This document shows positions 1 through 64,000 of a stretch of 64,000 nt of DNA, piece after piece. The stretch spans positions 36,997 through 100,996 of the forward strand of contig JAQVLT010000003.1 in NCBI GenBank assembly GCA_028704015.1, written 5' to 3'. The notes below the pieces were generated by a model that worked only from the letters and a program-made list of their open reading frames with translations, did no database searches and was not told the DNA's origin. The translations under genes were made by a program, and so were the position numbers. The first letter of the stretch is position 1; the number at the start of each line of letters is the position of its first letter. Source of the stretch: Patescibacteria group bacterium. GTDB lineage: Bacteria > Patescibacteriota > Patescibacteriia > Patescibacteriales > JAQVLT01.

Positions 1-25
1 TTTGAAATTTTTTTAAACTCTATTT

Positions 26-676
26 ATGGAATATTTGGAACATCAAAATATTGAAGAGGTAAGCATAAGTGAATTGACAAAAAAAATGGAATCAATGAGT
101 TTTCACTTACATCAAGAAACAACTGACAAAGCTCAACTAAACCCCATAAAGAGACTCTCATCAATTCAAAATGTTTGGAAAGCTGTAAAAACAAAACTTG
201 GCAATCCTAAAACCGCTCTGGATGTTGGGTCTGGATTTGCTTATGGAACTATATTTTTGGACAAGCAAAACATTAAAACCGTTGGAATTGAAAAAGTCCG
301 TTCTAAAAATACACAAGCCATAGAATTATTTCGCAAACTCGGAATCATTCTAAACAAAGTAGATGAGATTGACTTTACTAAATCCCCAGCAATTCTTGAA
401 GCTGATTTTAATTCATTGCAATCTCAAGAAGTGGCTGATTTGATAACAATGTTTTATCTTAGCGGAGAGTTGGTAACTAATCAACAAACATTCAAAGTTT
501 GCGAAAAATTACTCAAAAAAGATGGTAAAATCGTACTTTCAACTGAAGCAGATAGAAAAACAATAGAAAGTATTATTGGTAATGGAAATTTTAAATTGCC
601 AAGCGGTTTTTCTTTTGAAATAATTGATGTTCCAAACAATTTTGAAAAAACTGTTATAATATTAAACAAAGTTTAA
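26..676 (+). CDS. class I SAM-dependent methyltransferase (family unassigned)
   Basis: 216-aa ORF. Motif I-like LDVGSGFAYG, then VGIE and LKKDGKIVL at Rossmann-MTase spacing. Confidence 0.55.
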   Translation: MEYLEHQNIEEVSISELTKKMESMSFHLHQETTDKAQLNPIKRLSSIQNVWKAVKTKLGNPKTALDVGSGFAYGTIFLDKQNIKTVGIEKVRSKNTQAIELFRKLGIILNKVDEIDFTKSPAILEADFNSLQSQEVADLITMFYLSGELVTNQQTFKVCEKLLKKDGKIVLSTEADRKTIESIIGNGNFKLPSGFSFEIIDVPNNFEKTVIILNKV

Positions 677-809
677 AAAAATTTTCAAAAAATACATCGC
701 ACAACACGGTATATGCGAAATCCTGTATAATTCAAAAATATTTTTTAAAATTTAAGGATATTTAAACTTTCGATCAAAAATTTTATTAACGTATAATCTA
801 TCTATACTT

Positions 810-1691
810 ATGAACTTCAAAACACTTACTGACAACTTTCAGATTCCTGTTATTGGTCTTGGGACTTGGGGAATTGGTGGTTTTACGGAAACCGATTCTT
901 CAAAAGATACAGAGGCTATTCAAGCAATCAAGGACGCAATTGAATTGGGCTATTCACATATTGATACAGCAGAGCTTTATGGTGCGGGGCACACGCATGA
1001 ATTGATTGGCAACGCAATAAAGAATTTAGACAGATCTAAACTTATCATTACCAGCAAGGTATTCAAAACTAATTTGAAATATAATGATGTAATCGCTTCT
1101 TGCAAAAAAAGTTTAGAAAAATTGCAAACAAACTATATTGATATTTATCTCATCCATGCTCCAAATCCCGAAATACCGCTAGAAGAAACAATGAGAGCCA
1201 TGAATCATCTTGTTGGTCAAGGATTAGTTAATTATATTGGTGTTAGCAATTTTTCTGTTGAGCAGATGCAAGAAGCTCAAAAATATTTCAAAAATAAAAT
1301 CGTTGCCAATCAAATTCCTTATAACCTTGCTACAAGAAACGTTAATCTTGATCGTAATACCAACAATTTAGGTAGCTGTATTAATATGGAATCTGAAATT
1401 ATTCCCTATTGCCAGAAAAATAACATTATTATAATGGCATACAGACCAATAGAAAGAGGTTTCTTATTAAAACCAAATTTACTGCTTGATGGCTTATCCA
1501 AGAAATACGGTAAAACTAAAGCTCAAATCAGTATTAATTGGTTGGTTTCCAAAAAGAATATTATTACTATCTCCAAGTCCATAAACATAGATCATCTGAA
1601 AGAGAATTTAGGTGCAATTGGCTGGAATTTAAGCCCCGAAGATATAAAACTTTTAGACGAAATGGAATTTGAAAGTTCAAATAATTATTAA
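810..1691 (+). CDS. aldo/keto reductase
   Basis: 293 aa with GLGTWGIGG, HIDTAELYG and IYLIHAP, typical AKR motifs. Confidence 0.85.
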   Translation: MNFKTLTDNFQIPVIGLGTWGIGGFTETDSSKDTEAIQAIKDAIELGYSHIDTAELYGAGHTHELIGNAIKNLDRSKLIITSKVFKTNLKYNDVIASCKKSLEKLQTNYIDIYLIHAPNPEIPLEETMRAMNHLVGQGLVNYIGVSNFSVEQMQEAQKYFKNKIVANQIPYNLATRNVNLDRNTNNLGSCINMESEIIPYCQKNNIIIMAYRPIERGFLLKPNLLLDGLSKKYGKTKAQISINWLVSKKNIITISKSINIDHLKENLGAIGWNLSPEDIKLLDEMEFESSNNY

Positions 1692-1756
1692 AATCTCTAA
1701 ATAACAAACGCTGTCTAACAAGAGATACAAATAACTTTTCTTTTAGAAAATATTCT

Positions 1757-1779
1757 AAATCCCCTATTTTGGGGATTTT
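1757..1779 (+). terminator. hairpin AAATCCCC-TATTTT-GGGGATTT followed by a T-run
   Basis: Read directly. Lies downstream of the AKR gene and overlaps the last codons of comEC on the other strand. Confidence 0.45.
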
Positions 1780-3317
1780 TTGTTAGGAGAATTGCTATTG
1801 ACTAAATAAATTACAAATAGATAATAAATTAACACCCAGCCGAACCAAAGATAATCAACCTTGATATAAGCGTAGGGAATCCGCGACGTGTAATCAACTG
1901 CTAAAATCACAAATTTTAAAAGTAAATTCGCCGGTAGAAAAAATAAAAATGCCAAGCCGGGAAGCAAAAATCCAAGAATCATCGCCAAAAAAATAAAAAG
2001 CATTGCCGGAGCAATCGTCCAGAGAACTAATAAATTACTCAACGGCGCGACCAGGGAAATTTGCTTAAAATTATAAGCGATAATCGGCAAGGTAAAAACT
2101 TGTGCCGACAATGTTAGAGCTATAATTTCTGCGCCTAAACGAAAAAACTTATTTTTTGCTTTATCTAAATATTTTTCCCAGAGCGGATAAACATAAATCA
2201 AGCCAACTAGCGCCAAAAAAGATAGTTGAAAACCGACATCGTCCCGCAAAAGTCGCGGATTAAATAAAAGCATTGTGGCAGCTGCGAAAATCAAAGCATT
2301 GATCAGGCGACTTTTTCGACCAAGCTGAATAGCGAGCATTGCCAAAAAACTCATAACCGCCGCTCGCACCGCCGAAGCCGGCGCGCCAACCAAAATCGTA
2401 AAAATTATAATAAAAGCTAAGGACAAATAAAATGCCTGCCGCCGCCTAAGGCCAACGGCTAATAAAGCCGTCATACTGGCCGCGGCAATAATTGTCATAT
2501 TCATTCCGGAAACCGCCATGATGTGCGTGAGCCCAGTCTGCGAAAATTTCTGGTTTAATTCTTCGCCCATCCCCTGCCGGTCGCCAATCATTATCCCAAG
2601 CGCTAAACCCGACTCAGGATCAGATAGTCCAAAATTAATTATTTCGCGTATCTTATTTTTTAAAATAAAAATCTTTTTATAAAACCAATCCGCTGGTTTA
2701 TTTGTCACAATATCATCACCAATTTTTTTGATCTGCGGATAATAACAAACGGAAAAAATATTATAGCGCGCCAAATAGCGGTCATAGGAAAAATCGTTAA
2801 TCGCGTCCGGTTGTTTTAAATCACAATTAATTTCCAATTTATCGCCGAAATTATACTCGGGAAACAAATCGGCGGTGATTAATAATTTGCCGCTAACCGG
2901 TAGAGACGCATTGTCATGCGTCTCTACATTATCCGTTCCCACGGATCGTACCTTAATTTCCAATTTTTGATTATTTGACCGCACATCCGGCTCTTTATCC
3001 ACCACGCCATCTACAATAATTTTTTGGCCATTATAATGCCAAATTTTGTCCGGATAATTTTTCGGAATTGAAATTGAATAGCGCCAAACGCCAAAAAATA
3101 AAAAACAACCCCATAGGCCGAGCAGTAAAATTTTTTTATTTGACCAAGAAAAAATTGTTAAAATAAAAAACGCAACTAAAGACGAAAACCAAATAAATCT
3201 ATTTTGAATAATATTTTCTGACACGATTGAAGCCGAGACAATGCCAATAATAAAAAATAAACACAAAAATAAAAAAATCTTTGATTTAGAAAAAATAATA
3301 TCCCTCCTAAAAAACAT
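1764..3317 (-). CDS. comEC: ComEC/Rec2 DNA internalisation channel (no C-terminal MBL domain)
   Basis: 517 aa and polytopic. Competence-domain signature FSQTGLTHIMAVSGMNMTIIAA. The ORF ends before any metallo-beta-lactamase domain. Confidence 0.8.
   Translation of the reverse strand: MFFRRDIIFSKSKIFLFLCLFFIIGIVSASIVSENIIQNRFIWFSSLVAFFILTIFSWSNKKILLLGLWGCFLFFGVWRYSISIPKNYPDKIWHYNGQKIIVDGVVDKEPDVRSNNQKLEIKVRSVGTDNVETHDNASLPVSGKLLITADLFPEYNFGDKLEINCDLKQPDAINDFSYDRYLARYNIFSVCYYPQIKKIGDDIVTNKPADWFYKKIFILKNKIREIINFGLSDPESGLALGIMIGDRQGMGEELNQKFSQTGLTHIMAVSGMNMTIIAAASMTALLAVGLRRRQAFYLSLAFIIIFTILVGAPASAVRAAVMSFLAMLAIQLGRKSRLINALIFAAATMLLFNPRLLRDDVGFQLSFLALVGLIYVYPLWEKYLDKAKNKFFRLGAEIIALTLSAQVFTLPIIAYNFKQISLVAPLSNLLVLWTIAPAMLFIFLAMILGFLLPGLAFLFFLPANLLLKFVILAVDYTSRIPYAYIKVDYLWFGWVLIYYLFVIYLVNSNSPNKKSPK
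2900..2927. repeat. 28-nt GC-rich palindrome inside comEC coding sequence
   Basis: GTAGAGACGCA-TTGTCA-TGCGTCTCTAC, 11-bp perfect arms. Translated as VETHDNASL. Confidence 0.8.
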
Positions 3318-3322
3318 AAAAA

Positions 3323-3592
3323 AAATAAGAGGATATTAAAAACTCCTCTTTTTGAAATTAATCCTTTATTGGCTCATGGCCTTTCTTACGCCGTACGGCA
3401 GGCGTAAGGCGTCGGGAGGCAACACTCCTTCGGATATAATGCTGACAACTTTAGCGCCCAAAAGCGCGGCGCACCGGAAACAATCGCTCTCCCGACATCC
3501 AGGGGGACATACAACACTTTTTGGCCCTACTACGAGCAGATCCATGACTAACCTCCTTCCCTGTTGAAAAAGTACCCCCCCCTCTCTTTTTT
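3323..3592 (-). ncRNA. candidate structured RNA or cis-regulatory leader between prfB and comEC (class unknown)
   Basis: GC-rich block in an AT-rich spacer. Complementary pairs: GTCGGGAG 3411-3418 with CTCCCGAC 3489-3496; CTTACGCC with GGCGTAAG; GCGCC with GGCGC; TCATGG with CCATGA. Ends in AAGAGGA-N10-TCCTCTT plus U8 (3318-3350), which abuts the comEC ATG. No RNase P, tmRNA or SRP motifs recognised. Confidence 0.35.
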
Positions 3593-3629
3593 AGATTAAC
3601 ATAATTATTGTTTTAATGCTATTTTCTTA

Positions 3630-4727
3630 CTATATACTTCGCGCTTTGCGCAAATACGCTTCCATAAATTGTTCTAGTTCCCCATCTAAAATATTATCAA
3701 TATTTTGCGTTTCAAAATTTGTCCGATGATCTTTTACCATTTTATAAGGTTGCATGACATAAGAGCGAATTTGTTTTCCCCATTCAGCTTTCTGCGCTTC
3801 ACCGCGCATTTTCTTTTCTTCTTTGTCCTTTTCTTCTTCTTGCAATTTAAATAATTTTGATTTTAAAATTTTTAATGCGTTTTCCTTGTTCTGATGCTGA
3901 GAACGCTCAGTCTGACAAGTTACCGTGATGCCAGTCGGCTTGTGAACGACACGCACGGCCGAATCGGTAGTATTCACACTCTGACCGCCAGGACCGGATG
4001 AACGAAAAACATCAATCCGCAAATCTTCATCTTTTATTTCAATGCTTTCTGCTTCCGGCAATTCCGGTATTACCTCAACCAAAGCGAAAGAAGTATGCCG
4101 CATTTGCTCGGCGTCAAATGGCGAAATGCGAACCAAGCGATGAACGCCATTTTCACTGCGCAAATAGCCATATGCCCAGCGTCCGATAATTTTTATCACT
4201 GAGCTCTTTATACCAGCTTCATTACCCATAACTCTATCCATAATTTCCGTTTTCCAACCCCTTTTTTCCGCAAATCGTAAATACATCCGCTCTAAAATTT
4301 GCGCCCAATCTTGCGCATCAACGCCGCCCGTGCCAGCATGAATTGAAACAATTGCGTTGCTTCTGTCATATCTCCCGGAAAATAAAACTAAAAATTCAAG
4401 CTGAGAAAATTTTTCTTTCAATTCAATATATTTTTGATTTACCTCGTCATAAACCGAGACGTCATTTTCCTTCGCAGCCACTGCCGCAAATTCTTCAAGC
4501 TCTCTAACTTCTTTGGATAATTCTTCCCACTTATTTACCTCGCTCTCCAATTCTTCTAATTTTTTGCTGATTGTCACCGCCTTCTCATGATTATTCCAAA
4601 AATTGGGATTACTGATTTCCCTCTTAATTTCTCTAATTTCTGTTTTTTGCCCTTCCAAATCCAAAAGCTCCGAAGTATCTAAAATTCGCTCGCGTAATTC
4701 TTCCAAATTTTTCAATAAATTCTCCAT
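3630..4727 (-). CDS. prfB: peptide chain release factor 2
   Basis: 365 aa with the SPF tripeptide (RISPFD) and GGQ (SGPGGQSVN). One uninterrupted ORF, no +1 frameshift site. Confidence 0.92.
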   Translation of the reverse strand: MENLLKNLEELRERILDTSELLDLEGQKTEIREIKREISNPNFWNNHEKAVTISKKLEELESEVNKWEELSKEVRELEEFAAVAAKENDVSVYDEVNQKYIELKEKFSQLEFLVLFSGRYDRSNAIVSIHAGTGGVDAQDWAQILERMYLRFAEKRGWKTEIMDRVMGNEAGIKSSVIKIIGRWAYGYLRSENGVHRLVRISPFDAEQMRHTSFALVEVIPELPEAESIEIKDEDLRIDVFRSSGPGGQSVNTTDSAVRVVHKPTGITVTCQTERSQHQNKENALKILKSKLFKLQEEEKDKEEKKMRGEAQKAEWGKQIRSYVMQPYKMVKDHRTNFETQNIDNILDGELEQFMEAYLRKARSI

Positions 4728-4811
4728 ATCCCGGCAAATTACAAATTAACTCCGAATATACAAATATATAATAAGTATACCATAATATTTCGTAAAACTT
4801 CCAGCAAATAC

Positions 4812-4837
4812 AAAAATCCCGATTACTCGGGATTTTT
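4812..4837. terminator. bidirectional hairpin AAAAATCCCG-ATTACT-CGGGATTTTT
   Basis: Read directly, downstream of rpsI on the minus strand. Confidence 0.55.
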
Positions 4838-4878
4838 TGTTTATATCAATTTTTTTTCTAAAAACTAAAATCTTAAAA

Positions 4879-5331
4879 CTAACGTTTTGACCATTGCGGA
4901 GCGCGTCTTGCTTTTTTGAGGCCCGGCTTCTTTCTTTCTTTCTTGCGAGCATCTCTGGTTACTAAATCTTTTGCCCTTAAAACTAATTTTATTTCTTTAT
5001 TCATGGCAATTAATATTCTGGATATTCCTAGCCGTGCAGCTTCTGCCTGTGCTTTCTTCCCGCCGCCATGAACTATGATAGATATATCAAAATCTCTCTG
5101 TTGGCCGGTTAATTTCAATGATTGGCTGAGAATTGCAATATGATCAGCAGTAAAATATTTTTTAGCCGGTAAACCATTAACCGCAATCATGCCCTTGCCG
5201 TTTTGATAAATTCTAACTTCCGCCGATGCAGTTTTTCGAGAACCGATCGCTCTGATATATTTCCCTTTAAACTTAATTGCTTCTTCATTGTTTTCCACAA
5301 TTTTATTGGTTGTATTTTTTTCTTCTGTCAT
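4879..5331 (-). CDS. rpsI: 30S ribosomal protein S9
   Basis: C-terminus KKARRAPQWSKR and GSRKTASAEVRI core. About 20-aa N-terminal extension. Confidence 0.93.
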   Translation of the reverse strand: MTEEKNTTNKIVENNEEAIKFKGKYIRAIGSRKTASAEVRIYQNGKGMIAVNGLPAKKYFTADHIAILSQSLKLTGQQRDFDISIIVHGGGKKAQAEAARLGISRILIAMNKEIKLVLRAKDLVTRDARKKERKKPGLKKARRAPQWSKR

Positions 5332-5346
5332 AAATATTTATGCAAT

Positions 5347-5703
5347 TTATCTGATTATTAATCTTTTTAACATGCCATTGCGCAATCTATTAGCCGGAAG
5401 CATTTGTTTTACCGCTCGCATCAATATATCTCCCGGATTTTTTTCTTTTAGATCTTTCATTTTAGTGACTCTAATTCCTCCCGGATAACCTGAATAACGA
5501 TAATATTTTTTCTGTTCAAGTTTCTTGCCGGTAAACTTTAATTTACTAATGTTTGCAACTTCAACAATGTCTCCTGCGTCAATATTGGGAGTATATTCCG
5601 GTTTATTTTTGCCACGTAAAATTATTGCGATTTGAGATGCTAATCTTCCGACCGCCTTATCTGTCGCATCAATTTTTTGTAATTTTCTTTCAACCTTTTT
5701 CAT
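5347..5703 (-). CDS. rplM: 50S ribosomal protein L13
   Basis: KAVGRLASQIAIILRGKNKPEYTPNIDAGD matches the L13 N-terminal core. Only 118 aa, which is short. Confidence 0.9.
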   Translation of the reverse strand: MKKVERKLQKIDATDKAVGRLASQIAIILRGKNKPEYTPNIDAGDIVEVANISKLKFTGKKLEQKKYYRYSGYPGGIRVTKMKDLKEKNPGDILMRAVKQMLPANRLRNGMLKRLIIR

Positions 5704-5739
5704 ATTTGTAGATTTGAATATTATTTGTAGATTTGAGTG

Positions 5740-6090
5740 CTATACTAATTCTAATTGCACCACTTCGGCACCATCGCCTTTTCTATCACCCAATTTAATA
5801 ATTCTGGTATAGCCGCCTTTTTTGTCTTTATATTTAGCTCCTAAAACTTCCATGGCTTTTTTTATCGCCATTTTCTGCGGTAAAATCTGAATTAATTGGC
5901 GTCTGGCAGATAAGTCTCCTTTTTTGGCAATCGTAATAATTTTTTCTACCAACGGCTTAACTGCTTTTGCCTTTGCGGATGTAGTTTTTACTTTTTCGTA
6001 AATTAAAACGCTTGACGCCAAATTTCTCAGCATCAATTCCCTCGGTGCTTTTTTTCTGTCTAAAATTACTCCTTTATTTCCATGTCTCAT
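5740..6090 (-). CDS. rplQ: 50S ribosomal protein L17
   Basis: MRHGNKGVILDRKKAPR...GGYTRIIKLGDRKGDGA...LELV. Confidence 0.92.
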   Translation of the reverse strand: MRHGNKGVILDRKKAPRELMLRNLASSVLIYEKVKTTSAKAKAVKPLVEKIITIAKKGDLSARRQLIQILPQKMAIKKAMEVLGAKYKDKKGGYTRIIKLGDRKGDGAEVVQLELV

Positions 6091-6107
6091 ATGTATAATT
6101 TTTTATT

Positions 6108-6929
6108 TTAAGATTTCTTTGGGCGACCGCGCCTTTTCTTTTCTGTAGTAAGTTCCTCGGAAACCGACTCAGCATCCTCCTCGATAGATTCCTCTTCAAC
6201 TTTTTCTTCTTCAATATTTTGCGCTTTTTTTTCAACTTCCTCGCCCAACAAAGCGTTAAATTGGTTAATTAATATTTGCGCTGAATCTTCAAAAGCTTTT
6301 TGCGGAGTAATAGTGCCGTCAGTCACAATGTCCAATATCAACTTGTCCCAATTGGTCATTTTGCCGACGCGCATGCTATCTACTGAGATACCGACAGAAA
6401 CAACCGGAGAAAAAATTGAATCCATATCAATATGACCGATCTCATGCTTTTTTTCTTCTATACTTTCTATTGAGCGATAACCGCGTCCACGGCTCACATA
6501 GATTTCCATATTCAAACTGCCGGCCATGTCAGTAATATGCGCCAAAATTAAATCCGGATTAACAATTTCTACTTCGCTATTTTTAGTAATATCGCCCGCT
6601 TTTACTTCTTTCGCGCCATGCGCATTTAATTCTAATTTTATTTCTTCGTCGCTTTCAGAAAATATTTTTAAGCGCAATTGTTTCAAATTTAAAATAATAT
6701 CTAAAACATCTTCTTTGACGTGCGGCAAAGACATAAACTCATGATCAACTCCCTTTATCTTAACGCTCACTACCGCGGCGCCAGGCAAAGAAGAAAGCAA
6801 CACCCGCCTCAAAGAATTACCCAGAGTTGTGCCATAACCAGGATAGCACGGTTCAACCGTAACAATCCCCTGATTAGCACTTTCTCCGGCTTTAAATTCT
6901 ATTTTTTTAGGCAAAACGATGTCGTTCAT
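6108..6929 (-). CDS. rpoA: RNA polymerase alpha subunit: NTD only, with an acidic tail and AT-hook
   Basis: NTD motifs GNSLRRVLLSSLPGAAV. The ORF track starts at 6959, but ATG at 6929 (MNDIVLPKKIEF) matches the usual N-terminus. C-terminus is EE-rich and ends KKRRGRPKKS. Confidence 0.9.
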   Translation of the reverse strand: MNDIVLPKKIEFKAGESANQGIVTVEPCYPGYGTTLGNSLRRVLLSSLPGAAVVSVKIKGVDHEFMSLPHVKEDVLDIILNLKQLRLKIFSESDEEIKLELNAHGAKEVKAGDITKNSEVEIVNPDLILAHITDMAGSLNMEIYVSRGRGYRSIESIEEKKHEIGHIDMDSIFSPVVSVGISVDSMRVGKMTNWDKLILDIVTDGTITPQKAFEDSAQILINQFNALLGEEVEKKAQNIEEEKVEEESIEEDAESVSEELTTEKKRRGRPKKS

Positions 6930-7040
6930 AGAATGTAATTGGTGATTGGTAATTTGCAATTTGGCCGTATTTGCGGCTCTCCTCCAAAGCTTACCAAATT
7001 ACTGATTACAAATTACTAATTACTATTATATAAATAAAAA

Positions 7041-7670
7041 TTATCTTGAATAAAACTCAACGATCATCTGAATATTTAAATTGCTTCTTATATCATCCAT
7101 AGTCGGCAAATGTAAAATTTTTCCGCTTAATTCCTCAGTATTAACATTTACCCAGCTAGGCAGAGTTGCTTTTTTTAATTTTTCACCCAAATCTTTAAAA
7201 TGTTTAAACTTTTTACTTCTTTCTTTGACTTTAACAATATCACCAACTTTTACGGAATAAGACGGAATATTCACTGCTTTGCCATTTACGGTAAAATGGC
7301 CATGATTTACTAATTGCCGAGCTTGATTCCGTGAATTCGCCATATTTAAACGATAAACCGCGTTATCCAATCTTAATTCCAAAAGTTTAAATAAATTATC
7401 TCCGGTATTGCCTGAATGTTTCTTGGCTTTTTCAAAAGTGATAGAAAATTGCTTCTCATTTAAATTATATTGTTTCTTGGCTTTTTGTTTTTCGGTTAAC
7501 TGAATGCCATAGTCGCTCTGCTTTCTCTTATTCTTTTGGCCATGGCAACCAGGCGGATAGTTTCTTTTTACCATCGCGCATTTCTGCGTGCTACAACGAT
7601 CGCCTTTAAGCATCAGCTTTTCGCCTACTCGTCTGCATTGTTTGCATTTTGGATCTAAATTTCTTCCCAT
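7041..7670 (-). CDS. rpsD: 30S ribosomal protein S4
   Basis: 209 aa with the Cys-cluster N-terminus CKQCRR..C..QKC and an S4 domain (RLDNAVYRL). Confidence 0.93.
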   Translation of the reverse strand: MGRNLDPKCKQCRRVGEKLMLKGDRCSTQKCAMVKRNYPPGCHGQKNKRKQSDYGIQLTEKQKAKKQYNLNEKQFSITFEKAKKHSGNTGDNLFKLLELRLDNAVYRLNMANSRNQARQLVNHGHFTVNGKAVNIPSYSVKVGDIVKVKERSKKFKHFKDLGEKLKKATLPSWVNVNTEELSGKILHLPTMDDIRSNLNIQMIVEFYSR

Positions 7671-7698
7671 ATTTATTAATTAGAAATTCTTAAATTTA

Positions 7699-8304
7699 TT
7701 ATACTCTTCTTGGCTTCTTCGGACGGCAACCATTGTGAGGAATCGGAGTAATATCTTTGATTGAATTAATGTATAAACCATTAGCATTTAAAGCTCTTAC
7801 GGCTGATTCTCGGCCAGTACCAACTCCCTTTATAAAGGCGCTCACTTCTTCCAGGCCATAATCCTGACGCGCTTTTTCAACGGCTATTCTCGTAATAATG
7901 GAGGCGGCGTAAGGAGTTGATTTTTTTGCTCCTTTAAAACCGGCTATACCGGCGCTTGCCCATGAAAGGACATTGCCCTGTACATCAGTCAAGGTTACTA
8001 TCGTATTATTATAAGTGGCGTTAACAAAGGCCATGCCAATATTTGCTTTTCTCACAACTTTTTTCTTTTTCTTTTTGTATGATTTTTTTTCTGATTTATC
8101 ATTTTTTCTGCTTTCCAACTTTTTTCTAACTTCTTCCGGCAATTCTTCAAGTTCCGGTCCATTTTTCTGAGAAACATTTTCTTCAACTTCAAAATTTTCA
8201 TTTTCCTCAACATCAAACTGAGCTTCCTGGTTTGAAACTTCATCTTTTTTTATTTCGTCATTATTTTGTGTATCTTTTTCTTCAGTCATATAAATATAAT
8301 TCAA
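7699..8304 (-). CDS. rpsK: 30S ribosomal protein S11 with a long acidic N-terminal extension
   Basis: Core [18 protein letters not shown]...[13 protein letters not shown]. About 70 extra N-terminal residues rich in E/D/K. Confidence 0.9.
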
Positions 8305-8310
8305 ATTCTT

Positions 8311-8703
8311 TTAAGTTTTTTGCGCTGACATTTTTTTGCCGGAAGTTGCTGTTCTTCTGACGTTGCCGCGAACGGTTCGACTATTAGTCTTGGTTCTCTG
8401 GCCTCTTACCGGCAAACTCTTGGCATGACGCAAACCGCGATATGTATTAATTTCTTTTAATCTTTTAATATTTCCGGAAATATCTCTTTTTAAATCACCT
8501 TCAACGCGATGTTGCTTTTCAATAATTACTCTTAATTTATTTGCCTCTTCTTCGGTTAAATCTTTAACTCTTTTGTTTGGATCAATATCTGCTTGTTTTA
8601 AAATTTTGTTAGAAAGAGTTTGACCAATACCAAAAATATAAGTCAATGATGTTTCCACTCTTTTCTCGTTTGGAATTGTTACGCCAGCGATACGAATTGC
8701 CAT
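8311..8703 (-). CDS. rpsM: 30S ribosomal protein S13
   Basis: [16 protein letters not shown]...[20 protein letters not shown]. Confidence 0.93.
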
Positions 8704-8775
8704 TTTAAGAATTAAGATTTAAGAATTAAGATTTAAGAATTAATCTTAAATCGAAAATCTAAAATCAAAAATTAA

Positions 8776-8889
8776 TTATCCTTGTCTTTGTTTATGTTTA
8801 GGATTCTTGCAAATTATAAAAACCCGTCCTTTGCGTCGGACAGTTTTACAGTCTTTGCATATTTTTTTTACACTCGCGCGTACTTTCAT
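8776..8889 (-). CDS. rpmJ: 50S ribosomal protein L36
   Basis: Hand-translated 37-aa [40 protein letters not shown]. Too short for the ORF track. Confidence 0.9.
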
Positions 8890-8894
8890 AAATA

Positions 8895-9140
8895 TTACAA
8901 TCTATAAGTTACTCTTCCTTTTGTAAGGTCATATGGGCTCATTTCCACCCTTACTCTATCTCCCGGCAATAGTCTGATTTTATTCATTCTCATCTTGCCT
9001 GAGAGATGCGCTAAAATTTCATGACCGTTTTCCAATAAAACTTTAAAAGTCCCTGCCGGCATTAATTCCAGCACTTCTCCTTGCATTTCAATAAAATCCT
9101 TTGAATTTGGAATTGATGTATTTTCTGCCATTTTACACAA
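8895..9140 (-). CDS. infA: translation initiation factor IF-1
   Basis: S1-like core [35 protein letters not shown]. The start may instead be the second ATG at 9131. Confidence 0.92.
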
Positions 9141-9224
9141 AAAACTTGGTAAAATTTAAAAATTTACCAAAATTTTGGTAATTACTACGATTTATTAAAT
9201 ATTATTTATAGTTACGTAAAAATA

Positions 9225-9253
9225 ATTATATATGCTCATCAATTTATTGTCAA
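9225..9253 (-). promoter_or_regulatory. consensus sigma70-type promoter for the infA-rpsI operon
   Basis: Minus strand reads TTGACA (9253-9248), a 17-nt spacer, then TATAAT (9230-9225). Confidence 0.55.
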
Positions 9254-9311
9254 GAGACTGGGTTGTGAATAATATTGGGTCAAAAATTTTTCGTTTTCTT
9301 TTGGTATTATT

Positions 9312-11252
9312 TTATTCCAAAATCGCCTTGATTCTGCGCACACCAGAACTAGAACTTTCTTCTTTTTGGATTTTAAAATGCCCGAGCTCGCCGGTTCGCT
9401 CTACGTGCGGCCCGCCGCAAATTTCATAAGAAATAACATCGCTTCCCTCGCCGATTTTATAAACTTTTACTTTTTCGCCATACTTTGAATCAAACACGCC
9501 CATCGCGCCTTTTGCCTTGGCTTCATCCAGATTTAATTCCTCGCAAGACACTGGCAGATCTTTGGCTATCGCTTCATTCACTATTTTTTCAACTTCAATT
9601 TTTTGCGCATCGGTCATTTTTTCCGGATGCGAAAAATCAAACCGCAAACGCTCGGCAGTAATATTACTCCCCTTCTGTGTGACGTGATCGCCAAGAACTT
9701 TTCGCAAAGCCGCCAGTAAAAGATGCGCCGCTGTATGCAACTTCGTTGTTTCACGGCTGGCATCCGCCAAACCGCCCTTGAAAGTGCCGGCGCTCGCGGT
9801 ACGAGATTGTTCCTGATGCTTTTTTTGCTCCTCTTCAAATTCTTTATACATTTTTTCAATTGGAATATATATTTTTTTGATAGACAATTCTTCTAAAGAC
9901 ATTTCTAGCGGAAAGCCATATGTTTGAAATAAATCAAATAATTTTTTACCAACATCCGAAAAATCACTTAAATGTTTCCAATCTTTATCTTTATAAAATG
10001 ACGAAAATTTTTCAAATTCCTTTAACCCCTTTTCAATGGTTTTATTAAATTTCTCTTCCTCTTTCTTAAATTCTTCAATCACAAAATCAATATTTTTTCG
10101 CAGTTCGGGAAAAACATCGCCATAATCATGCGCGACAATCTTGGCGATTTCTTTTGTCCACGGGTATTCCGTAATGCCGAGCATGCGTCCATAGCGAATC
10201 GCGCGGCGAAGCAAGCGGCGGACAATGTATCCGGCGCCGACATTGGACGGTAAAATTCCTTTGTCATCGCCGACAATGAAAGTCGCGGCCTTGAGATGAT
10301 CAGCAATCACTTCAAAAGCGCGAACATTATCTTTGTAAACTTTTCCGCCGGAAAGCATGGAAATCTTATTCAAAATATGTTCAAACATGTCGGTCTCAAA
10401 ACTGTTGTCTTTGCCTTGCGCGACCATAGTCAATCGTTCTAAGCCGCCGCCAAAGTCCACATTTTTCTGGGGTAATTTTTCAAAACCTTTTTCAGTACGG
10501 ATAAATTCCATGAAGACATTATTACCAATCTCCACAAATCTTCCGCAATCGCAATTCACATGGCATGGCTCATCTTTCCAGGGAGAATTTTCGTGGCGTT
10601 TCAAATCCGCGCCCAAATCGTAAAACATTTCCGAATCCGGTCCGCCCGGCTCGCCCACCGGCATCTTGGCTGGCGCGCCGGAACGCGACCACCAATTTTT
10701 ATCACCATAATAAAATATCCGACCATCATCCAAACCATTTTCCCAAGAATTATCAACATCTTTCGCCTCAATGCCGGCGCTTAAAAATAATTTTTTCCAG
10801 ATCTCCACCGCTTCGGCGTCGCGCGGAATGCCAATCTCGTCATTGCCGCGAAAAACCGTTACATAAAGTCGCTTAGGATCTATGTTTATTTCTTTAGTTA
10901 AAAATTCAAAAATCCAAGATAACTGTTCTTGTTTAAAATAATCACCGAGAGACCAATTACCCAACATTTCAAAAACAGTGTGATGACGGCTGTCGCCCAC
11001 ATCTTCAATATCTTCGGCGCGAAAAGATTTCTGTGAATTAACCAACCGCGTGCCAGCCGGATGCTTAGCGCCCAAAAGATAAGGTACGAGCGGTTGCATG
11101 CCAGAACCGATAAAAAGAGTTGAGGAATCGTTTTCCGGAATCAAAGAAGCCGAGGGAATAATTACATGCCCCCTGGATTTTCCGCCCGAGGCGGATCCGC
11201 CTTTGGAGGAAAAAAATTCTAAATATTTTTGTCGTATTTCTTTGGAAGTCAT
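9312..11252 (-). CDS. alaS: alanine--tRNA ligase (short form, no C-Ala domain)
   Basis: 646 aa. N-terminus IRQKYLEFFSSKG..GHVIIPSASLIP and editing-domain HTAAHLL. Carries a 9-aa insert GSASGGKSR. Confidence 0.92.
   Translation of the reverse strand: MTSKEIRQKYLEFFSSKGGSASGGKSRGHVIIPSASLIPENDSSTLFIGSGMQPLVPYLLGAKHPAGTRLVNSQKSFRAEDIEDVGDSRHHTVFEMLGNWSLGDYFKQEQLSWIFEFLTKEINIDPKRLYVTVFRGNDEIGIPRDAEAVEIWKKLFLSAGIEAKDVDNSWENGLDDGRIFYYGDKNWWSRSGAPAKMPVGEPGGPDSEMFYDLGADLKRHENSPWKDEPCHVNCDCGRFVEIGNNVFMEFIRTEKGFEKLPQKNVDFGGGLERLTMVAQGKDNSFETDMFEHILNKISMLSGGKVYKDNVRAFEVIADHLKAATFIVGDDKGILPSNVGAGYIVRRLLRRAIRYGRMLGITEYPWTKEIAKIVAHDYGDVFPELRKNIDFVIEEFKKEEEKFNKTIEKGLKEFEKFSSFYKDKDWKHLSDFSDVGKKLFDLFQTYGFPLEMSLEELSIKKIYIPIEKMYKEFEEEQKKHQEQSRTASAGTFKGGLADASRETTKLHTAAHLLLAALRKVLGDHVTQKGSNITAERLRFDFSHPEKMTDAQKIEVEKIVNEAIAKDLPVSCEELNLDEAKAKGAMGVFDSKYGEKVKVYKIGEGSDVISYEICGGPHVERTGELGHFKIQKEESSSSGVRRIKAILE
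11175..11201. repeat. about 27-nt GC-rich imperfect palindrome in frame in alaS
   Basis: GGATTTTCCGCCCGAGGCGGATCC. It interrupts the conserved FFxSKGH motif. Confidence 0.7.
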
Positions 11253-11261
11253 ATTATATTT

Positions 11262-11295
11262 AGGTGTCCGACACCCTATAGGGTGTCGGACACCT
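11262..11295. terminator. perfect 34-nt palindrome between the MTase-like gene and alaS
   Basis: AGGTGTCCGACACCCTATAGGGTGTCGGACACCT. Flanked by an A-run and a T-run, 10 nt upstream of the alaS ATG. Confidence 0.5.
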
Positions 11296-11327
11296 TTTAT
11301 AAAATTTTATCTTTTGAAGTTATAATT

Positions 11328-12326
11328 TTATTTTACTAAACGTGCTACTAAATATATTTTATCATCTCTCTGAACCAAGACTTCGCCATAATCGGGCGTG
11401 CCATCTTCTTCGATTTTTGCGCTAGCTGAATCAGCGCGAAAACAATAAGAATAATAATCGGAAAAAATAACTTGCGAAAATCCGACGGCCCCTGCTAACT
11501 TTCTAACTTGATCTTCCATTTTTTTTCTTAATGAACCTCTGTTAATCTCCATAATTTCAAAAGTTGGCGCTTGTTTCCTTTTTAAATATTGCTCTTTTGC
11601 TTCGCCGAAAAGCTGCTCCACCATTATTAAACTTCCTCCCGGTTTTAAAATTTTGTAAGACTCGCCCAATACCCTTTGAATATTTTCATCAGTAGTTGAT
11701 ACTTTAACTATTTCTGGACGATCTTTGTCGCCCACTTTTCCCATTTTTAATAATCTTACTAATAAATGGTCGGTGCAAATTAAATCGGCTGTGTCTTCTT
11801 TATAAGGAAGATTAAAAACATCTCCCCTGACTAAAAGTTGGCCCCTGCTTTTATCAATCGTTTTTAACTCTTCATGCTGAAGATTAGTAAGAATTTCTTC
11901 AGAATTTGAATTTAATTTTTTTGAAATTTTATTAAATTCCGCAGCCGAAACATCGCCAGCGCAACCCAAGAAAACAAATCTTGCTTTTTCAAGTCTTCTT
12001 AATCTATTTATTTCCTCTTTGCCTAGTAATTTTAAAATGCTGGGCAGATCAATACCGATTGTCTGAACGAAAGAATAAATTTCTCTTTTTGTTAAACCAG
12101 ATTCCTGAATATCACCCATGCTTTCGTCATATACTCTATTTCCCTCTCTATAAAGAGCATTTTGCATATCCCAGAATTCCTCTTGGCTGCCGTTAAATAA
12201 TCCTCTTCTCTTTGCTTCTTCGTAAATAACTTTGTTTAATTTATCGGGATCATCATAAGCATAAACAATATTTCCTTGTTTAGATGCGGTTTCAATTGTA
12301 TTATTCATTCTTTCTGCCATAATCAA
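11328..12326 (-). CDS. hypothetical protein with a methyltransferase-like C-terminal half
   Basis: 332 aa. VFLGCAGDVSAAEF and ILKPGGSLIMVEQ resemble MTase motifs I and post-III. N-terminal half unassigned. Confidence 0.45.
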   Translation of the reverse strand: MIMAERMNNTIETASKQGNIVYAYDDPDKLNKVIYEEAKRRGLFNGSQEEFWDMQNALYREGNRVYDESMGDIQESGLTKREIYSFVQTIGIDLPSILKLLGKEEINRLRRLEKARFVFLGCAGDVSAAEFNKISKKLNSNSEEILTNLQHEELKTIDKSRGQLLVRGDVFNLPYKEDTADLICTDHLLVRLLKMGKVGDKDRPEIVKVSTTDENIQRVLGESYKILKPGGSLIMVEQLFGEAKEQYLKRKQAPTFEIMEINRGSLRKKMEDQVRKLAGAVGFSQVIFSDYYSYCFRADSASAKIEEDGTPDYGEVLVQRDDKIYLVARLVK

Positions 12327-12371
12327 ATCTTACAAAAAATATCTAATTTTGGCAAGAATAAAAACAAATTC

Positions 12372-12399
12372 TTGACTACCAATGAAACAATACTATAAT
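12372..12399 (+). promoter_or_regulatory. sigma70-type promoter
   Basis: TTGACT (12372-12377), 16-nt spacer, TATAAT (12394-12399). Confidence 0.45.
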
Positions 12400-12434
12400 A
12401 AATATAATCACTTTTTTATAAACCATATTCCAAA

Positions 12435-12584
12435 ATGGGGTGGGAAGACATGAGAGAGAAGAAGAGAAATAAATTAACGCCCGGAGAATTCATCAGCAAG
12501 CTTGGGGATTTATTTTCACATAGACTCGCCAAGCTCATTTTCTGGCTCGTTTTTGTTCTTTACATTTGCGCCTTAATCAAATAG
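12435..12584 (+). CDS. small hydrophobic-tailed protein (49 aa), hypothetical
   Basis: Hand-translated MGWEDMREKKRNKLTPGEFISKLGDLFSHRLAKLIFWLVFVLYICALIK. Lies between a consensus promoter and a terminator. Confidence 0.3.
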   Translation: MGWEDMREKKRNKLTPGEFISKLGDLFSHRLAKLIFWLVFVLYICALIK

Positions 12585-12615
12585 TGATGATAAGGCGAAG
12601 GCGGAAATAAAAAAC

Positions 12616-12650
12616 GGCAAGGTCTTAGAGTCCTTGCCACTTTTTATTTT
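12616..12650. terminator. bidirectional hairpin GGCAAGG-N9-CCTTGCC with T-runs on both strands
   Basis: Read directly. Confidence 0.55.
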
Positions 12651-12658
12651 GTCAAGTT

Positions 12659-12997
12659 TTATTTTTTCAAACTTTCCCCTTCCTTACATTCATTACGGAA
12701 AAATTTCCATTCTTCACATTCGCTTCCGTCCTTAAATCCGCACATGCCATATTCACCGCCGGTAGCATCTTTTTTTATTTCTAGTTGTCCGCCCCTTTCC
12801 TCGCAATTTACTGACGCCGGATTAGCCAAGCCGGCTGCCGGCGTAAACTCAACCGCGTTATTGGCTCCCCTTCTTTGCGTGTAGCATTTTCCGTTCTGAA
12901 AGTAAAAAATCATAATCGCTAAAATTATAACTATCACGGTAAGGGCAATTACAAAAACTGTTAAAATTACATTTGCATTAGATGATGTTTTTTTCAT
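12659..12997 (-). CDS. DUF333-type (putative hemolysin-like) membrane-anchored protein
   Basis: N-terminal TM, then NPASVNCEERGGQL...GMCGF.DGSECEEWKFFRNEC, a DUF333-like Cys pattern. Confidence 0.65.
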   Translation of the reverse strand: MKKTSSNANVILTVFVIALTVIVIILAIMIFYFQNGKCYTQRRGANNAVEFTPAAGLANPASVNCEERGGQLEIKKDATGGEYGMCGFKDGSECEEWKFFRNECKEGESLKK

Positions 12998-13027
12998 AAA
13001 AATTAAAATTATAAAATTTTTATTAAA

Positions 13028-15649
13028 CTATTTTTCTATTACCATCGCGTAATATTTATCTACATTCAAAACGTCTTCAATGTGCCAGCCGTTTTCACTG
13101 ACTTTTGAACTAACCGGATATTTCCAGACGGCGCGCAAATTTGCCGGCAAAAATAAATTGGAAATAATCTTATCGCCAATTGATCCTGGTTGTTTTTGAA
13201 CAAATAACGAATAAGGCAATAAACTTTTCTGGTCGGGATTTAACAAATTTTCTATTTTTCCGAACCAACCCGCATCATCCCGAGGAGCTTCTTTGATTGT
13301 AAATGGTAATTTGTATTTGAGCACAACTGTTTTTATTTCTCCCGGCTCAAGCATAAACCAATTGGCAAAAACTGTTTTTCCATTCTCATTGTAAATTTTT
13401 GTTTTATTTTCTTCGTCAATTCGCGCTAAATTTTCCGTCTGAGCAATAAAAGGATCAACGCTCAATGATTCTTCTGGCTGTTTAGCGATATATTCTTTTT
13501 CATCCAGCTCGCTAAAACCCTCAGCGGATAAAAGTTCGCTCCCAGCCGGCACATAAACTCTCATCCAATCTAAATTTCGCACGCCGGTGAACAAATCTCC
13601 GCGGCTGGCATTGTGTTTTCTTGTAATCACCACGGTGTCAATAATGCTTCCATCATCGGCTATTTCCGCTTGGTGATTTATTGTTTCGTCAATCACTTTG
13701 TCGCTTTTCTGCCCGTAAATATTGGTATTAACAACTGATAAATAATCCCATTTGTTTTCTTCCATTTTTCCATCCCAACCGCGTTGGGCGATTTCTTTTT
13801 CCAATTTTTCATCAGTAAAATAAAATAAAATATGTTTTTCATTCAAATTGCCTTCTATTGCTTTTAAAATTTCAACGAATTTGTCCTTGTTATTGATTCT
13901 CTTTGGCAATTCAACGAGAATAGCATCCATTAAATCGCGGATAATTTCCTTGGGTTTAGCTTTGTCAACCTCAACTTTTCCGGAGGTGGAATCTTTTAAT
14001 TTGTCCAATTCTTCTTCACTTAAATTTCCCGCTTCAACTATTTTCTGAGTAGTATCCCAAAAATTATCCGCGTCAATCACCACGCCATATTTGGCCGTCA
14101 TATCAATCGGGCCGAGTACTCTTAAAATTCTCTCTAATACTGTCGGGGTAAAACTGATCACACCATCAACGGTCGGGCCATCGCTTTTTTCATAAAACCA
14201 TTTCAGCTTCTCCGCGCTGGTCGGCCAATCAGGCCACCAATTCGCATTCCAAAAAAACCAGCGCGTCCCAATAAGCCAAAATGGTTCGGGCGCCAAAACT
14301 GATTCTCTAAGCCCGGCCGTAGTGTCATAACTCCCGCCAGCCGGAGCTTCAATATTTTTTATTTTTCCATTTTGAAAATCTACGAGCGCGTAACTGCCGA
14401 CAAAACCGCCCGAACCGCGCATTTCGGAATTATTTTGAAAAACTAACAAATAACGTTTATTGCCGGCAACACCTAAAAATTCTTTGAGCTTTTCAGAAAT
14501 CAAAATAAAATCTCCCAAGCCGGCTTCCAGATCGGCTGATTTATTTCTCAAAAAAATAAACTGCTCTCTGTATTCAATGGGTAAAACATCAATATCAATC
14601 TGCGATAAATGACTATTCAAACTCGCGGCCGCTTCACGTGATTTTTCTCCATATAAAACAAAATTATCTAAAATTTTTGCCATGTCTTTCTCGCCACCTG
14701 AAAATAAACTTTGCAAAGCTAAACTCATATTTTCACCCAAAATGGCGGCATTCTCGCCGGCGGCGAGCATTTCTCGACTATAAGCGGCCAAACGCGCTTC
14801 GTCGCTAGGCGCATAAGCTGCTAATCTAAAAAGCAAACTGTTTATTTCTCCAAGCTCTTTTTCAGCTGAAAAAAATTTCTCACTTGCTTCGGAAAAATTG
14901 TTTGAAGCTTTATTAAAATCCAGATTCATCACGTCTTTGGAGCCATTAATAAAACTGGAAAAACCCGCTTCGGAAGCTAACACGACTTTATTTTTTAAGT
15001 CGCTTAAATTTATAGTTTTATAAAAATCTAAAAATTTAAAAGGCAAAATGATGATGAGCAGAAGTAAAGCGAATTTGAAAATTCCCTTGAAGGAATGTTT
15101 TTTATTGTCATTCTGATCCCGCTCTAGCGGGAGAAGAATCTCGGGTTTATCTATAAATTTCTTTGATTTAGCTTTTGCGTTTAGTATTGTCTCTCGCGCT
15201 TTCTGAGATCCCTGCCTGCCGGCAGGCAGGCTTCGTCCTCTGTTTGCGACCAGAGGATTCAGGATGACAATCGCTTTTTTTATCATTTTCCCCACCCACT
15301 TAACCAAAAATACCGGCGCAAAAATAACGCCATAAAAAAAATATTTTAAATAAACAAAAATATTCCTGCAAAAAATTTTTATTCCGGAAAAAACCCGGGA
15401 AACTTTTTCGACTAAAATTTTGAATAAACCAAAAAACTTTTTAAATAAAACAAAAATAATAAATATCTTGGCAAAAAACTTGAAAACGTTAATAAATATT
15501 TCTTTAAAATCAACATGAACTTTTGAACTATTTTTATGTTTTGATGCTTTAATGTTCTCGCGCGGTTTCAAATCCACAACAAATCTAGACGCTCGATCAT
15601 TTGCGCCAATATTAAAACTGCTAGATTGTTTATCTTTTCCGACAAGCAT
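13028..15649 (-). CDS. DUF4012-like large membrane-anchored protein
   Basis: 873 aa. RYLLVFQNNSEMRGSGGFVGSYA resembles the DUF4012 core. Contains the 168-nt element at 15104-15271. Confidence 0.65.
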   Translation of the reverse strand: MLVGKDKQSSSFNIGANDRASRFVVDLKPRENIKASKHKNSSKVHVDFKEIFINVFKFFAKIFIIFVLFKKFFGLFKILVEKVSRVFSGIKIFCRNIFVYLKYFFYGVIFAPVFLVKWVGKMIKKAIVILNPLVANRGRSLPAGRQGSQKARETILNAKAKSKKFIDKPEILLPLERDQNDNKKHSFKGIFKFALLLLIIILPFKFLDFYKTINLSDLKNKVVLASEAGFSSFINGSKDVMNLDFNKASNNFSEASEKFFSAEKELGEINSLLFRLAAYAPSDEARLAAYSREMLAAGENAAILGENMSLALQSLFSGGEKDMAKILDNFVLYGEKSREAAASLNSHLSQIDIDVLPIEYREQFIFLRNKSADLEAGLGDFILISEKLKEFLGVAGNKRYLLVFQNNSEMRGSGGFVGSYALVDFQNGKIKNIEAPAGGSYDTTAGLRESVLAPEPFWLIGTRWFFWNANWWPDWPTSAEKLKWFYEKSDGPTVDGVISFTPTVLERILRVLGPIDMTAKYGVVIDADNFWDTTQKIVEAGNLSEEELDKLKDSTSGKVEVDKAKPKEIIRDLMDAILVELPKRINNKDKFVEILKAIEGNLNEKHILFYFTDEKLEKEIAQRGWDGKMEENKWDYLSVVNTNIYGQKSDKVIDETINHQAEIADDGSIIDTVVITRKHNASRGDLFTGVRNLDWMRVYVPAGSELLSAEGFSELDEKEYIAKQPEESLSVDPFIAQTENLARIDEENKTKIYNENGKTVFANWFMLEPGEIKTVVLKYKLPFTIKEAPRDDAGWFGKIENLLNPDQKSLLPYSLFVQKQPGSIGDKIISNLFLPANLRAVWKYPVSSKVSENGWHIEDVLNVDKYYAMVIEK
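15104..15271. mobile_element. 168-nt MITE-like element inserted in frame
   Basis: TIRs ATTGTCATTCTGA and TCAGGATGACAAT (12/13 match). Internal GATCCCTGCCTGCCGGCAGGCAGG at 15207-15230. Same architecture as 18263-18420. Confidence 0.65.
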
Positions 15650-15792
15650 GGGGAAAGAGAAAATTTTAAATTCTAAATTTTAAATTTTAAATTTTAATTA
15701 ATTGATATTGATAATTGTTAATTAATTATAATTATACTACAAAATGGTATTGAAAGTAAAATAAAAGGGCTACCCACTGAAAGTGAATAGCC

Positions 15793-17070
15793 CTAAAGAG
15801 ACAAAGAGTCTCCGGTCATGGGCGCATAAGCTTCGCACCCAAGCTCGCGCGCCAGGCAAACCACTGCCTGACAAGCTTGCGGACTGCCATGCTGGGCAAT
15901 GACAATCCGAGGTTTGACCATCTGAATCGCTTGGCGGATGGCCGCGGCATCGGAATGAGCGGAGAAGCTTAGCTTCTCAACGTGGCAGCCCAATCTGACG
16001 CGTTCTCCACCAACGGAAATATTGCCAGTTTTCAGAAGATCTCTCCCTCTTGTGTCCTCTGCCTGATAACCGGCCAAAATAAGGAGATTCTTCGGATCAG
16101 GACCTTTTACTCGGATGTATTCCATGATAGGACCGCCCTCAAGCATGCCGCTCGTGGCGACAAATACACCTTGCGAAATTAGGTGTATCTGGCGATCCCA
16201 TTGGGAAATCCGCCTGACGGAGTAAAGCGCTTGGCGAAGTGCTTCGGGATCCCGAAGATATTCCGAATGCGCGAGAAATACATCCGTCACATTATTCCCC
16301 ATGCCATCCAAATGCACCGGGCAAGAGAGGCCCATCTCGGCAAGGAGAAGGAGAATCTCTTGCGTCCTCGCCAGCGCGAAGGCGGCGATCATCACTGAAC
16401 CGCCACCAGCGATTGTCTCGGCAACCAGAGACTTAAATCTCTCTTCAACCGCAGTCCTGTCAGGATGCGACCTGTCCCCATAAGTCGCATCAATGATAAG
16501 AATCTCCGCATGCGGAAGACGCTCGCATTTTTTCACGAGGCGAGTATCCATGCTATTAAAATCGCCGGTATAAAGCAATGACCTCCTACCTTGCTTCAGA
16601 ATGATACTGACTGAGCCGGGAATATGGCCAGCCGGGAAAAACTGATAGTGGACATTGCCGCGACGACCCTTTTCTTTGTACCGCATGAGCGACAGTACTC
16701 TCTCAATGTCGCTCTCATTATATCGCGGCTCTTGCTTCTTCTTCGCCGCAATTTTCAGAGAGTCATAGAGAAGAAGCTCTGCCGCTTCTTTGGTGATCGG
16801 CGTACAGAAGACGGGGCAATTCAGCCCATCTTTTGCCAGTTCAGCCAAGCCGCCAACATGGTCAAGATGCCCATGAGAAATCGCCGCGAAGCTGATTTTC
16901 TCCAGCCGCGTGATTTTTTCGGGCCAAGCCATAATTTTGGTTCCGCCTATGTTCGCGGGTTTGAGTCCATAATCAAGAAGGATCCGAGACCCATCAGGAA
17001 ATACTGCTTCGATGCAGCTTCTCCCAACTTCGGATCCTGCACCGTGCATTGTTATCCCGATGTTTCCCAT
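15793..17070 (-). CDS. MBL-fold beta-CASP family hydrolase (RNA/DNA-processing nuclease type)
   Basis: HGHLDHVGG motif and C-terminal FSAHSDAAAI...AQHGSP (beta-CASP motifs B/C). GC-rich. The ORF track begins at GTG 17079; ATG 17070 follows GGAGA. Confidence 0.8.
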   Translation of the reverse strand: MGNIGITMHGAGSEVGRSCIEAVFPDGSRILLDYGLKPANIGGTKIMAWPEKITRLEKISFAAISHGHLDHVGGLAELAKDGLNCPVFCTPITKEAAELLLYDSLKIAAKKKQEPRYNESDIERVLSLMRYKEKGRRGNVHYQFFPAGHIPGSVSIILKQGRRSLLYTGDFNSMDTRLVKKCERLPHAEILIIDATYGDRSHPDRTAVEERFKSLVAETIAGGGSVMIAAFALARTQEILLLLAEMGLSCPVHLDGMGNNVTDVFLAHSEYLRDPEALRQALYSVRRISQWDRQIHLISQGVFVATSGMLEGGPIMEYIRVKGPDPKNLLILAGYQAEDTRGRDLLKTGNISVGGERVRLGCHVEKLSFSAHSDAAAIRQAIQMVKPRIVIAQHGSPQACQAVVCLARELGCEAYAPMTGDSLSL

Positions 17071-17131
17071 ATTGACCACATCTCCTCTCGCTTTGATTTT
17101 TAGCTAAAAAGAACAACTTTACAGATTATGA

Positions 17132-17160
17132 ATATTATCAATTAAAAATAACCCTGTCAA
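17132..17160 (-). promoter_or_regulatory. sigma70-type promoter for the MBL gene
   Basis: Minus strand reads TTGACA, 17-nt spacer, TAATAT. Confidence 0.45.
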
Positions 17161-17213
17161 CTTCAAAATATTATTTAAAATTAGCAAAAATTAATAGTTT
17201 CTTAATAAAAACG

Positions 17214-17242
17214 TTGACAAAATAATTAAGATATGTTATTAT
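17214..17242 (+). promoter_or_regulatory. sigma70-type promoter
   Basis: TTGACA (17214-17219), 17-nt spacer, TATTAT (17237-17242). Confidence 0.45.
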
Positions 17243-17272
17243 TTTATGTTAATTGTTCTTTGAAAGACGTTT

Positions 17273-17330
17273 AGTTCTTGCCGGTTTTGTTGCTAAAATT
17301 TAGCGCTAAAACCGGCAAGAACTGTTTTTT
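17273..17330 (+). terminator. leader terminator/attenuator hairpin
   Basis: Perfect 16-bp stem AGTTCTTGCCGGTTTT / AAAACCGGCAAGAACT, 19-nt loop, then GTTTTTT. Sits between the promoter and the ATG at 17392. Confidence 0.5.
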
Positions 17331-17391
17331 GTTTTCAATTTTACGCGCTTTTCGCGCGCACCCATTCACACACCACAAAGGAGGAAGCACC

Positions 17392-18096
17392 ATGACGGAA
17401 GAGCGATATGACCATATTATGGTAAGCCTCAGGGCAAACCGGAACATGGTGGAGAGGGGGCGAAAGTTGGGTCTCCCCTACGTATTCCGGACAAAGCAAC
17501 AGCAGAAAGAGCTAACCGCGCTGTATGCGGCGAAAGCGGGTGAGGCCAAGGCGTTCCGGCTGGAGCGCGAGGACACCGCCGGCAATCCCCAGGCTGACGG
17601 TGGCAACCTCGTCTTCGGACGGAATGGCCAGGAGAACATCCATCTCTGGTCCCTCTTGGACGACTTGTCCAAGGCCGGCTACGGTCTGACCATCGCCGAG
17701 GTCTTCCAGAAGGAGAGCGACAGTAACGGCGTTGGTTTCATCAGGTTTGTTTTTACCCACGACAAAGCCGTTGTGATGCCGACCTTCTTCGAGGTCAGCG
17801 AAGAACAAGAGCGCTTTATGACTCTTCTCTTCAAACGCCTTTACCGGAAGGTGCACGGTTTCCGAAACAACGCGGCGGTCTCGCTCGAGGGCGAACAAAA
17901 CCCGATCCAGGGGCCCATCATCACGCTCAACGTGGCCGGCCCAGTCACGGAAGCGCGTGAACTCGAAGAGCGGCGCCCTTATCGCCGCGACCTGCGGCTC
18001 CTGGACGAGCTCGGGCATTTCCGGTGCCCGCTCCACGACTCCCAGGCCCACGCTCTGGCCAAGAAGCAGAAGGCCTCCGTCCAGGCCCCCGCCTGA
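17392..18096 (+). CDS. hypothetical protein (GC-rich, no recognisable domain)
   Basis: The ORF track starts at 17278, but ATG 17392 is preceded by AAAGGAGGAAGCACC. 234 aa. Confidence 0.55.
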   Translation: MTEERYDHIMVSLRANRNMVERGRKLGLPYVFRTKQQQKELTALYAAKAGEAKAFRLEREDTAGNPQADGGNLVFGRNGQENIHLWSLLDDLSKAGYGLTIAEVFQKESDSNGVGFIRFVFTHDKAVVMPTFFEVSEEQERFMTLLFKRLYRKVHGFRNNAAVSLEGEQNPIQGPIITLNVAGPVTEARELEERRPYRRDLRLLDELGHFRCPLHDSQAHALAKKQKASVQAPA

Positions 18097-18262
18097 CCCC
18101 ACCCTCGTTCTTTATCTTCCGACCCAATCGGGTCATATCTGGCCCCCGGCAAGAACAACACAAAAAATCGTGTTCGTTTCTTCCGGGGGTCTTGTCTTTT
18201 TAAAAATAAAAATCCCCGAAAGGTGGGGTCAAAAAATAAATTTGAGAGCCGAAAAATCTCTA

Positions 18263-18420
18263 TTTTGTCATCTCGAATCCCCCGGTCGCAACCGGGGGTG
18301 AGAGATCTATAATACTTTGTTTTCCTATAAAGCATTATTTATGCGCTTCGCCGTATATTAAAGATCCCTGCCTGCCGGCAGGCAGGTCTCGCACGCCTCG
18401 GGCGGGTCGAGATGACAAAA
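18263..18420. mobile_element. 158-nt MITE-like element (intergenic copy)
   Basis: Perfect 14-bp TIRs TTTTGTCATCTCGA / TCGAGATGACAAAA. Internal hairpins CCCCCGG..CCGGGGG and GATCCCTGCCTGCCGGCAGGCAGG (18363-18386). Confidence 0.65.
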
Positions 18421-18444
18421 AAATATTTTTTCTCAAATTTTAAA

Positions 18445-19836
18445 TCAATCAATTCTTAAATGCCAAAAATCTTTAAATATTTCTCTAACTTCGTTTAAAT
18501 TACCTTGCCCCATTAATTCTTTAGCATCTATTTCCTCTCTGCCTACCCATTCGGGCACCGGCTTATCCTCATAAAGCTCAAACAAATTAGCCAAAAAAGT
18601 AGTGGCGTAAGAACCCTTGCGCAGAAAAAACTGAACTACTGCTCCGCCGGCAAATATTTTGAATTTTAAATTAGCGGGATAAATCCTGCCAGGCGTTGTT
18701 CTCTTGGTTAAATAAACAAATTTCAAGGGCTGCAAATTTTTTAAAAAATTCTCGGTGCCGTCTTCGGCTAAATATTTCTGATAAAATTTATGATCATCAG
18801 GATCATCGCTTAAAAGAAGCGGAAATTCTTCGTTCACACAGCCCTTCTCACGGCTATATTCAGACAAATATTTGTTAAACAAAAGACTGGAATAAGCATA
18901 GAGGCAAATTGTTGCGCTATTCTTTACCTCGTTAAGCGCGCCAATAAAATTATTCGGTTTATTTTTTAAATATTCAACAATTTTCAATTCATTCAAAAAG
19001 CTATAAGGCAATCTTTCAAAAATTTTTGCTATTTCCAAAAAATTCGGATAAATTTTTTCGGCTTCTTTCTTTAATTCCGCAATTAATGGCATTTCGTATT
19101 CATTGGTTTTGAATAGAATATAACGAATAGCCAGTTCATATTTTCCTTGCATTATTAATTTTCCGATTTTATGGCTATCCAAACGCACGCTACCGAATCT
19201 TTGGCTTTGATAATAATTTAATATGCCATATTTTTCTATATTATCAATTTTTGCGGCCAGTAAACTCTCGTCGATTTTATCCTCGGTTCTGACGGTGATA
19301 GTAAACAAATTCCCTTCCAAATCCCCGGGACGGAGAAAGTCTTTTCCGTAATGCAAGTCGGATAACTTTAAATTGAGAATATTTTTTTCGGCAACATCTT
19401 CGATGGCAATCGGCTGATCCCTAAAAGCAATCAGTTGCGCCGTAAGAGCATATTCATCCTTAAGCCCGGCATAACCAATACGGCCATTAAAATTTAATGT
19501 TTGCTTTAATCTTTCAATCGCATCGGTCGTTGTGATCCCGATTTTTACCATATTGGCATAAAGAGTTTTTTCATTTTTTTCCCGTTCGCGATTCGCCTGG
19601 CTAAAAATATTAATCGGAATGACTTCTCCTTTTTCCGTTTTTTCTTCCACAATAAAGTCTTCAAAAAAATATCTCAGATATCCTTTTGGTTTATTCTGGG
19701 GAATATTCCAAATACCGATTTCTTTAAAAACATCCGCCTCTTTTCTTCTATTTTTCGGCTCAAGCAATTCAGGATTGTTTTTTTCCAGATCTTTGATTAT
19801 TTTTCGTTGTTTTTTCCAAGCTTCTTGAGAATCCAT
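18445..19836 (-). CDS. truD: tRNA pseudouridine synthase TruD/Pus7 family
   Basis: FEDFIVEE, GYAGLKDEYALTAQ (catalytic Asp motif), NYYQSQRFG, GSYATTFLANLFE. Confidence 0.75.
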   Translation of the reverse strand: MDSQEAWKKQRKIIKDLEKNNPELLEPKNRRKEADVFKEIGIWNIPQNKPKGYLRYFFEDFIVEEKTEKGEVIPINIFSQANREREKNEKTLYANMVKIGITTTDAIERLKQTLNFNGRIGYAGLKDEYALTAQLIAFRDQPIAIEDVAEKNILNLKLSDLHYGKDFLRPGDLEGNLFTITVRTEDKIDESLLAAKIDNIEKYGILNYYQSQRFGSVRLDSHKIGKLIMQGKYELAIRYILFKTNEYEMPLIAELKKEAEKIYPNFLEIAKIFERLPYSFLNELKIVEYLKNKPNNFIGALNEVKNSATICLYAYSSLLFNKYLSEYSREKGCVNEEFPLLLSDDPDDHKFYQKYLAEDGTENFLKNLQPLKFVYLTKRTTPGRIYPANLKFKIFAGGAVVQFFLRKGSYATTFLANLFELYEDKPVPEWVGREEIDAKELMGQGNLNEVREIFKDFWHLRID

Positions 19837-19840
19837 ATTT

Positions 19841-21049
19841 TTATTTTAACATATTTTTATAAACCGCCACTGTCTCCTCTGCCGCCTTATCCCAGCTATA
19901 TTTTTTTATCTGTTCAAAACCTTTTTGAATTAAATTTTGTCGCAAATTTTCGTCCTTGATTATTAATTTAATTTTTTTTATCATATCATCTTCATTTTCG
20001 GGATCAAAATAAATTGCCGCTTCGCTCAGAACTTCAGGAAGGCAAGATCTATCTGAACTTACTACCGGACAGCCCTGGCTCATAGCTTCTAAGGGCGGCA
20101 AACCAAAACCTTCATAAAGCGAAGGAAAAACATAGGCTGAGGCGTTTTGAAATAAAAATTTCAAATCTTCGTCCGGCACAAAACCGGGAAAATTAACCGG
20201 CGAATCTTCATCGTCTTTAAACAATCTTAATCCGCGAGCATAGTCTTTCACGCGTTTATAAAAATAATCTTCTTTGCCAACTAAAACCAATTTTAAATCA
20301 CTAAACCTTTCACGCAATTTCGGTAAAATTTTAATAAGCATTTCCAAATTCTTATGCGGATAAGCATTGCCAACGTAAAGGATAAACCTCTTTCCTCCCT
20401 CTCCCCCGTCCCCTCTCCTAATTAGGAGAGGGGTGTCTGAGCGAAGTGAAGACGAGGAGAGGTACTGGACTGGGGGTGAGGGAAAAGTTGTCCCTTCATA
20501 AATCATCACGATTTTTTTCGGCTTGACTTTGAATTGTTTTATTATATCTTCTTCTGTATATTTTGAAACAGCAATAATTTTTTTGGCACGCTTAACCGCT
20601 GTCCAGATAACAATTTTATAAAACAAATTTTTCAGTTTATACAGCCAAGGGCTCAAAGTACTCGCGCGTTGGGTGGGATATTTAGTGAGAATCAAATCCG
20701 GAATGGTAACGACAAATTTTACGGGCGTTAATATCGGCACATTAAAATGCGTAAAATGCATCAAACTAACATGTTCGCGCCAAATTAAAAACGGGAGCAT
20801 TATTTGCTCCTTCAAAGTATACCAGCGCGCATTGGCTAATACCTTCTTAACACCCTGGCGCGGCACGACAAAACTATCGTAATTGTCCTTATACAAAAAA
20901 ATTACGTAATCATTTTCCGTATCTTTCCTAATAACCCGATCAACAATTTCCTGCGTGTATCTCCCCAATCCTTTACCGACAGGGCCGTAGAAGCGAGCGT
21001 CAATGCCGATCACGTTATTTTTCTTTTTTAATTGCTCATGTCTACTCAT
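19841..21049 (-). CDS. GT4-family glycosyltransferase
   Basis: EGFGLPPLEAMSQGCPVV (E-x7-E). Interrupted by a palindromic-element peptide. Confidence 0.82.
   Translation of the reverse strand: MSRHEQLKKKNNVIGIDARFYGPVGKGLGRYTQEIVDRVIRKDTENDYVIFLYKDNYDSFVVPRQGVKKVLANARWYTLKEQIMLPFLIWREHVSLMHFTHFNVPILTPVKFVVTIPDLILTKYPTQRASTLSPWLYKLKNLFYKIVIWTAVKRAKKIIAVSKYTEEDIIKQFKVKPKKIVMIYEGTTFPSPPVQYLSSSSLRSDTPLLIRRGDGGEGGKRFILYVGNAYPHKNLEMLIKILPKLRERFSDLKLVLVGKEDYFYKRVKDYARGLRLFKDDEDSPVNFPGFVPDEDLKFLFQNASAYVFPSLYEGFGLPPLEAMSQGCPVVSSDRSCLPEVLSEAAIYFDPENEDDMIKKIKLIIKDENLRQNLIQKGFEQIKKYSWDKAAEETVAVYKNMLK
20386..20485. repeat. about 100-nt variant of the CCCCTCTCCTAATTAGGAGAGGGG element, in frame
   Basis: Core palindrome at 20410-20433. 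Translated ...SLRSDTPLLIRRGDGGEGG... Confidence 0.75.
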
Positions 21050-21235
21050 GCTTTAAATTATTTTAAATGTTAATTGAATGGGGACGAAAATTTTAAATTA
21101 TAAATTTTAAATTTTAATTAAATGATAAATTACTAAATTTTAAATTTTCCTTTGCAGCTAAGGCAACTCGGGAAAACAAAATTTGTCATTTTATTATTTA
21201 AAATTGATTTAAAATTTAAAATTTGATATTTAAAA

Positions 21236-22117
21236 TTATCTTTTTACTTTCTCAATAATCTCGGCCAAACCGTCGTCATCAAAAAACTCAATCACGATTT
21301 CACCCCCATGCCCCTTGCGTTTGATCTCCACTTTGGAGCCAAAAAATTCGCGCAAAGCAAATTCTTTATCCTTGTCGGCGTAATTAATTTTGATACGCGC
21401 ATTTTTTGTGCCGCCCATGCGCCGTGCTTCTTGATTGGTGTCGCGTACTGTTAAATTATTATGTAGAATGCGCCGGAATAAAGCCATTTGCTTATCCAGT
21501 GATTCAAGCCCCAAGATAAACTTAGCATGGCCATCAGTAATTTTTCCTTCAATCAAGGCTAACTGTACTTCTTCTGGCAAGTTTAAAAGACGTAAAGCAT
21601 TAGTTACTACCGGACGCGACTTCCCTACTTTTCTACCTACTTCTTCCTGCGTTAAACTAAATTCGTCAATCAATTTCTGGTAAGCAATCGCGGTTTCAAT
21701 GGGATTTAAATTTTCTCTTTGCAAATTTTCAATTAAAGCTATTTCTAATTTTTCCTGTTCGCCGGCTTCGCGCACGATTACCGGCACTTCTTTTAAACTC
21801 AAAGATTGCGATGCGCGCAAACGCCGTTCGCCGGCGATTAGTTCGTAACCATCAACAGACCTGGTAACAATGAGCGGCTGGATAATGCCATATTGTCGCA
21901 CAGACTCAATCAATTCGTCCAAACTGTAATCGGCAAATCTTTGCCGCGGCTGATGCGGGTTGACTTTTATTTGCGCGGGTGAAATTCGTAATATTTTATC
22001 TTTGTCTTCCGGCGTAATAGTTTCAATTACCTTAATCTCGCCATCTGCCGAAGCATCTTGTTTTTTTACTTTTGGAGGAATCAGCGAACTAAGTCCGCGA
22101 CCTAATGTATTGGACAT
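21236..22117 (-). CDS. parB: ParB/Spo0J partition protein
   Basis: GERRLRAS, LIENLQRENLNPIE, HTH region. Confidence 0.9.
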   Translation of the reverse strand: MSNTLGRGLSSLIPPKVKKQDASADGEIKVIETITPEDKDKILRISPAQIKVNPHQPRQRFADYSLDELIESVRQYGIIQPLIVTRSVDGYELIAGERRLRASQSLSLKEVPVIVREAGEQEKLEIALIENLQRENLNPIETAIAYQKLIDEFSLTQEEVGRKVGKSRPVVTNALRLLNLPEEVQLALIEGKITDGHAKFILGLESLDKQMALFRRILHNNLTVRDTNQEARRMGGTKNARIKINYADKDKEFALREFFGSKVEIKRKGHGGEIVIEFFDDDGLAEIIEKVKR

Positions 22118-22124
22118 AACTTAA

Positions 22125-22161
22125 AATTTTTAATTTTTAATTTTGTAATTTTTAAATAATA
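22125..22161. repeat. left arm of a perfect 37-bp inverted repeat
   Basis: AATTTTTAATTTTTAATTTTGTAATTTTTAAATAATA is the exact reverse complement of 22554-22590. Confidence 0.85.
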
Positions 22162-22186
22162 TTTTAATTTCAAATATTTAATAAAT

Positions 22187-22531
22187 TTATTCCTTGCAAC
22201 TTTTTGAAATTTTGGCAAAAATTAAAGTTAATTCATGAGCTTCTTGCCATAACTTCCGACATTTTTCTATCTGCTCAGTATTGGCAATAGCAATCATTCT
22301 TAACCAGTGTTTTGTTTCATTAGCCTCTTTCTGGCAAATTTTTATTTTATTTCTGAAATCTTTTTTAGAGCAACCCTGATTGGCTTCCATATAATTAGCG
22401 CCAATACTTGTGGCTGATCTGACTAGTTGATTTACTAATGGCTTATTAATATTATTATAATCTATTAGTTTGCAAAATATTATAATTTTTTCACCAAACT
22501 TAGCTGTCCTTTCTTCTAGATCATAAATCAT
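22187..22531 (-). CDS. four-helix-bundle protein (23S rRNA intervening-sequence protein / Avd-like family)
   Basis: 114 aa. SIGANYMEANQGCSKKDFRNKIKICQKEANETKHWL is the family signature. Confidence 0.8.
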   Translation of the reverse strand: MIYDLEERTAKFGEKIIIFCKLIDYNNINKPLVNQLVRSATSIGANYMEANQGCSKKDFRNKIKICQKEANETKHWLRMIAIANTEQIEKCRKLWQEAHELTLIFAKISKSCKE

Positions 22532-22553
22532 ATTAAAAATTAGGATATTTGTT

Positions 22554-22590
22554 TATTATTTAAAAATTACAAAATTAAAAATTAAAAATT
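22554..22590. repeat. right arm of a perfect 37-bp inverted repeat
   Basis: TATTATTTAAAAATTACAAAATTAAAAATTAAAAATT. Confidence 0.85.
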
Positions 22591-23349
22591 CTACAAGGCT
22601 ATTATTTCCTTCGCCAACTTCTCATACGCTCTGCCGCCGCGCGAAGACGGATCATAATGGAGAATAGAACGACCATAGCTTGGAGCTTCAGCTAATTTAA
22701 CACTGCGGGGAATAATAGTGCGGAAAATTCGATTAGGAAAATATTGGTAAAGCTCATTCATAACCGCGCCGGAAAGCCGATTGCGATTATCATACATCGT
22801 AATCACCGCGCCCATTATACCAAGTTCCGGTTTTAAATTTCCTTGCACGAGTCCAATCGTTTCCAAAAGCTGGCTTAATCCTTCCAGCGCGTAATATTCG
22901 CTCTGAATGGGAATCAAAACTTCGTCAGCGGCTACCAAGCTATTTACCGTGAGCAAACCAAGCGATGGCGGCCCGTCAATGATAATAAAATCATAATCAT
23001 CGCGCACGCTATTAATAATTTTTGCCAAGCGATATTCACGTTCTTCCATGCCAACTAATTCAATGCCGGCGCCCGCCAAAGAAAGAGTTGCCGGCGCCAC
23101 ATCAAAACCAACCTGCATGGTTTTTTTAAGCACCTCAAACATTGTTTTTTGTCCGATTAAAGCCTCGTAAATGCCATGTTCCAGACTACGATGATCTACG
23201 CCAAGACCACTTGTAGCATTGGCCTGCGGATCAATATCCACGAGCAAAACCTGCTTTCCTAAATACGCCAAATACGCGCCCAAATTCACCGCGGTAGTTG
23301 TTTTTCCTACTCCGCCTTTTTGATTTACGATAGAAATTATTTTACCCAT
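22591..23349 (-). CDS. parA: ParA/Soj partition ATPase
   Basis: Deviant Walker A NQKGGVGKTTTAVNLGA. Confidence 0.92.
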   Translation of the reverse strand: MGKIISIVNQKGGVGKTTTAVNLGAYLAYLGKQVLLVDIDPQANATSGLGVDHRSLEHGIYEALIGQKTMFEVLKKTMQVGFDVAPATLSLAGAGIELVGMEEREYRLAKIINSVRDDYDFIIIDGPPSLGLLTVNSLVAADEVLIPIQSEYYALEGLSQLLETIGLVQGNLKPELGIMGAVITMYDNRNRLSGAVMNELYQYFPNRIFRTIIPRSVKLAEAPSYGRSILHYDPSSRGGRAYEKLAKEIIAL

Positions 23350-23549
23350 AGAAATCAGTAAAATAGTAAACAGTAATTAGTAAATAATAATTTATCTACC
23401 ATTTACTAATTACTGTCTGTTATTTACTAAATATTATACCCCACTTTTTTTCCTTTGACAATTTAGAAAAAATAATTTATATTATTTATATAAAAACAGT
23501 GTCCATATTCACTGTATTTTTAATTAGAAATCAAACAAAATTAATTTTA

Positions 23550-23633
23550 GCCGAAGTGGCGAAACTGGTAGACGCGCACGACTCAAAATCGTGTGGAAGC
23601 AATTCCATGAGAGTTCGATTCTCTCCTTCGGCA
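23550..23633 (+). tRNA. tRNA-Leu(CAA), type II with a long variable arm
   Basis: Hand-folded. Acceptor GCCGAAG/CTTCGGC, anticodon stem CACGA/TCGTG with loop CTCAAAA, T-arm GAGAG-TTCGATT-CTCTC. No encoded CCA. Confidence 0.9.
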
Positions 23634-23708
23634 CAAATAATTTTTGATTTTCGATTTTTGAATAATGTTTACTTAAAAAATCTAAAATCGTAAATCAAAA
23701 ATTACTAA

Positions 23709-23780
23709 GGACGCTTAGCTCAGCTGGTTACCCGCCCGTACCGAACGCGGTACGTTCGGGCGGGGAGCGCCTCGTTTACA
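23709..23780 (+). pseudogene. tRNA-Val 5' half (nt 1-37) disrupted by a 34-nt GC palindrome in the D-loop
   Basis: GGACGCTTAGCTCAGCTGGTTA [CCCGCCCGTACCGAACGCGGTACGTTCGGGCGGG] GAGCGCCTCGTTTACA. Apart from the insert it is identical to 24027-24064. Confidence 0.75.
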
Positions 23781-23794
23781 ACTAATAATTTAAT

Positions 23795-24049
23795 ATGTAC
23801 ACAGTGTATATTTTAAAAGATGAAAATGGAAATTTGTATAAAGGCATGACAAGTGATATAAAACGAAGATTAAATGAACATCGGCGAGGAAAAACACAAA
23901 CTACTAGAAGAATGAAAAATATCAAATTAGTTTATCAAGAAGAGCTGGCTACATTTGATGCTGCACGCAAAAGAGAATTATATTTGAAAACTGCCGCTGG
24001 AAGAAAATTTATAAAAGAAAAATTAAGGACGCTTAGCTCAGCTGGTTAG
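23795..24049 (+). CDS. small GIY-YIG nuclease family protein (UPF0213/YhbQ-like)
   Basis: 84 aa. YTVYILKDENGNLYKGMTSDIKRRLNEHRRGK... The last 7-8 codons and the stop lie inside tRNA-Val. Confidence 0.85.
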   Translation: MYTVYILKDENGNLYKGMTSDIKRRLNEHRRGKTQTTRRMKNIKLVYQEELATFDAARKRELYLKTAAGRKFIKEKLRTLSSAG

Positions 24050-24103
24050 AGCGCCTCGTTTACACCGAGGAGGTCGAGGGTTCGATCCCTTCAGCGTCCA
24101 CCA
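24027..24103 (+). tRNA. tRNA-Val(TAC), CCA encoded
   Basis: Hand-folded. GGACGCT/AGCGTCC acceptor, D-arm GCTC..GAGC, anticodon stem CCTCG/CGAGG with loop TTTACAC, T-loop TTCGATC, then ACCA. Confidence 0.92.
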
Positions 24104-24107
24104 AAAA

Positions 24108-24134
24108 AGCTAAACCAAGGGGGTTTAGCTTTTT
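24108..24134 (+). terminator. hairpin AGCTAAACC-AAGGG-GGTTTAGCT plus TTTT
   Basis: Read directly, immediately 3' of tRNA-Val. Confidence 0.55.
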
Positions 24135-24185
24135 GTTCTTTTGTAACCTGGTAAAAACCAAAACAAGACAAGGAAGGAGTTCGCC

Positions 24186-25805
24186 ATGAAGAATGAAAAA
24201 AAACCGGAAAAGGTTGCCTTGTTGAGCGTTTTCAACAAGGACGGGATTGTGGAGTTTGCTCGCACCCTCAAGAACATGGGCTGGAAACTTCTTGCTTCCG
24301 GGGGCACGGCGCAGACGCTCAAAAACGCCGGGCTGGAAGTCAAGGATGTCGCGGACCTGGTCGGCGGCGGCGCTATTCTTGGACACCGCGTGGTCACGCT
24401 CTCACGGGAAATCCACGCCGGCCTTTTGGCGCGTGACATCCCTGAGGACAACGCGGAGCTGGACCGGCTGGGGATCCCGCGCATCGATCTTCTTTGCTCG
24501 GATCTCTACCCGCTTGAGCTGGCCATTGCCGCAGGTAAAACCATGCCCGAGGTCATTGAGATGACCGACATCGGCGGACCCACGCTGATCCGTTCGGCGG
24601 CAAAAGGCCGCCGTATTGTCATCTGCAACCCAAGGGACCGCATGGTTGTTCTCGGCTGGATGACCAGCGGCGAGCTGGACAAGGAAAGCTTCTTAAACAT
24701 GCTTGCCGCCAAAGCCGAAATGACCGTCGCCCGCTACGCACTATCTTCGGCGCGTTTCATCAGCGGCGGCGAGTTCGACGGTTTCCTCGGCCAACGCTAT
24801 CTTGAATGCCTATACGGGGAAAACGCCCCGCAGACTCCGGCCGGCGTCTTTAGCGCCCGTACAAGCGACCTGCTGGCGCTGGACAAACTCCGGCTCTTGA
24901 CCGAAACGTCGTCAAGCTACAACAATACGTGCGACCATGACCGGCTGCTCCAGACAATCACGCACATCGCCGCCGGCTTTGACCTCAACTTCGGCGAAGT
25001 GCCATATATCGCCGTGGCGGTCAAACACGGCAATCCCTGCGGCGTTGGCGTTGGAAAGACGCCGGAAGAAGCTCTCAAGAAGATGATTGACGGCGATCTT
25101 CGCGCCATTCTCGGCGGCATCGTCATGACCAACTTCCTGATAGACGAGACGGCCGCGAAAATCCTGGCCGTCTACCAGGTGCCCGTAAGGAAAAGGCGCT
25201 TGCTGGACGGGATTATCTGCCCGGTCATCACAGATAAGGCCGTTGCGATGCTCGAACGGAAAAAAGCCAAATGCCGGATTCTCATGAACCCTGCTCTAGC
25301 GGAACTGAACGAGAAATCACTGGACACGGCTCCCCGCCTTCGCTGCGTCCGCGGCGGATTTATGGTTCAGCCGAACTACACTTTCATTCTGGATCTGAAC
25401 CACCCGGAAATGAAAAAGTTCGGCCAGGCCACGCCTGAACAGAAACGCGCTATGGTGCTTGCCTGGGCTATCGCAGCCACGGCCAACAGCAACACCATCG
25501 CGCTTGTGAAGGACGGCATGCTTGTCGGCCTGGGATCTGGCCAGCAAGACCGTGTCGGCGCTTGCAAGGTGGCCTGTTTCCGAGCTGACGAATCCGGCCA
25601 TGACATCTTTGGGGCGATTGCGGCAAGCGATAGCTTCTTCCCCTTTGATGATGGCCCGCGCGCCCTTGCCGACAGGGGCGTCAAGGTGATCTTTTCTACC
25701 TCTGGCTCGATCAACGACCAAGCGGTCATTGACTTCTGCCAGGAAAACGGCATCGTGCTCTACATGCTTCCGGACAAGGTGGCCAGGGGTTTCTTCGGCC
25801 ACTAA
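24186..25805 (+). CDS. purH: bifunctional AICAR transformylase / IMP cyclohydrolase
   Basis: 539 aa. MGS-like N-terminus ALLSVFNKDGIVEFARTL..LASGGTAQTL and AICARFT domain. SD GGAGT upstream. GC-rich. Confidence 0.9.
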   Translation: MKNEKKPEKVALLSVFNKDGIVEFARTLKNMGWKLLASGGTAQTLKNAGLEVKDVADLVGGGAILGHRVVTLSREIHAGLLARDIPEDNAELDRLGIPRIDLLCSDLYPLELAIAAGKTMPEVIEMTDIGGPTLIRSAAKGRRIVICNPRDRMVVLGWMTSGELDKESFLNMLAAKAEMTVARYALSSARFISGGEFDGFLGQRYLECLYGENAPQTPAGVFSARTSDLLALDKLRLLTETSSSYNNTCDHDRLLQTITHIAAGFDLNFGEVPYIAVAVKHGNPCGVGVGKTPEEALKKMIDGDLRAILGGIVMTNFLIDETAAKILAVYQVPVRKRRLLDGIICPVITDKAVAMLERKKAKCRILMNPALAELNEKSLDTAPRLRCVRGGFMVQPNYTFILDLNHPEMKKFGQATPEQKRAMVLAWAIAATANSNTIALVKDGMLVGLGSGQQDRVGACKVACFRADESGHDIFGAIAASDSFFPFDDGPRALADRGVKVIFSTSGSINDQAVIDFCQENGIVLYMLPDKVARGFFGH

Positions 25806-25829
25806 TCAAAATTCTTTTAATCCTCCAGC

Positions 25830-25876
25830 AGGACTTTCAAAGTTTCTTACGAGAAACTACGAAAGTCCTTTTTTTC
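25830..25876 (+). terminator. hairpin AGGACTTTC...GAAAGTCCT plus T7
   Basis: Read directly after purH. Confidence 0.6.
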
Positions 25877-26024
25877 TTGCTTTTTTCTTAAAATTTATCT
25901 AATATAAAGTTAGAAAGGAGGGCCAATCTTATCGTAAGATTCGGCTCTTTTTGCACCTTGAAAAAATCGATTTTGAAAACCGTAGAGATAAACTGACAAC
26001 CCCTCAACGGAAAGGACTGATGCA

Positions 26025-27509
26025 ATGGACGAACGGTATACCATAGAAAAAATTACGAAAATCTGGTCGACTGAGAACAAGCTCAGTCTCTGGCAAAAAA
26101 CCGAACTCATGGCAATCAAAGCCAGGGTGATTCTCGGCCTTGTCGCCGAGACGATTTTCCTGAAGATCGAGGAAACGCTCAAGCGAATCCCGATTGACAT
26201 CCCGTGGTGGAAAAACCGCGACAAAGAGATCCGCCACGACCTTAACGCCTTTCTCGATGAGAGACTCCGTCACCTGACCGAGGAATTACAGCGCTACCTG
26301 CACGAGGACATGACCTCCTACGATACGGAGGAACCGGCTTTTGTGTGCATGCTCAGGGAGTCAGTGCAGATTGTCATCAGGAGTCTGGAAGAAGTCTGCA
26401 AAACTCTGAAAGCAATGGCACTCAAATACCGCTACACAATCATGAACGCCAGAACCCACGGACAGGAAGCCAAGCTGCAAAGCTTTGGTAAAAGATGCCT
26501 TACCTGGTACGTGATTTTGCAATTAGACCTCAACAACCTGAAGAATACGGTCAGTTCTCTCAAGTATGCCAAGCTTTCCGGCGCTGCCGGGAACTACGGC
26601 GACATGGATCCGGCGGTGGAGATCGAAACTCTGAAACAGCTTGGATTCGAACCGCTCTACGGCACACCCCAGATCCTTCCCCGCGAGCTTTTTGCTCCAC
26701 TGGCGCAAGCGCTCTGCCAGATCGTGCAGTCGTTGGACAAAATCGCGACCGATATTAGATTAGGCGCGCGTAGTGGACGGCCGATCTTGCAAGAGCCGTT
26801 CGGAAAAAAGCAAAAGGGCTCTTCCGCCATGCCGCATAAAAAAAACACCATCCGCACCGAGCAGATGGAAGGCATGGCGCGCATGGCGCGCGGCTACATG
26901 AATATGATCCTGGAAGCGATCAAAACCTGGGAAGAACGGGCTATTGAACAATCCTGCGTGGAAAGAGTGGCCTGGCCTGATCTCTTCCATGTGGTCGTTC
27001 ATTCACTGAAAACCATGAACGCAGTACTAACCGGCCTAACCGTTTATCCCGACAATATGCTTCTGGAAATCGCTGATTCCTGCGGAACTTACGCTTCGGA
27101 AGAAGCAAAAAAGCTTCTCCGGGAATTCCTGGCGGAACGCGGATTGTCAAGCGAAGTGGCCTACCGTATCGTGCAACTCGCCGCCTTCAATGCTCTGGAA
27201 CTTAGCGGCGGTTTCCAAAGATTGCGTGATGGCATTCCTTCAACGATAGAAGAAGCGGAAGTGGCGTTAAAGGAAGCTTCTAGTTTGGATCGACCAAGGA
27301 GAGAAAGCATCCAGGACATCATCCCTTTAGGCCATTTGCGCCACTCACCCCAACTCGAAGCTACCGAGAAAGAAATCGAGGGATGGAACGTGATGCTGTT
27401 CACCATCTTCTCGAGTCGCAGAATTCGCGATCGCTGGAACCAAATCTTCCGGCCGTCATACCAGCTAAGACGCGAACCTTTTCTCTACGAAAAGATACTT
27501 GGAAAATAA
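26025..27509 (+). CDS. purB: adenylosuccinate lyase
   Basis: Fumarate-lyase signature GSSAMPHKKNT. N-terminus RYTIEKITKIWSTENK. Confidence 0.9.
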   Translation: MDERYTIEKITKIWSTENKLSLWQKTELMAIKARVILGLVAETIFLKIEETLKRIPIDIPWWKNRDKEIRHDLNAFLDERLRHLTEELQRYLHEDMTSYDTEEPAFVCMLRESVQIVIRSLEEVCKTLKAMALKYRYTIMNARTHGQEAKLQSFGKRCLTWYVILQLDLNNLKNTVSSLKYAKLSGAAGNYGDMDPAVEIETLKQLGFEPLYGTPQILPRELFAPLAQALCQIVQSLDKIATDIRLGARSGRPILQEPFGKKQKGSSAMPHKKNTIRTEQMEGMARMARGYMNMILEAIKTWEERAIEQSCVERVAWPDLFHVVVHSLKTMNAVLTGLTVYPDNMLLEIADSCGTYASEEAKKLLREFLAERGLSSEVAYRIVQLAAFNALELSGGFQRLRDGIPSTIEEAEVALKEASSLDRPRRESIQDIIPLGHLRHSPQLEATEKEIEGWNVMLFTIFSSRRIRDRWNQIFRPSYQLRREPFLYEKILGK

Positions 27510-27535
27510 CCCCCCCCACCGAAAGGAGACCGCCC

Positions 27536-28093
27536 ATGAATCCTAAATTTGTACCGCAAGTCGTAATCATCGCCGGAAGCGACACGGATCTCAAAGCGAT
27601 TGAAGATGCCGGTATGTTGAAGGCCTTCCAGGAAATGAGCATAACCTACGCTCTTTCCTTTCTCTCCGCACACCGCCATCCTGATGATCTGAAGAACTAT
27701 TTACTCGCCATGGAAAAGGAAGGTACTCTAGTTTTCATCGGGATCGCCGGCATGTCCGCTGCTCTTCCTGGAGATATGTCAGCAATTCTCAAAAACAAAC
27801 GTCCTGTCATCGGAGTTCCTTTGATCGCACCCGACGGATTCAGCGGTCTGGATGCTCTTTTCTCCATGATCCGTTTGCCAGCAAGCACTGCCGTGGCCGT
27901 CCCGGGAATCGGCAAAGCAGGACTGAAAAACGCGACGATCCTTGCTTGCCAGATTCTTGGAGTAGAGCGGCCCGAAACACAGGTCGCTTTGAACAACTAC
28001 CTCACGAAAAAAGCGGCCAAAAAGCCACCCCAACCCGACTTCGAAATTTTTAACGGGAAAACCGTTCACCACCAACATAAAGGAGGAGCATAA
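27536..28093 (+). CDS. purE: PurE (AIR carboxylase / N5-CAIR mutase family)
   Basis: VVIIAGSDTDL, SAHRHPDD, AGMSAALPG, PVIGVPL. The ORF track starts at 27383, but ATG 27536 follows GAAAGGAGA. Confidence 0.85.
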   Translation: MNPKFVPQVVIIAGSDTDLKAIEDAGMLKAFQEMSITYALSFLSAHRHPDDLKNYLLAMEKEGTLVFIGIAGMSAALPGDMSAILKNKRPVIGVPLIAPDGFSGLDALFSMIRLPASTAVAVPGIGKAGLKNATILACQILGVERPETQVALNNYLTKKAAKKPPQPDFEIFNGKTVHHQHKGGA

Positions 28094-28096
28094 CCC

Positions 28097-28987
28097 ATGA
28101 TCCAGCCCCTGTTCGAAACCAACTTTCCCGGCCTTCCCGTTCCTCGTCGCGGCAAAGTCCGCGACATCTATGACCTAGGTGATTTTCTGCTCATGGTCGC
28201 CACTGACCGGCTATCAGCTTTCGACGTGGTCATGAAGGACCCGATCCCAGGTAAAGGCATTACCCTCACGCAGATGACCTTGTTCTGGCTGGAAATGTTC
28301 GCAGATATGGTGTTGAACCACTTGGTTACGGCTGATCCCGCCCAGTACCCGGACATCTGCAAACCCTACGCCGACATTCTTGTCGGCCGCAGCATGCTGG
28401 TCAAAAAATGTGCGCCCCTGCCAGTGGAATGCATCGTCCGCGGCTACCTTAGCGGTTCCGGCTGGAATGATTACAAAAAGACCGGATGCGTCTGCGGCAT
28501 CCAGCTTCCGCCCGGCCTTCTGGAATCGGCGCAGCTTCCTGAACCGATTTTCACGCCTTCTACCAAGGCTGAGCAGGGCAAGCACGACGAGAACATTTTG
28601 TTTGAACAAGCAGTAAAACTACTCAGCCGCGAGACCGCAGAAAAAATCCAAAAACTCTCACTCGCGCTCTACCAACGGGCCGCGGCTCATGCCCGCAGAC
28701 GCGGCATCATCATAGCGGACACGAAATTCGAGTTCGGGCTTGATAAAGACGGCAACATCGTGCTGATAGACGAGGTTCTCACCTCGGATTCATCCAGGTT
28801 TTGGCCCGCCGCCCAATACGAACCCGGACATGGCCAGCCGAGCTTTGACAAACAAGGCGTCCGCGACTTTCTGGTTAAGATCGGCTGGGACAAAAAGCCG
28901 CCTGCACCCAAACTCCCGATCGGCGTCATCGCCGAGACGCGCGAGAAGTACCTGAAGGCTCTCCGCCTCCTCACCGGCCAATTCTAA
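28097..28987 (+). CDS. purC: SAICAR synthetase
   Basis: GKVRDIYD, LIDEVLTSDSSRFW. Confidence 0.92.
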   Translation: MIQPLFETNFPGLPVPRRGKVRDIYDLGDFLLMVATDRLSAFDVVMKDPIPGKGITLTQMTLFWLEMFADMVLNHLVTADPAQYPDICKPYADILVGRSMLVKKCAPLPVECIVRGYLSGSGWNDYKKTGCVCGIQLPPGLLESAQLPEPIFTPSTKAEQGKHDENILFEQAVKLLSRETAEKIQKLSLALYQRAAAHARRRGIIIADTKFEFGLDKDGNIVLIDEVLTSDSSRFWPAAQYEPGHGQPSFDKQGVRDFLVKIGWDKKPPAPKLPIGVIAETREKYLKALRLLTGQF

Positions 28988-29016
28988 CACCAACCGCTCC
29001 TTTCTTCACTTCTAAC

Positions 29017-29073
29017 CCGTGGACTTTCGCATTACTCACCATCCGAGTTCTAGCGAAATCCACGGTTTTTTTT
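29017..29073 (+). terminator. hairpin CCGTGGACTTTCGC...GCGAAATCCACGG plus T8
   Basis: Read directly. Marks the right edge of the GC-rich block. Confidence 0.6.
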
Positions 29074-29206
29074 ATTAAAAAATAGTAAACAATAATCAGT
29101 AAAAAAATTAACAGTGTAATTTTCTATTTACTAATTACTATTTACTATTCCCAAAAAATACTTATCACACGTTACGAGTTATGAGATACGCGATATGTGA
29201 TACGAG

Positions 29207-30253
29207 TTAAACGTTCTGCCCCTCCCCTTTTTTCTCAAAAATATCTTTAAGAAATACGCTAATTACCGTCGTAAAAGGAATGGACAAAACGGCGCCAACC
29301 ACGCCAGCTAATTTAAAACCGATAAGCAAAGCAATAATTATCACGATCGGATTTAGACCTACAAATTTTTGCATTAATTTTGGAATAATAATATTACTTT
29401 CCACTAAATGAATAACATAAAAAAGAATCAGAACAAATAATGCTAACATAGGTGATTGCGCGAGAGCTAAAAATATTGCGGGAATAGCTGCCAAAAAAGG
29501 CCCAAGGTAAGGAATAAATTCAATAATTCCCGCAATCAAGGCCAAAACCAAGGCATAGCGAACTCCCAATATTGATAAACCTGAAAAAGCTAAAACAAAA
29601 ATTATCAAAGATAAAATTAGCTGGCCGCGCAACCACAGGCCGATTTTTATTTGCATGCGATTGACAAGTTTCAAAATATACGGCTGATGATGCTCAGGCG
29701 CGATTGACCAAATAATTTTTTTGAGAGCGTTTTCTTCCGCCGCCATATAAAAAGTAATCACTAAAACTAAAATAAAAGAAAAAATATTGCCAAAAATTCC
29801 CGATACCGTAGAATAAACTCCGCCAGCCGTAAGTTCTAGGCTGGAACTCAAAGAATTTATCCCTGCTTTTAAATTATCTAGCAAATTATGGCTAATGGCA
29901 TAATTTTTAAACATTGAAAAAGCGGAAATAACTTTTTCAAAATAATGCGGAAAATTTTGTGCTAAATCGGTTAACTGGCGAATAATCGGCGGCACCGCCA
30001 AATAAACAATACCACCAACAAAAATTAAAACCGCTCCATAAATAAAAACAATCCCCAGGGTTCTCGGAATTTTTTTCTTCTGCATCCAATCAACCCATGG
30101 ATCAATAGCGCTTGATAAAACTAAGGCGGCAAATAAAATTGCCACGATATCACGCACCAAAAACAAAAAATAAAGCGCTAAAACAATAATAATAGTTTTG
30201 AATATTGTAGCGGAAGAAATATTTATATTGTAATCTTTTTTTTCTTCTGACAT
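29207..30253 (-). CDS. AI-2E family (PerM/UPF0118) transporter
   Basis: 348 aa, about 8 TM, C-terminal LAGVVGAVLSIP pattern. Confidence 0.8.
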   Translation of the reverse strand: MSEEKKDYNINISSATIFKTIIIVLALYFLFLVRDIVAILFAALVLSSAIDPWVDWMQKKKIPRTLGIVFIYGAVLIFVGGIVYLAVPPIIRQLTDLAQNFPHYFEKVISAFSMFKNYAISHNLLDNLKAGINSLSSSLELTAGGVYSTVSGIFGNIFSFILVLVITFYMAAEENALKKIIWSIAPEHHQPYILKLVNRMQIKIGLWLRGQLILSLIIFVLAFSGLSILGVRYALVLALIAGIIEFIPYLGPFLAAIPAIFLALAQSPMLALFVLILFYVIHLVESNIIIPKLMQKFVGLNPIVIIIALLIGFKLAGVVGAVLSIPFTTVISVFLKDIFEKKGEGQNV

Positions 30254-30267
30254 AACTTATTTAGCTT

Positions 30268-30531
30268 TTAGCTGTTAGGTGTTAGCTTTGAGCTTATTGG
30301 TTCCAATACTAGCATATAAGCCGTACTATCTAAAATATTATTATACCAAGCAAATAGTAAATCATTCTCTTTTATTTTTGATCTTTTGGGAGTAGAAGGA
30401 TCATTATACCAAAACATACCATTTTGATATTTTGTAATAACAATGAAATGCCCCGTTTCGCTAAAATCTCCCTCTCGAAACAAAAATGTTCTTACTGCTA
30501 TAATAACTGGTAATTTTTTTCTTAAAATCAA
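30268..30531 (-). CDS. C39-like peptidase C-terminal fragment (possible gene remnant)
   Basis: 87 aa. GHFIVITKYQNGMFWYNDP resembles the His-containing half of peptidase_C39_2. No N-terminal Cys region. Confidence 0.35.
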   Translation of the reverse strand: MILRKKLPVIIAVRTFLFREGDFSETGHFIVITKYQNGMFWYNDPSTPKRSKIKENDLLFAWYNNILDSTAYMLVLEPISSKLTPNS

Positions 30532-30553
30532 CCTTAAAGCTAAAAGCTCTAAG

Positions 30554-31093
30554 CTATAACCTACGCAGCCATTTTAATATTCCCCAAGCAATAGCGCCGC
30601 CGGCAATAGCGGTAAAAAATTGCATCCAGCCCATCATCTGCGCGATTTTTATGGTTAAATCTTCTTTGACAATAATCCTGGCCACCATATTTATTGAAGC
30701 ATAAAGAAAAATAAATTTTAACAACGCGCCGGTAAACACTCCAATCCAATAACCTTTTTTATCATCTTTGAAATTATAGTAAATCCAATCAATAGCTAAA
30801 ATAAAAATTACATTGCTAATCATAATAAACGGCAAAGCTGGCGCAAAAACTGCCGGTAAAAGTCCGCTGGTTAGCGCCATAATACTCGGAATAAAACACG
30901 CGATTAAAGCGCTCCGCAATCCTACTAAAATTAAAATTAAAATCAACAATGCATTGATTATTGGGCCGGTAAACCATTGGATGTGGATATAGAAAGGTAA
31001 AAGCATTACCAAGCCAACCATGGCTAAAAATTGAGCAATAGTCCGCGCGTTCACCTGTTCAAAAGTTTGTTCTTGAAAATAACGCATGTTCAA
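30554..31093 (-). CDS. small polytopic membrane protein, ECF-transporter S-component-like
   Basis: 179 aa, 5-6 TM. The assignment is by general resemblance only. Confidence 0.35.
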   Translation of the reverse strand: MNMRYFQEQTFEQVNARTIAQFLAMVGLVMLLPFYIHIQWFTGPIINALLILILILVGLRSALIACFIPSIMALTSGLLPAVFAPALPFIMISNVIFILAIDWIYYNFKDDKKGYWIGVFTGALLKFIFLYASINMVARIIVKEDLTIKIAQMMGWMQFFTAIAGGAIAWGILKWLRRL

Positions 31094-31112
31094 AATTTAA
31101 GAATAAACGACG

Positions 31113-31403
31113 CTAAAATTTTACTAATTTTACCACTACACCGCTTACACTTTTAATTTCCTGCTCTAGAAGTTTTATTTTACTCGCTTCGCCCTCCACT
31201 ACCAAATTAATCAATCCGGTGCAATGCGCAATGCAAACCGGCTGAACATTTATCCCTAACCGCGCGGTAATCAAATGACCTTCTCTGGTAAAAATCTTTT
31301 GCAATTTGTCGGCCTGCTTCTGTCGATCTGGGAGTAGAATACTAATTGTGGCTAATTTTTTTTTGGGCATATTATTTTTTAATTTTTTTATTTTTTTGCT
31401 CAT
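31113..31403 (-). CDS. ACT-like small protein resembling the TM1266 putative iron-only-hydrogenase system regulator
   Basis: 96 aa. ISILLPDRQ...LITARLGINV...INLVVEG...VVVKLV pattern. Located next to hydA. Confidence 0.4.
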   Translation of the reverse strand: MSKKIKKLKNNMPKKKLATISILLPDRQKQADKLQKIFTREGHLITARLGINVQPVCIAHCTGLINLVVEGEASKIKLLEQEIKSVSGVVVKLVKF

Positions 31404-32010
31404 CTTTTAATTTGGTAACTATAGCCCTTTTACCATCCCAATCAGCTCTTAGAAAGTTCTCAACCGAACAATAATTGCCAGAAAAATCTCCCTCATATTT
31501 AACTTCGGATTCAGTGGGAGTGCTGCCAATTAATAAATGAAAAATTCTATATTGTTTACAGTCAGAAAAAATTTCTTGAAGTAAAATTTTAAAGTCACTA
31601 ATAATACTGTCACATTCTAATGCTTCATTTTCGTTCCTTTGGTCTATAGAGTCAATTTCTTTATACATTTTGTCATACAAATTCCTCATGTTATATAGCC
31701 ATAACTCTTGAATTAATTTAAGTCGATCTTCTTTGGATTTTGCCAAAAAATCTTTAATTGAAAATTTGCCTGTCAAATCTGTATTAATTCTTTCTTTGCC
31801 TTCGATAATATCACCACCAACCAAAGCTTGATACAAATTATAATTACGAATGTCAGGAACTAACTCTTCTAGCAATCGGGTAAATGGTTCAAGTTGTTTA
31901 TCATAAAGTCTGTCATCATTTTCAACTTCCCCCACGACTTGATCAGCAATCTCCTGAATTTCCTTTATGCTATAATTTTTTTCCTCTTGTATTATTGCTT
32001 TTTCATCCAT
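31372..32010 (-). CDS. hypothetical acidic protein with an internal duplication
   Basis: 212 aa. The segments YNLYQALVGG..DLTGKFSIKDFLA and YRIFHLLIGS..DFSGNYCSVENFLR are repeats. Confidence 0.5.
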   Translation of the reverse strand: MDEKAIIQEEKNYSIKEIQEIADQVVGEVENDDRLYDKQLEPFTRLLEELVPDIRNYNLYQALVGGDIIEGKERINTDLTGKFSIKDFLAKSKEDRLKLIQELWLYNMRNLYDKMYKEIDSIDQRNENEALECDSIISDFKILLQEIFSDCKQYRIFHLLIGSTPTESEVKYEGDFSGNYCSVENFLRADWDGKRAIVTKLKDEQKNKKIKK

Positions 32011-32063
32011 ATTTTTTAACTATTTAATTAATAACTAATTATCCCAATCTCCTCATAACCCAA

Positions 32064-33929
32064 TCATGTTCTTTTTACATACGTCGTATGTAAAACTTTA
32101 TGTTCCAAATCTTTATTTTTCTTAAGCCAATCAAGCGCTTCTATTACTCCTTTATTTTCATGCGCGCGCCTGACCTTTTTATCTTTATCAATTTTATAAA
32201 GCGCTTCAATACGTTTCCGGCGAATTTCCTGCGTTGTTGGGATTGGCTGTCCGCCGCCGCCGATGCAGCCGCCCGGACAGGCCATTACTTCAATATAATC
32301 ATAATTATTAAGATTTTTTAAAACTTCGTCAACACAGCCGATGCCGTTTACCACAGCCACGCGTAATTTCTTTCCCGCCACGGTTACCGTAGCCTCTTTC
32401 ACTCCTTCCAGTCCCCTAACTTCTTTAAAATCAATCCGGCGCTCGCAGATTTTTGCTTTACTTTTTTCACAAGCTAAGGCCTGTGCGGCTCGCAAGGCTG
32501 ATTCCATTACACCTCCGCTTCCGCCGTAAAGCACGGCGGAGCCGGAAAATTCTCCCAAAGGATTGTCGGCGGTTGTTTTCTCTATATTGGCAAAATCAAT
32601 ATTATTTTTTTTCATGAGCCAGGCAAACTCGCGCGTGGTAATCACGTAATCAACCGGCGCGTTGCCATTAATCTTCAATTCCGGACGCGAAACTTCAAAC
32701 TTTTTTGCTGTGCACGGCATCACTGAAACTACGATAATGTCTTTTGGTTTAATGCCCATTTTTTCCGCCCAATAAGTTTTTACTAATCCGCCGTTATGAA
32801 CATGCGGGGAACGAGCTGTGGTTAAATTCGGAATCAACTTCGGATGATAAAATTCTACATATTTCACCCAGGCTGGACAACAGGAAGTAATCATCGGCAC
32901 CTCCCCCCCGTCCCCTCTCCTAATTAGGAGAGGGGTGGCGGAGCCGGGGAGAGGTTTGCGGATACGAGCCAGTCTTTCTAATAATTCCTCCGCTTCCACC
33001 ATCGTTGTCACATCCGCGGCAAAACTGGTATCAAAAACATAATCAAAGCCCAAAGCCCGCAAAGCTGAAACAATTTGTTCGGTTACTATCTGGCCATAAG
33101 GCAAACCAAATTCCTCGCCAATACTCACACGAATTGATGGCGCGAATTGCGCCACTACCACTTTATTTTCTGACTTTTTCTTCTTCAAAATTTCTTCCAC
33201 TTTATCCCAATGCGCTTGTTCCTGCGCCGCGCCCACCGGACAATGCAGGGCACACTGGCCGCAATAAATGCAATCAATTGATTTATTTTTTTCTGACAAT
33301 AAATCTTTCGCGCGAAACAATGGCGGCTCTAATATTTTATTACTTTTGAGTGGTATTATTTCTTGTTCACTTCCCTTGCCTTTTAATTCTAGATAGTTTA
33401 TCTTCTGCATCAACGAACAAGCGTCAAGGCAATTGCGACAATCAATGCATTGCGTACCGTCAATTTCCACGGCATTAGAAAATTTATAAATTTTTCTCTT
33501 TCCTTTACGGTCAGGGAAACGGCAAATTTCCAGTTTGTATCGGTCTGCTAAATTCAAGAGTTCGCAATTCACGCGCCAGATGCAAGTCGGGCATTTTTCA
33601 ATATGCTCGGCAAAAATTAATTCAATATTCAGGTTGCGCGCTTTCTTCACCCGATCCGTGTCAGTGCGTATTTCCATACCGCTTTTAACTTTGGTTTTAC
33701 ATGACATTGCTAATTTTGCTCGACCATTAATTTCTACGCAGCAAACACGGCAATTGGCTTTTGGCGGAAAATCTGGATGGCTGCAAAGCGCTGGAATAAA
33801 AATATCGTTTTGGCGCGCTACATTTAAAATCGTCCGCCCTTCTTCGCATTTTATTACCTTATTATTAATTTTTATTTTTACCTTTTTCATAATTTTATTT
33901 AAAACATTCACAAATTGTTTTTCTGTCAA
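32064..33929 (-). CDS. hydA: [FeFe]-hydrogenase catalytic subunit (HydA/HndD-like)
   Basis: 2Fe-2S and 4Fe-4S Cys clusters. H-cluster motifs TSCCPAW, MPCTAKKFE, ACPGGCIGGGGQP. Alternative start at ATG 33890 (MKKVKIKIN). Confidence 0.88.
   Translation of the reverse strand: MTEKQFVNVLNKIMKKVKIKINNKVIKCEEGRTILNVARQNDIFIPALCSHPDFPPKANCRVCCVEINGRAKLAMSCKTKVKSGMEIRTDTDRVKKARNLNIELIFAEHIEKCPTCIWRVNCELLNLADRYKLEICRFPDRKGKRKIYKFSNAVEIDGTQCIDCRNCLDACSLMQKINYLELKGKGSEQEIIPLKSNKILEPPLFRAKDLLSEKNKSIDCIYCGQCALHCPVGAAQEQAHWDKVEEILKKKKSENKVVVAQFAPSIRVSIGEEFGLPYGQIVTEQIVSALRALGFDYVFDTSFAADVTTMVEAEELLERLARIRKPLPGSATPLLIRRGDGGEVPMITSCCPAWVKYVEFYHPKLIPNLTTARSPHVHNGGLVKTYWAEKMGIKPKDIIVVSVMPCTAKKFEVSRPELKINGNAPVDYVITTREFAWLMKKNNIDFANIEKTTADNPLGEFSGSAVLYGGSGGVMESALRAAQALACEKSKAKICERRIDFKEVRGLEGVKEATVTVAGKKLRVAVVNGIGCVDEVLKNLNNYDYIEVMACPGGCIGGGGQPIPTTQEIRRKRIEALYKIDKDKKVRRAHENKGVIEALDWLKKNKDLEHKVLHTTYVKRT
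32898..32958. repeat. 57-60-nt nested palindromic element, in frame in hydA
   Basis: ACCTCCCCCCCGTCCCCTCTCCTAATTAGGAGAGGGGTGGCGGAGCCGGGGAGAGGT. Near-identical to 42044-42100. Confidence 0.85.
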
Positions 33930-34938
33930 AATTTTCTACTTTTATTTTTTCGTCAGATAATTTAGTAAACACATTCTTCATGTAAGATTTTATTGGCAAA
34001 GGCAAAGCCATGCCCAAACCGCACAAAGCCGTTTCGCTTAAATTATTCAAAACATCAAAAAATAGCTGCCAATCAATTTTTTCAGAATTGATAATTTCAT
34101 TCAACCGATAAATTCCTTCCCGGCAAGGCGTGCACTGTCCGCAAGATTCTTTTTGAAAAAATTCCAACCAATATTTGATTAATTTCTTGGGCTGGTGCTT
34201 GGAAATATTATGCACTGTGATTAATCCCGCGCCACTCGCCGGATTTTTCAATTGTTTGGAATTCAAAACCTCTCCGGAAGCATCTCCACCCACTTGGACA
34301 AAGAAAGGAAAATCGGGATAATTTTTTGTCATCTTCAAAATTTTTTCAATTGTTTCATCGTCAGAAAATTCATAAACTCCGGGCTTAAAAGACTCGCCGC
34401 CGATGGTATAAAATCTTTTATTTTTATATTCGCCATCGTTAACCAAACTGACATTATAAAAAGTTTCTACATTGTTAATCAAAGTTGGGCAACCAAAAAG
34501 TCCGGCGGTTGTGGGAAATGGCGGCCGCAAGCGCGGTTCCACGCGGCAACCCTCAATCGCGTTGAGCAATGACGACTCTTCGCCGCCAATATAACCCGAA
34601 CCAACCGGTTTTATAAAAAATTCTATTGGCAATTGGCCGATCGCATTTTCTAATTTATTGCCATATTTTTTATGGTAATCATGATTAATATAGAAATACG
34701 CTTTCTCGGCGCCAAGAAAATCAATGGCCAATTTAATGCCACCAATTACTCTTCCGGGATAATTTTCCAAAATATACCCATCCTTTTTTACTCCCGGCTC
34801 GCCTTCGCTGGCATTGCATACCACAAATTTTCTTTTTCCCGGAACATCTTTAACCATGCCCCACTTTATTGCGGTTGAAAAACAAGCGCCACCGCGACCG
34901 ACTAATTTAGCTTTTTTAATTTTATTTAAAATCGACAT
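33895..34938 (-). CDS. NuoF-like flavoprotein subunit (HydB/HndC-like, minimal)
   Basis: GRGGACFSTAIKW, GGEESSLLNAIEG, SCGQCTPCREG. Confidence 0.85.
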   Translation of the reverse strand: MSILNKIKKAKLVGRGGACFSTAIKWGMVKDVPGKRKFVVCNASEGEPGVKKDGYILENYPGRVIGGIKLAIDFLGAEKAYFYINHDYHKKYGNKLENAIGQLPIEFFIKPVGSGYIGGEESSLLNAIEGCRVEPRLRPPFPTTAGLFGCPTLINNVETFYNVSLVNDGEYKNKRFYTIGGESFKPGVYEFSDDETIEKILKMTKNYPDFPFFVQVGGDASGEVLNSKQLKNPASGAGLITVHNISKHQPKKLIKYWLEFFQKESCGQCTPCREGIYRLNEIINSEKIDWQLFFDVLNNLSETALCGLGMALPLPIKSYMKNVFTKLSDEKIKVENFDRKTICECFK

Positions 34939-34957
34939 AAATATTATTATACAAAAT

Positions 34958-35965
34958 TTAAGAAGATTTTTTCTCTAACTTTTCTAAATATTCAATGGAT
35001 TCAATAGTTCTTGCGCCCGTATTATCATTGTTTATTTCTAGTATCATCGGGGCGTTCGGACAATATTTATTTTTTAACTGGAAAAAATTATTCCAGTCTA
35101 CAATTCCTCTGCCTAGCGATTTATGTTCTCTTCTAAATCTATGTTTATTGTCTGGTGGCAAACTATTATCCGGCAAAGCATTTTCGGCTAGCACATCATG
35201 AATATGTAAAAGCTTAATATCCGCGCCTAACTTTTTAAACCAAACTTCAATTGGATATTGTTTTAATATTTGAGTATTACTTACAACGTGTCCGAAATCA
35301 AAAGTGTAACAAATTTTTGACAATGCTTCTTCAATAGGCATTTTAATTTTTCTTGAAACAATTTCTGCTATTTTTTTTCTTATAGCCATCATATGCTCCG
35401 GCTTTGTGCCTAATTTTTCCGGCTCATCATTTCGGCAGGTAACATTTTCTATTGCCATAACTCTACCGGCTTTTATTCCCTCGGCGAATAAATCCGCCAA
35501 TTCATTCGCTATAGAATTTGCTAAAGCAGTTTCTCTCCAATTTCCCAGCTCATCTAAGACTAAACTCGCGTCTTTCCAACCCGGATGTATATTATAAAGT
35601 TTAAAATTATTAGAATTGGCTGACAATTTTATCATTTCAACTATTTCTTTTCTTTGCGCCGCATCAATAACGCCCGTTTCTGTATCAAATTTAAGATTAT
35701 CTAAATGAATACTGGTATTGTCAGCGTCCTCATTTAAACCAGCCAGCAATTTTGTCATCTCTTCAATGTTTTCTGGACGAAATTGCATTGCTGGCGGATT
35801 GGCTTTATTGCAAACTTCTATTTTTCTTTCTATGGGTCTCATACCATTACAAACAATACCAATATTCGGAAATTTGTCCCTCAACATCTTAACCTTTAAA
35901 ATTAATTGCTCTGGATTAAAGATTTCTGAATTTAATTGCGGCTCCATTCCGCTGATGTTTTTCAT
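34958..35965 (-). CDS. xylose-isomerase-like TIM-barrel (sugar phosphate isomerase/epimerase family) protein
   Basis: 335 aa. LLHIHDV...HKSLGRGIVDWNNFF resembles the AP_endonuc_2 pattern. Confidence 0.45.
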   Translation of the reverse strand: MKNISGMEPQLNSEIFNPEQLILKVKMLRDKFPNIGIVCNGMRPIERKIEVCNKANPPAMQFRPENIEEMTKLLAGLNEDADNTSIHLDNLKFDTETGVIDAAQRKEIVEMIKLSANSNNFKLYNIHPGWKDASLVLDELGNWRETALANSIANELADLFAEGIKAGRVMAIENVTCRNDEPEKLGTKPEHMMAIRKKIAEIVSRKIKMPIEEALSKICYTFDFGHVVSNTQILKQYPIEVWFKKLGADIKLLHIHDVLAENALPDNSLPPDNKHRFRREHKSLGRGIVDWNNFFQLKNKYCPNAPMILEINNDNTGARTIESIEYLEKLEKKSS

Positions 35966-35989
35966 TGAAAATATAAATTTAAATTATTA

Positions 35990-37036
35990 CTATACCAAAT
36001 TTTTTCTCCTGATATATTCTACTAAATCCGCCATGCGGCAAGAATAGCCCCATTCATTATCATACCACGCGACGACTTTCAACAAATCGCCGTCAATTAC
36101 TTTAGTTAGCGACAAATCAACGATCGCGCTGGCCGGATTGCCAATAATATCGGAAGAAACAATTGGCTCTTCGGTTGCCTCCATAATTCCTTTTAGCCGC
36201 GCGCTCTGCGCTTCTTTTTTAAATATCTGGTTAACTTTTTTCTCGTCAACTTTTTTATTGGTAATAAAAACAATGTCGCAAATTGAACCAACCGGCACGG
36301 GAACGCGAATAGACATACCATCAAATTTTCCCGCCAAACCAGTAATAGTTTTGGTCGTGGCTATTGCCGCTCCGGTAGTAGTGGGAATAATATTAGTGGC
36401 GGCTGTTCGCGCGCGGCGCAAATCTTTATGTGGGCCGTCAACTAAATTTTGATCAGCGGTATACGCGTGCACCGTGGTCATGATCGCTTTTTTGATGCCA
36501 AAATTCCTGCGAACTACATCCGTTACTGGTGACAAACAATTTGTAGTGCACGAAGCCATTGATAAAACTTTATCCGACTTGGTAATTTTTTCTTCATTAA
36601 CACCCGGCACGATAGTTTTTACTTCTGTCTCGCCTTTTGCCGGCGCCGAGATTATTACTTTTTTCGCGCCGCCCTTCAAATGCAGGCCAGCATCTTCGGC
36701 CTTGGTAAATCTGCCAGTGCATTCTAAAACTATATCCACATCTAATAATCTCCATGGTAATTTGTCCGGCTCTTTAACGGCTAAAACTTTGTATTTTTTT
36801 CCTTCAATAATAATGCAATCGGCGGTTGCGCCGACTTTTTTATTATAAACACCATAGCATGAATCATATTTTAGTAAATGCGCCAAAGTTTTTGTGTCAG
36901 TCAAATCATTAATCGCAACCACCTCAATTTGCGGGCACCGTTCCAAAATTGCCTTAAAAGTAGCCCGACCAATCCGGCCAAAGCCATTTATCGCTGCTTT
37001 AATAGGCTTGGTTTTTAAAAAAATCTCCTTGATCAT
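35990..37036 (-). CDS. gap: type I glyceraldehyde-3-phosphate dehydrogenase
   Basis: INGFGRIGR, SCTTNCL, WYDNEWGYS. Confidence 0.93.
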   Translation of the reverse strand: MIKEIFLKTKPIKAAINGFGRIGRATFKAILERCPQIEVVAINDLTDTKTLAHLLKYDSCYGVYNKKVGATADCIIIEGKKYKVLAVKEPDKLPWRLLDVDIVLECTGRFTKAEDAGLHLKGGAKKVIISAPAKGETEVKTIVPGVNEEKITKSDKVLSMASCTTNCLSPVTDVVRRNFGIKKAIMTTVHAYTADQNLVDGPHKDLRRARTAATNIIPTTTGAAIATTKTITGLAGKFDGMSIRVPVPVGSICDIVFITNKKVDEKKVNQIFKKEAQSARLKGIMEATEEPIVSSDIIGNPASAIVDLSLTKVIDGDLLKVVAWYDNEWGYSCRMADLVEYIRRKNLV

Positions 37037-37107
37037 ATTTTTTTAAAATTAAATGATTAATGATAATATTATACCACATTTTAATAAAATAAAAAAAGCG
37101 TTAAAGC

Positions 37108-37632
37108 TTATGCAGCTGTTAACGCTTCACGGACCGCTTCATGATACCCTGGCGGACGCTTTCGGCTCTTCCCTCCATAGCCATGTGGATTGTTGCATCC
37201 GCCTCTGCCAGGAGCCTTCAGGCCGAATTTTCGTACTCGTTCTGCGATGGTAGTTTTGTGCAATCCAAACTTTCTGCCAATCGCATTGATCCCCATGCCT
37301 GAGCTTAACATCTTTTTGAGAAGCTCCCTTGTGTTTGTCGCTCCGTACTCCCCAAAAGATGCTTCAAATTTTCTTTCCACCTTATTGGCGGGAACCTCCA
37401 ATATTCTAAGAAGTTTTTGAACGAGATTGACTTCAAAACCGAGTTTCTTGCCAATCTCTTTTGCGGTTAAAAGCTCGTCCATGCTAAGACTGACGAGCAT
37501 ATCCGTAATGGTTTCAAAATGGAGAGCGGATGCCGCCTGCCTCCATTCCTCGAAATTTCTCTCTCTTCTACTAAAATCATCCCTTCTCAGACAGCGCATC
37601 GCTCTCACCTCCCTCCTGAATTTTATGTGCAT
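37108..37632 (-). CDS. GC-rich tandem helix-turn-helix protein, function unknown
   Basis: 174 aa. LTAKEIGKKLGFEVNLVQKLL and INAIGRKFGLHKTTIAERVRKFG are HTH-like. Basic, Gly-rich C-terminus. Confidence 0.5.
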   Translation of the reverse strand: MHIKFRREVRAMRCLRRDDFSRRERNFEEWRQAASALHFETITDMLVSLSMDELLTAKEIGKKLGFEVNLVQKLLRILEVPANKVERKFEASFGEYGATNTRELLKKMLSSGMGINAIGRKFGLHKTTIAERVRKFGLKAPGRGGCNNPHGYGGKSRKRPPGYHEAVREALTAA

Positions 37633-37767
37633 TTTTTCTTGTTCCTAATAAATTAGCTTTTTGAAAAACAAATGTCAAATAACTAAAACGACCCAAATCC
37701 TATGCAGGTTTCGGGTCGCTATTATCACTTTGTTTAAATTGTCTAACTAATCAATTATACAACTGAT

Positions 37768-38625
37768 TTATTTCTTGTTTCTATTCAAATCCACCTCCAC
37801 AATAATTCTGCCTTCGCTATTGCCTTTCTCTCCGGGAAATTCTACATCTACTGTCTGTTTTAAAATGTGATGCCCAACTACAACTCCCTTTTTTCCGTCC
37901 ACATCAACCTTTACTCCAAGCGGCGGCATTTTTTGCGACATATCTTTATATCCTTTTTCTTCATAAGCCAAACAGCACATTAAACGACCACAAATTCCGG
38001 AAATACGATCACTGCCGCGATGGGCACATTGCTGAACATCAGCCATCTCGGAGGTAATGGAAAATAAATCTTTCAAAAATTGCCGGCAACAAAGCTGACG
38101 TCCACAATGACCGTAGTCTCCCATTAATTTCGCCTCATCTCTGATGCCGATCTGCTGGAGCCTGATTGTGCGGCCGAAATGTTTAGTTAATTCTTTTACC
38201 AATTCACGAAAATCAATTCGTCCATCGGCAATAAAAGCAAAAGTAATGCGCGAATCATCATAAGCAAAATGAACATCAACCAATTTCATCGGTAATTTAT
38301 GTCTTTCAACAAATTTTTTACAATCTTCAAGCGCTTTTCTTTTTTCTCTGAAATCCGGTAATTTTTCCAAATCGGCTGGCAGAGCTTTGCGTAAAACCGG
38401 TTTTAATTCCCGGGTATAACTTTCTGTTTCCTCGTCTATCTTATCTTCTGTTTTTTCCTCGTTTATTTTATCCGCATCAAAATCGGCAAATTTAATAATT
38501 TTTCCCATTTCCATGCCTAAATCAGTCTGAACAATCACATAGTCGCCGACTCTTAGATCAAGCTTGGCAGGATCAAAATTATAAACTTTATCCCACGGAG
38601 CGAATTGTATTTGAACGACACGCAT
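37768..38625 (-). CDS. PSP1 domain protein (YaaT/RicT-like)
   Basis: HCGRQLCCRQFL and ICGRLMCCLAYE Cys motifs. Confidence 0.8.
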   Translation of the reverse strand: MRVVQIQFAPWDKVYNFDPAKLDLRVGDYVIVQTDLGMEMGKIIKFADFDADKINEEKTEDKIDEETESYTRELKPVLRKALPADLEKLPDFREKRKALEDCKKFVERHKLPMKLVDVHFAYDDSRITFAFIADGRIDFRELVKELTKHFGRTIRLQQIGIRDEAKLMGDYGHCGRQLCCRQFLKDLFSITSEMADVQQCAHRGSDRISGICGRLMCCLAYEEKGYKDMSQKMPPLGVKVDVDGKKGVVVGHHILKQTVDVEFPGEKGNSEGRIIVEVDLNRNKK

Positions 38626-38682
38626 ACAGATAGCAGATAGCAGATAGCAGCAAATTTCTGCCGTCTGCTATCTATTTTCTAT

Positions 38683-39486
38683 TTATAATGAATATCTGAC
38701 AAATTTCTCCACTTTCACATCGCCTAAAATATCCTGAACTTTTTTCTTGTCATCTTTAATATATTCTTGTTTATTCAGACAAACTTCTTCATAATATTTT
38801 GCTATTTTACCTTCCAAAATCTTCTCAATCATATTTTCCGGTTTGCCCTCTTTGGCTAACTGTTCGCGATAAATTTCTTTCTCTTTATTTAATTCCTCCG
38901 CCGCAACATCTTCCGGCTTGATATATTTTGGATTAGCCGCCGCAACTTGCATCGCCACGTCAACGGCTAAATCTTTTTGTCCTGATTTATCAAGAGCCAC
39001 CAAAACGCCTATCATTCCGCCCAAGTGTGAATAAGCGCCCACGGTCGCGCCGCTTAAAACGTCAAATCTCTTAACGCCCATTTTTTCGCCAATAACGCCG
39101 CTTAAACTATCCACACTATCCTTAACGCTAATACCGCCAGACAAAGTCAGATTCATCAACTCATCAAAATTTGTTGGTTTATCTTTTTTAATTAACACAA
39201 AAATTTCTTCGGCTAAATTTTGAAATTTTTCATTGCGAGCAACAAAATCGGTCTCCGCATTAATTTCCAAAATATAACCCTCTGTCGCATCATCATTAAC
39301 GCCAACTTTAACAATACCTTCTTTAGCTTCGCGGTCGCCTCTTTTAGCCGCCTTGGCGATGCCTTTTTTTCTTAAGAGTTCAATAGCTTTTTCCATATCG
39401 CCGCCAGCTTCATCCAATACGTTCTTACAGTCAGCCATGCCGGCGCCGGTTTTTTCACGCAATTGTTTTATTAATTCCATGCTCAT
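38683..39486 (-). CDS. tsf: elongation factor Ts
   Basis: LREKTGAGMADCKNVLDEAGGDMEKAIELLRKKG. Confidence 0.93.
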   Translation of the reverse strand: MSMELIKQLREKTGAGMADCKNVLDEAGGDMEKAIELLRKKGIAKAAKRGDREAKEGIVKVGVNDDATEGYILEINAETDFVARNEKFQNLAEEIFVLIKKDKPTNFDELMNLTLSGGISVKDSVDSLSGVIGEKMGVKRFDVLSGATVGAYSHLGGMIGVLVALDKSGQKDLAVDVAMQVAAANPKYIKPEDVAAEELNKEKEIYREQLAKEGKPENMIEKILEGKIAKYYEEVCLNKQEYIKDDKKKVQDILGDVKVEKFVRYSL

Positions 39487-39611
39487 ATTATTTTTTAGAA
39501 CAAGAACTTTAAGATATTTAAGATCATTAGGATAATTAGGAAAAATATCCTAAATACCGCAAAAATCCTAATAATCTTAACGCTCTTAATAATCTTAATA
39601 ATCCTAAATAT

Positions 39612-40304
39612 TTACTTCTTCGCTGCTTTTCCTTCTTCTACTGCTTCTTTTAATGTATTGATGATGAGTTTAATGGTTTTAGTGGCATCGTCATTCGTGG
39701 GAATAATATAATTCACATTATCCGGATTAACATTAGTATCGCAAACTGCAACAACCGGAATATTTTTTTTCTTTGCTTCCGCGACTGCTGTGGCTTCGTG
39801 TTTAATATCCCAAACAAATACGACATCCGGAATTTTTAACAAATTAACTAAACCGCCAACACGTAGTTCTAGCTTGGCGATTTCACGGTCAAAATCAAGT
39901 TGTTCTTTCTTGGTATATTTTTTCAACTCTCCGATTTCTTTTCTTTTGGTTAAATCCAAATATCGTCTGATAGATTTTTTAATAATATTAAAATTCGTTA
40001 AACAGCCGCCCAGCCATTTGCCCACGATAAAAGGCATGCCGGTTTCTTCGGCCATTTTTTTCATTGTTTCTTTGACTTGCGGCTTTGTGCCGACAAAGAG
40101 AACAACCTTGCCTTCGCTTATCATTTTAGTAATAAACTCAAGCGCCTCAGCTAATAACTTCTGGGTTTTAGCCAAATCAATAATGTGCACGCCGTTTCTT
40201 TCGCCGTAAATGTACGGTTTCATTTTCGGGTGCCATCTTGATGTACGATGCCCAAAGTGCATTCCCGCCTTAAGCATCTCTTCTAATGTTGGGATTTTTG
40301 TCAT
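39612..40304 (-). CDS. rpsB: 30S ribosomal protein S2
   Basis: MLKAGMHFGHRTSRWHPKM. The ORF track starts at TTG 40346; ATG 40304 follows AAAGGA. Confidence 0.93.
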   Translation of the reverse strand: MTKIPTLEEMLKAGMHFGHRTSRWHPKMKPYIYGERNGVHIIDLAKTQKLLAEALEFITKMISEGKVVLFVGTKPQVKETMKKMAEETGMPFIVGKWLGGCLTNFNIIKKSIRRYLDLTKRKEIGELKKYTKKEQLDFDREIAKLELRVGGLVNLLKIPDVVFVWDIKHEATAVAEAKKKNIPVVAVCDTNVNPDNVNYIIPTNDDATKTIKLIINTLKEAVEEGKAAKK

Positions 40305-40349
40305 AAATTTTTTTCCTTTAGTCCTCTGCTCTCTTGTATTAGACAATCT

Positions 40350-40475
40350 GCTTAACTCGCGCCCAGCCGTAAACGGCAGGGCTATTTTGTTAAAGCCCCA
40401 TTAATGGGGCTTCCGCCTATCTAGCCCAATCCATTTATGGCCATGCCTACCGGCAGGCAGGTTGGGCGTAGAAAT
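40350..40475. repeat. GC-rich palindromic block in the rpsB 5' leader
   Basis: AAGCCCCATTAATGGGGCTT plus GCCCAA..CCTACCGGCAGGCAGG..TTGGGC. Shares the CCGGCAGGCAGG core with the other elements. Confidence 0.6.
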
Positions 40476-40619
40476 TGCCTAACAAGGAAATTGTTTTAGA
40501 GCATGAGAGATTAGTTTAAATTAAAATAATTGGGGAGAATATTCTCCGCCAATATTGTAAGTATAAATTATAATATTTTAAATAATTTGTCAAGAAAAGA
40601 TGCTCTAAAACTATTTCCC

Positions 40620-40648
40620 TTGAAAATATAAACATTTGTTGATATAAT
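40620..40648 (+). promoter_or_regulatory. sigma70-type promoter
   Basis: TTGAAA, 17-nt spacer, TATAAT (40643-40648). Confidence 0.45.
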
Positions 40649-40681
40649 TAAAATGGTTTTAATAATTAAAGTAAAAATTAT

Positions 40682-41482
40682 ATGGACGATTTAACAATAA
40701 CAATGACTGGCGCGGAAAAAGAAAAAACTTTTGATCAAACGCTGTCGGAACTTCCAGATTCCGTCAAGCAATTAATTCCTGATAATAATTTGGGTTATTA
40801 CAAAAAGACAAGCGAAATGCATTGTGACACAAAAAAACCGGGCGGTTCAAAATTTACTGAAATTGGCAATATTCTTGAAGTATTAAAAAAAGACGCTCCA
40901 AAAATTGATACTGGCGTCGAAAAGAGAACCGATGACCGCGAAGCTCTTTTGGCCGTAGGTGCAAGTGAAAGAGCATTTTTGCCAGCCACTAAAACACCAG
41001 GACAACCCGAAGGATTGCCAGAAGCTTTATATTTTAAAGTTGATGGATTTAAAGGGAAGCTGGGAATTATACAACTTAAAGATTTAGACCCCAACACAAA
41101 AATAATTATCCGTCGCGAAAAAAGCGTAATTGATGAAAAAACTGGCAAGGAAAAAGTTCCCTGTTCTTTTTCGGTTGTAAAAGAAACGGTTGAGGATATG
41201 CCCGATGTTGATTTTGCAACTGTGATCATTGGACGTGAAGGCGGCGAAAATGGTAACAATGAACTATGGACAATTCATCCAGGAGCGCCAATTAAATCTT
41301 CGGAAGGAGATTTTATTGCTGGTTCAGAAACTTTATCTGGGCCAAAAGAGGGCGAAAAACAAAAAGTTATAATTATTACTGCGGGAGAATTGCTTAAAAC
41401 AGAAAAAATGACTGAAAATGACTATGTAAAAATTATAAATGGAAAAGAAAATGACATCATTGATCAATATGAAAAAATTTAA
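40682..41482 (+). CDS. hypothetical protein (orphan, monocistronic)
   Basis: 266 aa with no motif recognised. Has its own promoter and terminator. Confidence 0.55.
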   Translation: MDDLTITMTGAEKEKTFDQTLSELPDSVKQLIPDNNLGYYKKTSEMHCDTKKPGGSKFTEIGNILEVLKKDAPKIDTGVEKRTDDREALLAVGASERAFLPATKTPGQPEGLPEALYFKVDGFKGKLGIIQLKDLDPNTKIIIRREKSVIDEKTGKEKVPCSFSVVKETVEDMPDVDFATVIIGREGGENGNNELWTIHPGAPIKSSEGDFIAGSETLSGPKEGEKQKVIIITAGELLKTEKMTENDYVKIINGKENDIIDQYEKI

Positions 41483-41529
41483 CATAAGATAAAATTAAAT
41501 TAATTATATATAAATTATTTATTTAAATA

Positions 41530-41560
41530 AAACCGAGAGCAAAACTCCCGGTTTTTATTT
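41530..41560. terminator. bidirectional hairpin ACCGAGAG-N5-CTCCCGGT with T-runs
   Basis: Read directly between convergent genes. Confidence 0.5.
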
Positions 41561-41574
41561 TTTATTCTTAATTT

Positions 41575-42765
41575 TTAAATCTCAATTATTCCCCCTCCCA
41601 ATATTTCATCACCTTTATAAAATACCGCACTCTGCCCAGCCGTAATCGCCCGTTCGGGTTTCTCTAGTCGTGCGAATAGGGCATTATCTTGCTCCCACGC
41701 GACATTACCCTGTTCTTTTTTAGCTCCCCTCGCCTGGCTGGCCTGCCTGCCGGCGAGGCAGGGAGAGGGACAGGGGGCGAGGGTGCATTTTATCGGCTTA
41801 TGCCGATATCTTATCACTACTTCACATTTAAACGGAAATTTCGGCTCTGCACACGAAACCCAATTCACGTTGCTGAGATAAAATTTATCGCTATAAAGTA
41901 GCGGGTCATCATGGTCGCTCGTCACATATAAAATATTTTTTTTATAATCGCACTTCACTACGTAATACGGCCCGGTGCCGCCAATCTCCACACCGCGCCT
42001 CTGCCCAATCGTGTACAACGGCAGGCCTTTGTGCTCGCCGACGACCTCTCCCCCGTCCCCTCTCCTAATTAGGAGAGGGGTGGCGGAGCCGGGGAGAGGT
42101 TTAGCGGAGGTGAGGGCAATAATCTTACCTGGTTTTAATTTTATTTTTCCTTTCAAAAATTCATTGTGCTCCCCGGGAAGAAAACAAACATCCTGGCTCT
42201 CGGTTTTTAAATTTGGCAAACCCGCTTTGGCTGCAATTTTTTTAATATCTTCTTTTTTGTAATCCCCAAGCGGAAATAAAATCTTTTGTAATTTTTCCTG
42301 TGTTAAAGTATATAAAAAATAACTCTGATCCTTACTCTCGTCCTTCCCCTTTATCAATTTATATAAATACTTTTTACTTTTTACTTTATACTTTTTACTT
42401 TTTACGTAATGACCTGTTGCCAAATAATCCGCTCCCAGTTCGCGCGCGATTTGTAAAAGCTTTCCAAATTTTATAAATTTATTGCATTTGACACACGGAT
42501 TCGGCGTAATGCCGCGCTCATAACTTTCTAAAAAATAATTAATAATTTCTTTTTTAAACTCCGGCGCCAGATTGACTGGATAAAATTTTATTCCCAACTT
42601 CTGACAGACATGCCGCGCCGCGTCCTCGGCATTTTTATTTTCCACGCCCAAACGCATAAAAACTCCCATTACTTCATAACCGGCTTTTTTTAATATCATT
42701 GCGGTAACGGAAGAATCCACTCCGCCTGATATGGCAACTATTATTTTTCTTTTTTTCTTTATCAT
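41575..42765 (-). CDS. mnmA: tRNA 2-thiouridine(34) synthase
   Basis: PP-loop VAISGGVDSS, NPCVKCN, TIGQRRG, AITAGQSAVFY. Two element insertions. Confidence 0.9.
   Translation of the reverse strand: MIKKKRKIIVAISGGVDSSVTAMILKKAGYEVMGVFMRLGVENKNAEDAARHVCQKLGIKFYPVNLAPEFKKEIINYFLESYERGITPNPCVKCNKFIKFGKLLQIARELGADYLATGHYVKSKKYKVKSKKYLYKLIKGKDESKDQSYFLYTLTQEKLQKILFPLGDYKKEDIKKIAAKAGLPNLKTESQDVCFLPGEHNEFLKGKIKLKPGKIIALTSAKPLPGSATPLLIRRGDGGEVVGEHKGLPLYTIGQRRGVEIGGTGPYYVVKCDYKKNILYVTSDHDDPLLYSDKFYLSNVNWVSCAEPKFPFKCEVVIRYRHKPIKCTLAPCPSPCLAGRQASQARGAKKEQGNVAWEQDNALFARLEKPERAITAGQSAVFYKGDEILGGGIIEI
41724..41786. repeat. GC-rich palindromic insertion (CCTGCCTGCCGGC family) in frame in mnmA
   Basis: CCCTCGCC...GCCTGCCTGCCGGCGAGGCAGG...GGCGAGGG. 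Translated PCPSPCLAGRQASQARG. Confidence 0.7.
42044..42100. repeat. 57-nt nested palindromic element, in frame in mnmA
   Basis: ACCTCTCCCCCGTCCCCTCTCCTAATTAGGAGAGGGGTGGCGGAGCCGGGGAGAGGT. Translated KPLPGSATPLLIRRGDGGEV. Confidence 0.85.
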
Positions 42766-42802
42766 GTTTGATGAGTTTGTATTAGCTAAAATATTAACAA
42801 TA

Positions 42803-42960
42803 AAATCCTAAATTCTAAACTCTAAATTCTAAACAAGCACAAAACTCAAAACACAAAATCCAAAACAACTTCTAAATTTTTAATTTTTGATATTTAAAAT
42901 TGTTTTGTGCTTTGGATTTTTAATTTTGGATTTGTTTAGAATTTAGGATTTAGTGCTTAG
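42803..42960. repeat. about 160-nt AT-rich imperfect hairpin in an intergenic spacer
   Basis: Outer 18-bp perfect arms AAATCCTAAATTCTAAAC (42803-42820) / GTTTAGAATTTAGGATTT (42934-42951), with further imperfect inner pairing. Confidence 0.7.
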
Positions 42961-42989
42961 AATTTTTTCAAACATTTTGCAGATTTGCA

Positions 42990-44231
42990 TTATATAAAAA
43001 TAAATGCGACTAGCAAACAAAACAACCCAATAGAAGACGCAATAATGTGCGGATGCTGTTTTTTTATTTCAATAAAAATATTTAGGAGAAGCGCAATAAA
43101 TAAAATTAAGGCCAAAATTTTAAAATACAGCGAACTCACGTCCAGAAGCGGCTGAATAAATTTTGATCCGGTTGATTTGATAAAAAAATACTGGCTCAAA
43201 ACGGAAGGCTGGAGTGGTTCCACGCCAGAGATATTGATATCACTTGTGTTTTTTTCGCCGTTAGCATTGTAAACGGTGATTGTTGGCAAAACTACCGGAT
43301 TAAATATCCGCTCTTTTTCTTCTTTGGTTAATACTGCATTGCCGATCCATTTATTTTTTTCACTCACATCTTTAGTCAAGGTAATCAAATAACCATTCAA
43401 ACTAACCTCCGCCTTCTCGGCGCCAATATTTAAATCGGCCACGACCTGCACCAACGTTTCTTTTTGAAAAGGAGAATCAGCCACGGAGATTTTACTATTC
43501 GCCGAATTAAACAAAATACTATCGCCATCTGTCGCAATTAAATCATTAGTAATTGTTTGTGAATTTATCTTGGGAATTGAAACGTCATCTTCTTTCTTGG
43601 CCGCGATAATTTCTTGTTTCTTGGTAATAGCTTTATTCTCGCTTGCCAACATTTCCTTGGTAATGCCGAAATATTGCGCGACAAAAGTGGTATTGCGATC
43701 ATTATACGGACCACTAGCGGCGCCCACGCCAATCTCACGGTAATCAGGATCAATCATATTGGCGTAATGCGTTTTGCTGTTTACCCAACCGTCTACCACA
43801 CCTTCGGGAGCTGAAAATCCCATGGCCAAATTTTCCCCAGCCATCGCATAATCATATTTTACAATTTTTAGCCAATCACGAAGACTTCTATTATCCGGAC
43901 CAACATGCGCGAAATATTGATTGATAATCATATCTTCCGCCTTGGCGAGCGCCGCATTATTCAAAAACTGATTTTCAGCTAATACGTAAAGTCCTAAATT
44001 TCTTCTAATATCATTAGTCAATTTAATAATTTTTTTACTCTGTTCGGCTTCCACCTCAGGCGTTAGCCACGCTTCCATTGGAAAAGCCACGATCAAAAGC
44101 ACCACCGCAACTTTTATTGCAATCGCGCTTAAGGCATGAAAAAACAACCGCTTTGGATGTAGAGACTTTGGTTTATAATTATTACCCGCGTGCGGAATAA
44201 AAAGGTCTTTAATTGTATTTACATCAAACAT
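42990..44231 (-). CDS. CAP/SCP/PR1-domain protein with N- and C-terminal TM segments
   Basis: YFAHVGPDN...GENLAMGF...GWVNSKTHYANMIDPDYREIGVG. Confidence 0.75.
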   Translation of the reverse strand: MFDVNTIKDLFIPHAGNNYKPKSLHPKRLFFHALSAIAIKVAVVLLIVAFPMEAWLTPEVEAEQSKKIIKLTNDIRRNLGLYVLAENQFLNNAALAKAEDMIINQYFAHVGPDNRSLRDWLKIVKYDYAMAGENLAMGFSAPEGVVDGWVNSKTHYANMIDPDYREIGVGAASGPYNDRNTTFVAQYFGITKEMLASENKAITKKQEIIAAKKEDDVSIPKINSQTITNDLIATDGDSILFNSANSKISVADSPFQKETLVQVVADLNIGAEKAEVSLNGYLITLTKDVSEKNKWIGNAVLTKEEKERIFNPVVLPTITVYNANGEKNTSDINISGVEPLQPSVLSQYFFIKSTGSKFIQPLLDVSSLYFKILALILFIALLLNIFIEIKKQHPHIIASSIGLFCLLVAFIFI

Positions 44232-44318
44232 AGCGCAAATTTTAAATATTAAATTTTAAATCAATTTTAAATGATAAATGACAATTAAAAATTTAATAAT
44301 TTATCATTCAATTAAAAT

Positions 44319-45497
44319 TTATAATTTAAAATTTAAAATTTTACTGTATTCCTTTCCCACTCTTTCCCAACTAAATTTTTCCACTCTTTTCAAACCTTTC
44401 GCGATTAAGCTTTCACGCAATTTTTGATTATTTAAAACTTCTTCAATCGCTTTGGCGATTTCATTAATATTAAAAGGATTTACCAGTATTGCCGCCTCGC
44501 CGACAACTTCCGGCAGACTGGAAACCGCGCTCGCGATTACCGGCGTGCCCGAGGCCATAGCTTCAAGCGGCGGAAAACCGAATCCTTCATAAAAAGACGG
44601 GAAAACAAAAACCGAAGCAAGTTTGTAGAGAGCCGGCTTGTCTTCGTCATCAACATACCCCAAGAATATTATATCATTTTTATACTTAGATTTCTCGCGC
44701 TCCGCCAAAATACTCTCATATTTCCAGCCCATGCCACCAGCTATAATCAACTTTTGACAACCTGCCTGCCGGCAGGCAAGGTTAACATTTGACAATTGAC
44801 TTCTATACTTATTGTAAGCCTGAATAAGGCCAACGATATTTTTTCTCGGCTCAACCGTACCCAAAAATAAAATGTATTTTTCTGGAAGGTTATATTTCTT
44901 TCTAATATTTTGAAATTTGGGAATTGAAAATTGAAAATTGAAAATTTTAAAGCGTTCATCAACACCCGAGTATATTACCCTCGCTTTCTCCTCTGGCACC
45001 CCACATAATTCCACAACATCCCGTCTGGTGTTTTCCGATATCGCAATTACTAAATCAAACTGCTTAATCAATTTTTTTACATTCAAGGCACGGTGCCAAA
45101 TATTTTTTCGCCAGCTGAAATACTCCGGATACCGCAGAAATGACAAATCATGAATGGTGATAATTTTCCGGCAATCCGAGGAAAGCGACAAAAAATTAAT
45201 GTGCGGCGCCCAAAAAACATCCACTCCGCCTAGCAACTTGTCAATCTTCGGCCAGCAAAAAATTTTTTGCAAAATATAATTAAAAATTTTATTCGGATAT
45301 TTGGTTCTATAAATTTTAACATTGGGCTGATCAAATTTCGGCAACCGCTCGCTGATATCGCGATAAGAATTGTAATATAACAAATATTCATTACTCTTAT
45401 CCTCTGCTAAAATTTCTTTAACTAAAGCCAACGTGTACTCCGACACGCCACTATATCGCTTATCCATGAGTGTCCGAATATCAATGCCAATTTTCAT
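44319..45497 (-). CDS. GT4-family glycosyltransferase
   Basis: [20 protein letters not shown]. Contains the insert [12 protein letters not shown]. Confidence 0.85.
44759..44783. repeat. 25-nt palindrome of the CCTGCCTGCCGGCAGGCAGG family, in frame
   Basis: AACCTGCCTGCCGGCAGGCAAGGTT. Confidence 0.75.
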
Positions 45498-45564
45498 AAA
45501 GCTTTTAGCTTGAAGCTTTAAGCTGTTAGCTTATAGTAATTTAAATGGCTTATAAAACTCAAAG

Positions 45565-46680
45565 CTATTTTCTGCTAGCAGAAAATTTCTCCCATTCTTT
45601 TCCAATAAATTCTTTCATTTCTTTTTTGAATCTTTCTTTGGAAAATTTTTCCGCGTGTTCACGGATAAACTGCGGGGTAAAATTATTCGGATTAAAATTT
45701 TGGACAGTTTCTTTAATCGCTTCCGCGGTTTGCTCGCTGAAAAATAAGCCGGTCTTTCCGGGTATAACTGTTTCCAGCGCTCCGCCGCGCGAATACGCGA
45801 TCACCGGCCGACCGGAAGCCATTGATTCCACGACCGTTATGCCGAAATCTTCCACTTGCGGATTAATAAACGCCTGACATTGGCTGAATAACTTCGCCCG
45901 CTCGGCATCGCTTACTCTTCCCAGTAATTCAATATTTTCCGCCTCGCCGGCGATATTTTTTAACCGTGACAAATCAATGCCATCGCCAAAAACTTTTAAT
46001 TTTTTGTCCGGCATTTTTTTGAAAGCGTCAATCACGATGTCAATCCTTTTGTAAGGCACCAAACGGCAACCGACCAAAAAATAATCTCCCACCTCTGATG
46101 AAATATTAAATTTTTCTATATCCACATTCGGGTAAATAATCGTTGATTCCCGCCTGTAGTATTTAGTAATTCTTTTTTGGCAAGTCAAAGAATTGGCGAT
46201 AAAAACATCCACGCGATCCGCCGCTTGCCTGTCCCAAATGCGCACGTAGTTCAAAACCAAAGAAATTATTTTTTTGAAATATTTATTGTATTTCAGTGCA
46301 TTGATGTATTCATGAGTATCGCTCCAGAGATAGCGCGTCGGCGTATGGCAATAATCAATGTGCAAAGTTTCCGGTTTAGTAATCACTCCCTTCGCGAAAG
46401 ACGAGGAATCAGAGAGCACCAAATCATAATTTCCCAAATCAAAAAACTCCACCGCCATCGGCATAAACGGCATATACCACTGATAATGCTTCACACCGCC
46501 AGGCAAACGCTGAATAATTGAAGCGTCAATTTGGCGGTCGCGGTAATATTTATCTATGTATTTCTGATCATAAAGCAAAGTGTAAATCGGCGCATCAGGA
46601 AATATCTCAACCAAAGCCTTAAAAACTTGCTCGGCGCCGCCGTCCTGCGCTAAATGATCGTGAACTAAGGCAACACGCAT
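45565..46680 (-). CDS. GT4-family glycosyltransferase
   Basis: EDFGITVVESMASGRPVIAY. Confidence 0.85.
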   Translation of the reverse strand: MRVALVHDHLAQDGGAEQVFKALVEIFPDAPIYTLLYDQKYIDKYYRDRQIDASIIQRLPGGVKHYQWYMPFMPMAVEFFDLGNYDLVLSDSSSFAKGVITKPETLHIDYCHTPTRYLWSDTHEYINALKYNKYFKKIISLVLNYVRIWDRQAADRVDVFIANSLTCQKRITKYYRRESTIIYPNVDIEKFNISSEVGDYFLVGCRLVPYKRIDIVIDAFKKMPDKKLKVFGDGIDLSRLKNIAGEAENIELLGRVSDAERAKLFSQCQAFINPQVEDFGITVVESMASGRPVIAYSRGGALETVIPGKTGLFFSEQTAEAIKETVQNFNPNNFTPQFIREHAEKFSKERFKKEMKEFIGKEWEKFSASRK

Positions 46681-46727
46681 GATTTTAGATTTAAGAATAA
46701 AGATTTATGATTTAAGAATGAGTCATC

Positions 46728-46830
46728 CTTTTGTCATTCCGGATCCGCCCGGGGGCGTAATCCGGAATCCCCGCCTACACCGAGGCTTCGGCGGGCAGGC
46801 AGGAGCCAGCGATAAAAACATTATTTTTCC
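46728..46830. repeat. degenerate copy of the TTGTCAT...GGCAGGCAGG element (intergenic)
   Basis: TTTTGTCATTCCGGATCCGCCCGGGGGCG...CGGCGGGCAGGCAGG. No matching right TIR seen. Confidence 0.5.
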
Positions 46831-46869
46831 TACTACGTCACAGCCCCTAAAAAAAGACTGGGAAAAACC

Positions 46870-47271
46870 TTAACGAACAAAATCTTGATAATACTTATCT
46901 ATGGACGCGTCTTCTGCTTCTCTGTTCATAATTACCTCGCTCGGAACATTTATTTCTATTGCTCTGCTTTCTTCATTTGACGGTCGAGATAACCATATAA
47001 AAATTAATGCGTAGAAAAGTATGAGTAAAAAAACTGGAGAAAAAAGATAACTCCAAAAATGACTAGGAAAATATTTTTTTATCCTCGATTCTCTCGGGGG
47101 AATCTTTTTTCCCCATTCACGAAAAATAGTTATAGTGTCTTTTTCCATAAAATTATACATTTTCACCGCCGCGGCACAGTCCTCGCGGAGAGACTGCGCC
47201 GGAACTAAATAACGTTTTTTCTTTTTTATTGACTTAATTTTGTTAAGTTGTGGTATTATCAAATATTTCAA
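46870..47271 (-). CDS. hypothetical single-TM protein
   Basis: 133-aa ORF with a central TM (FWSYLFSPVFLLILFYALIFIWL). The start is uncertain (alternative M at 47160). Confidence 0.4.
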   Translation of the reverse strand: MKYLIIPQLNKIKSIKKKKRYLVPAQSLREDCAAAVKMYNFMEKDTITIFREWGKKIPPRESRIKKYFPSHFWSYLFSPVFLLILFYALIFIWLSRPSNEESRAIEINVPSEVIMNREAEDASIDKYYQDFVR

Positions 47272-47920
47272 ATGCCCTATTTTTTAAATAAAAAACAACT
47301 TCCACCTCTTCTTTGTCAATTCCAGAATTAATACTATCTTCTTCACGCTTATCAAATACATCATTTCCCTTAGAACGTTTTTCAAATAAGTTTAACATTT
47401 TAGCGATCCACTCTCCGTTGGATAGTAATCTTCCTTCCTCGTACATTAACCCAACTTTTTTAGGTAGCGGATAGCGACCAATCCATAACAAATGTTTGTT
47501 AATTAATTCAATATAAAACCGCTCTTTTTTCTCTGATAAAATCATATCTGAATCTTTAAATAATTCAATCAATCCGTGTCTATAAATTTTATCTAATTCA
47601 AGTGGAGCTGAAGTAATTAACGGATGATTATTCTTGTATTTTTGTATAATAATTCCCTTGAGAATATTTTCAAATCCAAACCCCCACAACATTCGAATGA
47701 TCCCATCTATCCAAAAACATCTAATTACAATTTCATTTGAAAAAAGTTTCAACAATCTTTTTTCTTTGTCAGGAAAATTGTCTTGCCACTTTATAGTATT
47801 AAATTCTAGCAAAATTTGCGCTGATTGGAATAAGTCGCAAGCTGTTTCTTTCCATATTTCAGATTTTTTATAGCACGTATCTTTTAAAAAACGAAATGAA
47901 TCTTCACTATTTTGAGACAT
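47243..47920 (-). CDS. hypothetical all-helical protein
   Basis: 225 aa with no confident family. ENILKG...YRHGLIELF is only vaguely HEPN-like. Confidence 0.5.
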   Translation of the reverse strand: MSQNSEDSFRFLKDTCYKKSEIWKETACDLFQSAQILLEFNTIKWQDNFPDKEKRLLKLFSNEIVIRCFWIDGIIRMLWGFGFENILKGIIIQKYKNNHPLITSAPLELDKIYRHGLIELFKDSDMILSEKKERFYIELINKHLLWIGRYPLPKKVGLMYEEGRLLSNGEWIAKMLNLFEKRSKGNDVFDKREEDSINSGIDKEEVEVVFYLKNRAFEIFDNTTT

Positions 47921-47990
47921 ATTTTTCTATTTTTTATTTCATTCCTCTAAACCTCCATTTTTAAATCTCTAATCTAAAATCTAAAATTCC

Positions 47991-49424
47991 TTACTCCGCC
48001 TTCCTCCCCCTAAGCACCGCCAGCGGCGTCCGAAGTAATATTGTTAAATCAAAAAGCAGAGACCAATTTTCAATATAATAAGTATCTAATTTCACTTCTT
48101 CCTCAAAACTTAAATCACTGCGACCGGAAATTTGCGCCAATCCGGTAATGCCCGGTTTGATTGACAGAACCTTCTTGTGGTGGCTTTCATATTTTGCCAC
48201 TTCTCGCGGCTGATGCGGACGAGGGCCAACCAGACTCATAGTACCCAATAAAACATTAAAAAATTGCGGCAACTCATCAATGCTCCAACGCCTGATAAAT
48301 TTACCCACGCGCGTAACGCGCGGATCATCAGCAATTTTATACAATGGCTCGCCTTCTTTGATGCTTTTTTCTTCAATTAATTTTCTCTCATATTCTAATG
48401 CTTTATTAACATCTCCATATTCTTCACCCACGCAATGCTGAATCAGCATGGAACGAAATTTTAAAACTTTAAAAGTACCGTTTTTGCTTACCCTCTCATT
48501 TTTGTATAAAACTGAACCGTGCGAATCAAGCTTGATGGCCAGGGCCGCTAAAATTAAAATTGGCGAAAATAAAATTATCAAAAATAATGAACCGACAATA
48601 TCAACAATTCTTTTGGCAATTTTTCCCCAGCCATCTAACGGAGTTTCTACAATTTCCACAATCGGGATACCGGCAATTTCTGTCACCTCGGTTTTTAAAA
48701 CTTTTGTCCCCAAAAGATCGGCGGCAAATTTAAAAGTTAAATGATTCTCATCAGCGAAATCATAAAGCCTTAGCACCTCGCCCTTGGTTAAATTGGGATC
48801 GCTTTGAATAATTTCGTCAGCTTCATTGTTATTCAAAAATTCTTTTAATTCCTCGGAGGTTTCAATATTAAAATCCCTAAAACGTTTAACAATTTCATAG
48901 CCGTATCTCTTGTTGCTGGAAAATTCATGAACTAAACTATCTGTCGTTTTACTGTTTCCCACCAAGACTACTTTATGCACGCCAACGCCGGTAGCTAAAA
49001 GCGCTCTTTGTAAAGCACGCACCAAAATACGACCAAAACTTACAAAAAATATTGATAAAATCCAGGCGGCTAAAACAATAAAACGGGAATCAAATAATTC
49101 CCGCCTAATAAATATCAAAATTACTATTACCATCAAACCGGTTGAGCAAGCTAAAACGACACGATAAATTTCTTTTATTAATTTCCGGCTGGTTTTAATA
49201 TTATAAAGTCCGGCTAAGGCAAAAACAATCAGCCAAATAAAGGCGACAAAAAATACAATATTCAAATAAACGCCGAAAGGCAGATTGTTAGTAAAAATAA
49301 CCGGCCTAAAATCAGTTATCAGTTTGGCAAAACGAATATAATAAGCAAAAATTCCGGCCACGACAAGCATAATATAATCTAGCGGGACGAGTAAAAAAGA
49401 AAAAAATAATTCTGATTTTTTCAT
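47991..49424 (-). CDS. polyprenyl-phosphate glycosyl-1-phosphate transferase (WbaP/EpsB-like sugar transferase)
   Basis: N-terminal TMs plus DELPQFFNVLLGTMSLVGPRP. Confidence 0.88.
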   Translation of the reverse strand: MKKSELFFSFLLVPLDYIMLVVAGIFAYYIRFAKLITDFRPVIFTNNLPFGVYLNIVFFVAFIWLIVFALAGLYNIKTSRKLIKEIYRVVLACSTGLMVIVILIFIRRELFDSRFIVLAAWILSIFFVSFGRILVRALQRALLATGVGVHKVVLVGNSKTTDSLVHEFSSNKRYGYEIVKRFRDFNIETSEELKEFLNNNEADEIIQSDPNLTKGEVLRLYDFADENHLTFKFAADLLGTKVLKTEVTEIAGIPIVEIVETPLDGWGKIAKRIVDIVGSLFLIILFSPILILAALAIKLDSHGSVLYKNERVSKNGTFKVLKFRSMLIQHCVGEEYGDVNKALEYERKLIEEKSIKEGEPLYKIADDPRVTRVGKFIRRWSIDELPQFFNVLLGTMSLVGPRPHQPREVAKYESHHKKVLSIKPGITGLAQISGRSDLSFEEEVKLDTYYIENWSLLFDLTILLRTPLAVLRGRKAE

Positions 49425-49487
49425 TTTTTTATTTTTTCTCTCCTTTTAATAAGGAGAGATTTAAATGAGACTTTAAATTTCACTAAT

Positions 49488-49946
49488 CTCAAGGCAAGCT
49501 ATAAGCCGGATTCTGTCTAGGACAATCATCTATCTTGTCCAGCGATTGCTCGCGGGATCATGCGAACTACTTTTCTTTACCATTTCCTTCATCCCCTCTC
49601 CTTCACAAGGAGAGGGTTAGGGTGAGGTAAATTTGTTCTTGCTTCAAGCAGGGTTTACCATCCACGGCTGTCACCAGCCGAAAAAAATTGTAGCCATTTA
49701 TCTAGAACAAATGACATCAATTAACTTTTCACCTTTCTTTTTGACTTACAATAGATTAAGATAAATCTTAAATCTAAAATCGTAAATCAAAAATAGTATA
49801 GTCTCTGTGGCACTTTCCCTAAGATTACTCCTGGTTGCTGTTAGCAACTGCTTTTTTATTTTTAGCGATTTAATTCGCAAAAATGAAGTCCGGACTTTCC
49901 TCCCCGTCTTTCAATGAAAAACGGAGCGATTGTCTACTTACCTTGA
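49488..49946 (-). ncRNA. rnpB: RNase P RNA (bacterial type A-like)
   Basis: Minus strand has GAGGAAAGTCCGGAC (49902-49888), AGTGCCACAGAGA, GGTAAACCC..AGCAAG..CAAAT and ACAGAATCCGGCTTA (49516-49502). P1 pairs CAAGGTAAG with CTTGCCTTG. The ends are approximate. Confidence 0.85.
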
Positions 49947-50101
49947 TATTAGCGAAATTTAATGAACAATTTCAATTTATTATTTATCCAAAATATACTA
50001 CATTATTACAAAAAAGTCAACTCCAACACCCTAACTAAAACGGGCGAACAAAATAGTCCGCCCAAAAATAAAATAACAATACATTTTTTATATTTATTTT
50101 T

Positions 50102-51142
50102 TTATTCTTGCCCTCTCATCGCCAAACCAATTGCTACTGCCAATCGCGGCGCTACCTCATCCAAAACCGGTTTTAAATCAATCGGACATGACACCCTTGA
50201 CCAGGGATCGCCAACAATTGTATTTAAATTGAATATTTTAGAAAAATATTCTGGAAGATTAAGTAAAATTGCCGAGCCGCCCGACAAAACAATCTTTTCC
50301 ACTTTTTCATTATGCTTGCTTTCAAACAAATTCAACATATGCTTAATTTCATTTATTATAGGGCTAATCGCTTCAATAATCGTCTGCGGAATGACCTCCT
50401 GTTTTCTCTCGCCGATACTAATACCTAAATCATATTTAAATTGTTCCGCCCTTTCCAAGCCAATATTTAAATTTTTGCTTATTGCGTTAGTAATTGTAGC
50501 GCCGCCAACATCAATACTTCTATTTAATAATGGTATGCTTTTGTTAACAATAGAAATATCAGTAGTGCTCGCACCTATTTCTACTATCATCATTGGAGTT
50601 TTATCATTACCCAAAAGAGCTCGGATCAAAGAAAAAGTTTCAGTTTCTAAACTTAATAAATTAATTTTTGCGGCCTTAAAAATCTCAATATATTTTTTGA
50701 CCAATGTTTTAGGCGCCGCCGTTAACAAAACACTCATTCCTTTTTTGTTTTGGCCGTTTTCTATTTCTTTCCAATCCAAAACCATTTCTTCCAAAGGCAT
50801 AGGAATTACTTTCTTTGCCTCCCAATTTATTGCCGAAGGTATATCTTTCTTTGCTACGCTGGCTAAATTAATTACGGATGAAAAAACAGAAAAAGTAGGC
50901 AGGGCGGCGATGGCATTTTTTGATTTAACACCAGCTTTCTCGCAAATTTTATTAATAACTTCGGCTGTATACTCAATATCTTTTTGCCAATCGCTCGCGT
51001 TTAAACCGCCGCCGGTATTCTCGCTAAAACCATACGTTGATAACCTAAGACCTCCTTTTGTTTTTTTTAATTCAACAATTTTAATTCCCACACTGCCAAT
51101 GTCTACTCCTAAATAACTTTGATTTGAAGAAAATAAACCCAT
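50102..51142 (-). CDS. pilM: type IV pilus assembly protein PilM
   Basis: Actin-like ATPase fold: LGVDIGSVGIKIVEL, VEIGASTTDISIV, IVLSGGSA. Confidence 0.85.
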   Translation of the reverse strand: MGLFSSNQSYLGVDIGSVGIKIVELKKTKGGLRLSTYGFSENTGGGLNASDWQKDIEYTAEVINKICEKAGVKSKNAIAALPTFSVFSSVINLASVAKKDIPSAINWEAKKVIPMPLEEMVLDWKEIENGQNKKGMSVLLTAAPKTLVKKYIEIFKAAKINLLSLETETFSLIRALLGNDKTPMMIVEIGASTTDISIVNKSIPLLNRSIDVGGATITNAISKNLNIGLERAEQFKYDLGISIGERKQEVIPQTIIEAISPIINEIKHMLNLFESKHNEKVEKIVLSGGSAILLNLPEYFSKIFNLNTIVGDPWSRVSCPIDLKPVLDEVAPRLAVAIGLAMRGQE

Positions 51143-51308
51143 ATTTATACAAATATTTAAAAATCAAATTTTGTATTATTTATAATAATATTATATAATA
51201 TAGTTAACAAATAAACAACTTGCTGTTATTAATTATACCACATAACCCGAAATACAAACAATACGCGATTTTTATTTTTATATTTTTAATTTCTTAATAT
51301 TTTATTTT

Positions 51309-52544
51309 ATGAACTTCTTTGCAAAGTATAAAAAAATCTTTATAATTATCATTTTTTTAGTTTTTATTCTGCTAGTGTCTTATCTAATTTATATTACCTT
51401 TTTTAAATCCACGGCCGTTATGCCCGTCGTTCAACCTGGCGCTACTACTACACCACTCGGCCTACCAACTTCACCTACCGGCCCGGGGCAAATAGTGGCT
51501 ACAACGCCGGCGGAAAAACTACCGACCGGGACTGAACAACCGGCTACCCCAGCTGATGAAATTGCCGCTGGCAGGCTAACAAAAACCACCAGTTTAAACA
51601 GTACTCCGAGCTTGGGAGTTACTTTGGATATAGATGGAAAAGAACTTCGCTATTACAATAGTATTGATGGCATATTTTATCGGATTACGTCAGAAGGGCA
51701 AGCCGAGCCTCTTAATGACAAAACCTTTTACAACGTGAGCAAGGTTACTTGGTCGCCTGACAAAAATAAGGCGATTTTGGAATATCCCGACGACTCTAAT
51801 ATTATTTATGATTTTCAAAAAAAACAACAAACTACCCTGCCTAAACACTGGAAAGAATTTGCTTATGCGCCTAGCGGCAATCAAATTGTTATGAAAAGCA
51901 TCGGCCTTGATCCTTCTAATCGCTGGTTGGCAATTTCTAATGATGACGGCTCGCAAACTCAGCCGATTGAAGAAATAGGCGAAAATGAGGCTACAGTCTT
52001 TCCTTCCTGGTCGCCCAACGGACAAACTATCGCTATGTATACCAAAGGTGTGGATTTTAACCGGCAAGAAATATTTTTTGTTGGGCTTCATGATGAAAAT
52101 TTTAAATCAATGGTTATAGAAGGGCGCGACTTCCGCTCTGCATGGTCGCCAAATGGCGATCGCCTCCTCTATAGCGTATATTCTAGCGACAACGATTTAA
52201 AACCGATGCTTTGGATAAGCGGAGCGCAAGGCGATAATATTGGCGCTAACAGAAAAAGCCTGGGCCTAGAAACTTGGGCGGATAAATGCGTTTTTGTCGA
52301 TAGCCAAAACGCGATTTGCGCCGTGCCGACAAGCCTAGAAAAAGGCGCGGGATTATTTCCCGAAATGGCTCAAAACACACCTGACATCCTTTATCAAATT
52401 GACACTTACACAGGATTAAAAAAAATAATTGCTACTCCTGATTCAAATTTGACTATGTCCAATTTGATAATTTCAAACGACAAAAAATATCTTTACTTCG
52501 TGGACTCACTTACCCAGTCAATACATAAAATAAATCTTAAATAA
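51309..52544 (+). CDS. TolB-like beta-propeller protein with an N-terminal TM
   Basis: Repeated WSPDKNKA, WSPNGQTIA and WSPNGDRLLY (PD40 repeats). Confidence 0.7.
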   Translation: MNFFAKYKKIFIIIIFLVFILLVSYLIYITFFKSTAVMPVVQPGATTTPLGLPTSPTGPGQIVATTPAEKLPTGTEQPATPADEIAAGRLTKTTSLNSTPSLGVTLDIDGKELRYYNSIDGIFYRITSEGQAEPLNDKTFYNVSKVTWSPDKNKAILEYPDDSNIIYDFQKKQQTTLPKHWKEFAYAPSGNQIVMKSIGLDPSNRWLAISNDDGSQTQPIEEIGENEATVFPSWSPNGQTIAMYTKGVDFNRQEIFFVGLHDENFKSMVIEGRDFRSAWSPNGDRLLYSVYSSDNDLKPMLWISGAQGDNIGANRKSLGLETWADKCVFVDSQNAICAVPTSLEKGAGLFPEMAQNTPDILYQIDTYTGLKKIIATPDSNLTMSNLIISNDKKYLYFVDSLTQSIHKINLK

Positions 52545-52570
52545 AAATTTTATTTTATTTTTAAACAAAA

Positions 52571-52600
52571 AATGGCGAGCCGACAAAGTCGCCATTATTT
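52571..52600 (+). terminator. hairpin AATGGCGA-N10-TCGCCATT
   Basis: Read directly. Confidence 0.45.
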
Positions 52601-52626
52601 GAAGTTTTTTGTAATTTATATAATAC

Positions 52627-53355
52627 ATGCCGATTAACATCCTGTTTTCAAAAATTAATCAGGCGAAAAAATTGATTTCAGACCTTCTTTTTCCCGTCAC
52701 CTGCCTTGGTTGTGGCCGGGAAGGAAAATGGCTTTGTGAAGAGTGTTTTGAAAAATTGGAATTTTCCACTCAACAAGTCTGCTTGGAATGCAAAGCAAAA
52801 AATGAATTTGGCCGATTTTGCCCAAATTGTTCGGCTAAATTCGCGCTTCAAGGAATTTTAATTGCTGCGGATTATAATAATAAAATTATTTCCGCGTTGG
52901 TAAAAAATCTAAAATATCATTTTGCTCAAGATATTGCCGAAATGCTCGGCAATTTTTTAATCGCTTTTTTAAAAAACGAGGAGAACAAAAACTTTTCAAA
53001 TTTTCTTAAAAATTCTATAATAATACCCGTGCCTTTGCACAAAAAACGTTTTCGCTGGCGCGAATTCAATCAAGCGGAAGAGATCGCCAAAATTGTGACT
53101 AAACATTTTAACTTGCCAATTACCACCGATCTTGTTAGGATTAAAAATACTAAGCCGCAAGTAAAATTAAACGCGGCGGAAAGAAAAACAAATTTGAAAA
53201 ATTGTTTCACCTGGACTGGAAATAATCTAAACGGTAAAAATATTTTAATCATTGATGATGTTTCTACGACCGGCTCAACGCTGAATGAATGCGCCCATGC
53301 TTTAAAACCTGCCGGCGCCGGACAAATCTGGGGGTTGGTGGTAGCTAACGGCTAA
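52627..53355 (+). CDS. comFC: ComF family phosphoribosyltransferase-like protein
   Basis: N-terminal CxxC pairs (CLGCG..CEEC, CLEC..CPNC) and PRT motif ILIIDDVSTTGSTL. Confidence 0.85.
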   Translation: MPINILFSKINQAKKLISDLLFPVTCLGCGREGKWLCEECFEKLEFSTQQVCLECKAKNEFGRFCPNCSAKFALQGILIAADYNNKIISALVKNLKYHFAQDIAEMLGNFLIAFLKNEENKNFSNFLKNSIIIPVPLHKKRFRWREFNQAEEIAKIVTKHFNLPITTDLVRIKNTKPQVKLNAAERKTNLKNCFTWTGNNLNGKNILIIDDVSTTGSTLNECAHALKPAGAGQIWGLVVANG

Positions 53356-53387
53356 AAATTTATAATTTAAAACTTAAAATTTCACGT

Positions 53388-54131
53388 ATGGTCTATCTCT
53401 ATACTCTATCAAGCGTTATTATCGTTTCTATTCTCTCCCTGATCGGCGTAATCACACTGGCGGTAAAACCCGTGACGCTAAAAAAAATCACCTTTCTTTT
53501 GGTAAGCTTGTCAGCCGGAACTTTGCTGGGCGATAGTTTTCTGCATCTTCTTCCTGAAGCAATTGAAAAAAATAGCGATTTAGCCATCTGGTTTTGGCTC
53601 TTAGGCGGTATTCTGATATTTTTTGTTTTGGAAAAAATAATTTGCTGGCGCCACTGCCATCTGGAAACTACCGACAATCATCCTCATCCGGTCGGCACAA
53701 TGAACTTAGTTGGCGACGGCCTGCATAATTTAATTGACGGAATAGTGATTGCTGGTTCATTTATAGTGAGTATTCCCCTGGGCCTCACCACTACAATCGC
53801 GGTTATTGCCCATGAAATACCCCAGGAAATCGGTGATTTTGGGGTTCTTATTCATGCCGGCTATACACGCAGCAAAGCATTATTTTTAAATTTCTGTTCT
53901 GCGGCCACCTCTCTAATCGGCGCATTATTTATTCTGGTTACCAGCGTAAACTCTGATAATTTTTCAGCTTCAATAATACCTTTTACTGCTGGCGGATTTA
54001 TTTATATCGCTACCGCCGACCTTATTCCGGAATTAAAAAAAGATACCGGTGCCATTAAATCTTTTGGGCAACTAATCGCAATTATAGCGGGAATTGCTAT
54101 AATGTTTGGATTGAAATTTATATTTGAATAA
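53388..54131 (+). CDS. ZIP family metal transporter
   Basis: HEIPQEIGDFGVL motif, 8 TM. Confidence 0.85.
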   Translation: MVYLYTLSSVIIVSILSLIGVITLAVKPVTLKKITFLLVSLSAGTLLGDSFLHLLPEAIEKNSDLAIWFWLLGGILIFFVLEKIICWRHCHLETTDNHPHPVGTMNLVGDGLHNLIDGIVIAGSFIVSIPLGLTTTIAVIAHEIPQEIGDFGVLIHAGYTRSKALFLNFCSAATSLIGALFILVTSVNSDNFSASIIPFTAGGFIYIATADLIPELKKDTGAIKSFGQLIAIIAGIAIMFGLKFIFE

Positions 54132-54154
54132 TTATAATCAAAAAAATTTTATAC

Positions 54155-54185
54155 AAAAAAGCGGGATTTATAAATCCCGCTTTTT
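54155..54185. terminator. bidirectional hairpin AAAAAGCGGGATTTATAAATCCCGCTTTTT
   Basis: Read directly between convergent genes. Confidence 0.6.
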
Positions 54186-54199
54186 GCTAACTTTATTTT

Positions 54200-55465
54200 C
54201 TAAGGCAATAGAGAAGAAAACCAATTTTTAATTTTACCTATGCTTTTATCAACCACCTCTCCGCCTGGCCAATTAACGTTAAAACGACCTTTATTTTTAG
54301 TCAAATAACTTCCCCAAACTACCAAGCCCAAAGCAGTAAGATATTTTAAATCATTTATTTTATCAATAACCGATTCCACATTTCTTGCCTTGCCCAATGC
54401 TGCCGGCAAACGCAATTTGTTTTTAGCAACATCCAAAATATCTTCTAACTTTGCTCCACCGCCTATTAATATAACACCGGCCGGCAACATACCGGAGCGT
54501 TCAACTTTTTTGAACTCCTGATCAACTTTTTCAAAAATCTCTTCAACGCGCGCTTCAATTATTTCCGCCACGTATTTCTGATTTATCTCTTTTAAATCAT
54601 CACCGACTTCTTCTTCTTTGAGCAATTCGCTAATATCTATTTCTTCTTTTTTTGTAAATCTGTTCGGCTGAGCGCTGCCATATTCTTTTTTAATACGTTC
54701 CGCTAAATTTATTGGACACCTCAAGCCAATAGCGATATCAGAAGTTATATGTTCTGAGCCGATCGGTATAACAGCCGTATGCAAAAGTTCGCCTTCTTCA
54801 AAGATTGCTAAACTTGTGGTAGAAGCGCCGATATTCACAATAGCCACGCCTAATTCTTTTTGCTTGGAATTTAATACTGCTTCAGCGGAAGCCAAGGGAG
54901 AAAGAACTAAATCATCAATATCCAAACCGGTCCGATAAATTGCCTTGGTTAAATTTTTAATTTGCGAAGACATGCCCTGGATAATCATAGTTTCCACTTC
55001 CAGGCGCACTCCAGTCATTCCGATCGGATCTTTAATGTCGGTCTGATTGTCAACGGAAAATTTTACCGGAATCACATGAAGAATTTCATAGTTTGGCGGA
55101 ACAGTTAAAGCTCTAGCCGCTTCAATCGCCCGTTCTATATCGTCTTCGCTAATCTCGCCATCGCTCTTGCCAACAGCTACCACTCCCCGGCTACGCTCGC
55201 ATTTTATATGAGGATCATTAATACTTACCCAGACATTTTCAATTGGTACGCCAATTAATCTTTCGGCTTTTTCTAAACAAGCAGAAATAGCCGAAGTCGC
55301 GTCTTCAATACTGGTAACCCCTCCTCTATTTATCCCCTGAGCTAAAGCTGAAACGGCGCCAATAATTTGTAATTTTTCTCCGTCTATCCCGTTTGCTTTT
55401 TGTCCTATTACCAGTCTAATTAAAGTTGAGCCAATATCCAAACCGGCAATTATATCATTTTTCAT
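54200..55465 (-). CDS. ftsA: cell division protein FtsA
   Basis: IIAGLDIGSTLIRLVIG, VNIGASTTSLAIF, VILIGGGAKL. The ORF track starts at 55501; ATG 55465 is preferred. Confidence 0.88.
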   Translation of the reverse strand: MKNDIIAGLDIGSTLIRLVIGQKANGIDGEKLQIIGAVSALAQGINRGGVTSIEDATSAISACLEKAERLIGVPIENVWVSINDPHIKCERSRGVVAVGKSDGEISEDDIERAIEAARALTVPPNYEILHVIPVKFSVDNQTDIKDPIGMTGVRLEVETMIIQGMSSQIKNLTKAIYRTGLDIDDLVLSPLASAEAVLNSKQKELGVAIVNIGASTTSLAIFEEGELLHTAVIPIGSEHITSDIAIGLRCPINLAERIKKEYGSAQPNRFTKKEEIDISELLKEEEVGDDLKEINQKYVAEIIEARVEEIFEKVDQEFKKVERSGMLPAGVILIGGGAKLEDILDVAKNKLRLPAALGKARNVESVIDKINDLKYLTALGLVVWGSYLTKNKGRFNVNWPGGEVVDKSIGKIKNWFSSLLP

Positions 55466-55681
55466 ATTTATTTTAACCCACAAATCAACAAACCCCTTCA
55501 TGAATTCACAAATTCTAAAAAATATATTTCTACAATATTTTTAGATTTATTGATAGATTCGTTGGTTTGTGGGTTATAAAACTATTTTTATACTCCTCGC
55601 GCTTATTTTAAAAAAATTAAATAATAACCCTGATATATGTTTATCCCTTTTATTATAACCAAAAAAATATAATCTGCCAAG

Positions 55682-56491
55682 CTAAAAAAGCCCAAAATAC
55701 CAATTTATTATTTTATCACCACAAAAAAGTGTAATTATTGTAGATACAGAAAGAAATACTCCTAGTGGCACCTGCGAGCCCCAATTCTTCTTTCTGGAAG
55801 CGATTAGGCCTATTCCCGCTACCGAACCTATTAAATACCCCAAAACAATAGCTACGAGCAAATATTCCCACCTTCCCAAAGACACACCCATTAATAATCC
55901 CAATCTTATATCTCCGCCGCCAATCCAGCGGCCGCGAGAAATTAAAAATTGCAAAAGAAAAAAGCCGGCGCCAATTATACCGCAAACCAACAAGCTAAGC
56001 CAGCTAAACCCCAAAAATAAATTAAATATAATCATTAAAATGCAAGCTGACAAACTAACCCTGTCCAATATCAAATACCACCGCAAATCGTAAACAAAAA
56101 TTATTATCATCATCGCAATTAAAAACCAATCGCGAAGGATGATAATTAGCAAATAGTGATTAATAAATAGTAATTGATAATTAGAAATTGTTTGAAAATT
56201 TTTAATAAAAATAAGTAGAAATAAAAAACCGGTTATAATTTCCACTACCGGATATTGCCAAGAAATCGGCTTGCCGCAATGTCGGCACTTGCCGCGTAAA
56301 AATAAAAAGCTGAAAACAGGAATATTATCATACCACGCAAGCTGGCGCAGACATTTTGGGCAAATTGAGCGTCCGCCAATGCTTTTTTCCTCGTGCATGC
56401 GCCAAATCAAACAATTTAAAAAACTACCGATGCATAAGCCGAAGATGAAAATAAAAAAATATATAAAATAAATCATAAATACCCAAAACAA
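55682..56491 (-). CDS. pilD: prepilin peptidase (A24 family)
   Basis: GSFLNCLIWR, CPKC..C.HCG zinc-ribbon, GGGDIRL motif. Confidence 0.88.
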   Translation of the reverse strand: MFWVFMIYFIYFFIFIFGLCIGSFLNCLIWRMHEEKSIGGRSICPKCLRQLAWYDNIPVFSFLFLRGKCRHCGKPISWQYPVVEIITGFLFLLIFIKNFQTISNYQLLFINHYLLIIILRDWFLIAMMIIIFVYDLRWYLILDRVSLSACILMIIFNLFLGFSWLSLLVCGIIGAGFFLLQFLISRGRWIGGGDIRLGLLMGVSLGRWEYLLVAIVLGYLIGSVAGIGLIASRKKNWGSQVPLGVFLSVSTIITLFCGDKIINWYFGLF

Positions 56492-56493
56492 AT

Positions 56494-58824
56494 TTAGTTA
56501 ATTTGAAGATTAACAATAAAATTAGCTAATTCTTTATTTCCTGGCTCAAGTTTCAAGGCCGACGCGGCGTACTCCTTGGCTTGTTCGCTATCCCCTTTTT
56601 CTTTATAAAGCATGGCAAGGGCATATGGCCAAGCATAATCTTTGGGGTTTCTGGCCTGCCCGTGTTTATTATACCATATCGCCTTATCAAAATCTCCTTT
56701 CTGGTAATAAGTATCGGCGATTTTTTTATTGAGAGAAATTGTATCGGGATTATCCAAATAAGCCAAACGGTAATAATTTTCCGCATCTTCAAATAATTTT
56801 TTATTCAAATAAATATCTCCCAAACTGCGATAGATTCGGCTTCTTTCATTTTTGACTGCGTTTTTGTGCTGAAAATTTATATAAGGACTATCCAGATCGG
56901 GGAATAATTCCAATGCTTTTAAATAATAATTTGCGGCTTCATTAAATTTTTCTATTTTAAATAAAAAATCGCCGTATTCATGATAACTTTTTGGCATTTG
57001 CGAGCTTAATGAGATTAATTCCAAAAAACTACTATTCGCCCCATCCGCATACTTAAAATCAATTTGCGCTAATCTTGATAAAATTTTTGCTCGTAAATAT
57101 TCATCGGCATAATTATCATATTTAATTTTTGATAAAATTTCTTCTAATTTTTTTGCCGGCAAAATATTAAGAAAATTATTCTTCATCACTTCATCCCAAT
57201 CTGATAATAATAAAGCAAACTTATATTCATAATAATTCGGTTTGATCGCCTTATCTTCTATTAAATAATAAATTTTCCACGCGCCGATAAAATCGTTTTC
57301 CTGCCTCGCATCTTCTATGGCTTTAAAGTAATAATCGCAAACTAATAAATTAAATTCTTTTTTTATTCCGATAATAACCAAGATTATAACAGCCGACAAA
57401 ATAATAATTTTAAATTTTTTTTTGCCTAACGAAGAAAATTTCTTAATTTTTGAATTATCTTCTTCAATTTTTTCTTTATTAACACCATCATTCTGCAAAG
57501 TAAAAATTATCGCAAAATAAAGCCAAAAGTAAATATTTGTAACTACGACAGAAAAGCTAAACAAAAGAGAAATTAAATAACCGCTTATCGCGATTAAAAG
57601 GAAAAAAGATAATAATGAACATTGGCCGTTAGCTTTAAAAATATTTAAAGCTCTGCGGAAAAAAACATATAATATAATTAAAAAAATTATTAAACCTGCT
57701 ATACCGCTGGTTAATAGTATATCCAAAATTAAATTGTGCGCGCGATCCGGATAATCATTGACCGTGCCATAAATCGCCCAATCTTTCTGATAATATTTCA
57801 CCAATATTTCACCCTGAGTTTCTAGCCCGTAGCCAAAAAAAGGCTTTTCTTTTATCGCATCCCAGCTAGCTTGCCAAAAATACATCCGCGCCGCCACGCT
57901 TCCTGACTTCAAATCAAAACCGTTTTTAATCCTTGACGCGAAAGAATTGTCAAATTTAAAAATAAAAATTAACGAAAATATAATCGCCAAGCCGAAAAAG
58001 ACAACCAAAGTTTTATTTTTAAATATTTTTCCTACAAAAAAACTTTTGCAATTATAAAAATATAAAACCCCGCTCAAAAACAAGGCGCCAATCATCCCTA
58101 AATACCCCCCGCGGCTTCCGGTAAAAATGAGACAAAGAAGATTAAAAAATAAAATAATAATAAAAGAAAATCTAACTAAAAATTTTTTACTTTGAAAAAT
58201 TAAATAAAAAATCAGAGGGATTATCAAGAGCAAATAAGAAGCTAAAAAATTTGGTTGCCCAAAAGTTGAAGTAACTCTGCCGGTCAGTAACGGCGGTTCG
58301 CTCCAATAAACAAAATCATAACCGAATTTTTGCGCTAAACCATAAAAACTGACAATAAAAGACGAAAATATAACAGCTAAAATTATGCGACTGATTCTAT
58401 TATTTTTTTCTTTATTGTCTATTGAGAGATGCAATAAAACAATGAAAAAAAATAATAAATAATAAAGGCTGGTTTCTAATCCTTGGTAGCGTTTGTACGC
58501 CCCAAAAAGGCTAAGACTCGGGTTAATGGAAAATATCGTTGATATCGCTAAGGAAAAAATAAATAGAAATAATATAAAAAAATATCTTGAAAATAAAATA
58601 TCTTTTATATTAAAATCATTTTGGTTTTTGATAAAAATAATTCTTGCGGACATAAATAACAGCAAAATCAAAACCAATGATTTAAAAATGAACAATTTAT
58701 TAATTTCAAATAAATCGGAGGTAAAAAAATAATAGGAAAAATAAACAGGCGTTGCCGCTATCACCGGCAACAATAAAGATTCTATTGTTAAATCAAAAAT
58801 TTTTGCCAAATTTAATCTTTTCAT
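56494..58824 (-). CDS. O-antigen ligase/Wzy_C-like polytopic protein with C-terminal TPR repeats
   Basis: GSRGGYLGMIGALF and RAHNLILDILLTSGIAG. At least 4 TPR-like repeats at the C-terminus. Confidence 0.72.
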   Translation of the reverse strand: MKRLNLAKIFDLTIESLLLPVIAATPVYFSYYFFTSDLFEINKLFIFKSLVLILLLFMSARIIFIKNQNDFNIKDILFSRYFFILFLFIFSLAISTIFSINPSLSLFGAYKRYQGLETSLYYLLFFFIVLLHLSIDNKEKNNRISRIILAVIFSSFIVSFYGLAQKFGYDFVYWSEPPLLTGRVTSTFGQPNFLASYLLLIIPLIFYLIFQSKKFLVRFSFIIILFFNLLCLIFTGSRGGYLGMIGALFLSGVLYFYNCKSFFVGKIFKNKTLVVFFGLAIIFSLIFIFKFDNSFASRIKNGFDLKSGSVAARMYFWQASWDAIKEKPFFGYGLETQGEILVKYYQKDWAIYGTVNDYPDRAHNLILDILLTSGIAGLIIFLIILYVFFRRALNIFKANGQCSLLSFFLLIAISGYLISLLFSFSVVVTNIYFWLYFAIIFTLQNDGVNKEKIEEDNSKIKKFSSLGKKKFKIIILSAVIILVIIGIKKEFNLLVCDYYFKAIEDARQENDFIGAWKIYYLIEDKAIKPNYYEYKFALLLSDWDEVMKNNFLNILPAKKLEEILSKIKYDNYADEYLRAKILSRLAQIDFKYADGANSSFLELISLSSQMPKSYHEYGDFLFKIEKFNEAANYYLKALELFPDLDSPYINFQHKNAVKNERSRIYRSLGDIYLNKKLFEDAENYYRLAYLDNPDTISLNKKIADTYYQKGDFDKAIWYNKHGQARNPKDYAWPYALAMLYKEKGDSEQAKEYAASALKLEPGNKELANFIVNLQIN

Positions 58825-58856
58825 ATTTATATTATAACCCAGAAAAAAACAAACTA

Positions 58857-58883
58857 AAAGTCCCGACTTACTCGGGACTTTTA
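58857..58883. terminator. hairpin AAAAGTCCCG-ACTTAC-TCGGGACTTTT
   Basis: Read directly, downstream of the pilin gene. Confidence 0.55.
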
Positions 58884-58907
58884 GTTGTATACAATTAAGT
58901 TTTATTC

Positions 58908-59330
58908 TTAATTATCAGCAATGGAACCGGGGGTGGCATAATTTAAATTGCCAACCACTGATTCGGGAGCGCCAGCCGCGACCGCTTCAAGACAATATTG
59001 TATTGTATAAGATGATCCTGCGGGTGTACCTGTTTGAGCGTAGGTATAATTATTTTCTGCTCCGGTGCAACTGCTTGGAGACGGATCTTGCGGAACTTGT
59101 TTCATATAAGTAAGAAACAAAGTATCAGTTAAATCTATTGGATAAGTACTACTAGCGGTATAATACATTTCCAAAGCCGTTTGCATTTGTTTAATATCTG
59201 ATAAACGCCTTACGTCCCTTGCTTTACCTCTAGCGCTACCCAACGATACTAATGCTAAAGTCGCTAACAAACCAAGAATGGCAATAACGACCAAAAGCTC
59301 AATTAAAGTAAAACCTTTTTTATTCTTCAT
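58908..59330 (-). CDS. type IV pilin (prepilin N-terminal methylation motif)
   Basis: KGFTLIELLVVIAILGLLA. Strong SD GGAGGTG. Confidence 0.88.
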   Translation of the reverse strand: MKNKKGFTLIELLVVIAILGLLATLALVSLGSARGKARDVRRLSDIKQMQTALEMYYTASSTYPIDLTDTLFLTYMKQVPQDPSPSSCTGAENNYTYAQTGTPAGSSYTIQYCLEAVAAGAPESVVGNLNYATPGSIADN

Positions 59331-59480
59331 AATTCACCTCCTTCTAAAATTATCGGTCGTTATTTTAATCCCAGGAATTAAAATAACGAACGAAAGATTT
59401 TTTAATAATTAATAGCTACTACTTATCCACAATTATAACATAAAATTTAATTATATTCTATAATTTTCTGTGCTATTTTT

Positions 59481-60686
59481 TTAAAATGCCGAGGCCATAT
59501 TATACATCGGCAAAATTATTGCCGCCACCATAACCGCTACGGCGATACCCATAATAACCATAATCACCGGTTCCATTAATGACATGAGATTATTAACCGT
59601 ATTATTAATATCTCGCGTGTAAAAATCAGTAACTTTAGCCAAAACTAAATCTAATTTTCCGGTTTTTTCTCCAACGCTTAGCATTTGCGAGACCATTTTT
59701 GGAACTTCCGGACTGGCGGCAAACACTCCCGATATAGTGTTACCGTTCTCAACCTCCTTTAACGTCTCAATAATCAATTCTTTGTAAATTTTATTATCAA
59801 CAACGTCGGCAGCCACTTCTAAACTTTTGGAAATTGTTACGCCGCCAAGTATCAAGGTATGCATTGAGCGGGAAAAACGGACTAAATAAATATTTTTTAA
59901 CAAATTGCCAAAAAGCGGGAGTTTCAATTTTAAGTGATCAATCGTCCTCTTGCCGGAAATTGTTTTAGCATAAAATCTAAAACCAACGACTGCCGCCACT
60001 AAAATTATTAAAAATAACCACCAATAACTGACTAAAAAATCAGAAATCCCTATTAATATTTTAGTAGCCATTGGCAGCGGCGCCCCGCTTTCAATCATCA
60101 CAGCGGTTAATTGCGGAATAACTTTTATCATCATTAATGCCCCCACAACAACTAAAGTGCAAAAAAGAAAAATCGGATAAATCATCGCTCCTTTGATCTT
60201 GCTCATCATGTCAAAATCCTTTTCCATTTCATCGGCTAAATAATTAAGCACTTCGTCTAATTTTCCGGAAGTTTCTCCCGACTTAATCACGCTGACAAAA
60301 AATTCAGAAAATACCTTGGATTTTTTTGACATCGCCTCTGACAAACGCGCGCCACCGTCCACTTCGTCGGAAATTTCCGTAATAACAGACTTTAATTTCT
60401 CATTTTCCGTTTGTTCGGCGACAATGCCCAAGGCCTGCACAATCGCCACGTTAGCCGACACCATGACAGAAAACTGCCGGGAAAATATAACCAAATCCTT
60501 TGTTTTTATTCTATTAAACAATGAGATATTTAAGTTTATTTTTTTCCCTTTATCCGGACCCAAGTAAATAACTTCCAAATTGTTATCACGCAAAATCTCA
60601 GCCGCCAAACTTTCGGTCGGTGCTTCTACCAGCCCGGCAACTAAATTTTTTTCGCTATCAGAGGCTTTGTATTTAAATATTGGCAT
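59481..60686 (-). CDS. pilC: type IV pilus platform protein PilC (GspF family)
   Basis: 401 aa with two T2SSF repeats and 3 TM. Confidence 0.9.
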   Translation of the reverse strand: MPIFKYKASDSEKNLVAGLVEAPTESLAAEILRDNNLEVIYLGPDKGKKINLNISLFNRIKTKDLVIFSRQFSVMVSANVAIVQALGIVAEQTENEKLKSVITEISDEVDGGARLSEAMSKKSKVFSEFFVSVIKSGETSGKLDEVLNYLADEMEKDFDMMSKIKGAMIYPIFLFCTLVVVGALMMIKVIPQLTAVMIESGAPLPMATKILIGISDFLVSYWWLFLIILVAAVVGFRFYAKTISGKRTIDHLKLKLPLFGNLLKNIYLVRFSRSMHTLILGGVTISKSLEVAADVVDNKIYKELIIETLKEVENGNTISGVFAASPEVPKMVSQMLSVGEKTGKLDLVLAKVTDFYTRDINNTVNNLMSLMEPVIMVIMGIAVAVMVAAIILPMYNMASAF

Positions 60687-60689
60687 AGT

Positions 60690-61736
60690 TTATAATTTAA
60701 ATTTTTGCACTTCTTCGCGCTCTATGAGCCCGGATTTTTCCAAATCTTCAATTGATTTTTTCATGCTAACCATGCCTTCACTCCGGGAAGTTTGAATAAT
60801 ATTTTCAAGCTGTTGAATTTTTCCTTCACGAATTAAGGATTTGGCCGCCGGATTGGCAAAGAAAATTTCTAATGCCAAAGCCAAACCGCCACCTCTTTTA
60901 GGAATTAAACGTTGAACGATAACACCAATTAATATATCAGCCAAGGCGTAACGAATTGTCTCGGAAGAAGATTTTTTTTCCGAAGAACCAATAATTTTTT
61001 CCAGCGCCCGCAAGGCATTTTCCGCTTTCATTTCCATAATAACCAGGGAATTTCCTGCCGCCAACTCTAAAACCAAGGGGACCGAAGCGTTAAATTCCTT
61101 TTTTAAATCATCAACGTAGATTATATCAACATCTTCCTCTAAGCAATGTTCGAGTCCGGCCTGAAAAGATTCTACATCCTTGCCCACTCCTCTTTGATCA
61201 ATAATGCTTTTTTTATTATTAAAAATATATTTAATCGGATATTCCAAGGTATTAATATATTTCTTGCTATTTTTATTTACTTCTTCTAGAAGAGCGGTGA
61301 TGGTAGAAGTCTTGCCTGAGTCATTCGGACCGGCAATAATCAAAAGCCCGGAATTAAAATTTAAAATGTTACTGAGTTCCTTTGGTAATCCCAGCTCGGA
61401 TAAAGTTTTTATTTTATCGGAAATATAGCTAAAAGAAATAGCGGGCAAATTTTTTTGATAAAAAATACTCGCTTGAAAACGAAAATCGTTAACAAAATTT
61501 TTTACTACCGTGATTTCCCGCGCTTGTTTGAATTTTTCCATTTCGCTTTCATCCAAAATCGTTCCGATTAACTTGTTAAGCAAATCTAAAGAAAGCGGCG
61601 ACTCTTTTTCCAATGAATTCAATTTACCATCAATTCTCAAAACCGGCGCGCTGCCGGCGGAAAAATGCAAATTAGTCGCCCCCTTCTTGGCGGTTTCCAA
61701 AAGTATTCTATCAAGATATGCTTTGGGTAACTCCAT
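60690..61736 (-). CDS. PilT-like hexameric ATPase with degenerate Asp, Walker B and His boxes
   Basis: Walker A GPNDSGKT is retained. By-eye alignment: TLEYPIK for TIEDPIE, IIYVDDLKK for ILVGEMRD, AGNSLVIMEMKA for TGHLVFGTLHT. Confidence 0.78.
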   Translation of the reverse strand: MELPKAYLDRILLETAKKGATNLHFSAGSAPVLRIDGKLNSLEKESPLSLDLLNKLIGTILDESEMEKFKQAREITVVKNFVNDFRFQASIFYQKNLPAISFSYISDKIKTLSELGLPKELSNILNFNSGLLIIAGPNDSGKTSTITALLEEVNKNSKKYINTLEYPIKYIFNNKKSIIDQRGVGKDVESFQAGLEHCLEEDVDIIYVDDLKKEFNASVPLVLELAAGNSLVIMEMKAENALRALEKIIGSSEKKSSSETIRYALADILIGVIVQRLIPKRGGGLALALEIFFANPAAKSLIREGKIQQLENIIQTSRSEGMVSMKKSIEDLEKSGLIEREEVQKFKL

Positions 61737-61746
61737 ATTGTAAATT

Positions 61747-62142
61747 TTACTTTTTCTTGCTTTCTTGAACTAAGTTTTTTATTTTATCAATAACCTCCGA
61801 GGGCATAAAATGCGCGTTGATTAAATAATCGTTAGCACCGAGCGCCAAGCCTTTTTCCACTGAATCTTTCTGACTCAAATTAGTAAGCAAAATTACGGGA
61901 ATTTTGTTTGTTTTGGAATCTTTTTTGATTCTTTTTAAAAATTCAAAACCATCTATGCCGGGAAGAATTATATCTAACAAAATAATATCCGGAATATCTT
62001 TGGATATTATTTCCAATCCCTTCTCCGCGTCTTCGGCGGTTGATACTTTAAAATTTTCCAATTCAAATTTGGTAGCATACATACCAAGCAAAAATAAATC
62101 GTCCTCTACAATTAAAATTTTATAATTTCCATTTTTTGGCAT
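61747..62142 (-). CDS. single-domain response regulator (CheY-like)
   Basis: KILIVEDD...ILLDIILPGIDGFE. Confidence 0.88.
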   Translation of the reverse strand: MPKNGNYKILIVEDDLFLLGMYATKFELENFKVSTAEDAEKGLEIISKDIPDIILLDIILPGIDGFEFLKRIKKDSKTNKIPVILLTNLSQKDSVEKGLALGANDYLINAHFMPSEVIDKIKNLVQESKKK

Positions 62143-62212
62143 ATTTTTATAATTAATTTTAAACTATGATTATCTATATTTTACACTATTTTTGATTTTA
62201 TCGCCAGCTAAC

Positions 62213-62653
62213 TTATCGTCTTCTGCGCCCGCCGATAATCATTTCTATCGTATCCAAAACTTCCTGCGGTGTCACGTCGCGTTTAAAAATATAGGCGGCT
62301 GCTCCCATTTTCTCGCTTTTTTTCCTGTCCTGCTCGGTATCAAGGTTGGTAAACATAAGAATCGGTATTTCTCTGATTTTACGATTCTTTTTAACCACCC
62401 TTAGGTACTCATATCCTTGCTCGGCAACCATATTCATAACGCCCTTTTCTTCTTTGGGAATAATAATATCCAATAACACAATGTCCGGCTGTTCAAATTC
62501 GGTAATGCTAAGCGCTTCTTTAATGTTTGAAGTGGTCATAAAATCATAGCCATTTTTTTCAAAAAAATCATGATACATATCCACCAAGTTTTTTTCATCT
62601 TCAACGAAAAGTATCCTTCCCTTGCTTGATTTCATTACATTTGTCCTTGCCAT
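62213..62653 (-). CDS. single-domain response regulator (CheY-like)
   Basis: RILFVEDE...VLLDIIIP...MFTNL. Confidence 0.85.
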   Translation of the reverse strand: MARTNVMKSSKGRILFVEDEKNLVDMYHDFFEKNGYDFMTTSNIKEALSITEFEQPDIVLLDIIIPKEEKGVMNMVAEQGYEYLRVVKKNRKIREIPILMFTNLDTEQDRKKSEKMGAAAYIFKRDVTPQEVLDTIEMIIGGRRRR

Positions 62654-62662
62654 ATATTTTAT

Positions 62663-63847
62663 TTATTTTTCAAATATAACAATCTTATTTTTTGCGGTTA
62701 CTGCTTGCTGTCCATCGGCGGATTTTTGGCCTTGATAAAGCGGGATTGTGAAACTGAAAGTCGTACACTTACCTTCGCCGGCGCTATTAAAGCCGATTTC
62801 ACCATCGTTTCCCTCTACGATTTTCTTGGCGATATATAATCCCAGCCCGGAACCATCAGCGCGCAAAGAGGTAGCGCCAATGCCGCGGGAAAATTTCTGG
62901 AATAATATTTTCTCATTCTCCTTGCTGACGCCGACTCCGGTATCCTTGATTTTTATTTTTAAAAACTTTCTGTCTCCGGTTAATTCATACGCCGCGCTGA
63001 CACTGCCTTCACGCGTGTAATAAACCGCATTATCCAAAAGATTGGAAATAACATGAGTGATCTTCTTCTCGTCACACCAGACAAGCGGAACGGTAAAATC
63101 CGGCTTTTCTACGAATATTTTTAATTTACGATCAATCGCCAGTTTCATTTTCTTTTTCTCCTCCGCGAGCTTTTCCACTACTGGCGCGATATCGGTTTTC
63201 GCCTGATCCATTTTCATTTTTTCTCCCTCAAGTTCGTAAGCGTCCCAAAAATCGAAAACCGTCTGCGCCATTCGTTCAAATCCAGCCTTGATATTTAAAA
63301 GCGCGCGCTCTGTTGCCCAGCTTTTATCTTCCATCATTGCAAAAGCGCCCCGCACGATTGAAATTGGCGTGTTTAATTGGTGATTAACCACCCGCAAAAA
63401 GTCATTCTTCATATTTAATAATTCCTGTAGATATCTGCTTTTTTCTCTAATATCCTGAGTTTGTTCGTTTACTTTTTCCTCAAGATTGTCAGTTAATTCC
63501 TTTAATTCATCTTTGGCTTTTTTAAGAGAAAAATTTGCTTTGATAATTTTCTCGGTACTACTATTAAAAAAGTAGCCGTAGACAATAACCAATGCAAAAA
63601 CTGTAATTATCGCTAACAAGGAAAGTCTTTTTTCAATAAGAACAAAAAGTGTAAAAGATAAAAGTATTAAAATCAGACTGATAATTTGGTATTGCAAAAA
63701 TAAACAATTGCGAAAATTAAATTCGCAATATTGACAACGCTTATAGGGCGGATAATTAAGATTTTTGACTAACCAGCAATTTTTATTAAGATAGCTGCAG
63801 CCGCCAACCTCTTTCTGCCCACTTTTATTCTTGACGCCTTCTTTCAT
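62663..63847 (-). CDS. sensor histidine kinase with a Cys-rich N-terminus
   Basis: H-box VVNHQLNTP, N-box NLLDNAVYYT, DTGVGV, GSGLGLYIAKKIV. The N-terminus carries 5 Cys before 2 TM. Confidence 0.88.
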   Translation of the reverse strand: MKEGVKNKSGQKEVGGCSYLNKNCWLVKNLNYPPYKRCQYCEFNFRNCLFLQYQIISLILILLSFTLFVLIEKRLSLLAIITVFALVIVYGYFFNSSTEKIIKANFSLKKAKDELKELTDNLEEKVNEQTQDIREKSRYLQELLNMKNDFLRVVNHQLNTPISIVRGAFAMMEDKSWATERALLNIKAGFERMAQTVFDFWDAYELEGEKMKMDQAKTDIAPVVEKLAEEKKKMKLAIDRKLKIFVEKPDFTVPLVWCDEKKITHVISNLLDNAVYYTREGSVSAAYELTGDRKFLKIKIKDTGVGVSKENEKILFQKFSRGIGATSLRADGSGLGLYIAKKIVEGNDGEIGFNSAGEGKCTTFSFTIPLYQGQKSADGQQAVTAKNKIVIFEK

Positions 63848-64000
63848 GTATTATAAAATGCTAACTATTTGCTATTTCTACTAAATATTTTTTTAAAAAA
63901 AACATACATTAAAGTTGCCACGCAAAAACCGACAAAACAAGCTAAAAATATCATCGCATCAACTACTAAAAGATAAATCCAGGCACCATCAACAAATTTG

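Follow-up and report, generated by a model that had tools for sequence, protein, structure and literature searches.

A probably mobile GC-rich palindromic repeat lies in frame beside an H-cluster motif of a Patescibacteria [FeFe]-hydrogenase

Introduction

Why should a hydrogenase gene carry, next to the codons of its TSCCP motif, a 57-nt palindrome whose near-duplicate lies in a tRNA-modification gene? The block was noticed in a reading of the window (the whole 64,000-nucleotide stretch analysed here) that used the sequence alone, and which proposed that it is a mobile DNA element that persists by keeping the reading frame, as Rickettsia palindromic elements (RPEs) do. We followed up this proposal by comparing sequences and predicted structures. 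The block is probably a selfish, non-autonomous, GC-rich palindromic repeat with RPE-like behaviour, which has spread within and between Patescibacteria genomes. This would bring such behaviour to a very large, mostly uncultivated radiation with tiny, gene-dense genomes, in which essential enzymes are affected, sometimes a few residues from their catalytic motifs.

Results

The host gene, hydA (32064-33929, minus strand; annotated as 608 aa with a start at 33890, and 100% identical to P0001), encodes a group A [FeFe]-hydrogenase: the protein has the patterns TSCCPxW, MPCxxKxxE and ExMxCxxGCxxGGG plus N-terminal F-cluster domains, and its H-cluster motifs (TSCCPAW, MPCTAKKFE and EVMACPGGCIGGGG) are intact. 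Pfam assigned Fe_hyd_lg_C (1e-85), Fer2_4, NADH-G_4Fe-4S_3 and Fe_hyd_SSU, and the best solved match was 8a6t HydA1 (2e-129). A hydB-like NuoF-type subunit with FMN and 4Fe-4S domains is encoded directly upstream (33895-34938, minus strand). An AlphaFold model of HydA (pLDDT 86.9, pTM 0.89) matched the fold of 8a6t and CpI with TM scores of 0.84-0.89. The gene looks functional, and the finding is probably benign for the hydrogenase.

The insert, referred to here as copy B, occupies 32899-32955, and its letters read exactly as had been claimed. A perfect 24-nt palindrome, CCCCTCTCCTAATTAGGAGAGGGG (32912-32935; a 10-bp stem with an AATT loop), lies within outer inverted repeats, i.e., ACCTCCCCCC on the left (32899-32908) and GGGGAGAGGT on the right (32946-32955), the latter with a terminal GAGGT that matches the Shine-Dalgarno core. 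These arms, described earlier as pairing over about 10 bp, do so at 9/10 positions in hydA and at 10/10 in the mnmA copy. The segment TGGCGGAGCC (32936-32945) is the remnant of a second hairpin module, whose full form, GGAGCTCCGCCAGCTGGCGGAGC, is found in other genomes. The element is GC-rich (0.68) in an AT-rich gene (0.416 for the remainder of hydA, with 0.383 for the window), again as first described. Folded as single-stranded DNA, copy B forms an outer stem around the inner hairpin (z = -3.5 against shuffles), and the folds of the window copies have z values of -3.5 to -4.3. The palindrome CCCCTCTCCTAATTAGGAGAGGGG starts at three positions in the window (20410, 32912 and 42057), with no match in 100 shuffles even when three mismatches were allowed.

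Within the hydA frame, the 57 nt amount to 19 codons and yield ...ERLARIR-KPLPGSATPLLIRRGDGGEV-PMITSCCPAW, with the element itself encoding (K)PLPGSATPLLIRRGDGGE(V) on the minus strand. A product containing the insert is predicted to give the tryptic peptides KPLPGSATPLLIR and GDGGEVPMITSCCPAWVK. When solved [FeFe]-hydrogenases were aligned with the window HydA, an 18-residue gap fell exactly at the insert. The short loop expected there in other HydA proteins was indeed found, with a basal length of four to six residues in the solved [FeFe]-hydrogenases and in 59/120 Patescibacteria HydA homologues; Chlamydomonas HydA1 has a naturally longer loop at this position. Structure modelling, proposed earlier as a check, predicts the insert to be a low-confidence coil loop (pLDDT about 46-52) between flanking elements above 90.

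The same DNA was said to recur in mnmA, and it does: copy C (42044-42100), inside the gene for tRNA 2-thiouridine synthase (41575-42765, minus strand), differs from 32899-32955 at 1/57 bases (98% identity) and encodes the same peptide, with the likeness between the two copies ending at the element boundaries plus TT. The further argument, that a peptide shared by unrelated enzymes points to mobility, needs a qualification. The peptide is identical, but this follows largely from the palindrome itself: whichever strand is read, TAA or TAG closes two of its three frames, and the sole open frame gives PLLIRRG. MnmA has two hot spots for GC-palindrome inserts. Copy C is located at one of them, a beta-turn where insertions recur in Patescibacteria MnmA, and the other hot-spot turn is occupied in the same gene, also in frame, by a different GC palindrome (41720-41788).

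The longer variant in a GT4 glycosyltransferase gene (19841-21049, minus strand), copy A, spans 20386-20487. It has the same core (20410-20433) and is nested, with an intact second hairpin at about 20436-20454, an inner pair of outer repeats (20398-20406 and 20455-20463) and an extra outer pair (about 20387-20401 and 20472-20487); however, the ends originally given for it (20386-20485) were approximate, with a length that is no clean multiple of three. Copy A sits in the linker that joins the two Rossmann domains: the Pfam domains stop at residue 186 and resume at residue 218, with PLLIRRG at residue 207. All three copies in the window are thus within intact genes and in the sole stop-free frame. 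A related, partly decayed member of the family is present in the RNase P RNA gene (49579-49628, minus strand), where ACCTCACCC is accompanied by the hairpin CCCTCTCC-TTGTGAA-GGAGAGGG (49594-49616) and a degenerate right end; at this site, a variable region, the gene has 57 nt versus 34 nt in the Rfam model. The window also includes high-GC blocks of doubtful origin.

A search of other genomes, suggested when the block was first noticed, showed that it extends well beyond the window. The core 20-mer was found at 86 places in species-representative genomes, mostly of Patescibacteria (Falkowbacteria, Kuenenbacteria, Parcubacteria and others), giving 89 copies with the three in the window, whose source genome lies outside the scanned set. 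Relatives also appear to occur outside Patescibacteria, with part of that range coming from MAG labels that look unreliable. Family members are 48-80 nt long and have terminal inverted repeats of 10-11 nt, (T)ACCTC[A/T]CCCC ... GGGG[T/A]GAGGT(A), a core hairpin, CCTCTCC-TAATTA-GGAGAGG, and an optional second hairpin. Terminal repeats of the form A-CCTC[A/T]CCC ... GGG[A/T]GAGG-T were present in 61/89 copies, the terminal A being conserved in 50/61 and the terminal T in 52/61. Several Patescibacteria MAGs contain multiple copies, and modular subtypes are shared; copies within one genome share subtypes, and the subtype of window copy A recurs as L051, in another gene of another genome.

The family is apparently undescribed. 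Rfam gave no family for the element, either over the whole window at the gathering threshold or over 32800-33050 at a permissive E-value, when only chance miRNA-like matches were returned. A full-length element had no match by blastn in plasmid and phage collections, and a metagenome scan for the window's subtype retrieved only three related elements, in high-GC contigs. No account of the family was found in literature on RPE-like elements in the candidate phyla radiation or Patescibacteria and on in-frame MITEs, nor for the strings TAATTAGGAGAGG, PLLIRRG, GGGGTGAGGT and ACCTCACCCC.

About 70% of the copies are intergenic and 28/89 are intragenic. Tabulation of coding and intergenic copies, another check proposed at the outset, showed that every one of the 28 intragenic copies (those in the three window genes and 25 elsewhere) is read in the open, PLLIRRG frame. 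Their hosts include PolA, LigA, KsgA, MurG, MnmA, UvrB, UvrC, RecG and enolase, and different subtypes repeatedly occupy the same loops. The termini read GAGGT outward at both ends, so that an intergenic copy can supply or restore the ribosome-binding site of the next gene. Of 102 intergenic ends, 12 are followed at a distance of exactly 7-9 nt by the ATG of an ORF that spans 80 aa or more, against 0.8% expected (p about 5e-11).

This uniform frame bears on whether the insert reaches the protein at all. The element might instead be cut out of the transcript, or bypassed by ribosomes in the manner of T4 gene 60 and the GC-rich yeast mitochondrial byp elements. Copy B, as a stable GC-rich hairpin within AT-rich coding sequence, superficially resembles the latter. 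However, neither excision nor bypass imposes the constraint whereby 28/28 intragenic copies use the one frame without stops, and matching codons for take-off and landing are not evident. Programmed bypass is associated with elements that interrupt the frame or carry stops, and the intragenic copies do neither; we consider an untranslated element very improbable. Genes split by the element were also sought by deleting each element in silico, which gave four candidates, all of them junctions of adjacent genes.

Assembly is a further concern, in that a repeat-induced chimeric join, or a binning error, could have placed foreign GC-rich sequence in the gene. The source is a metagenome-assembled genome, and the window has the doubtful high-GC blocks noted above. 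Against this, hydA is collinear with its homologues on both sides of the insert with the frame kept, and dozens of assemblies made independently in different studies also have the family in frame, which leaves an artefact with hardly any likelihood.

Comparison of HydA orthologues revealed both filled and empty sites. Closely related hydA genes with and without the element at the loop share 78-91% nucleotide identity, and GC-palindrome inserts are dispersed across the HydA tree, each beside sisters with empty sites. Orthologues with unrelated DNA at the same loop, which had been named in advance as evidence against mobility, are in part what was found, as many have an unrelated insert there; they do not overturn the proposal, since most such inserts are themselves palindromic repeats. 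For this reason, and given its 98% identity with the mnmA copy, the insert is not a diverged ancestral loop. In one orthologue, a double compensatory change (CCTCCCC / GGGGAGG) preserves the hairpin. GGAG-like codons of the empty loop were considered as the target of insertion and rejected, the motif being present in only 1/4 empty HydA sites.

The same comparison has to be weighed against an older origin, i.e., that the insertion occurred in an ancestor of the clade, was inherited vertically, and was later homogenised by ectopic gene conversion or replaced by other copies, rather than being a fresh transposition. P0002 (75% identity) and P0005, the nearest HydA relatives, are likewise filled at this loop, and the insert of P0002, with the module order of copy B and a decayed right end, looks like a decayed family member. 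In filled sites some of the original loop codons have been replaced, so that the DNA is not purely added, which agrees also with recombination or gene conversion into an earlier insert. The flanks of 61 copies lack a target-site duplication, and the copies in any one genome tend, as noted above, to be of shared subtypes; all of this would suit an old insertion. An old insertion does not readily account for GC-type inserts that are scattered over the tree beside empty sisters (one such pair having 91% nucleotide identity), for positions within the loop that differ by 0-4 codons between lineages, or for the subtype that copy A shares with L051, which lies in another gene of another genome. On balance we regard the older origin as rather unlikely, while taking it seriously.

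The insert might instead be a selected feature of the hydrogenase, either as a loop that tunes the proton-transfer exit or subunit contacts, or as an mRNA hairpin whose internal Shine-Dalgarno-like sequence paces translation before the H-cluster strand. The loop comes directly after the helix to which, in CpI, the proton-pathway residues E279, E282 and R286 belong, inserts recur at it in many lineages, and the element ends in GGGGAGGTGCCGATG, which places GAGGT 4 nt ahead of the conserved Met codon. A hydrogenase-specific role fits poorly with the occurrence of the same 57 nt in mnmA and of a variant in the glycosyltransferase, with a family most of whose copies are intergenic, and with the absence of an insert from about half of the orthologues; moreover, the insert sequences vary freely and the insert is predicted to be disordered. 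We therefore judge selection for such a role to be unlikely, and distinctly more so than an old insertion.

Returning to a mobile repeat filtered by frame-preserving selection, this predicts what was seen, i.e., unrelated host genes, 28/28 intragenic copies in frame, and HydA genes with filled and empty sites, and on these grounds the original proposal of an element that persists by keeping the reading frame is well supported. How it moves was approached through its flanks and neighbours. In the flanks of the 61 copies there was no consistent direct repeat, and nothing conserved past the A...T and AT-richness; the pairs of filled and empty HydA sites likewise showed loop-codon replacement and no duplication. 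In 727 kb (the window plus loci) tblastn found no IS200/RAYT-like transposase, using as query an approximate IS200 TnpA sequence. Neither the window nor 727 kb of loci yielded a parent insertion sequence that shares the terminal repeats, which is a weak test. A function as a DNA-uptake sequence was rejected, the density of 3-4 copies per 64 kb being far too low.

Discussion

Our results suggest the following course of events. A copy of the element would have inserted where a short loop links the TSCCP strand to its preceding helix. Three features let it survive in hydA: its sole stop-free frame is the one that is read, it adds only whole codons, and extra residues are tolerated by the loop. 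The most likely outcome is that the 57 nt are transcribed and translated, giving the protein a flexible surface loop of 19 residues, with the hydrogenase still functional; we infer its translation, surface exposure and neutrality, as we do the mobility of the element itself.

More broadly, the family may have been shaped to do little harm in gene-dense genomes, in that one frame is open in both orientations and GAGGT faces outward at both ends. More tentatively, and as a possibility that we hold short of an even chance, it could be a family of "stealth" mobile elements suited to ultra-compact genomes: free of stops in one frame whichever way round it lies, and with a ribosome-binding core at each end, it would be harmless inside or between genes. 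It would then repeatedly colonise permissive turns (in HydA, MnmA, KsgA, LigA, PolA, MurG, UvrB/C and RNase P RNA) across Patescibacteria, and would be a major unrecognised source of protein-length variation, perhaps exchanged with other phyla and with phages. It might also move by an as yet undescribed mechanism, since neither a target duplication nor a known transposase was seen in the DNA examined.

If this is correct, it would account for many of the inserts and length differences by which Patescibacteria proteins vary from lineage to lineage, and annotators and structure modellers should be cautious, since such loops would be repeat-derived. The filled sites would also represent natural experiments on loops that tolerate 15-30 extra residues, e.g., in [FeFe]-hydrogenase. 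The mechanistic question would become what moves a hairpin element of 50-80 nt without target duplication. The Shine-Dalgarno-like ends suggest a route by which repeats could spread in genomes with almost no intergenic space.

The closest parallel is with RPEs. These are dispersed palindromic repeats of about 100-150 bp, in about ten families confined to Rickettsia, many copies of which lie in frame in unrelated housekeeping genes and add a conserved peptide; they are also reported from structural RNA genes, are thought to persist where the protein fold allows, and have no known transposase (Ogata et al., 2000 and 2002, summarised in PMC10969869 and PMC5896051). The Patescibacteria family resembles RPEs in being palindromic, in lying in frame in unrelated genes, in its conserved peptide, and in having a copy in a structural RNA gene. 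It differs in its length (48-80 nt), in being GC-rich in AT-rich genomes, in its nested hairpin modules and Shine-Dalgarno-like termini, and in recurring at the same loops in many lineages, across Patescibacteria and beyond. The comparison drawn in the sequence-only reading thus stands for behaviour but probably not for membership, as copy B differs from the RPE families in length (57 nt versus about 100-150 bp) and host phylum.

Among bacterial MITEs, QMITE1/2 of Coxiella make in-frame fusions (PMC5896051). Like MITEs (QMITE1/2, ERIC and BOX), the family is short, non-autonomous and mostly intergenic, with terminal inverted repeats, occasional in-frame intragenic copies and possible expression signals. 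However, MITEs typically measure 100-400 bp, are bordered by target-site duplications and can often be traced to a parent IS, whereas this family shows neither in the DNA examined and has a high intragenic share (about 30%). REP/BIME elements, which are mobilised by RAYT (IS200/IS605-like) transposases (PMC3733652), are likewise GC-rich imperfect palindromes of tens of nucleotides without target-site duplication, modular or mosaic, often between genes, and with possible roles as terminators or mRNA stabilisers. In contrast, a REP is by definition extragenic, has GTAG or CGTC as its 5' head and lies on the flank of a RAYT gene, whereas our family has A-CCTC / GAGG-T ends and 28/89 intragenic copies, with no RAYT-like gene in the DNA examined.

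Mobile GC-rich palindromes that can sit in protein-coding genes of an AT-rich, compact genome are also a feature of yeast mitochondria, as in the var1 GC clusters of S. cerevisiae and in the byp elements of Magnusiomyces, reportedly described by Lang et al. in 2014. Unlike byp, which breaks the frame and requires ribosomal bypass, the present family keeps the frame in every intragenic copy, and its hosts are bacterial chromosomes. Cyanobacteria are said to contain small dispersed repeats (reportedly Elhai et al., 2008). PARCELs are palindromic coding repeats that code in both orientations (PMC2996958). With both of these the family shares very small mobile repeats that are often nested and sometimes lie in coding regions, although sequences, hosts and architecture differ; and whereas PARCELs build tandem amphipathic repeat proteins, the Patescibacteria family makes single loop insertions in enzymes.

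A Nested GC-Rich Palindrome within a Hydrogenase Gene

The GC-rich block at 32899-32955 of the window is probably a selfish, non-autonomous palindromic repeat that is filtered by selection and translated as a flexible loop; we infer both its translation and its mobility. It reads ACCTCCCCCCCGT-CCCCTCTCCTAATTAGGAGAGGGG-TGGCGGAGCC-GGGGAGAGGT and lies within hydA (32064-33929, minus strand), a group A [FeFe]-hydrogenase gene (Pfam Fe_hyd_lg_C, 1e-85) whose ORF also carries Fer2_4, NADH-G 4Fe-4S, ferredoxin and small-subunit domains, with intact TSCCPAW, MPCTAKKFE and EVMACPGGCIGGGG motifs. Among solved structures, electron-bifurcating HydA1 from Thermoanaerobacter kivui matches best (8a6t, 2e-129), followed by A. 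woodii HydA1 and CpI; the gene just upstream encodes a NuoF-like HydB, and GAPDH follows two genes beyond. The window HydA is identical to a protein record of an NCBI Patescibacteria MAG (P0001). An assembly artefact is a very unlikely source of the block.

The inner part of the block is a perfect 24-nt palindrome and, folded as single-stranded DNA, the element forms an outer 10-bp stem with the inner hairpin enclosed (z = -3.5 to -4.3), so that the palindrome with pairing arms described in the sequence-only reading was borne out. So was its GC-richness: 68%, compared with 41.6% for the remainder of hydA and 38% for the window. The 24-nt palindrome occurs three times in the window (at 20410, 32912 and 42057) and in none of 100 shuffles, even with three mismatches permitted. 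All three copies lie within long ORFs on the minus strand, the remaining two hosts being MnmA and a GT4 glycosyltransferase. As that reading had proposed, the mnmA copy (42044-42100) is nearly identical, differing from the hydA copy at one base of 57, and the likeness stops at the element plus TT. The longer variant it had placed in the glycosyltransferase is also there (20386-20487), in the linker joining the two Rossmann domains; this is a nested form with an intact second hairpin, of which TGGCGGAGCC in the hydA copy is a remnant, and an additional outer repeat pair.

A Modular Family Distributed across Genomes

We scanned one genome per species for the exact 20-mer CCTCTCCTAATTAGGAGAGG, and found it at 86 places; because only species representatives and exact cores were covered, such counts are lower bounds, biased to conserved cores. 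From the flanks, the element is modular, with terminal inverted repeats, (T)ACCTC[A/T]CCCC ... GGGG[T/A]GAGGT(A), around the core hairpin, and often a second hairpin (e.g., GTCCCGCCAGCTGGCGGGAC or GTCGCTATCGCTC) on either side. Element length ranges from 48 nt in the short forms, which are near-perfect palindromes, to about 80 nt in the long ones. Several Patescibacteria MAGs contain 4-10 exact-core copies, and subtypes are common to different genomes: the glycosyltransferase copy and a copy elsewhere (L051) have the same second hairpin in different genes. The family flanks showed no target-site duplication or conserved sequence beyond the terminal A and T. No matching family was found in Rfam, no match to the full-length element in plasmid and phage collections, and no paper carrying the family strings in the searchable literature.

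Beyond Patescibacteria, the genome of an Agitococcus isolate contains a partial copy, and relatives were also present in MAGs of Latescibacterota and Chloroflexota. An intergenic member was found on a viral contig, IMGVR_UViG_3300032053_003352 (L097, 4084-4137, 56% GC), and related elements with a common GGGGTGGCGGAGCCGGGGAG junction on three metagenome contigs (L098-L100, 56-63% GC); since these share the core or the junction, the superfamily reaches well outside Patescibacteria. Contigs labelled "uncultured Gammaproteobacteria" (L002 versus L062; L015, L019, L020, L053, L071 and others) show a GC content of 31-45%, and in the 125 nt compared around the element one of them matches a Falkowbacteria contig without a difference; the taxonomic labels of some MAGs look unreliable.

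Intragenic Copies Keep the Reading Frame

The palindrome is stop-free in only one of three frames on either strand, reading PLLIRRG, which accounts for the identical peptide in unrelated proteins. Of 89 copies (the 86 plus the three in the window), 28 lie inside long ORFs, every one of them in the stop-free frame, which upholds the proposal that the element keeps the reading frame inside unrelated enzymes. That it goes untranslated is highly improbable; in-silico deletion of the elements gave no sign of bypass or excision. Hosts confirmed by Pfam were PolA, RecG, enolase, UvrC, MurG, LigA, KsgA/RsmA and UvrB, and by peptide similarity several recur in other genomes (KsgA at five loci, LigA and a PP-loop protein at three each, MurG and PolA at two each). 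By the same similarity, MnmA is also a host at another locus (L050), with the element at the same turn as in the window. The deletions yielded four candidates for element-split genes, all of which proved to be adjacent genes.

Inserts Recur at the Same Loops of HydA and MnmA

HMMER alignments of the window HydA to 8a6t and 7q4v placed a gap of 18 residues precisely at IRKPLPGSATPLLIRRGD, the match to CpI spanned 100 residues compared with 118 in the query, and 59 of 120 Patescibacteria HydA homologues had the basal loop (e.g., ...ERVK-NKGV-MPMMTSCCP), confirming the short loop expected at this site. An AlphaFold2 model built with 81 homologues (mean pLDDT 86.9, pTM 0.89) superposed on 8a6t and CpI with TM 0.84-0.89. 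The insert (residues 312-331 of 608) was modelled as coil with pLDDT of about 46-52, between helix 289-310 and the TSCCP strand, each with pLDDT >90. Three residues of the proton-transfer pathway, E279, E282 and R286 in CpI numbering, lie on this helix, with R286 at the surface, so that the insert loop should be solvent-exposed at the mouth of the pathway. In the alignment of Chlamydomonas HydA1 (PDB 3lx4 / 2n0s) the loop, HLEAHPHSDEPL, is naturally about ten residues longer exactly at the insert position, so that the position tolerates added length, and loop length varies across [FeFe]-hydrogenases. A second lineage-specific, low-confidence segment of the window HydA, EPPLFRAKDLLSEKNKS (residues 187-199; about 33290-33330), lies between ferredoxin-like cluster motifs, is missing from solved HydA structures and is not GC-rich.

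The HydA loop is filled in about half of the 120 homologues: 22 have peptides of the GC-palindrome type (e.g., TSPHPLLIRRGGGGVRDG, TSPHPPLIRGGGRGER, NTSPQPSPSKGEGV), and 39, mainly in one large clade, have AT-rich repeat peptides (NNKNSKVK, KLEIGNWKL...). On a rough neighbour-joining tree with the insert masked, the GC-type inserts were dispersed, each next to empty-site sisters, and insert states required 24 parsimony changes, compared with 40 for shuffled labels. HydA insertion is apparently the product of many events, yet not random. An ancient insertion followed by gene conversion, a reading that overlaps with that of a selfish repeat, is a rather unlikely possibility for the window's own clade. 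Among HydA orthologues, one shares the same core at the loop, another preserves the stem through a double compensatory change (CCTCCCC / GGGGAGG), the closest relative (P0002) has a decayed copy, and in others the hairpins differ. In three sister pairs with one filled and one empty site (78%, 82% and 91% identical as DNA), the element starts 0-4 codons past ...ER(L/I/V) and replaces part of the original loop codons, for a net gain of 24-36 nt.

In MnmA, the turn holding the window copy has inserts in 50 of 120 homologues. Many homologues also vary at a second turn, where the window has a different palindrome, CLAGRQASQARG, and orthologues have inserts of the PLLIRKG or PLLARRG type. We read these hot spots, from the sequences compared, as probable repeated arrival at a few sites tolerating about 20 extra residues. 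Recurrence of inserts at the HydA loop speaks for a functional loop or mRNA signal under selection, and the basal form of about half of the HydA homologues against it; we consider this alternative improbable.

A Decayed Copy in RNase P RNA, and Other Repeats

At 460 nt, the gene for RNase P RNA (49486-49945, minus strand) exceeds the 367 positions of the model. At 49579-49628 it contains ACCTCACCC plus CCCTCTCC-TTGTGAA-GGAGAGGG and a decayed right end, in a region of 57 nt for which the model has 34; this stretch of the P15-P17 region belongs to the same palindromic family, in decayed form. P12 is enlarged by an AT-rich repeat (about 49755-49800).

A second GC-rich palindrome family, CCTGCCTGCCGGCAGGCAGG, occurs at 15211-15230, 18367-18386, 40437-40466, 44756-44785, 41720-41788 and 46735-46814. 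In a DUF4012 protein one copy is read in frame (peptide SLPAGRQGS), and a related copy is in frame near the MnmA C-terminus, at the second hot-spot turn. The best pair of copies, 30 nt long, 93% identical and in direct orientation, flanks a high-GC block at 15.8-18.1 kb, one of two with 51-58% GC in the 38% GC window: 15793-18096 encodes a beta-CASP RNase and an unknown ORF, and 24186-28987, beginning right after tRNA-Val (24027-24103), encodes purH, a purB-like lyase and purC. These look like horizontally acquired islands, chimeric assembly being less likely. Several intergenic spacers (15651-15707, 21086-21245, 22118-22161/22549-22593, 42802-42966 and 44237-44358) are filled by families of AT-rich repeats, inverted and tandem, with units such as AAATTTTAAATT. 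A perfect hairpin with a 15-bp stem, AGGTGTCCGACACCC-TATA-GGGTGTCGGACACCT (11262-11295), lies between the alaS ORF (9312-11252) and an ORF at 11328-12326; as both are on the minus strand it is upstream of alaS, and it could be a terminator of the neighbouring gene (11328-12326) or another palindromic element.

Element Ends Resemble Ribosome-Binding Sites

The element termini read GAGGT outward on both strands, i.e., the Shine-Dalgarno core. Of the 102 ends examined in intergenic copies, 12 are followed at exactly 7-9 nt by the ATG of an ORF of 80 aa or more, compared with 0.8% expected from random positions (binomial p ~5e-11); the loci listed for ends near an ATG are L004, L007, L028, L038, L042, L043, L045, L052, L059, L065, L069, L072 and L077. 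At L007, the element makes up the entire spacer from stop codon to the next gene's start. Either the ends were co-opted as ribosome-binding sites, or only copies restoring one survived.

Persistence, Origin and Comparison with Known Elements

Copies of such a selfish repeat would persist only in the stop-free frame within permissive protein loops, at the periphery of RNAs, or in intergenic positions that leave translation initiation unbroken. The terminal inverted repeats favour an origin of the MITE type, and the lack of target duplication together with the hairpin-rich build favours a mechanism that is single-strand, REP/RAYT-like or of another kind. A tblastn search of the window and loci (727 kb) with an IS200 TnpA query gave no transposase.

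Rickettsia palindromic elements (RPEs) are about 150 bp long and form ten families, with nearly half of the 44 R. conorii copies in ORFs (PMC10969869); genes for structural RNAs are reported as hosts too (PMC5896051, citing Ogata 2002). The likeness to RPEs suggested by the sequence-only reading stood as regards behaviour, i.e., insertion within ORFs and a structural RNA host, but not as regards membership, because size, composition, architecture and hosts differ. Lacking the GTAG/CGTC head and not being extragenic, the family is distinct from REPs, and the lack of target duplication separates it from classical MITEs. It is apparently undescribed in the searchable literature, although the behaviour itself is already known from RPEs. 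What sets it apart is a tiny, nested and modular build, a high GC content within AT-rich genomes, ends resembling a Shine-Dalgarno sequence, reuse of the same loops, and a range over the whole radiation, possibly beyond.

Follow-up and report, generated by a model that had tools for sequence, protein, structure and literature searches.

In an uncultured ultra-small bacterium, mnmA contains two in-frame insertions, and we consider it likely that both are small non-autonomous GC-rich nested-palindrome repeats of AT-rich Patescibacteria, which would survive in genes only as translated loops at permissive turns. The gene lies in a 64,000-nt stretch of an AT-rich Patescibacteria contig (JAQVLT010000003.1; this whole stretch is referred to as the window) from a genome of 36% GC. 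An earlier note, made from the sequence alone, had proposed two palindromic-element insertions in frame in mnmA; this is confirmed, with both elements 57 nt long and situated in an intact 396-aa open reading frame. The gene, the two inserts, and the stretches adjoining them are as follows, with the evidence for each in brackets.

41575..42765, minus strand: mnmA coding sequence, intact, 396 aa (ORF, Pfam, 2DER alignment, orthologue comparison)
42044..42100, minus strand: insert 1 at site 1, a 57-nt family A nested palindrome, 19 codons (repeat match, fold, orthologue gap)
42101..42117, minus strand: decayed arm-like stretch adjoining insert 1, GCC CTC ACC TCC GCT AA (= ALTSA) (codon-level comparison)
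41727..41783, minus strand: insert 2 at site 2, a 57-nt nested palindrome, 19 codons (sequence, fold, orthologue comparison)
41677..41718, minus strand: candidate seven-codon imperfect tandem duplication adjoining insert 2, KEQGNVA/WEQDNAL (11/21 nt identical)

All three MnmA Pfam domains are recognized within the 41575..42765 ORF (E-values of 8e-67, 2e-17, and 2e-19), and the protein can be aligned with E. coli MnmA (2DER) over its whole length. The MnmA motifs are kept, including the PP-loop SGGVDS (42712-42729), NPCVKCN (42481-42501), and DVCF (42181-42192), as is every column that is invariant among 21 orthologues. An AlphaFold2 model (pLDDT 82) superimposes on the solved 2DER/2DEU structures with a TM-score of 0.87, and confidence is low only at residues 190-195, 223-236, and 338-359, which correspond to one native loop and the two inserts. 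No other added segment is left unplaced by AlphaFold2, each insert is modelled as a low-confidence loop flanked by paired β-strands, and the MnmA fold is predicted to be kept. That mnmA is a decaying pseudogene, or that the inserts are assembly artefacts, is barely credible; the contig does derive from a metagenome-assembled genome and the window is only 64 kb, but the full-length ORF with its invariant columns and the intact predicted fold speak against this, as do elements of this kind at these very sites in many genomes and metagenomes that were assembled independently of one another. The earlier note had also raised the case of a pseudogene accompanied by a second intact mnmA; no second copy is found by tblastn within the 64-kb window.

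On the coding strand, insert 1 consists of an arm ACCTCTCCCC, followed by GGCTCCGCCA, the core CCCCTCTCCTAATTAGGAGAGGGG, AC, and a second arm GGGGGAGAGGT (reading KPLPGSATPLLIRRGDGGE; translation (K)PLPGSATPLLIRRGDGGE, residues about 220-240), and a peptide spanning the insert-host junction is, for example, ...ATPLLIRRGDGGEVVGEHK. Its RNA folds with a computed energy of -42.5 kcal/mol (z -5.6 relative to shuffled controls), and its residues 223-236 have pLDDT values below 50. The insert fills a gap of 18-19 aa relative to E. coli MnmA and insert-free orthologues; in the E. coli alignment this is an 18-residue gap exactly at ...GKIITV|DGDEIGEH, and the short TVDGDEI segment that the earlier note gave for E. 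coli MnmA is therefore correct. The claim that the same 57-nt element is present in hydA is also borne out, as insert 1 and the hydA copy (32899-32957, family D7) are identical at 58/59 bases (98%), in the same orientation and frame. Immediately adjoining insert 1, the arm-like stretch at 42101..42117 aligns with ACCTCACCCC of the closest orthologue (P0002); judging from the codons it is probably a remnant of an earlier occupant of site 1, and the present copy probably arrived at a place that had been colonised before.

Insert 2 has arms CCCTCGCC and GGCGAGGG that enclose CCTGCCTCGCCGGCAGGCAGG (coding strand) and CCCTGTCCCTCTC, the inner module being a one-base variant of a 20-nt palindrome that we designate family B. 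Its translation falls within TLAPCPSPCLAGRQASQARGA (residues about 328-349), its RNA folds at -35.6 kcal/mol (z -3.1 relative to shuffled controls), and residues 338-359 in this region have pLDDT values below 50. The strings previously reported for this insert (GCCTGCCTGCCGGCGAGGCAGG flanked by CCCTCGCC and GGCGAGGG, translated ...PCPSPCLAGRQASQARGAKKEQ) are all present, but the span given was 63 nt, 3 nt too many on each side of an element that measures 57 nt from arm to arm. Nor does the insert stand just before AITAGQSAVFY as had been stated, since its end is 17 to 24 residues upstream (17 if the end is taken at ...KKEQ). The total excess at site 2 is 26 codons, 19 from the element and seven from the adjoining stretch at 41677..41718, which we tentatively regard as a tandem duplication; one of its two copies matches the native KEQGNAL of orthologues P0004 and P0006. 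The two inserts had been assigned to different families, which is correct for their inner hairpin modules, but both have the same length and the same type of arm, CCTC[A/T/G]CC ... GG[T/A/C]GAGG.

Elements of both kinds are present elsewhere in the window, as follows.

32899..32957, minus strand: sister copy of insert 1 in hydA, the [FeFe]-hydrogenase gene (32064-33929), frame KPLPGSATPLLIRRGDGGEV (repeat match)
20398..20482, minus strand: longer family A copy in a GT4 glycosyltransferase gene (19841-21049), reading FPSPPVQYLSSSSLRSDTPLLIRRGDGGEGG (repeat, fold, arm motifs)
49587..49628, minus strand: family A-like copy in the RNase P RNA gene, right arm decayed (Rfam model comparison)
15211..15230, unstranded: family B 20-nt palindrome CCTGCCTGCCGGCAGGCAGG in a DUF4012 gene (13028-15649, minus strand), in-frame LPAGRQG (motif match)
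18367..18386, unstranded: family B palindrome, intergenic (motif match)
40442..40461, unstranded: family B palindrome with 2 mismatches, intergenic between rpsB and the next gene (motif match)
44761..44780, unstranded: family B palindrome with 1 mismatch in a second GT4 glycosyltransferase gene (44319-45497, minus strand), in-frame LACRQAG (motif match)

There are three matches to the family A core motif in the window and four to that of family B, with none in 100 shuffles for either; when the RNase P RNA copy is included there are four family A-type copies in 64 kb compared with zero expected, all of them inside genes. In its full form the arm pair is (A)CCTC[A/T/G]CCCC ... GGGG[T/A/C]GAGG(T), short, terminal, and imperfect, and arm motifs occur six times in the window compared with 0.6 times in shuffles. 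The hydA copy, like insert 1, fills a gap, in this case of 18 residues relative to the solved HydA1 (8A6T). The RNase P RNA copy has the arrangement ACCTCACCC-TAA-CCCTCTCC-TTGTGAA-GGAGAGGGG, and the region containing it is 57 nt long compared with 34 nt in the Rfam model. The family B copy at 18367..18386 has 30 nt (93%) in common with the copy at 15206-15235. Searches of Rfam with the inserts gave no real match even at E-values up to 10, only weak microRNA-type hairpin models. Searches at the peptide level yielded no further host proteins: a 40-aa stretch of the glycosyltransferase insert had too few words in common with any indexed sequence, and an exhaustive HMMER search with a 35-aa stretch returned just two unrelated repeat proteins. 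Several other identities were considered and rejected. The inserts are far too short for inteins and have no intein motifs; the family B 20-mer is not known to match any sequencing adaptor, and its copies differ among themselves and are read in frame; and a role of the intragenic copies as transcription terminators was likewise dismissed.

The reading that these segments are ordinary lineage-specific loop extensions, evolved in place and not mobile, is already contradicted by the repeat data, and we give it very little credence. Beta-turn loops do vary in length in many protein families, and the site 2 inserts of some orthologues are AT-rich and non-palindromic (P0005 and P0016, for example). 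However, loops evolved in place do not account for the 98% identity of insert 1 to a sequence in hydA, for the recurrence of its core, mostly between genes, in 86 stretches from other genomes, for inserts of 67-79% GC in a genome of 36% GC, or for nested palindromes far more stable than their shuffled controls.

Alignment of MnmA against multiple orthologues, a check that the earlier note had suggested, showed both inserts to be absent from insert-free orthologues. These have 10-residue β-turns at both places, as do the E. coli and S. pneumoniae proteins, and many Patescibacteria orthologues are of this type. Among 120 MnmA homologues, 42 have at least six extra residues at site 1 and 42 have them at site 2 (35% each), and parsimony on a neighbor-joining tree requires at least 19 state changes at site 1 and at least 26 at site 2. 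The two insertions had been described as independent hits on one gene; there are indeed two, but the places they occupy are hotspots reused again and again across the phylum. The hotspot inserts vary widely, have a high content of Pro, Arg, Ser, and Gly (Pro is enriched 3.2-fold, Arg 2.3-fold, and Ser 2.1-fold), and are often palindrome-derived, with peptides such as PLLIRRG, PPLIKGR, and PLLAKEG representing translated CCCCTC..GAGGGG hairpins. For insert 2, composite relatives occur in low-GC metagenome contigs (L143, L178, L220, L168, and L232, for example); a metagenome scan for an arm together with a family B core returned 120 stretches, most of them chance matches in GC-rich contigs, and only roughly 20 low-GC matches are real composite palindromes. 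The variable base of the left arm does not covary with that of the right (30 complementary and 36 mismatched pairs), and the common form simply has an asymmetric A.A mismatch.

Turnover is seen even between near-identical alleles. In the one close allele pair examined (P0007 and P0016), the genes have about 99% DNA identity outside the hotspots and 97% identity in protein, but in-frame hairpin modules of 51 nt and 21 nt have been gained or lost at site 1, and a segment of about 48 nt has been swapped at site 2. The length differences are 51, 21, and 3 nt, all in frame. New modules lie inside or adjoining resident elements, both in this pair and in L001 compared with L035, and the hotspot pattern could stem partly from targeting and not from selection alone.

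Could the loops be retained because they are useful, either as an Arg/Gly-rich grip on tRNA or as mRNA hairpins that tune translation or stability? We think this improbable. The hotspots do fall within two domains, central and C-terminal, that contact tRNA in E. coli MnmA (2DER), the inserts are Arg-rich, and each site is occupied in 35% of homologues. Occupancy at one site also goes with occupancy at the other (odds ratio 3.8, p 0.001), but lineages with active elements would explain this correlation equally well. The same peptide is found in unrelated proteins (a hydrogenase, a glycosyltransferase, PolA, LigA, and MurG), many MnmA orthologues have no insert at all, and the insert sequences are very diverse, present or absent between close relatives, and different even between the 97% identical alleles.

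Across GTDB genomes, the 20-nt core of insert 1 is present in 86 stretches, the majority from Patescibacteria, and in both orientations; the metagenome-assembled genomes STD1_219 and SO_2017_SWC_4 are rich in the elements. With coding status called by ORF length and not from annotation, and with an exact-core search that favors well-preserved copies, 22 of the 86 (26%) lie inside long ORFs, all read as PLLIRRG, and 64 lie outside; relative to a coding density of about 88% this is a strong depletion (binomial p about 1e-34), and it supports the purifying filter that the earlier note had postulated. The host ORFs encode PolA, LigA, MurG, RsmA, a PP-loop enzyme, and another MnmA, here too with the core at site 1. 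The family A core is stop-free in one frame per orientation and has TAA or TAG in the other two. A test of the frame distribution had also been suggested: all 22 ORF-embedded copies are in the stop-free frame, but they are so by definition and do not constitute an independent test, and the arm-to-arm lengths of these copies as delimited are not all multiples of three, lengths that cannot be used for such a test because locating the true junctions needs empty sites. Where the insert length is measured it is a multiple of three (57 = 3 x 19), and no stop codon interrupts the host frame in either mnmA insert, in the hydA copy, or in the family B copies of two further genes.

These same properties bear on whether the inserts reach the protein at all. 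Programmed translational bypassing is known from the GC-rich 'byp' elements of Magnusiomyces mitochondria, and the inserts might similarly be bypassed in translation, or excised from the RNA, and be absent from MnmA. The elements form very stable mRNA hairpins, and similar elements are present in RNA genes, both in RNase P RNA and in tRNA loops of related loci. But the copies are stop-free, the measured lengths and the allelic differences of 51, 21, and 3 nt are all in frame, and these features count against removal because neither frame-keeping nor freedom from stop codons would be needed if the sequence were removed. Bypass elements, moreover, reportedly typically break the frame, and the mnmA inserts, which at 57 nt introduce no stop into the host frame, do not resemble 'byp' in this respect. 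We regard excision or bypassing as very unlikely, and translation of the inserts is the inference we draw from the sequence.

We therefore return to GC-rich palindromic repeats that persist as translated loops, for which a plausible scheme is as follows. The elements would multiply within AT-rich Patescibacteria genomes, each with short imperfect terminal arms enclosing one or more exchangeable hairpin modules, and copies would land in, or be copied into, a gene. An intragenic copy would persist only if its length is a multiple of three, it is stop-free in the host frame, and the site tolerates the added residues; those that do persist would be translated with the host protein as Pro/Gly/Arg/Ser/Leu-rich and probably disordered loops, presumably close to neutral. 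The permissive places in MnmA would be the tight turns of two β-hairpins, one belonging to the PRC-barrel domain in the middle of the protein and the other to the C-terminal barrel; colonisation recurs at both across the phylum, with turnover even between strains, and an occupied site seems to draw further modules. Movement could depend on a transposase acting in trans, or on recombination or template switching between copies. A Pfam scan of about 16 of the 58 window ORFs found no transposase, no other hallmark of transposition was seen, and no target-site duplication is evident at the mnmA and hydA junctions, for which a closely related empty site is lacking, or at the module junctions of P0016 and P0007. 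The suggestion that the elements are tolerated as loops fares well, as it predicts what is seen: the inserts are in frame, absent from insert-free orthologues, and predicted to lie between paired β-strands.

We tentatively entertain a broader proposal, to which we give somewhat less than even weight, that Patescibacteria share a phylum-wide kit of GC-rich hairpin modules (for example CCCCTCTCC-TAATTA-GGAGAGGGG, CCTGCCTGCCGGCAGGCAGG, and CCGCCAGCTGGCGG, with CCTCNCC/GGNGAGG arms) that nest and repeatedly remodel the same β-turns of essential enzymes, as well as tRNA and RNase P RNA loops, with strain-level turnover. Such a kit would account for much of the variation in protein length in these reduced genomes, a source not described so far, and at least one module, the family B 20-nt palindrome, would also move among phage genomes of very different GC content, pointing to a hairpin-specific mobilisation of broad host range. 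In-frame coding palindromes have mostly been regarded as peculiar to Rickettsia, and the same behavior would now be seen in another, very large radiation of bacteria, in elements that are much shorter, GC-rich, and modular. The many thousands of Patescibacteria genomes offer natural experiments in the form of near-identical alleles differing only by hairpin modules, which could reveal how the elements move, which protein positions tolerate insertion, and how selfish DNA gives rise to new loops in essential enzymes. As a practical matter, the inserts inflate and diversify protein lengths in the phylum, produce spurious low-complexity 'motifs' such as PLLIRRG, and can lead alignments, domain boundaries, and gene calls astray.

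A search of the literature on palindromic elements, MITEs, REPs, and RPEs, which reached few subscription journals, found no published account of such elements in Patescibacteria/CPR, and the best reading by analogy is that they represent a variant of the Rickettsia palindromic element (RPE) phenomenon that is new for this phylum. RPEs occur as in-frame copies in housekeeping genes and also in RNase P RNA, and one RPE-bearing Rickettsia enzyme (gmk) is translated and active (Ogata et al. 2000, 2002, summarised in PMC2229807, PMC10969869). Like RPEs, the elements described here have terminal inverted repeats and an open frame of their own, occur both intergenically and in frame in housekeeping genes as well as in RNase P RNA, and inhabit the reduced AT-rich genome of a host-dependent bacterium; as proposed for RPEs, they may be tolerated as additions on the protein surface. 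They are dispersed repeats with long stem-loops (z of -5.6 and -3.1), are found in conserved genes (MnmA and HydA here; PolA, LigA, MurG, and RsmA elsewhere) but not in the orthologues, and also lie in intergenic DNA (64/86 outside long ORFs). Length and host set them apart from RPE-1 to RPE-10, as they are 57 nt and up to about 85 nt long, compared with 105-146 bp, and their hosts are Patescibacteria. Unlike RPEs they are strongly GC-rich with exchangeable hairpin modules in short arms, are spread over many lineages of Patescibacteria, and apparently over some other phyla, rather than restricted to one genus, and reuse the same turns in orthologues with turnover between strains.

Other systems share some of these features. 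The GC clusters of yeast mitochondria (for example GC42; PMC4478555) are likewise short GC-rich hairpin mobile repeats in a very AT-rich genome, with presence or absence varying between strains, palindromic modules that merge and shuffle, and an unsettled mechanism of spread, but they are mitochondrial and mostly intergenic with a reported AG target dinucleotide, whereas the Patescibacteria elements are often in frame in essential genes and have no recognised target motif. REP/BIME sequences, which are mobilised by RAYT transposases (PMC3733652), are also short GC-rich imperfect palindromes, multicopy and sometimes clustered or mosaic, but are extragenic and have GTAG or CGTC at one end; the arms here start (A)CCTC with no GTAG/CGTC tag, and 4/4 family A-type copies in the window are intragenic. 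Bacterial MITEs such as ERIC/RU-1 and Correia/NEMIS (PMC2229807, PMC2759123) similarly are non-autonomous, with terminal inverted repeats and stable stem-loops, and are occasionally intragenic with open frames, but a classical MITE measures 100-200 bp, is usually flanked by a TA target duplication, and is traceable to an IS family, none of which is seen here. Finally, the coding palindromes of Nematomorpha mitochondria (PMC6649704) are also inverted repeats in coding sequence that are read through in frame, but those repeats are perfect, long (up to 284 bp), and located in animal mitochondria, whereas the Patescibacteria elements constitute a dispersed short family common to unrelated genes.

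The MnmA protein encoded in the window matches an NCBI protein of a 'Patescibacteria group bacterium' MAG at 100% identity, and the second-best match among the 5.8 billion proteins searched is only 69% identical. The window is AT-rich (approximately 36% GC outside two GC-rich islands), and the gene contains two GC-rich palindromic elements in frame:

41575..42765, minus strand: mnmA ORF, 396 aa
42044-42100, within mnmA (minus): insert 1, a nested palindrome of exactly 57 nt
41727-41783, within mnmA (minus): insert 2, 57 nt arm to arm, with arms CCCTCGCC ... GGCGAGGG

The core of insert 1, CCCCTCTCCTAATTAGGAGAGGGG, is present at three places in the window and absent from all of 100 shuffles. 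The earlier note reported the same element in the [FeFe]-hydrogenase gene hydA, and this copy is indeed 98% identical over 59 nt; it corresponds to an 18-residue gap when aligned to the solved HydA1. The placement relative to E. coli MnmA also holds, with an 18-residue gap between GKIITV and DGDEIGEH in the alignment. Insert 1 folds as RNA with -42.5 kcal/mol (z -5.6) and has one stop-free frame per orientation. For insert 2, the strings quoted in the note are present, and the inner hairpin is a 20-nt palindrome, CCTGCCTGCCGGCAGGCAGG, with one base changed; four more occurrences of the palindrome are found in the window and none in shuffles. Insert 2 lacks stops in all six frames (-35.6 kcal/mol as RNA, z -3.1), and the surplus at this site is 26 codons relative to insert-free orthologues, of which 19 belong to the element and 7 arose from the native KEQGN(A/L) segment, which is imperfectly duplicated in tandem.

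The window protein contains each of the three MnmA Pfam domains, E. coli MnmA (2DER) aligns over its whole length (E 1e-71), and the columns invariant among 21 orthologues are all kept, including the PP-loop SGGVDS, NPCVKCN, and DVCF. The AlphaFold2 model, for which the 21-sequence alignment served as input, has a mean pLDDT of 82 and a TM score of 0.87 (target-normalised) to solved MnmA structures. The pLDDT is below 50 in three segments only: residues 190-195, a native loop that immediately precedes the conserved Asp-Val-Cys-Phe motif and overlaps it at 192-195; residues 223-236, within insert 1; and residues 338-359, insert 2 plus the duplication. In the model, strands 213-217 and 240-245 flank insert 1, and strands 325-331 and 363-372 flank insert 2; since the inserts lie between paired strands, both are predicted to replace tight hairpin turns. 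No further mnmA copy was found within the 64-kb window, and the readings of mnmA as a pseudogene or of the inserts as artefacts are contradicted by the conservation, the predicted fold, and recurrence in independent assemblies.

In an alignment of the 120 best MnmA homologues, mostly from Patescibacteria, sites 1 and 2 each have a 10-residue segment as their basal state (for example PIKTLDGKIV and VVTKEQGNAL, respectively). At least six extra residues are present in 42/120 at site 1 and likewise in 42/120 at site 2, with 23 homologues having both. The inserts are diverse, enriched for Pro (3.2x), Arg (2.3x), Ser (2.1x), and Gly (1.4x), and many contain PLLIRRG-like strings, which in the several orthologues checked at the DNA level are encoded by GC-rich palindromes like those of the window inserts. 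Orthologue P0019 has related elements at both sites, and an independent MnmA that is 49.5% identical (L050, from a GTDB genome) has exactly the same 20-nt core at its site 1. Parsimony on a neighbour-joining tree requires a minimum of 19 state changes for site 1 and of 26 for site 2, and occupancy differs between close relatives (16 versus 0 extra residues in an 86% identical pair, and 32 versus 3 in an 84% identical pair). The most telling case is that of P0007 and P0016, two orthologues whose genes are approximately 99% identical outside the hotspots; at site 1 P0016 has an additional 51-nt hairpin module and P0007 an additional 21-nt module, at site 2 a segment of about 48 nt is wholly replaced, and all of the differences preserve frame. 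Extra residues recur at a third site too, the hairpin at approximately residues 121-139, where 22/120 homologues have at least six; in the window mnmA this turn has an AT-rich tandem duplication, KSKKY-KV-KSKKY (42366-42401, residues ~122-133), making it five residues longer than in E. coli. N-terminal extensions of at least six residues (alignment columns 1-40) are present in 24/120 homologues, and at least four of these (P0014, P0019, P0057, and P0111) share a motif like SPHKSLRDSAGQAG; they look like GC-rich elements translated from a position 5' of the real start, or like start codons called wrongly.

Copies in other genomes occur in both orientations and share a plan of left arm (A)CCTC[A/T]CCCC, core hairpin, variable module, and right arm GGGG[T/A]GAGG(T), the module frequently being a hairpin too (for example CCGCCAGCTGGCGG). 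Insert 2 has arms of the same kind, the variable position being G/C, and its module is a family B hairpin (the 20-nt palindrome type), a combination also seen in low-GC metagenome contigs such as L143, L178, L220, L168, and L232. The assignment of insert 2 to another family thus applies to its hairpin module, but not to its arm frame, which is of the same type as that of insert 1.

All four copies of the insert-1 core type (family A) in the window lie within genes. The fourth, at ~49587-49628 on the minus strand, is inside the RNase P RNA gene (49486-49945) and is built as ACCTCACCC-TAA-CCCTCTCC-TTGTGAA-GGAGAGGGG, with a decayed right arm. The surrounding region is 57 nt versus 34 nt in the Rfam model, and the gene is 460 nt versus 367 model positions, AT-rich extensions also being present.

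Elements are also found within elements. In MurG of L001 (6374-6422 region), a complete element lies exactly inside the apical loop (TAATTA) of the element seen in MurG of L035, a clear case of nesting. Directly outside the 57-nt palindrome of insert 1 the coding strand reads GCC CTC ACC TCC GCT AA, an arm-like stretch aligning with ACCTCACCCC AAG of the closest orthologue, P0002, in which site 1 holds a different, longer element. This match suggests that site 1 was already filled in the common ancestor of the two, and that the present insert 1, near-identical to the hydA copy, recently arrived or was converted. From the nesting in MurG and the history of site 1 we infer that resident elements may act as landing pads, in which case the hotspot pattern would partly reflect targeting.

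The 20-nt family A core is present in 86 stretches of GTDB species-representative genomes, mostly Patescibacteria MAGs, several with about 10 copies each; a few carry putative labels of other phyla. Within long ORFs (150 codons or more overall, including 40 or more on either side of the core) there are 22 copies, in PolA, LigA, MurG, RsmA, a PP-loop enzyme, and MnmA, frequently at the same position in orthologues of different genomes. All 22 read as PLLIRRG, the sole stop-free frame, as the unbroken-ORF criterion itself forces. The finding of the same peptide in unrelated enzymes, together with the strain-level differences in presence and absence, makes a beneficial role less likely. Excision of the inserts or their translational bypass is unlikely, because frame and stop-freeness are preserved wherever measurable. 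Only 26% of core copies are in ORFs versus approximately 88% coding (the window figure; p ~1e-34), a strong depletion, with coding calls based on ORF length and the exact-core search biased to well-preserved copies. This fits the purifying filtering proposed earlier, or an intergenic preference, with compatible copies alone surviving.

Exact CCTGCCTGCCGGCAGGCAGG is present in 35 stretches of IMG/VR viral contigs (L092-L126; GC 38% to 68%), sometimes several per contig and far above chance for a 20-mer, suggesting that this hairpin may move across very different hosts. Examples are at L116 2284-2303, where ARAGORN calls a tRNA-Met with the palindrome as its long variable arm, L123 515-534, within an apparent tRNA D-loop, and L093 8616-8635. 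In the window, two 30-nt copies around the family B palindrome (AGATCCCTGCCTGCCGGCAGGCAGG...; 15206-15235 and 18362-18391; 93% identical) bound a 3.1-kb segment of ~50% GC with a beta-CASP metallo-beta-lactamase RNase gene (15793-17079) and an unknown 272-aa ORF, and may mark the ends of an insertion. A 5'-half duplicate of tRNA-Val(UAC) at 23709-23775, its D-loop broken by the 34-nt GC palindrome CCCGCCCGTACCGAACGCGGTACGTTCGGGCGGG, is followed by an 84-aa GIY-YIG nuclease ORF (23795-24049; Pfam E 1.5e-13) running into the intact tRNA-Val (24027-24103); the layout of 23709-24103 suggests a mobile nuclease cassette whose target was the tRNA gene. Directly downstream, a 4.8-kb block (24186-28987; 52-56% GC versus 36% for the genome) containing purH, purB, purE, and purC is probably a horizontally acquired purine-synthesis island. 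A perfect 34-nt palindrome outside both families, AGGTGTCCGACACCCTATAGGGTGTCGGACACCT (11262-11295), is intergenic, just downstream of a 646-aa ORF (9312-11252, minus), and may be a terminator.

No target duplication was seen at the mnmA, hydA, or P0016/P0007 module junctions, no GTAG/CGTC tag in the arms inspected, and no partner transposase in the window (~16/58 ORFs scanned against Pfam). In a literature search largely outside subscription journals, no paper tied Patescibacteria or CPR to elements of the palindromic, MITE, REP, or RPE type. In their modular shuffling the elements resemble yeast mitochondrial GC clusters, for which 'merger and shuffling' is described (PMC4478555). Overall, the data fit the inserts being non-autonomous mobile palindromes that would be translated as loops of the host protein, by analogy with Rickettsia palindromic elements (RPEs). 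RPEs are established as translated loops, with reports of 19 in-frame insertions, of copies within both tmRNA and RNase P RNA, and of a guanylate kinase that bears an RPE and is active (PMC2229807; PMC10969869), and the family A-like copy in the window RNase P RNA parallels the Rickettsia one. The elements described here behave like RPEs, but are three times shorter, GC-rich, modular, and phylum-wide, with recurrent hotspots.
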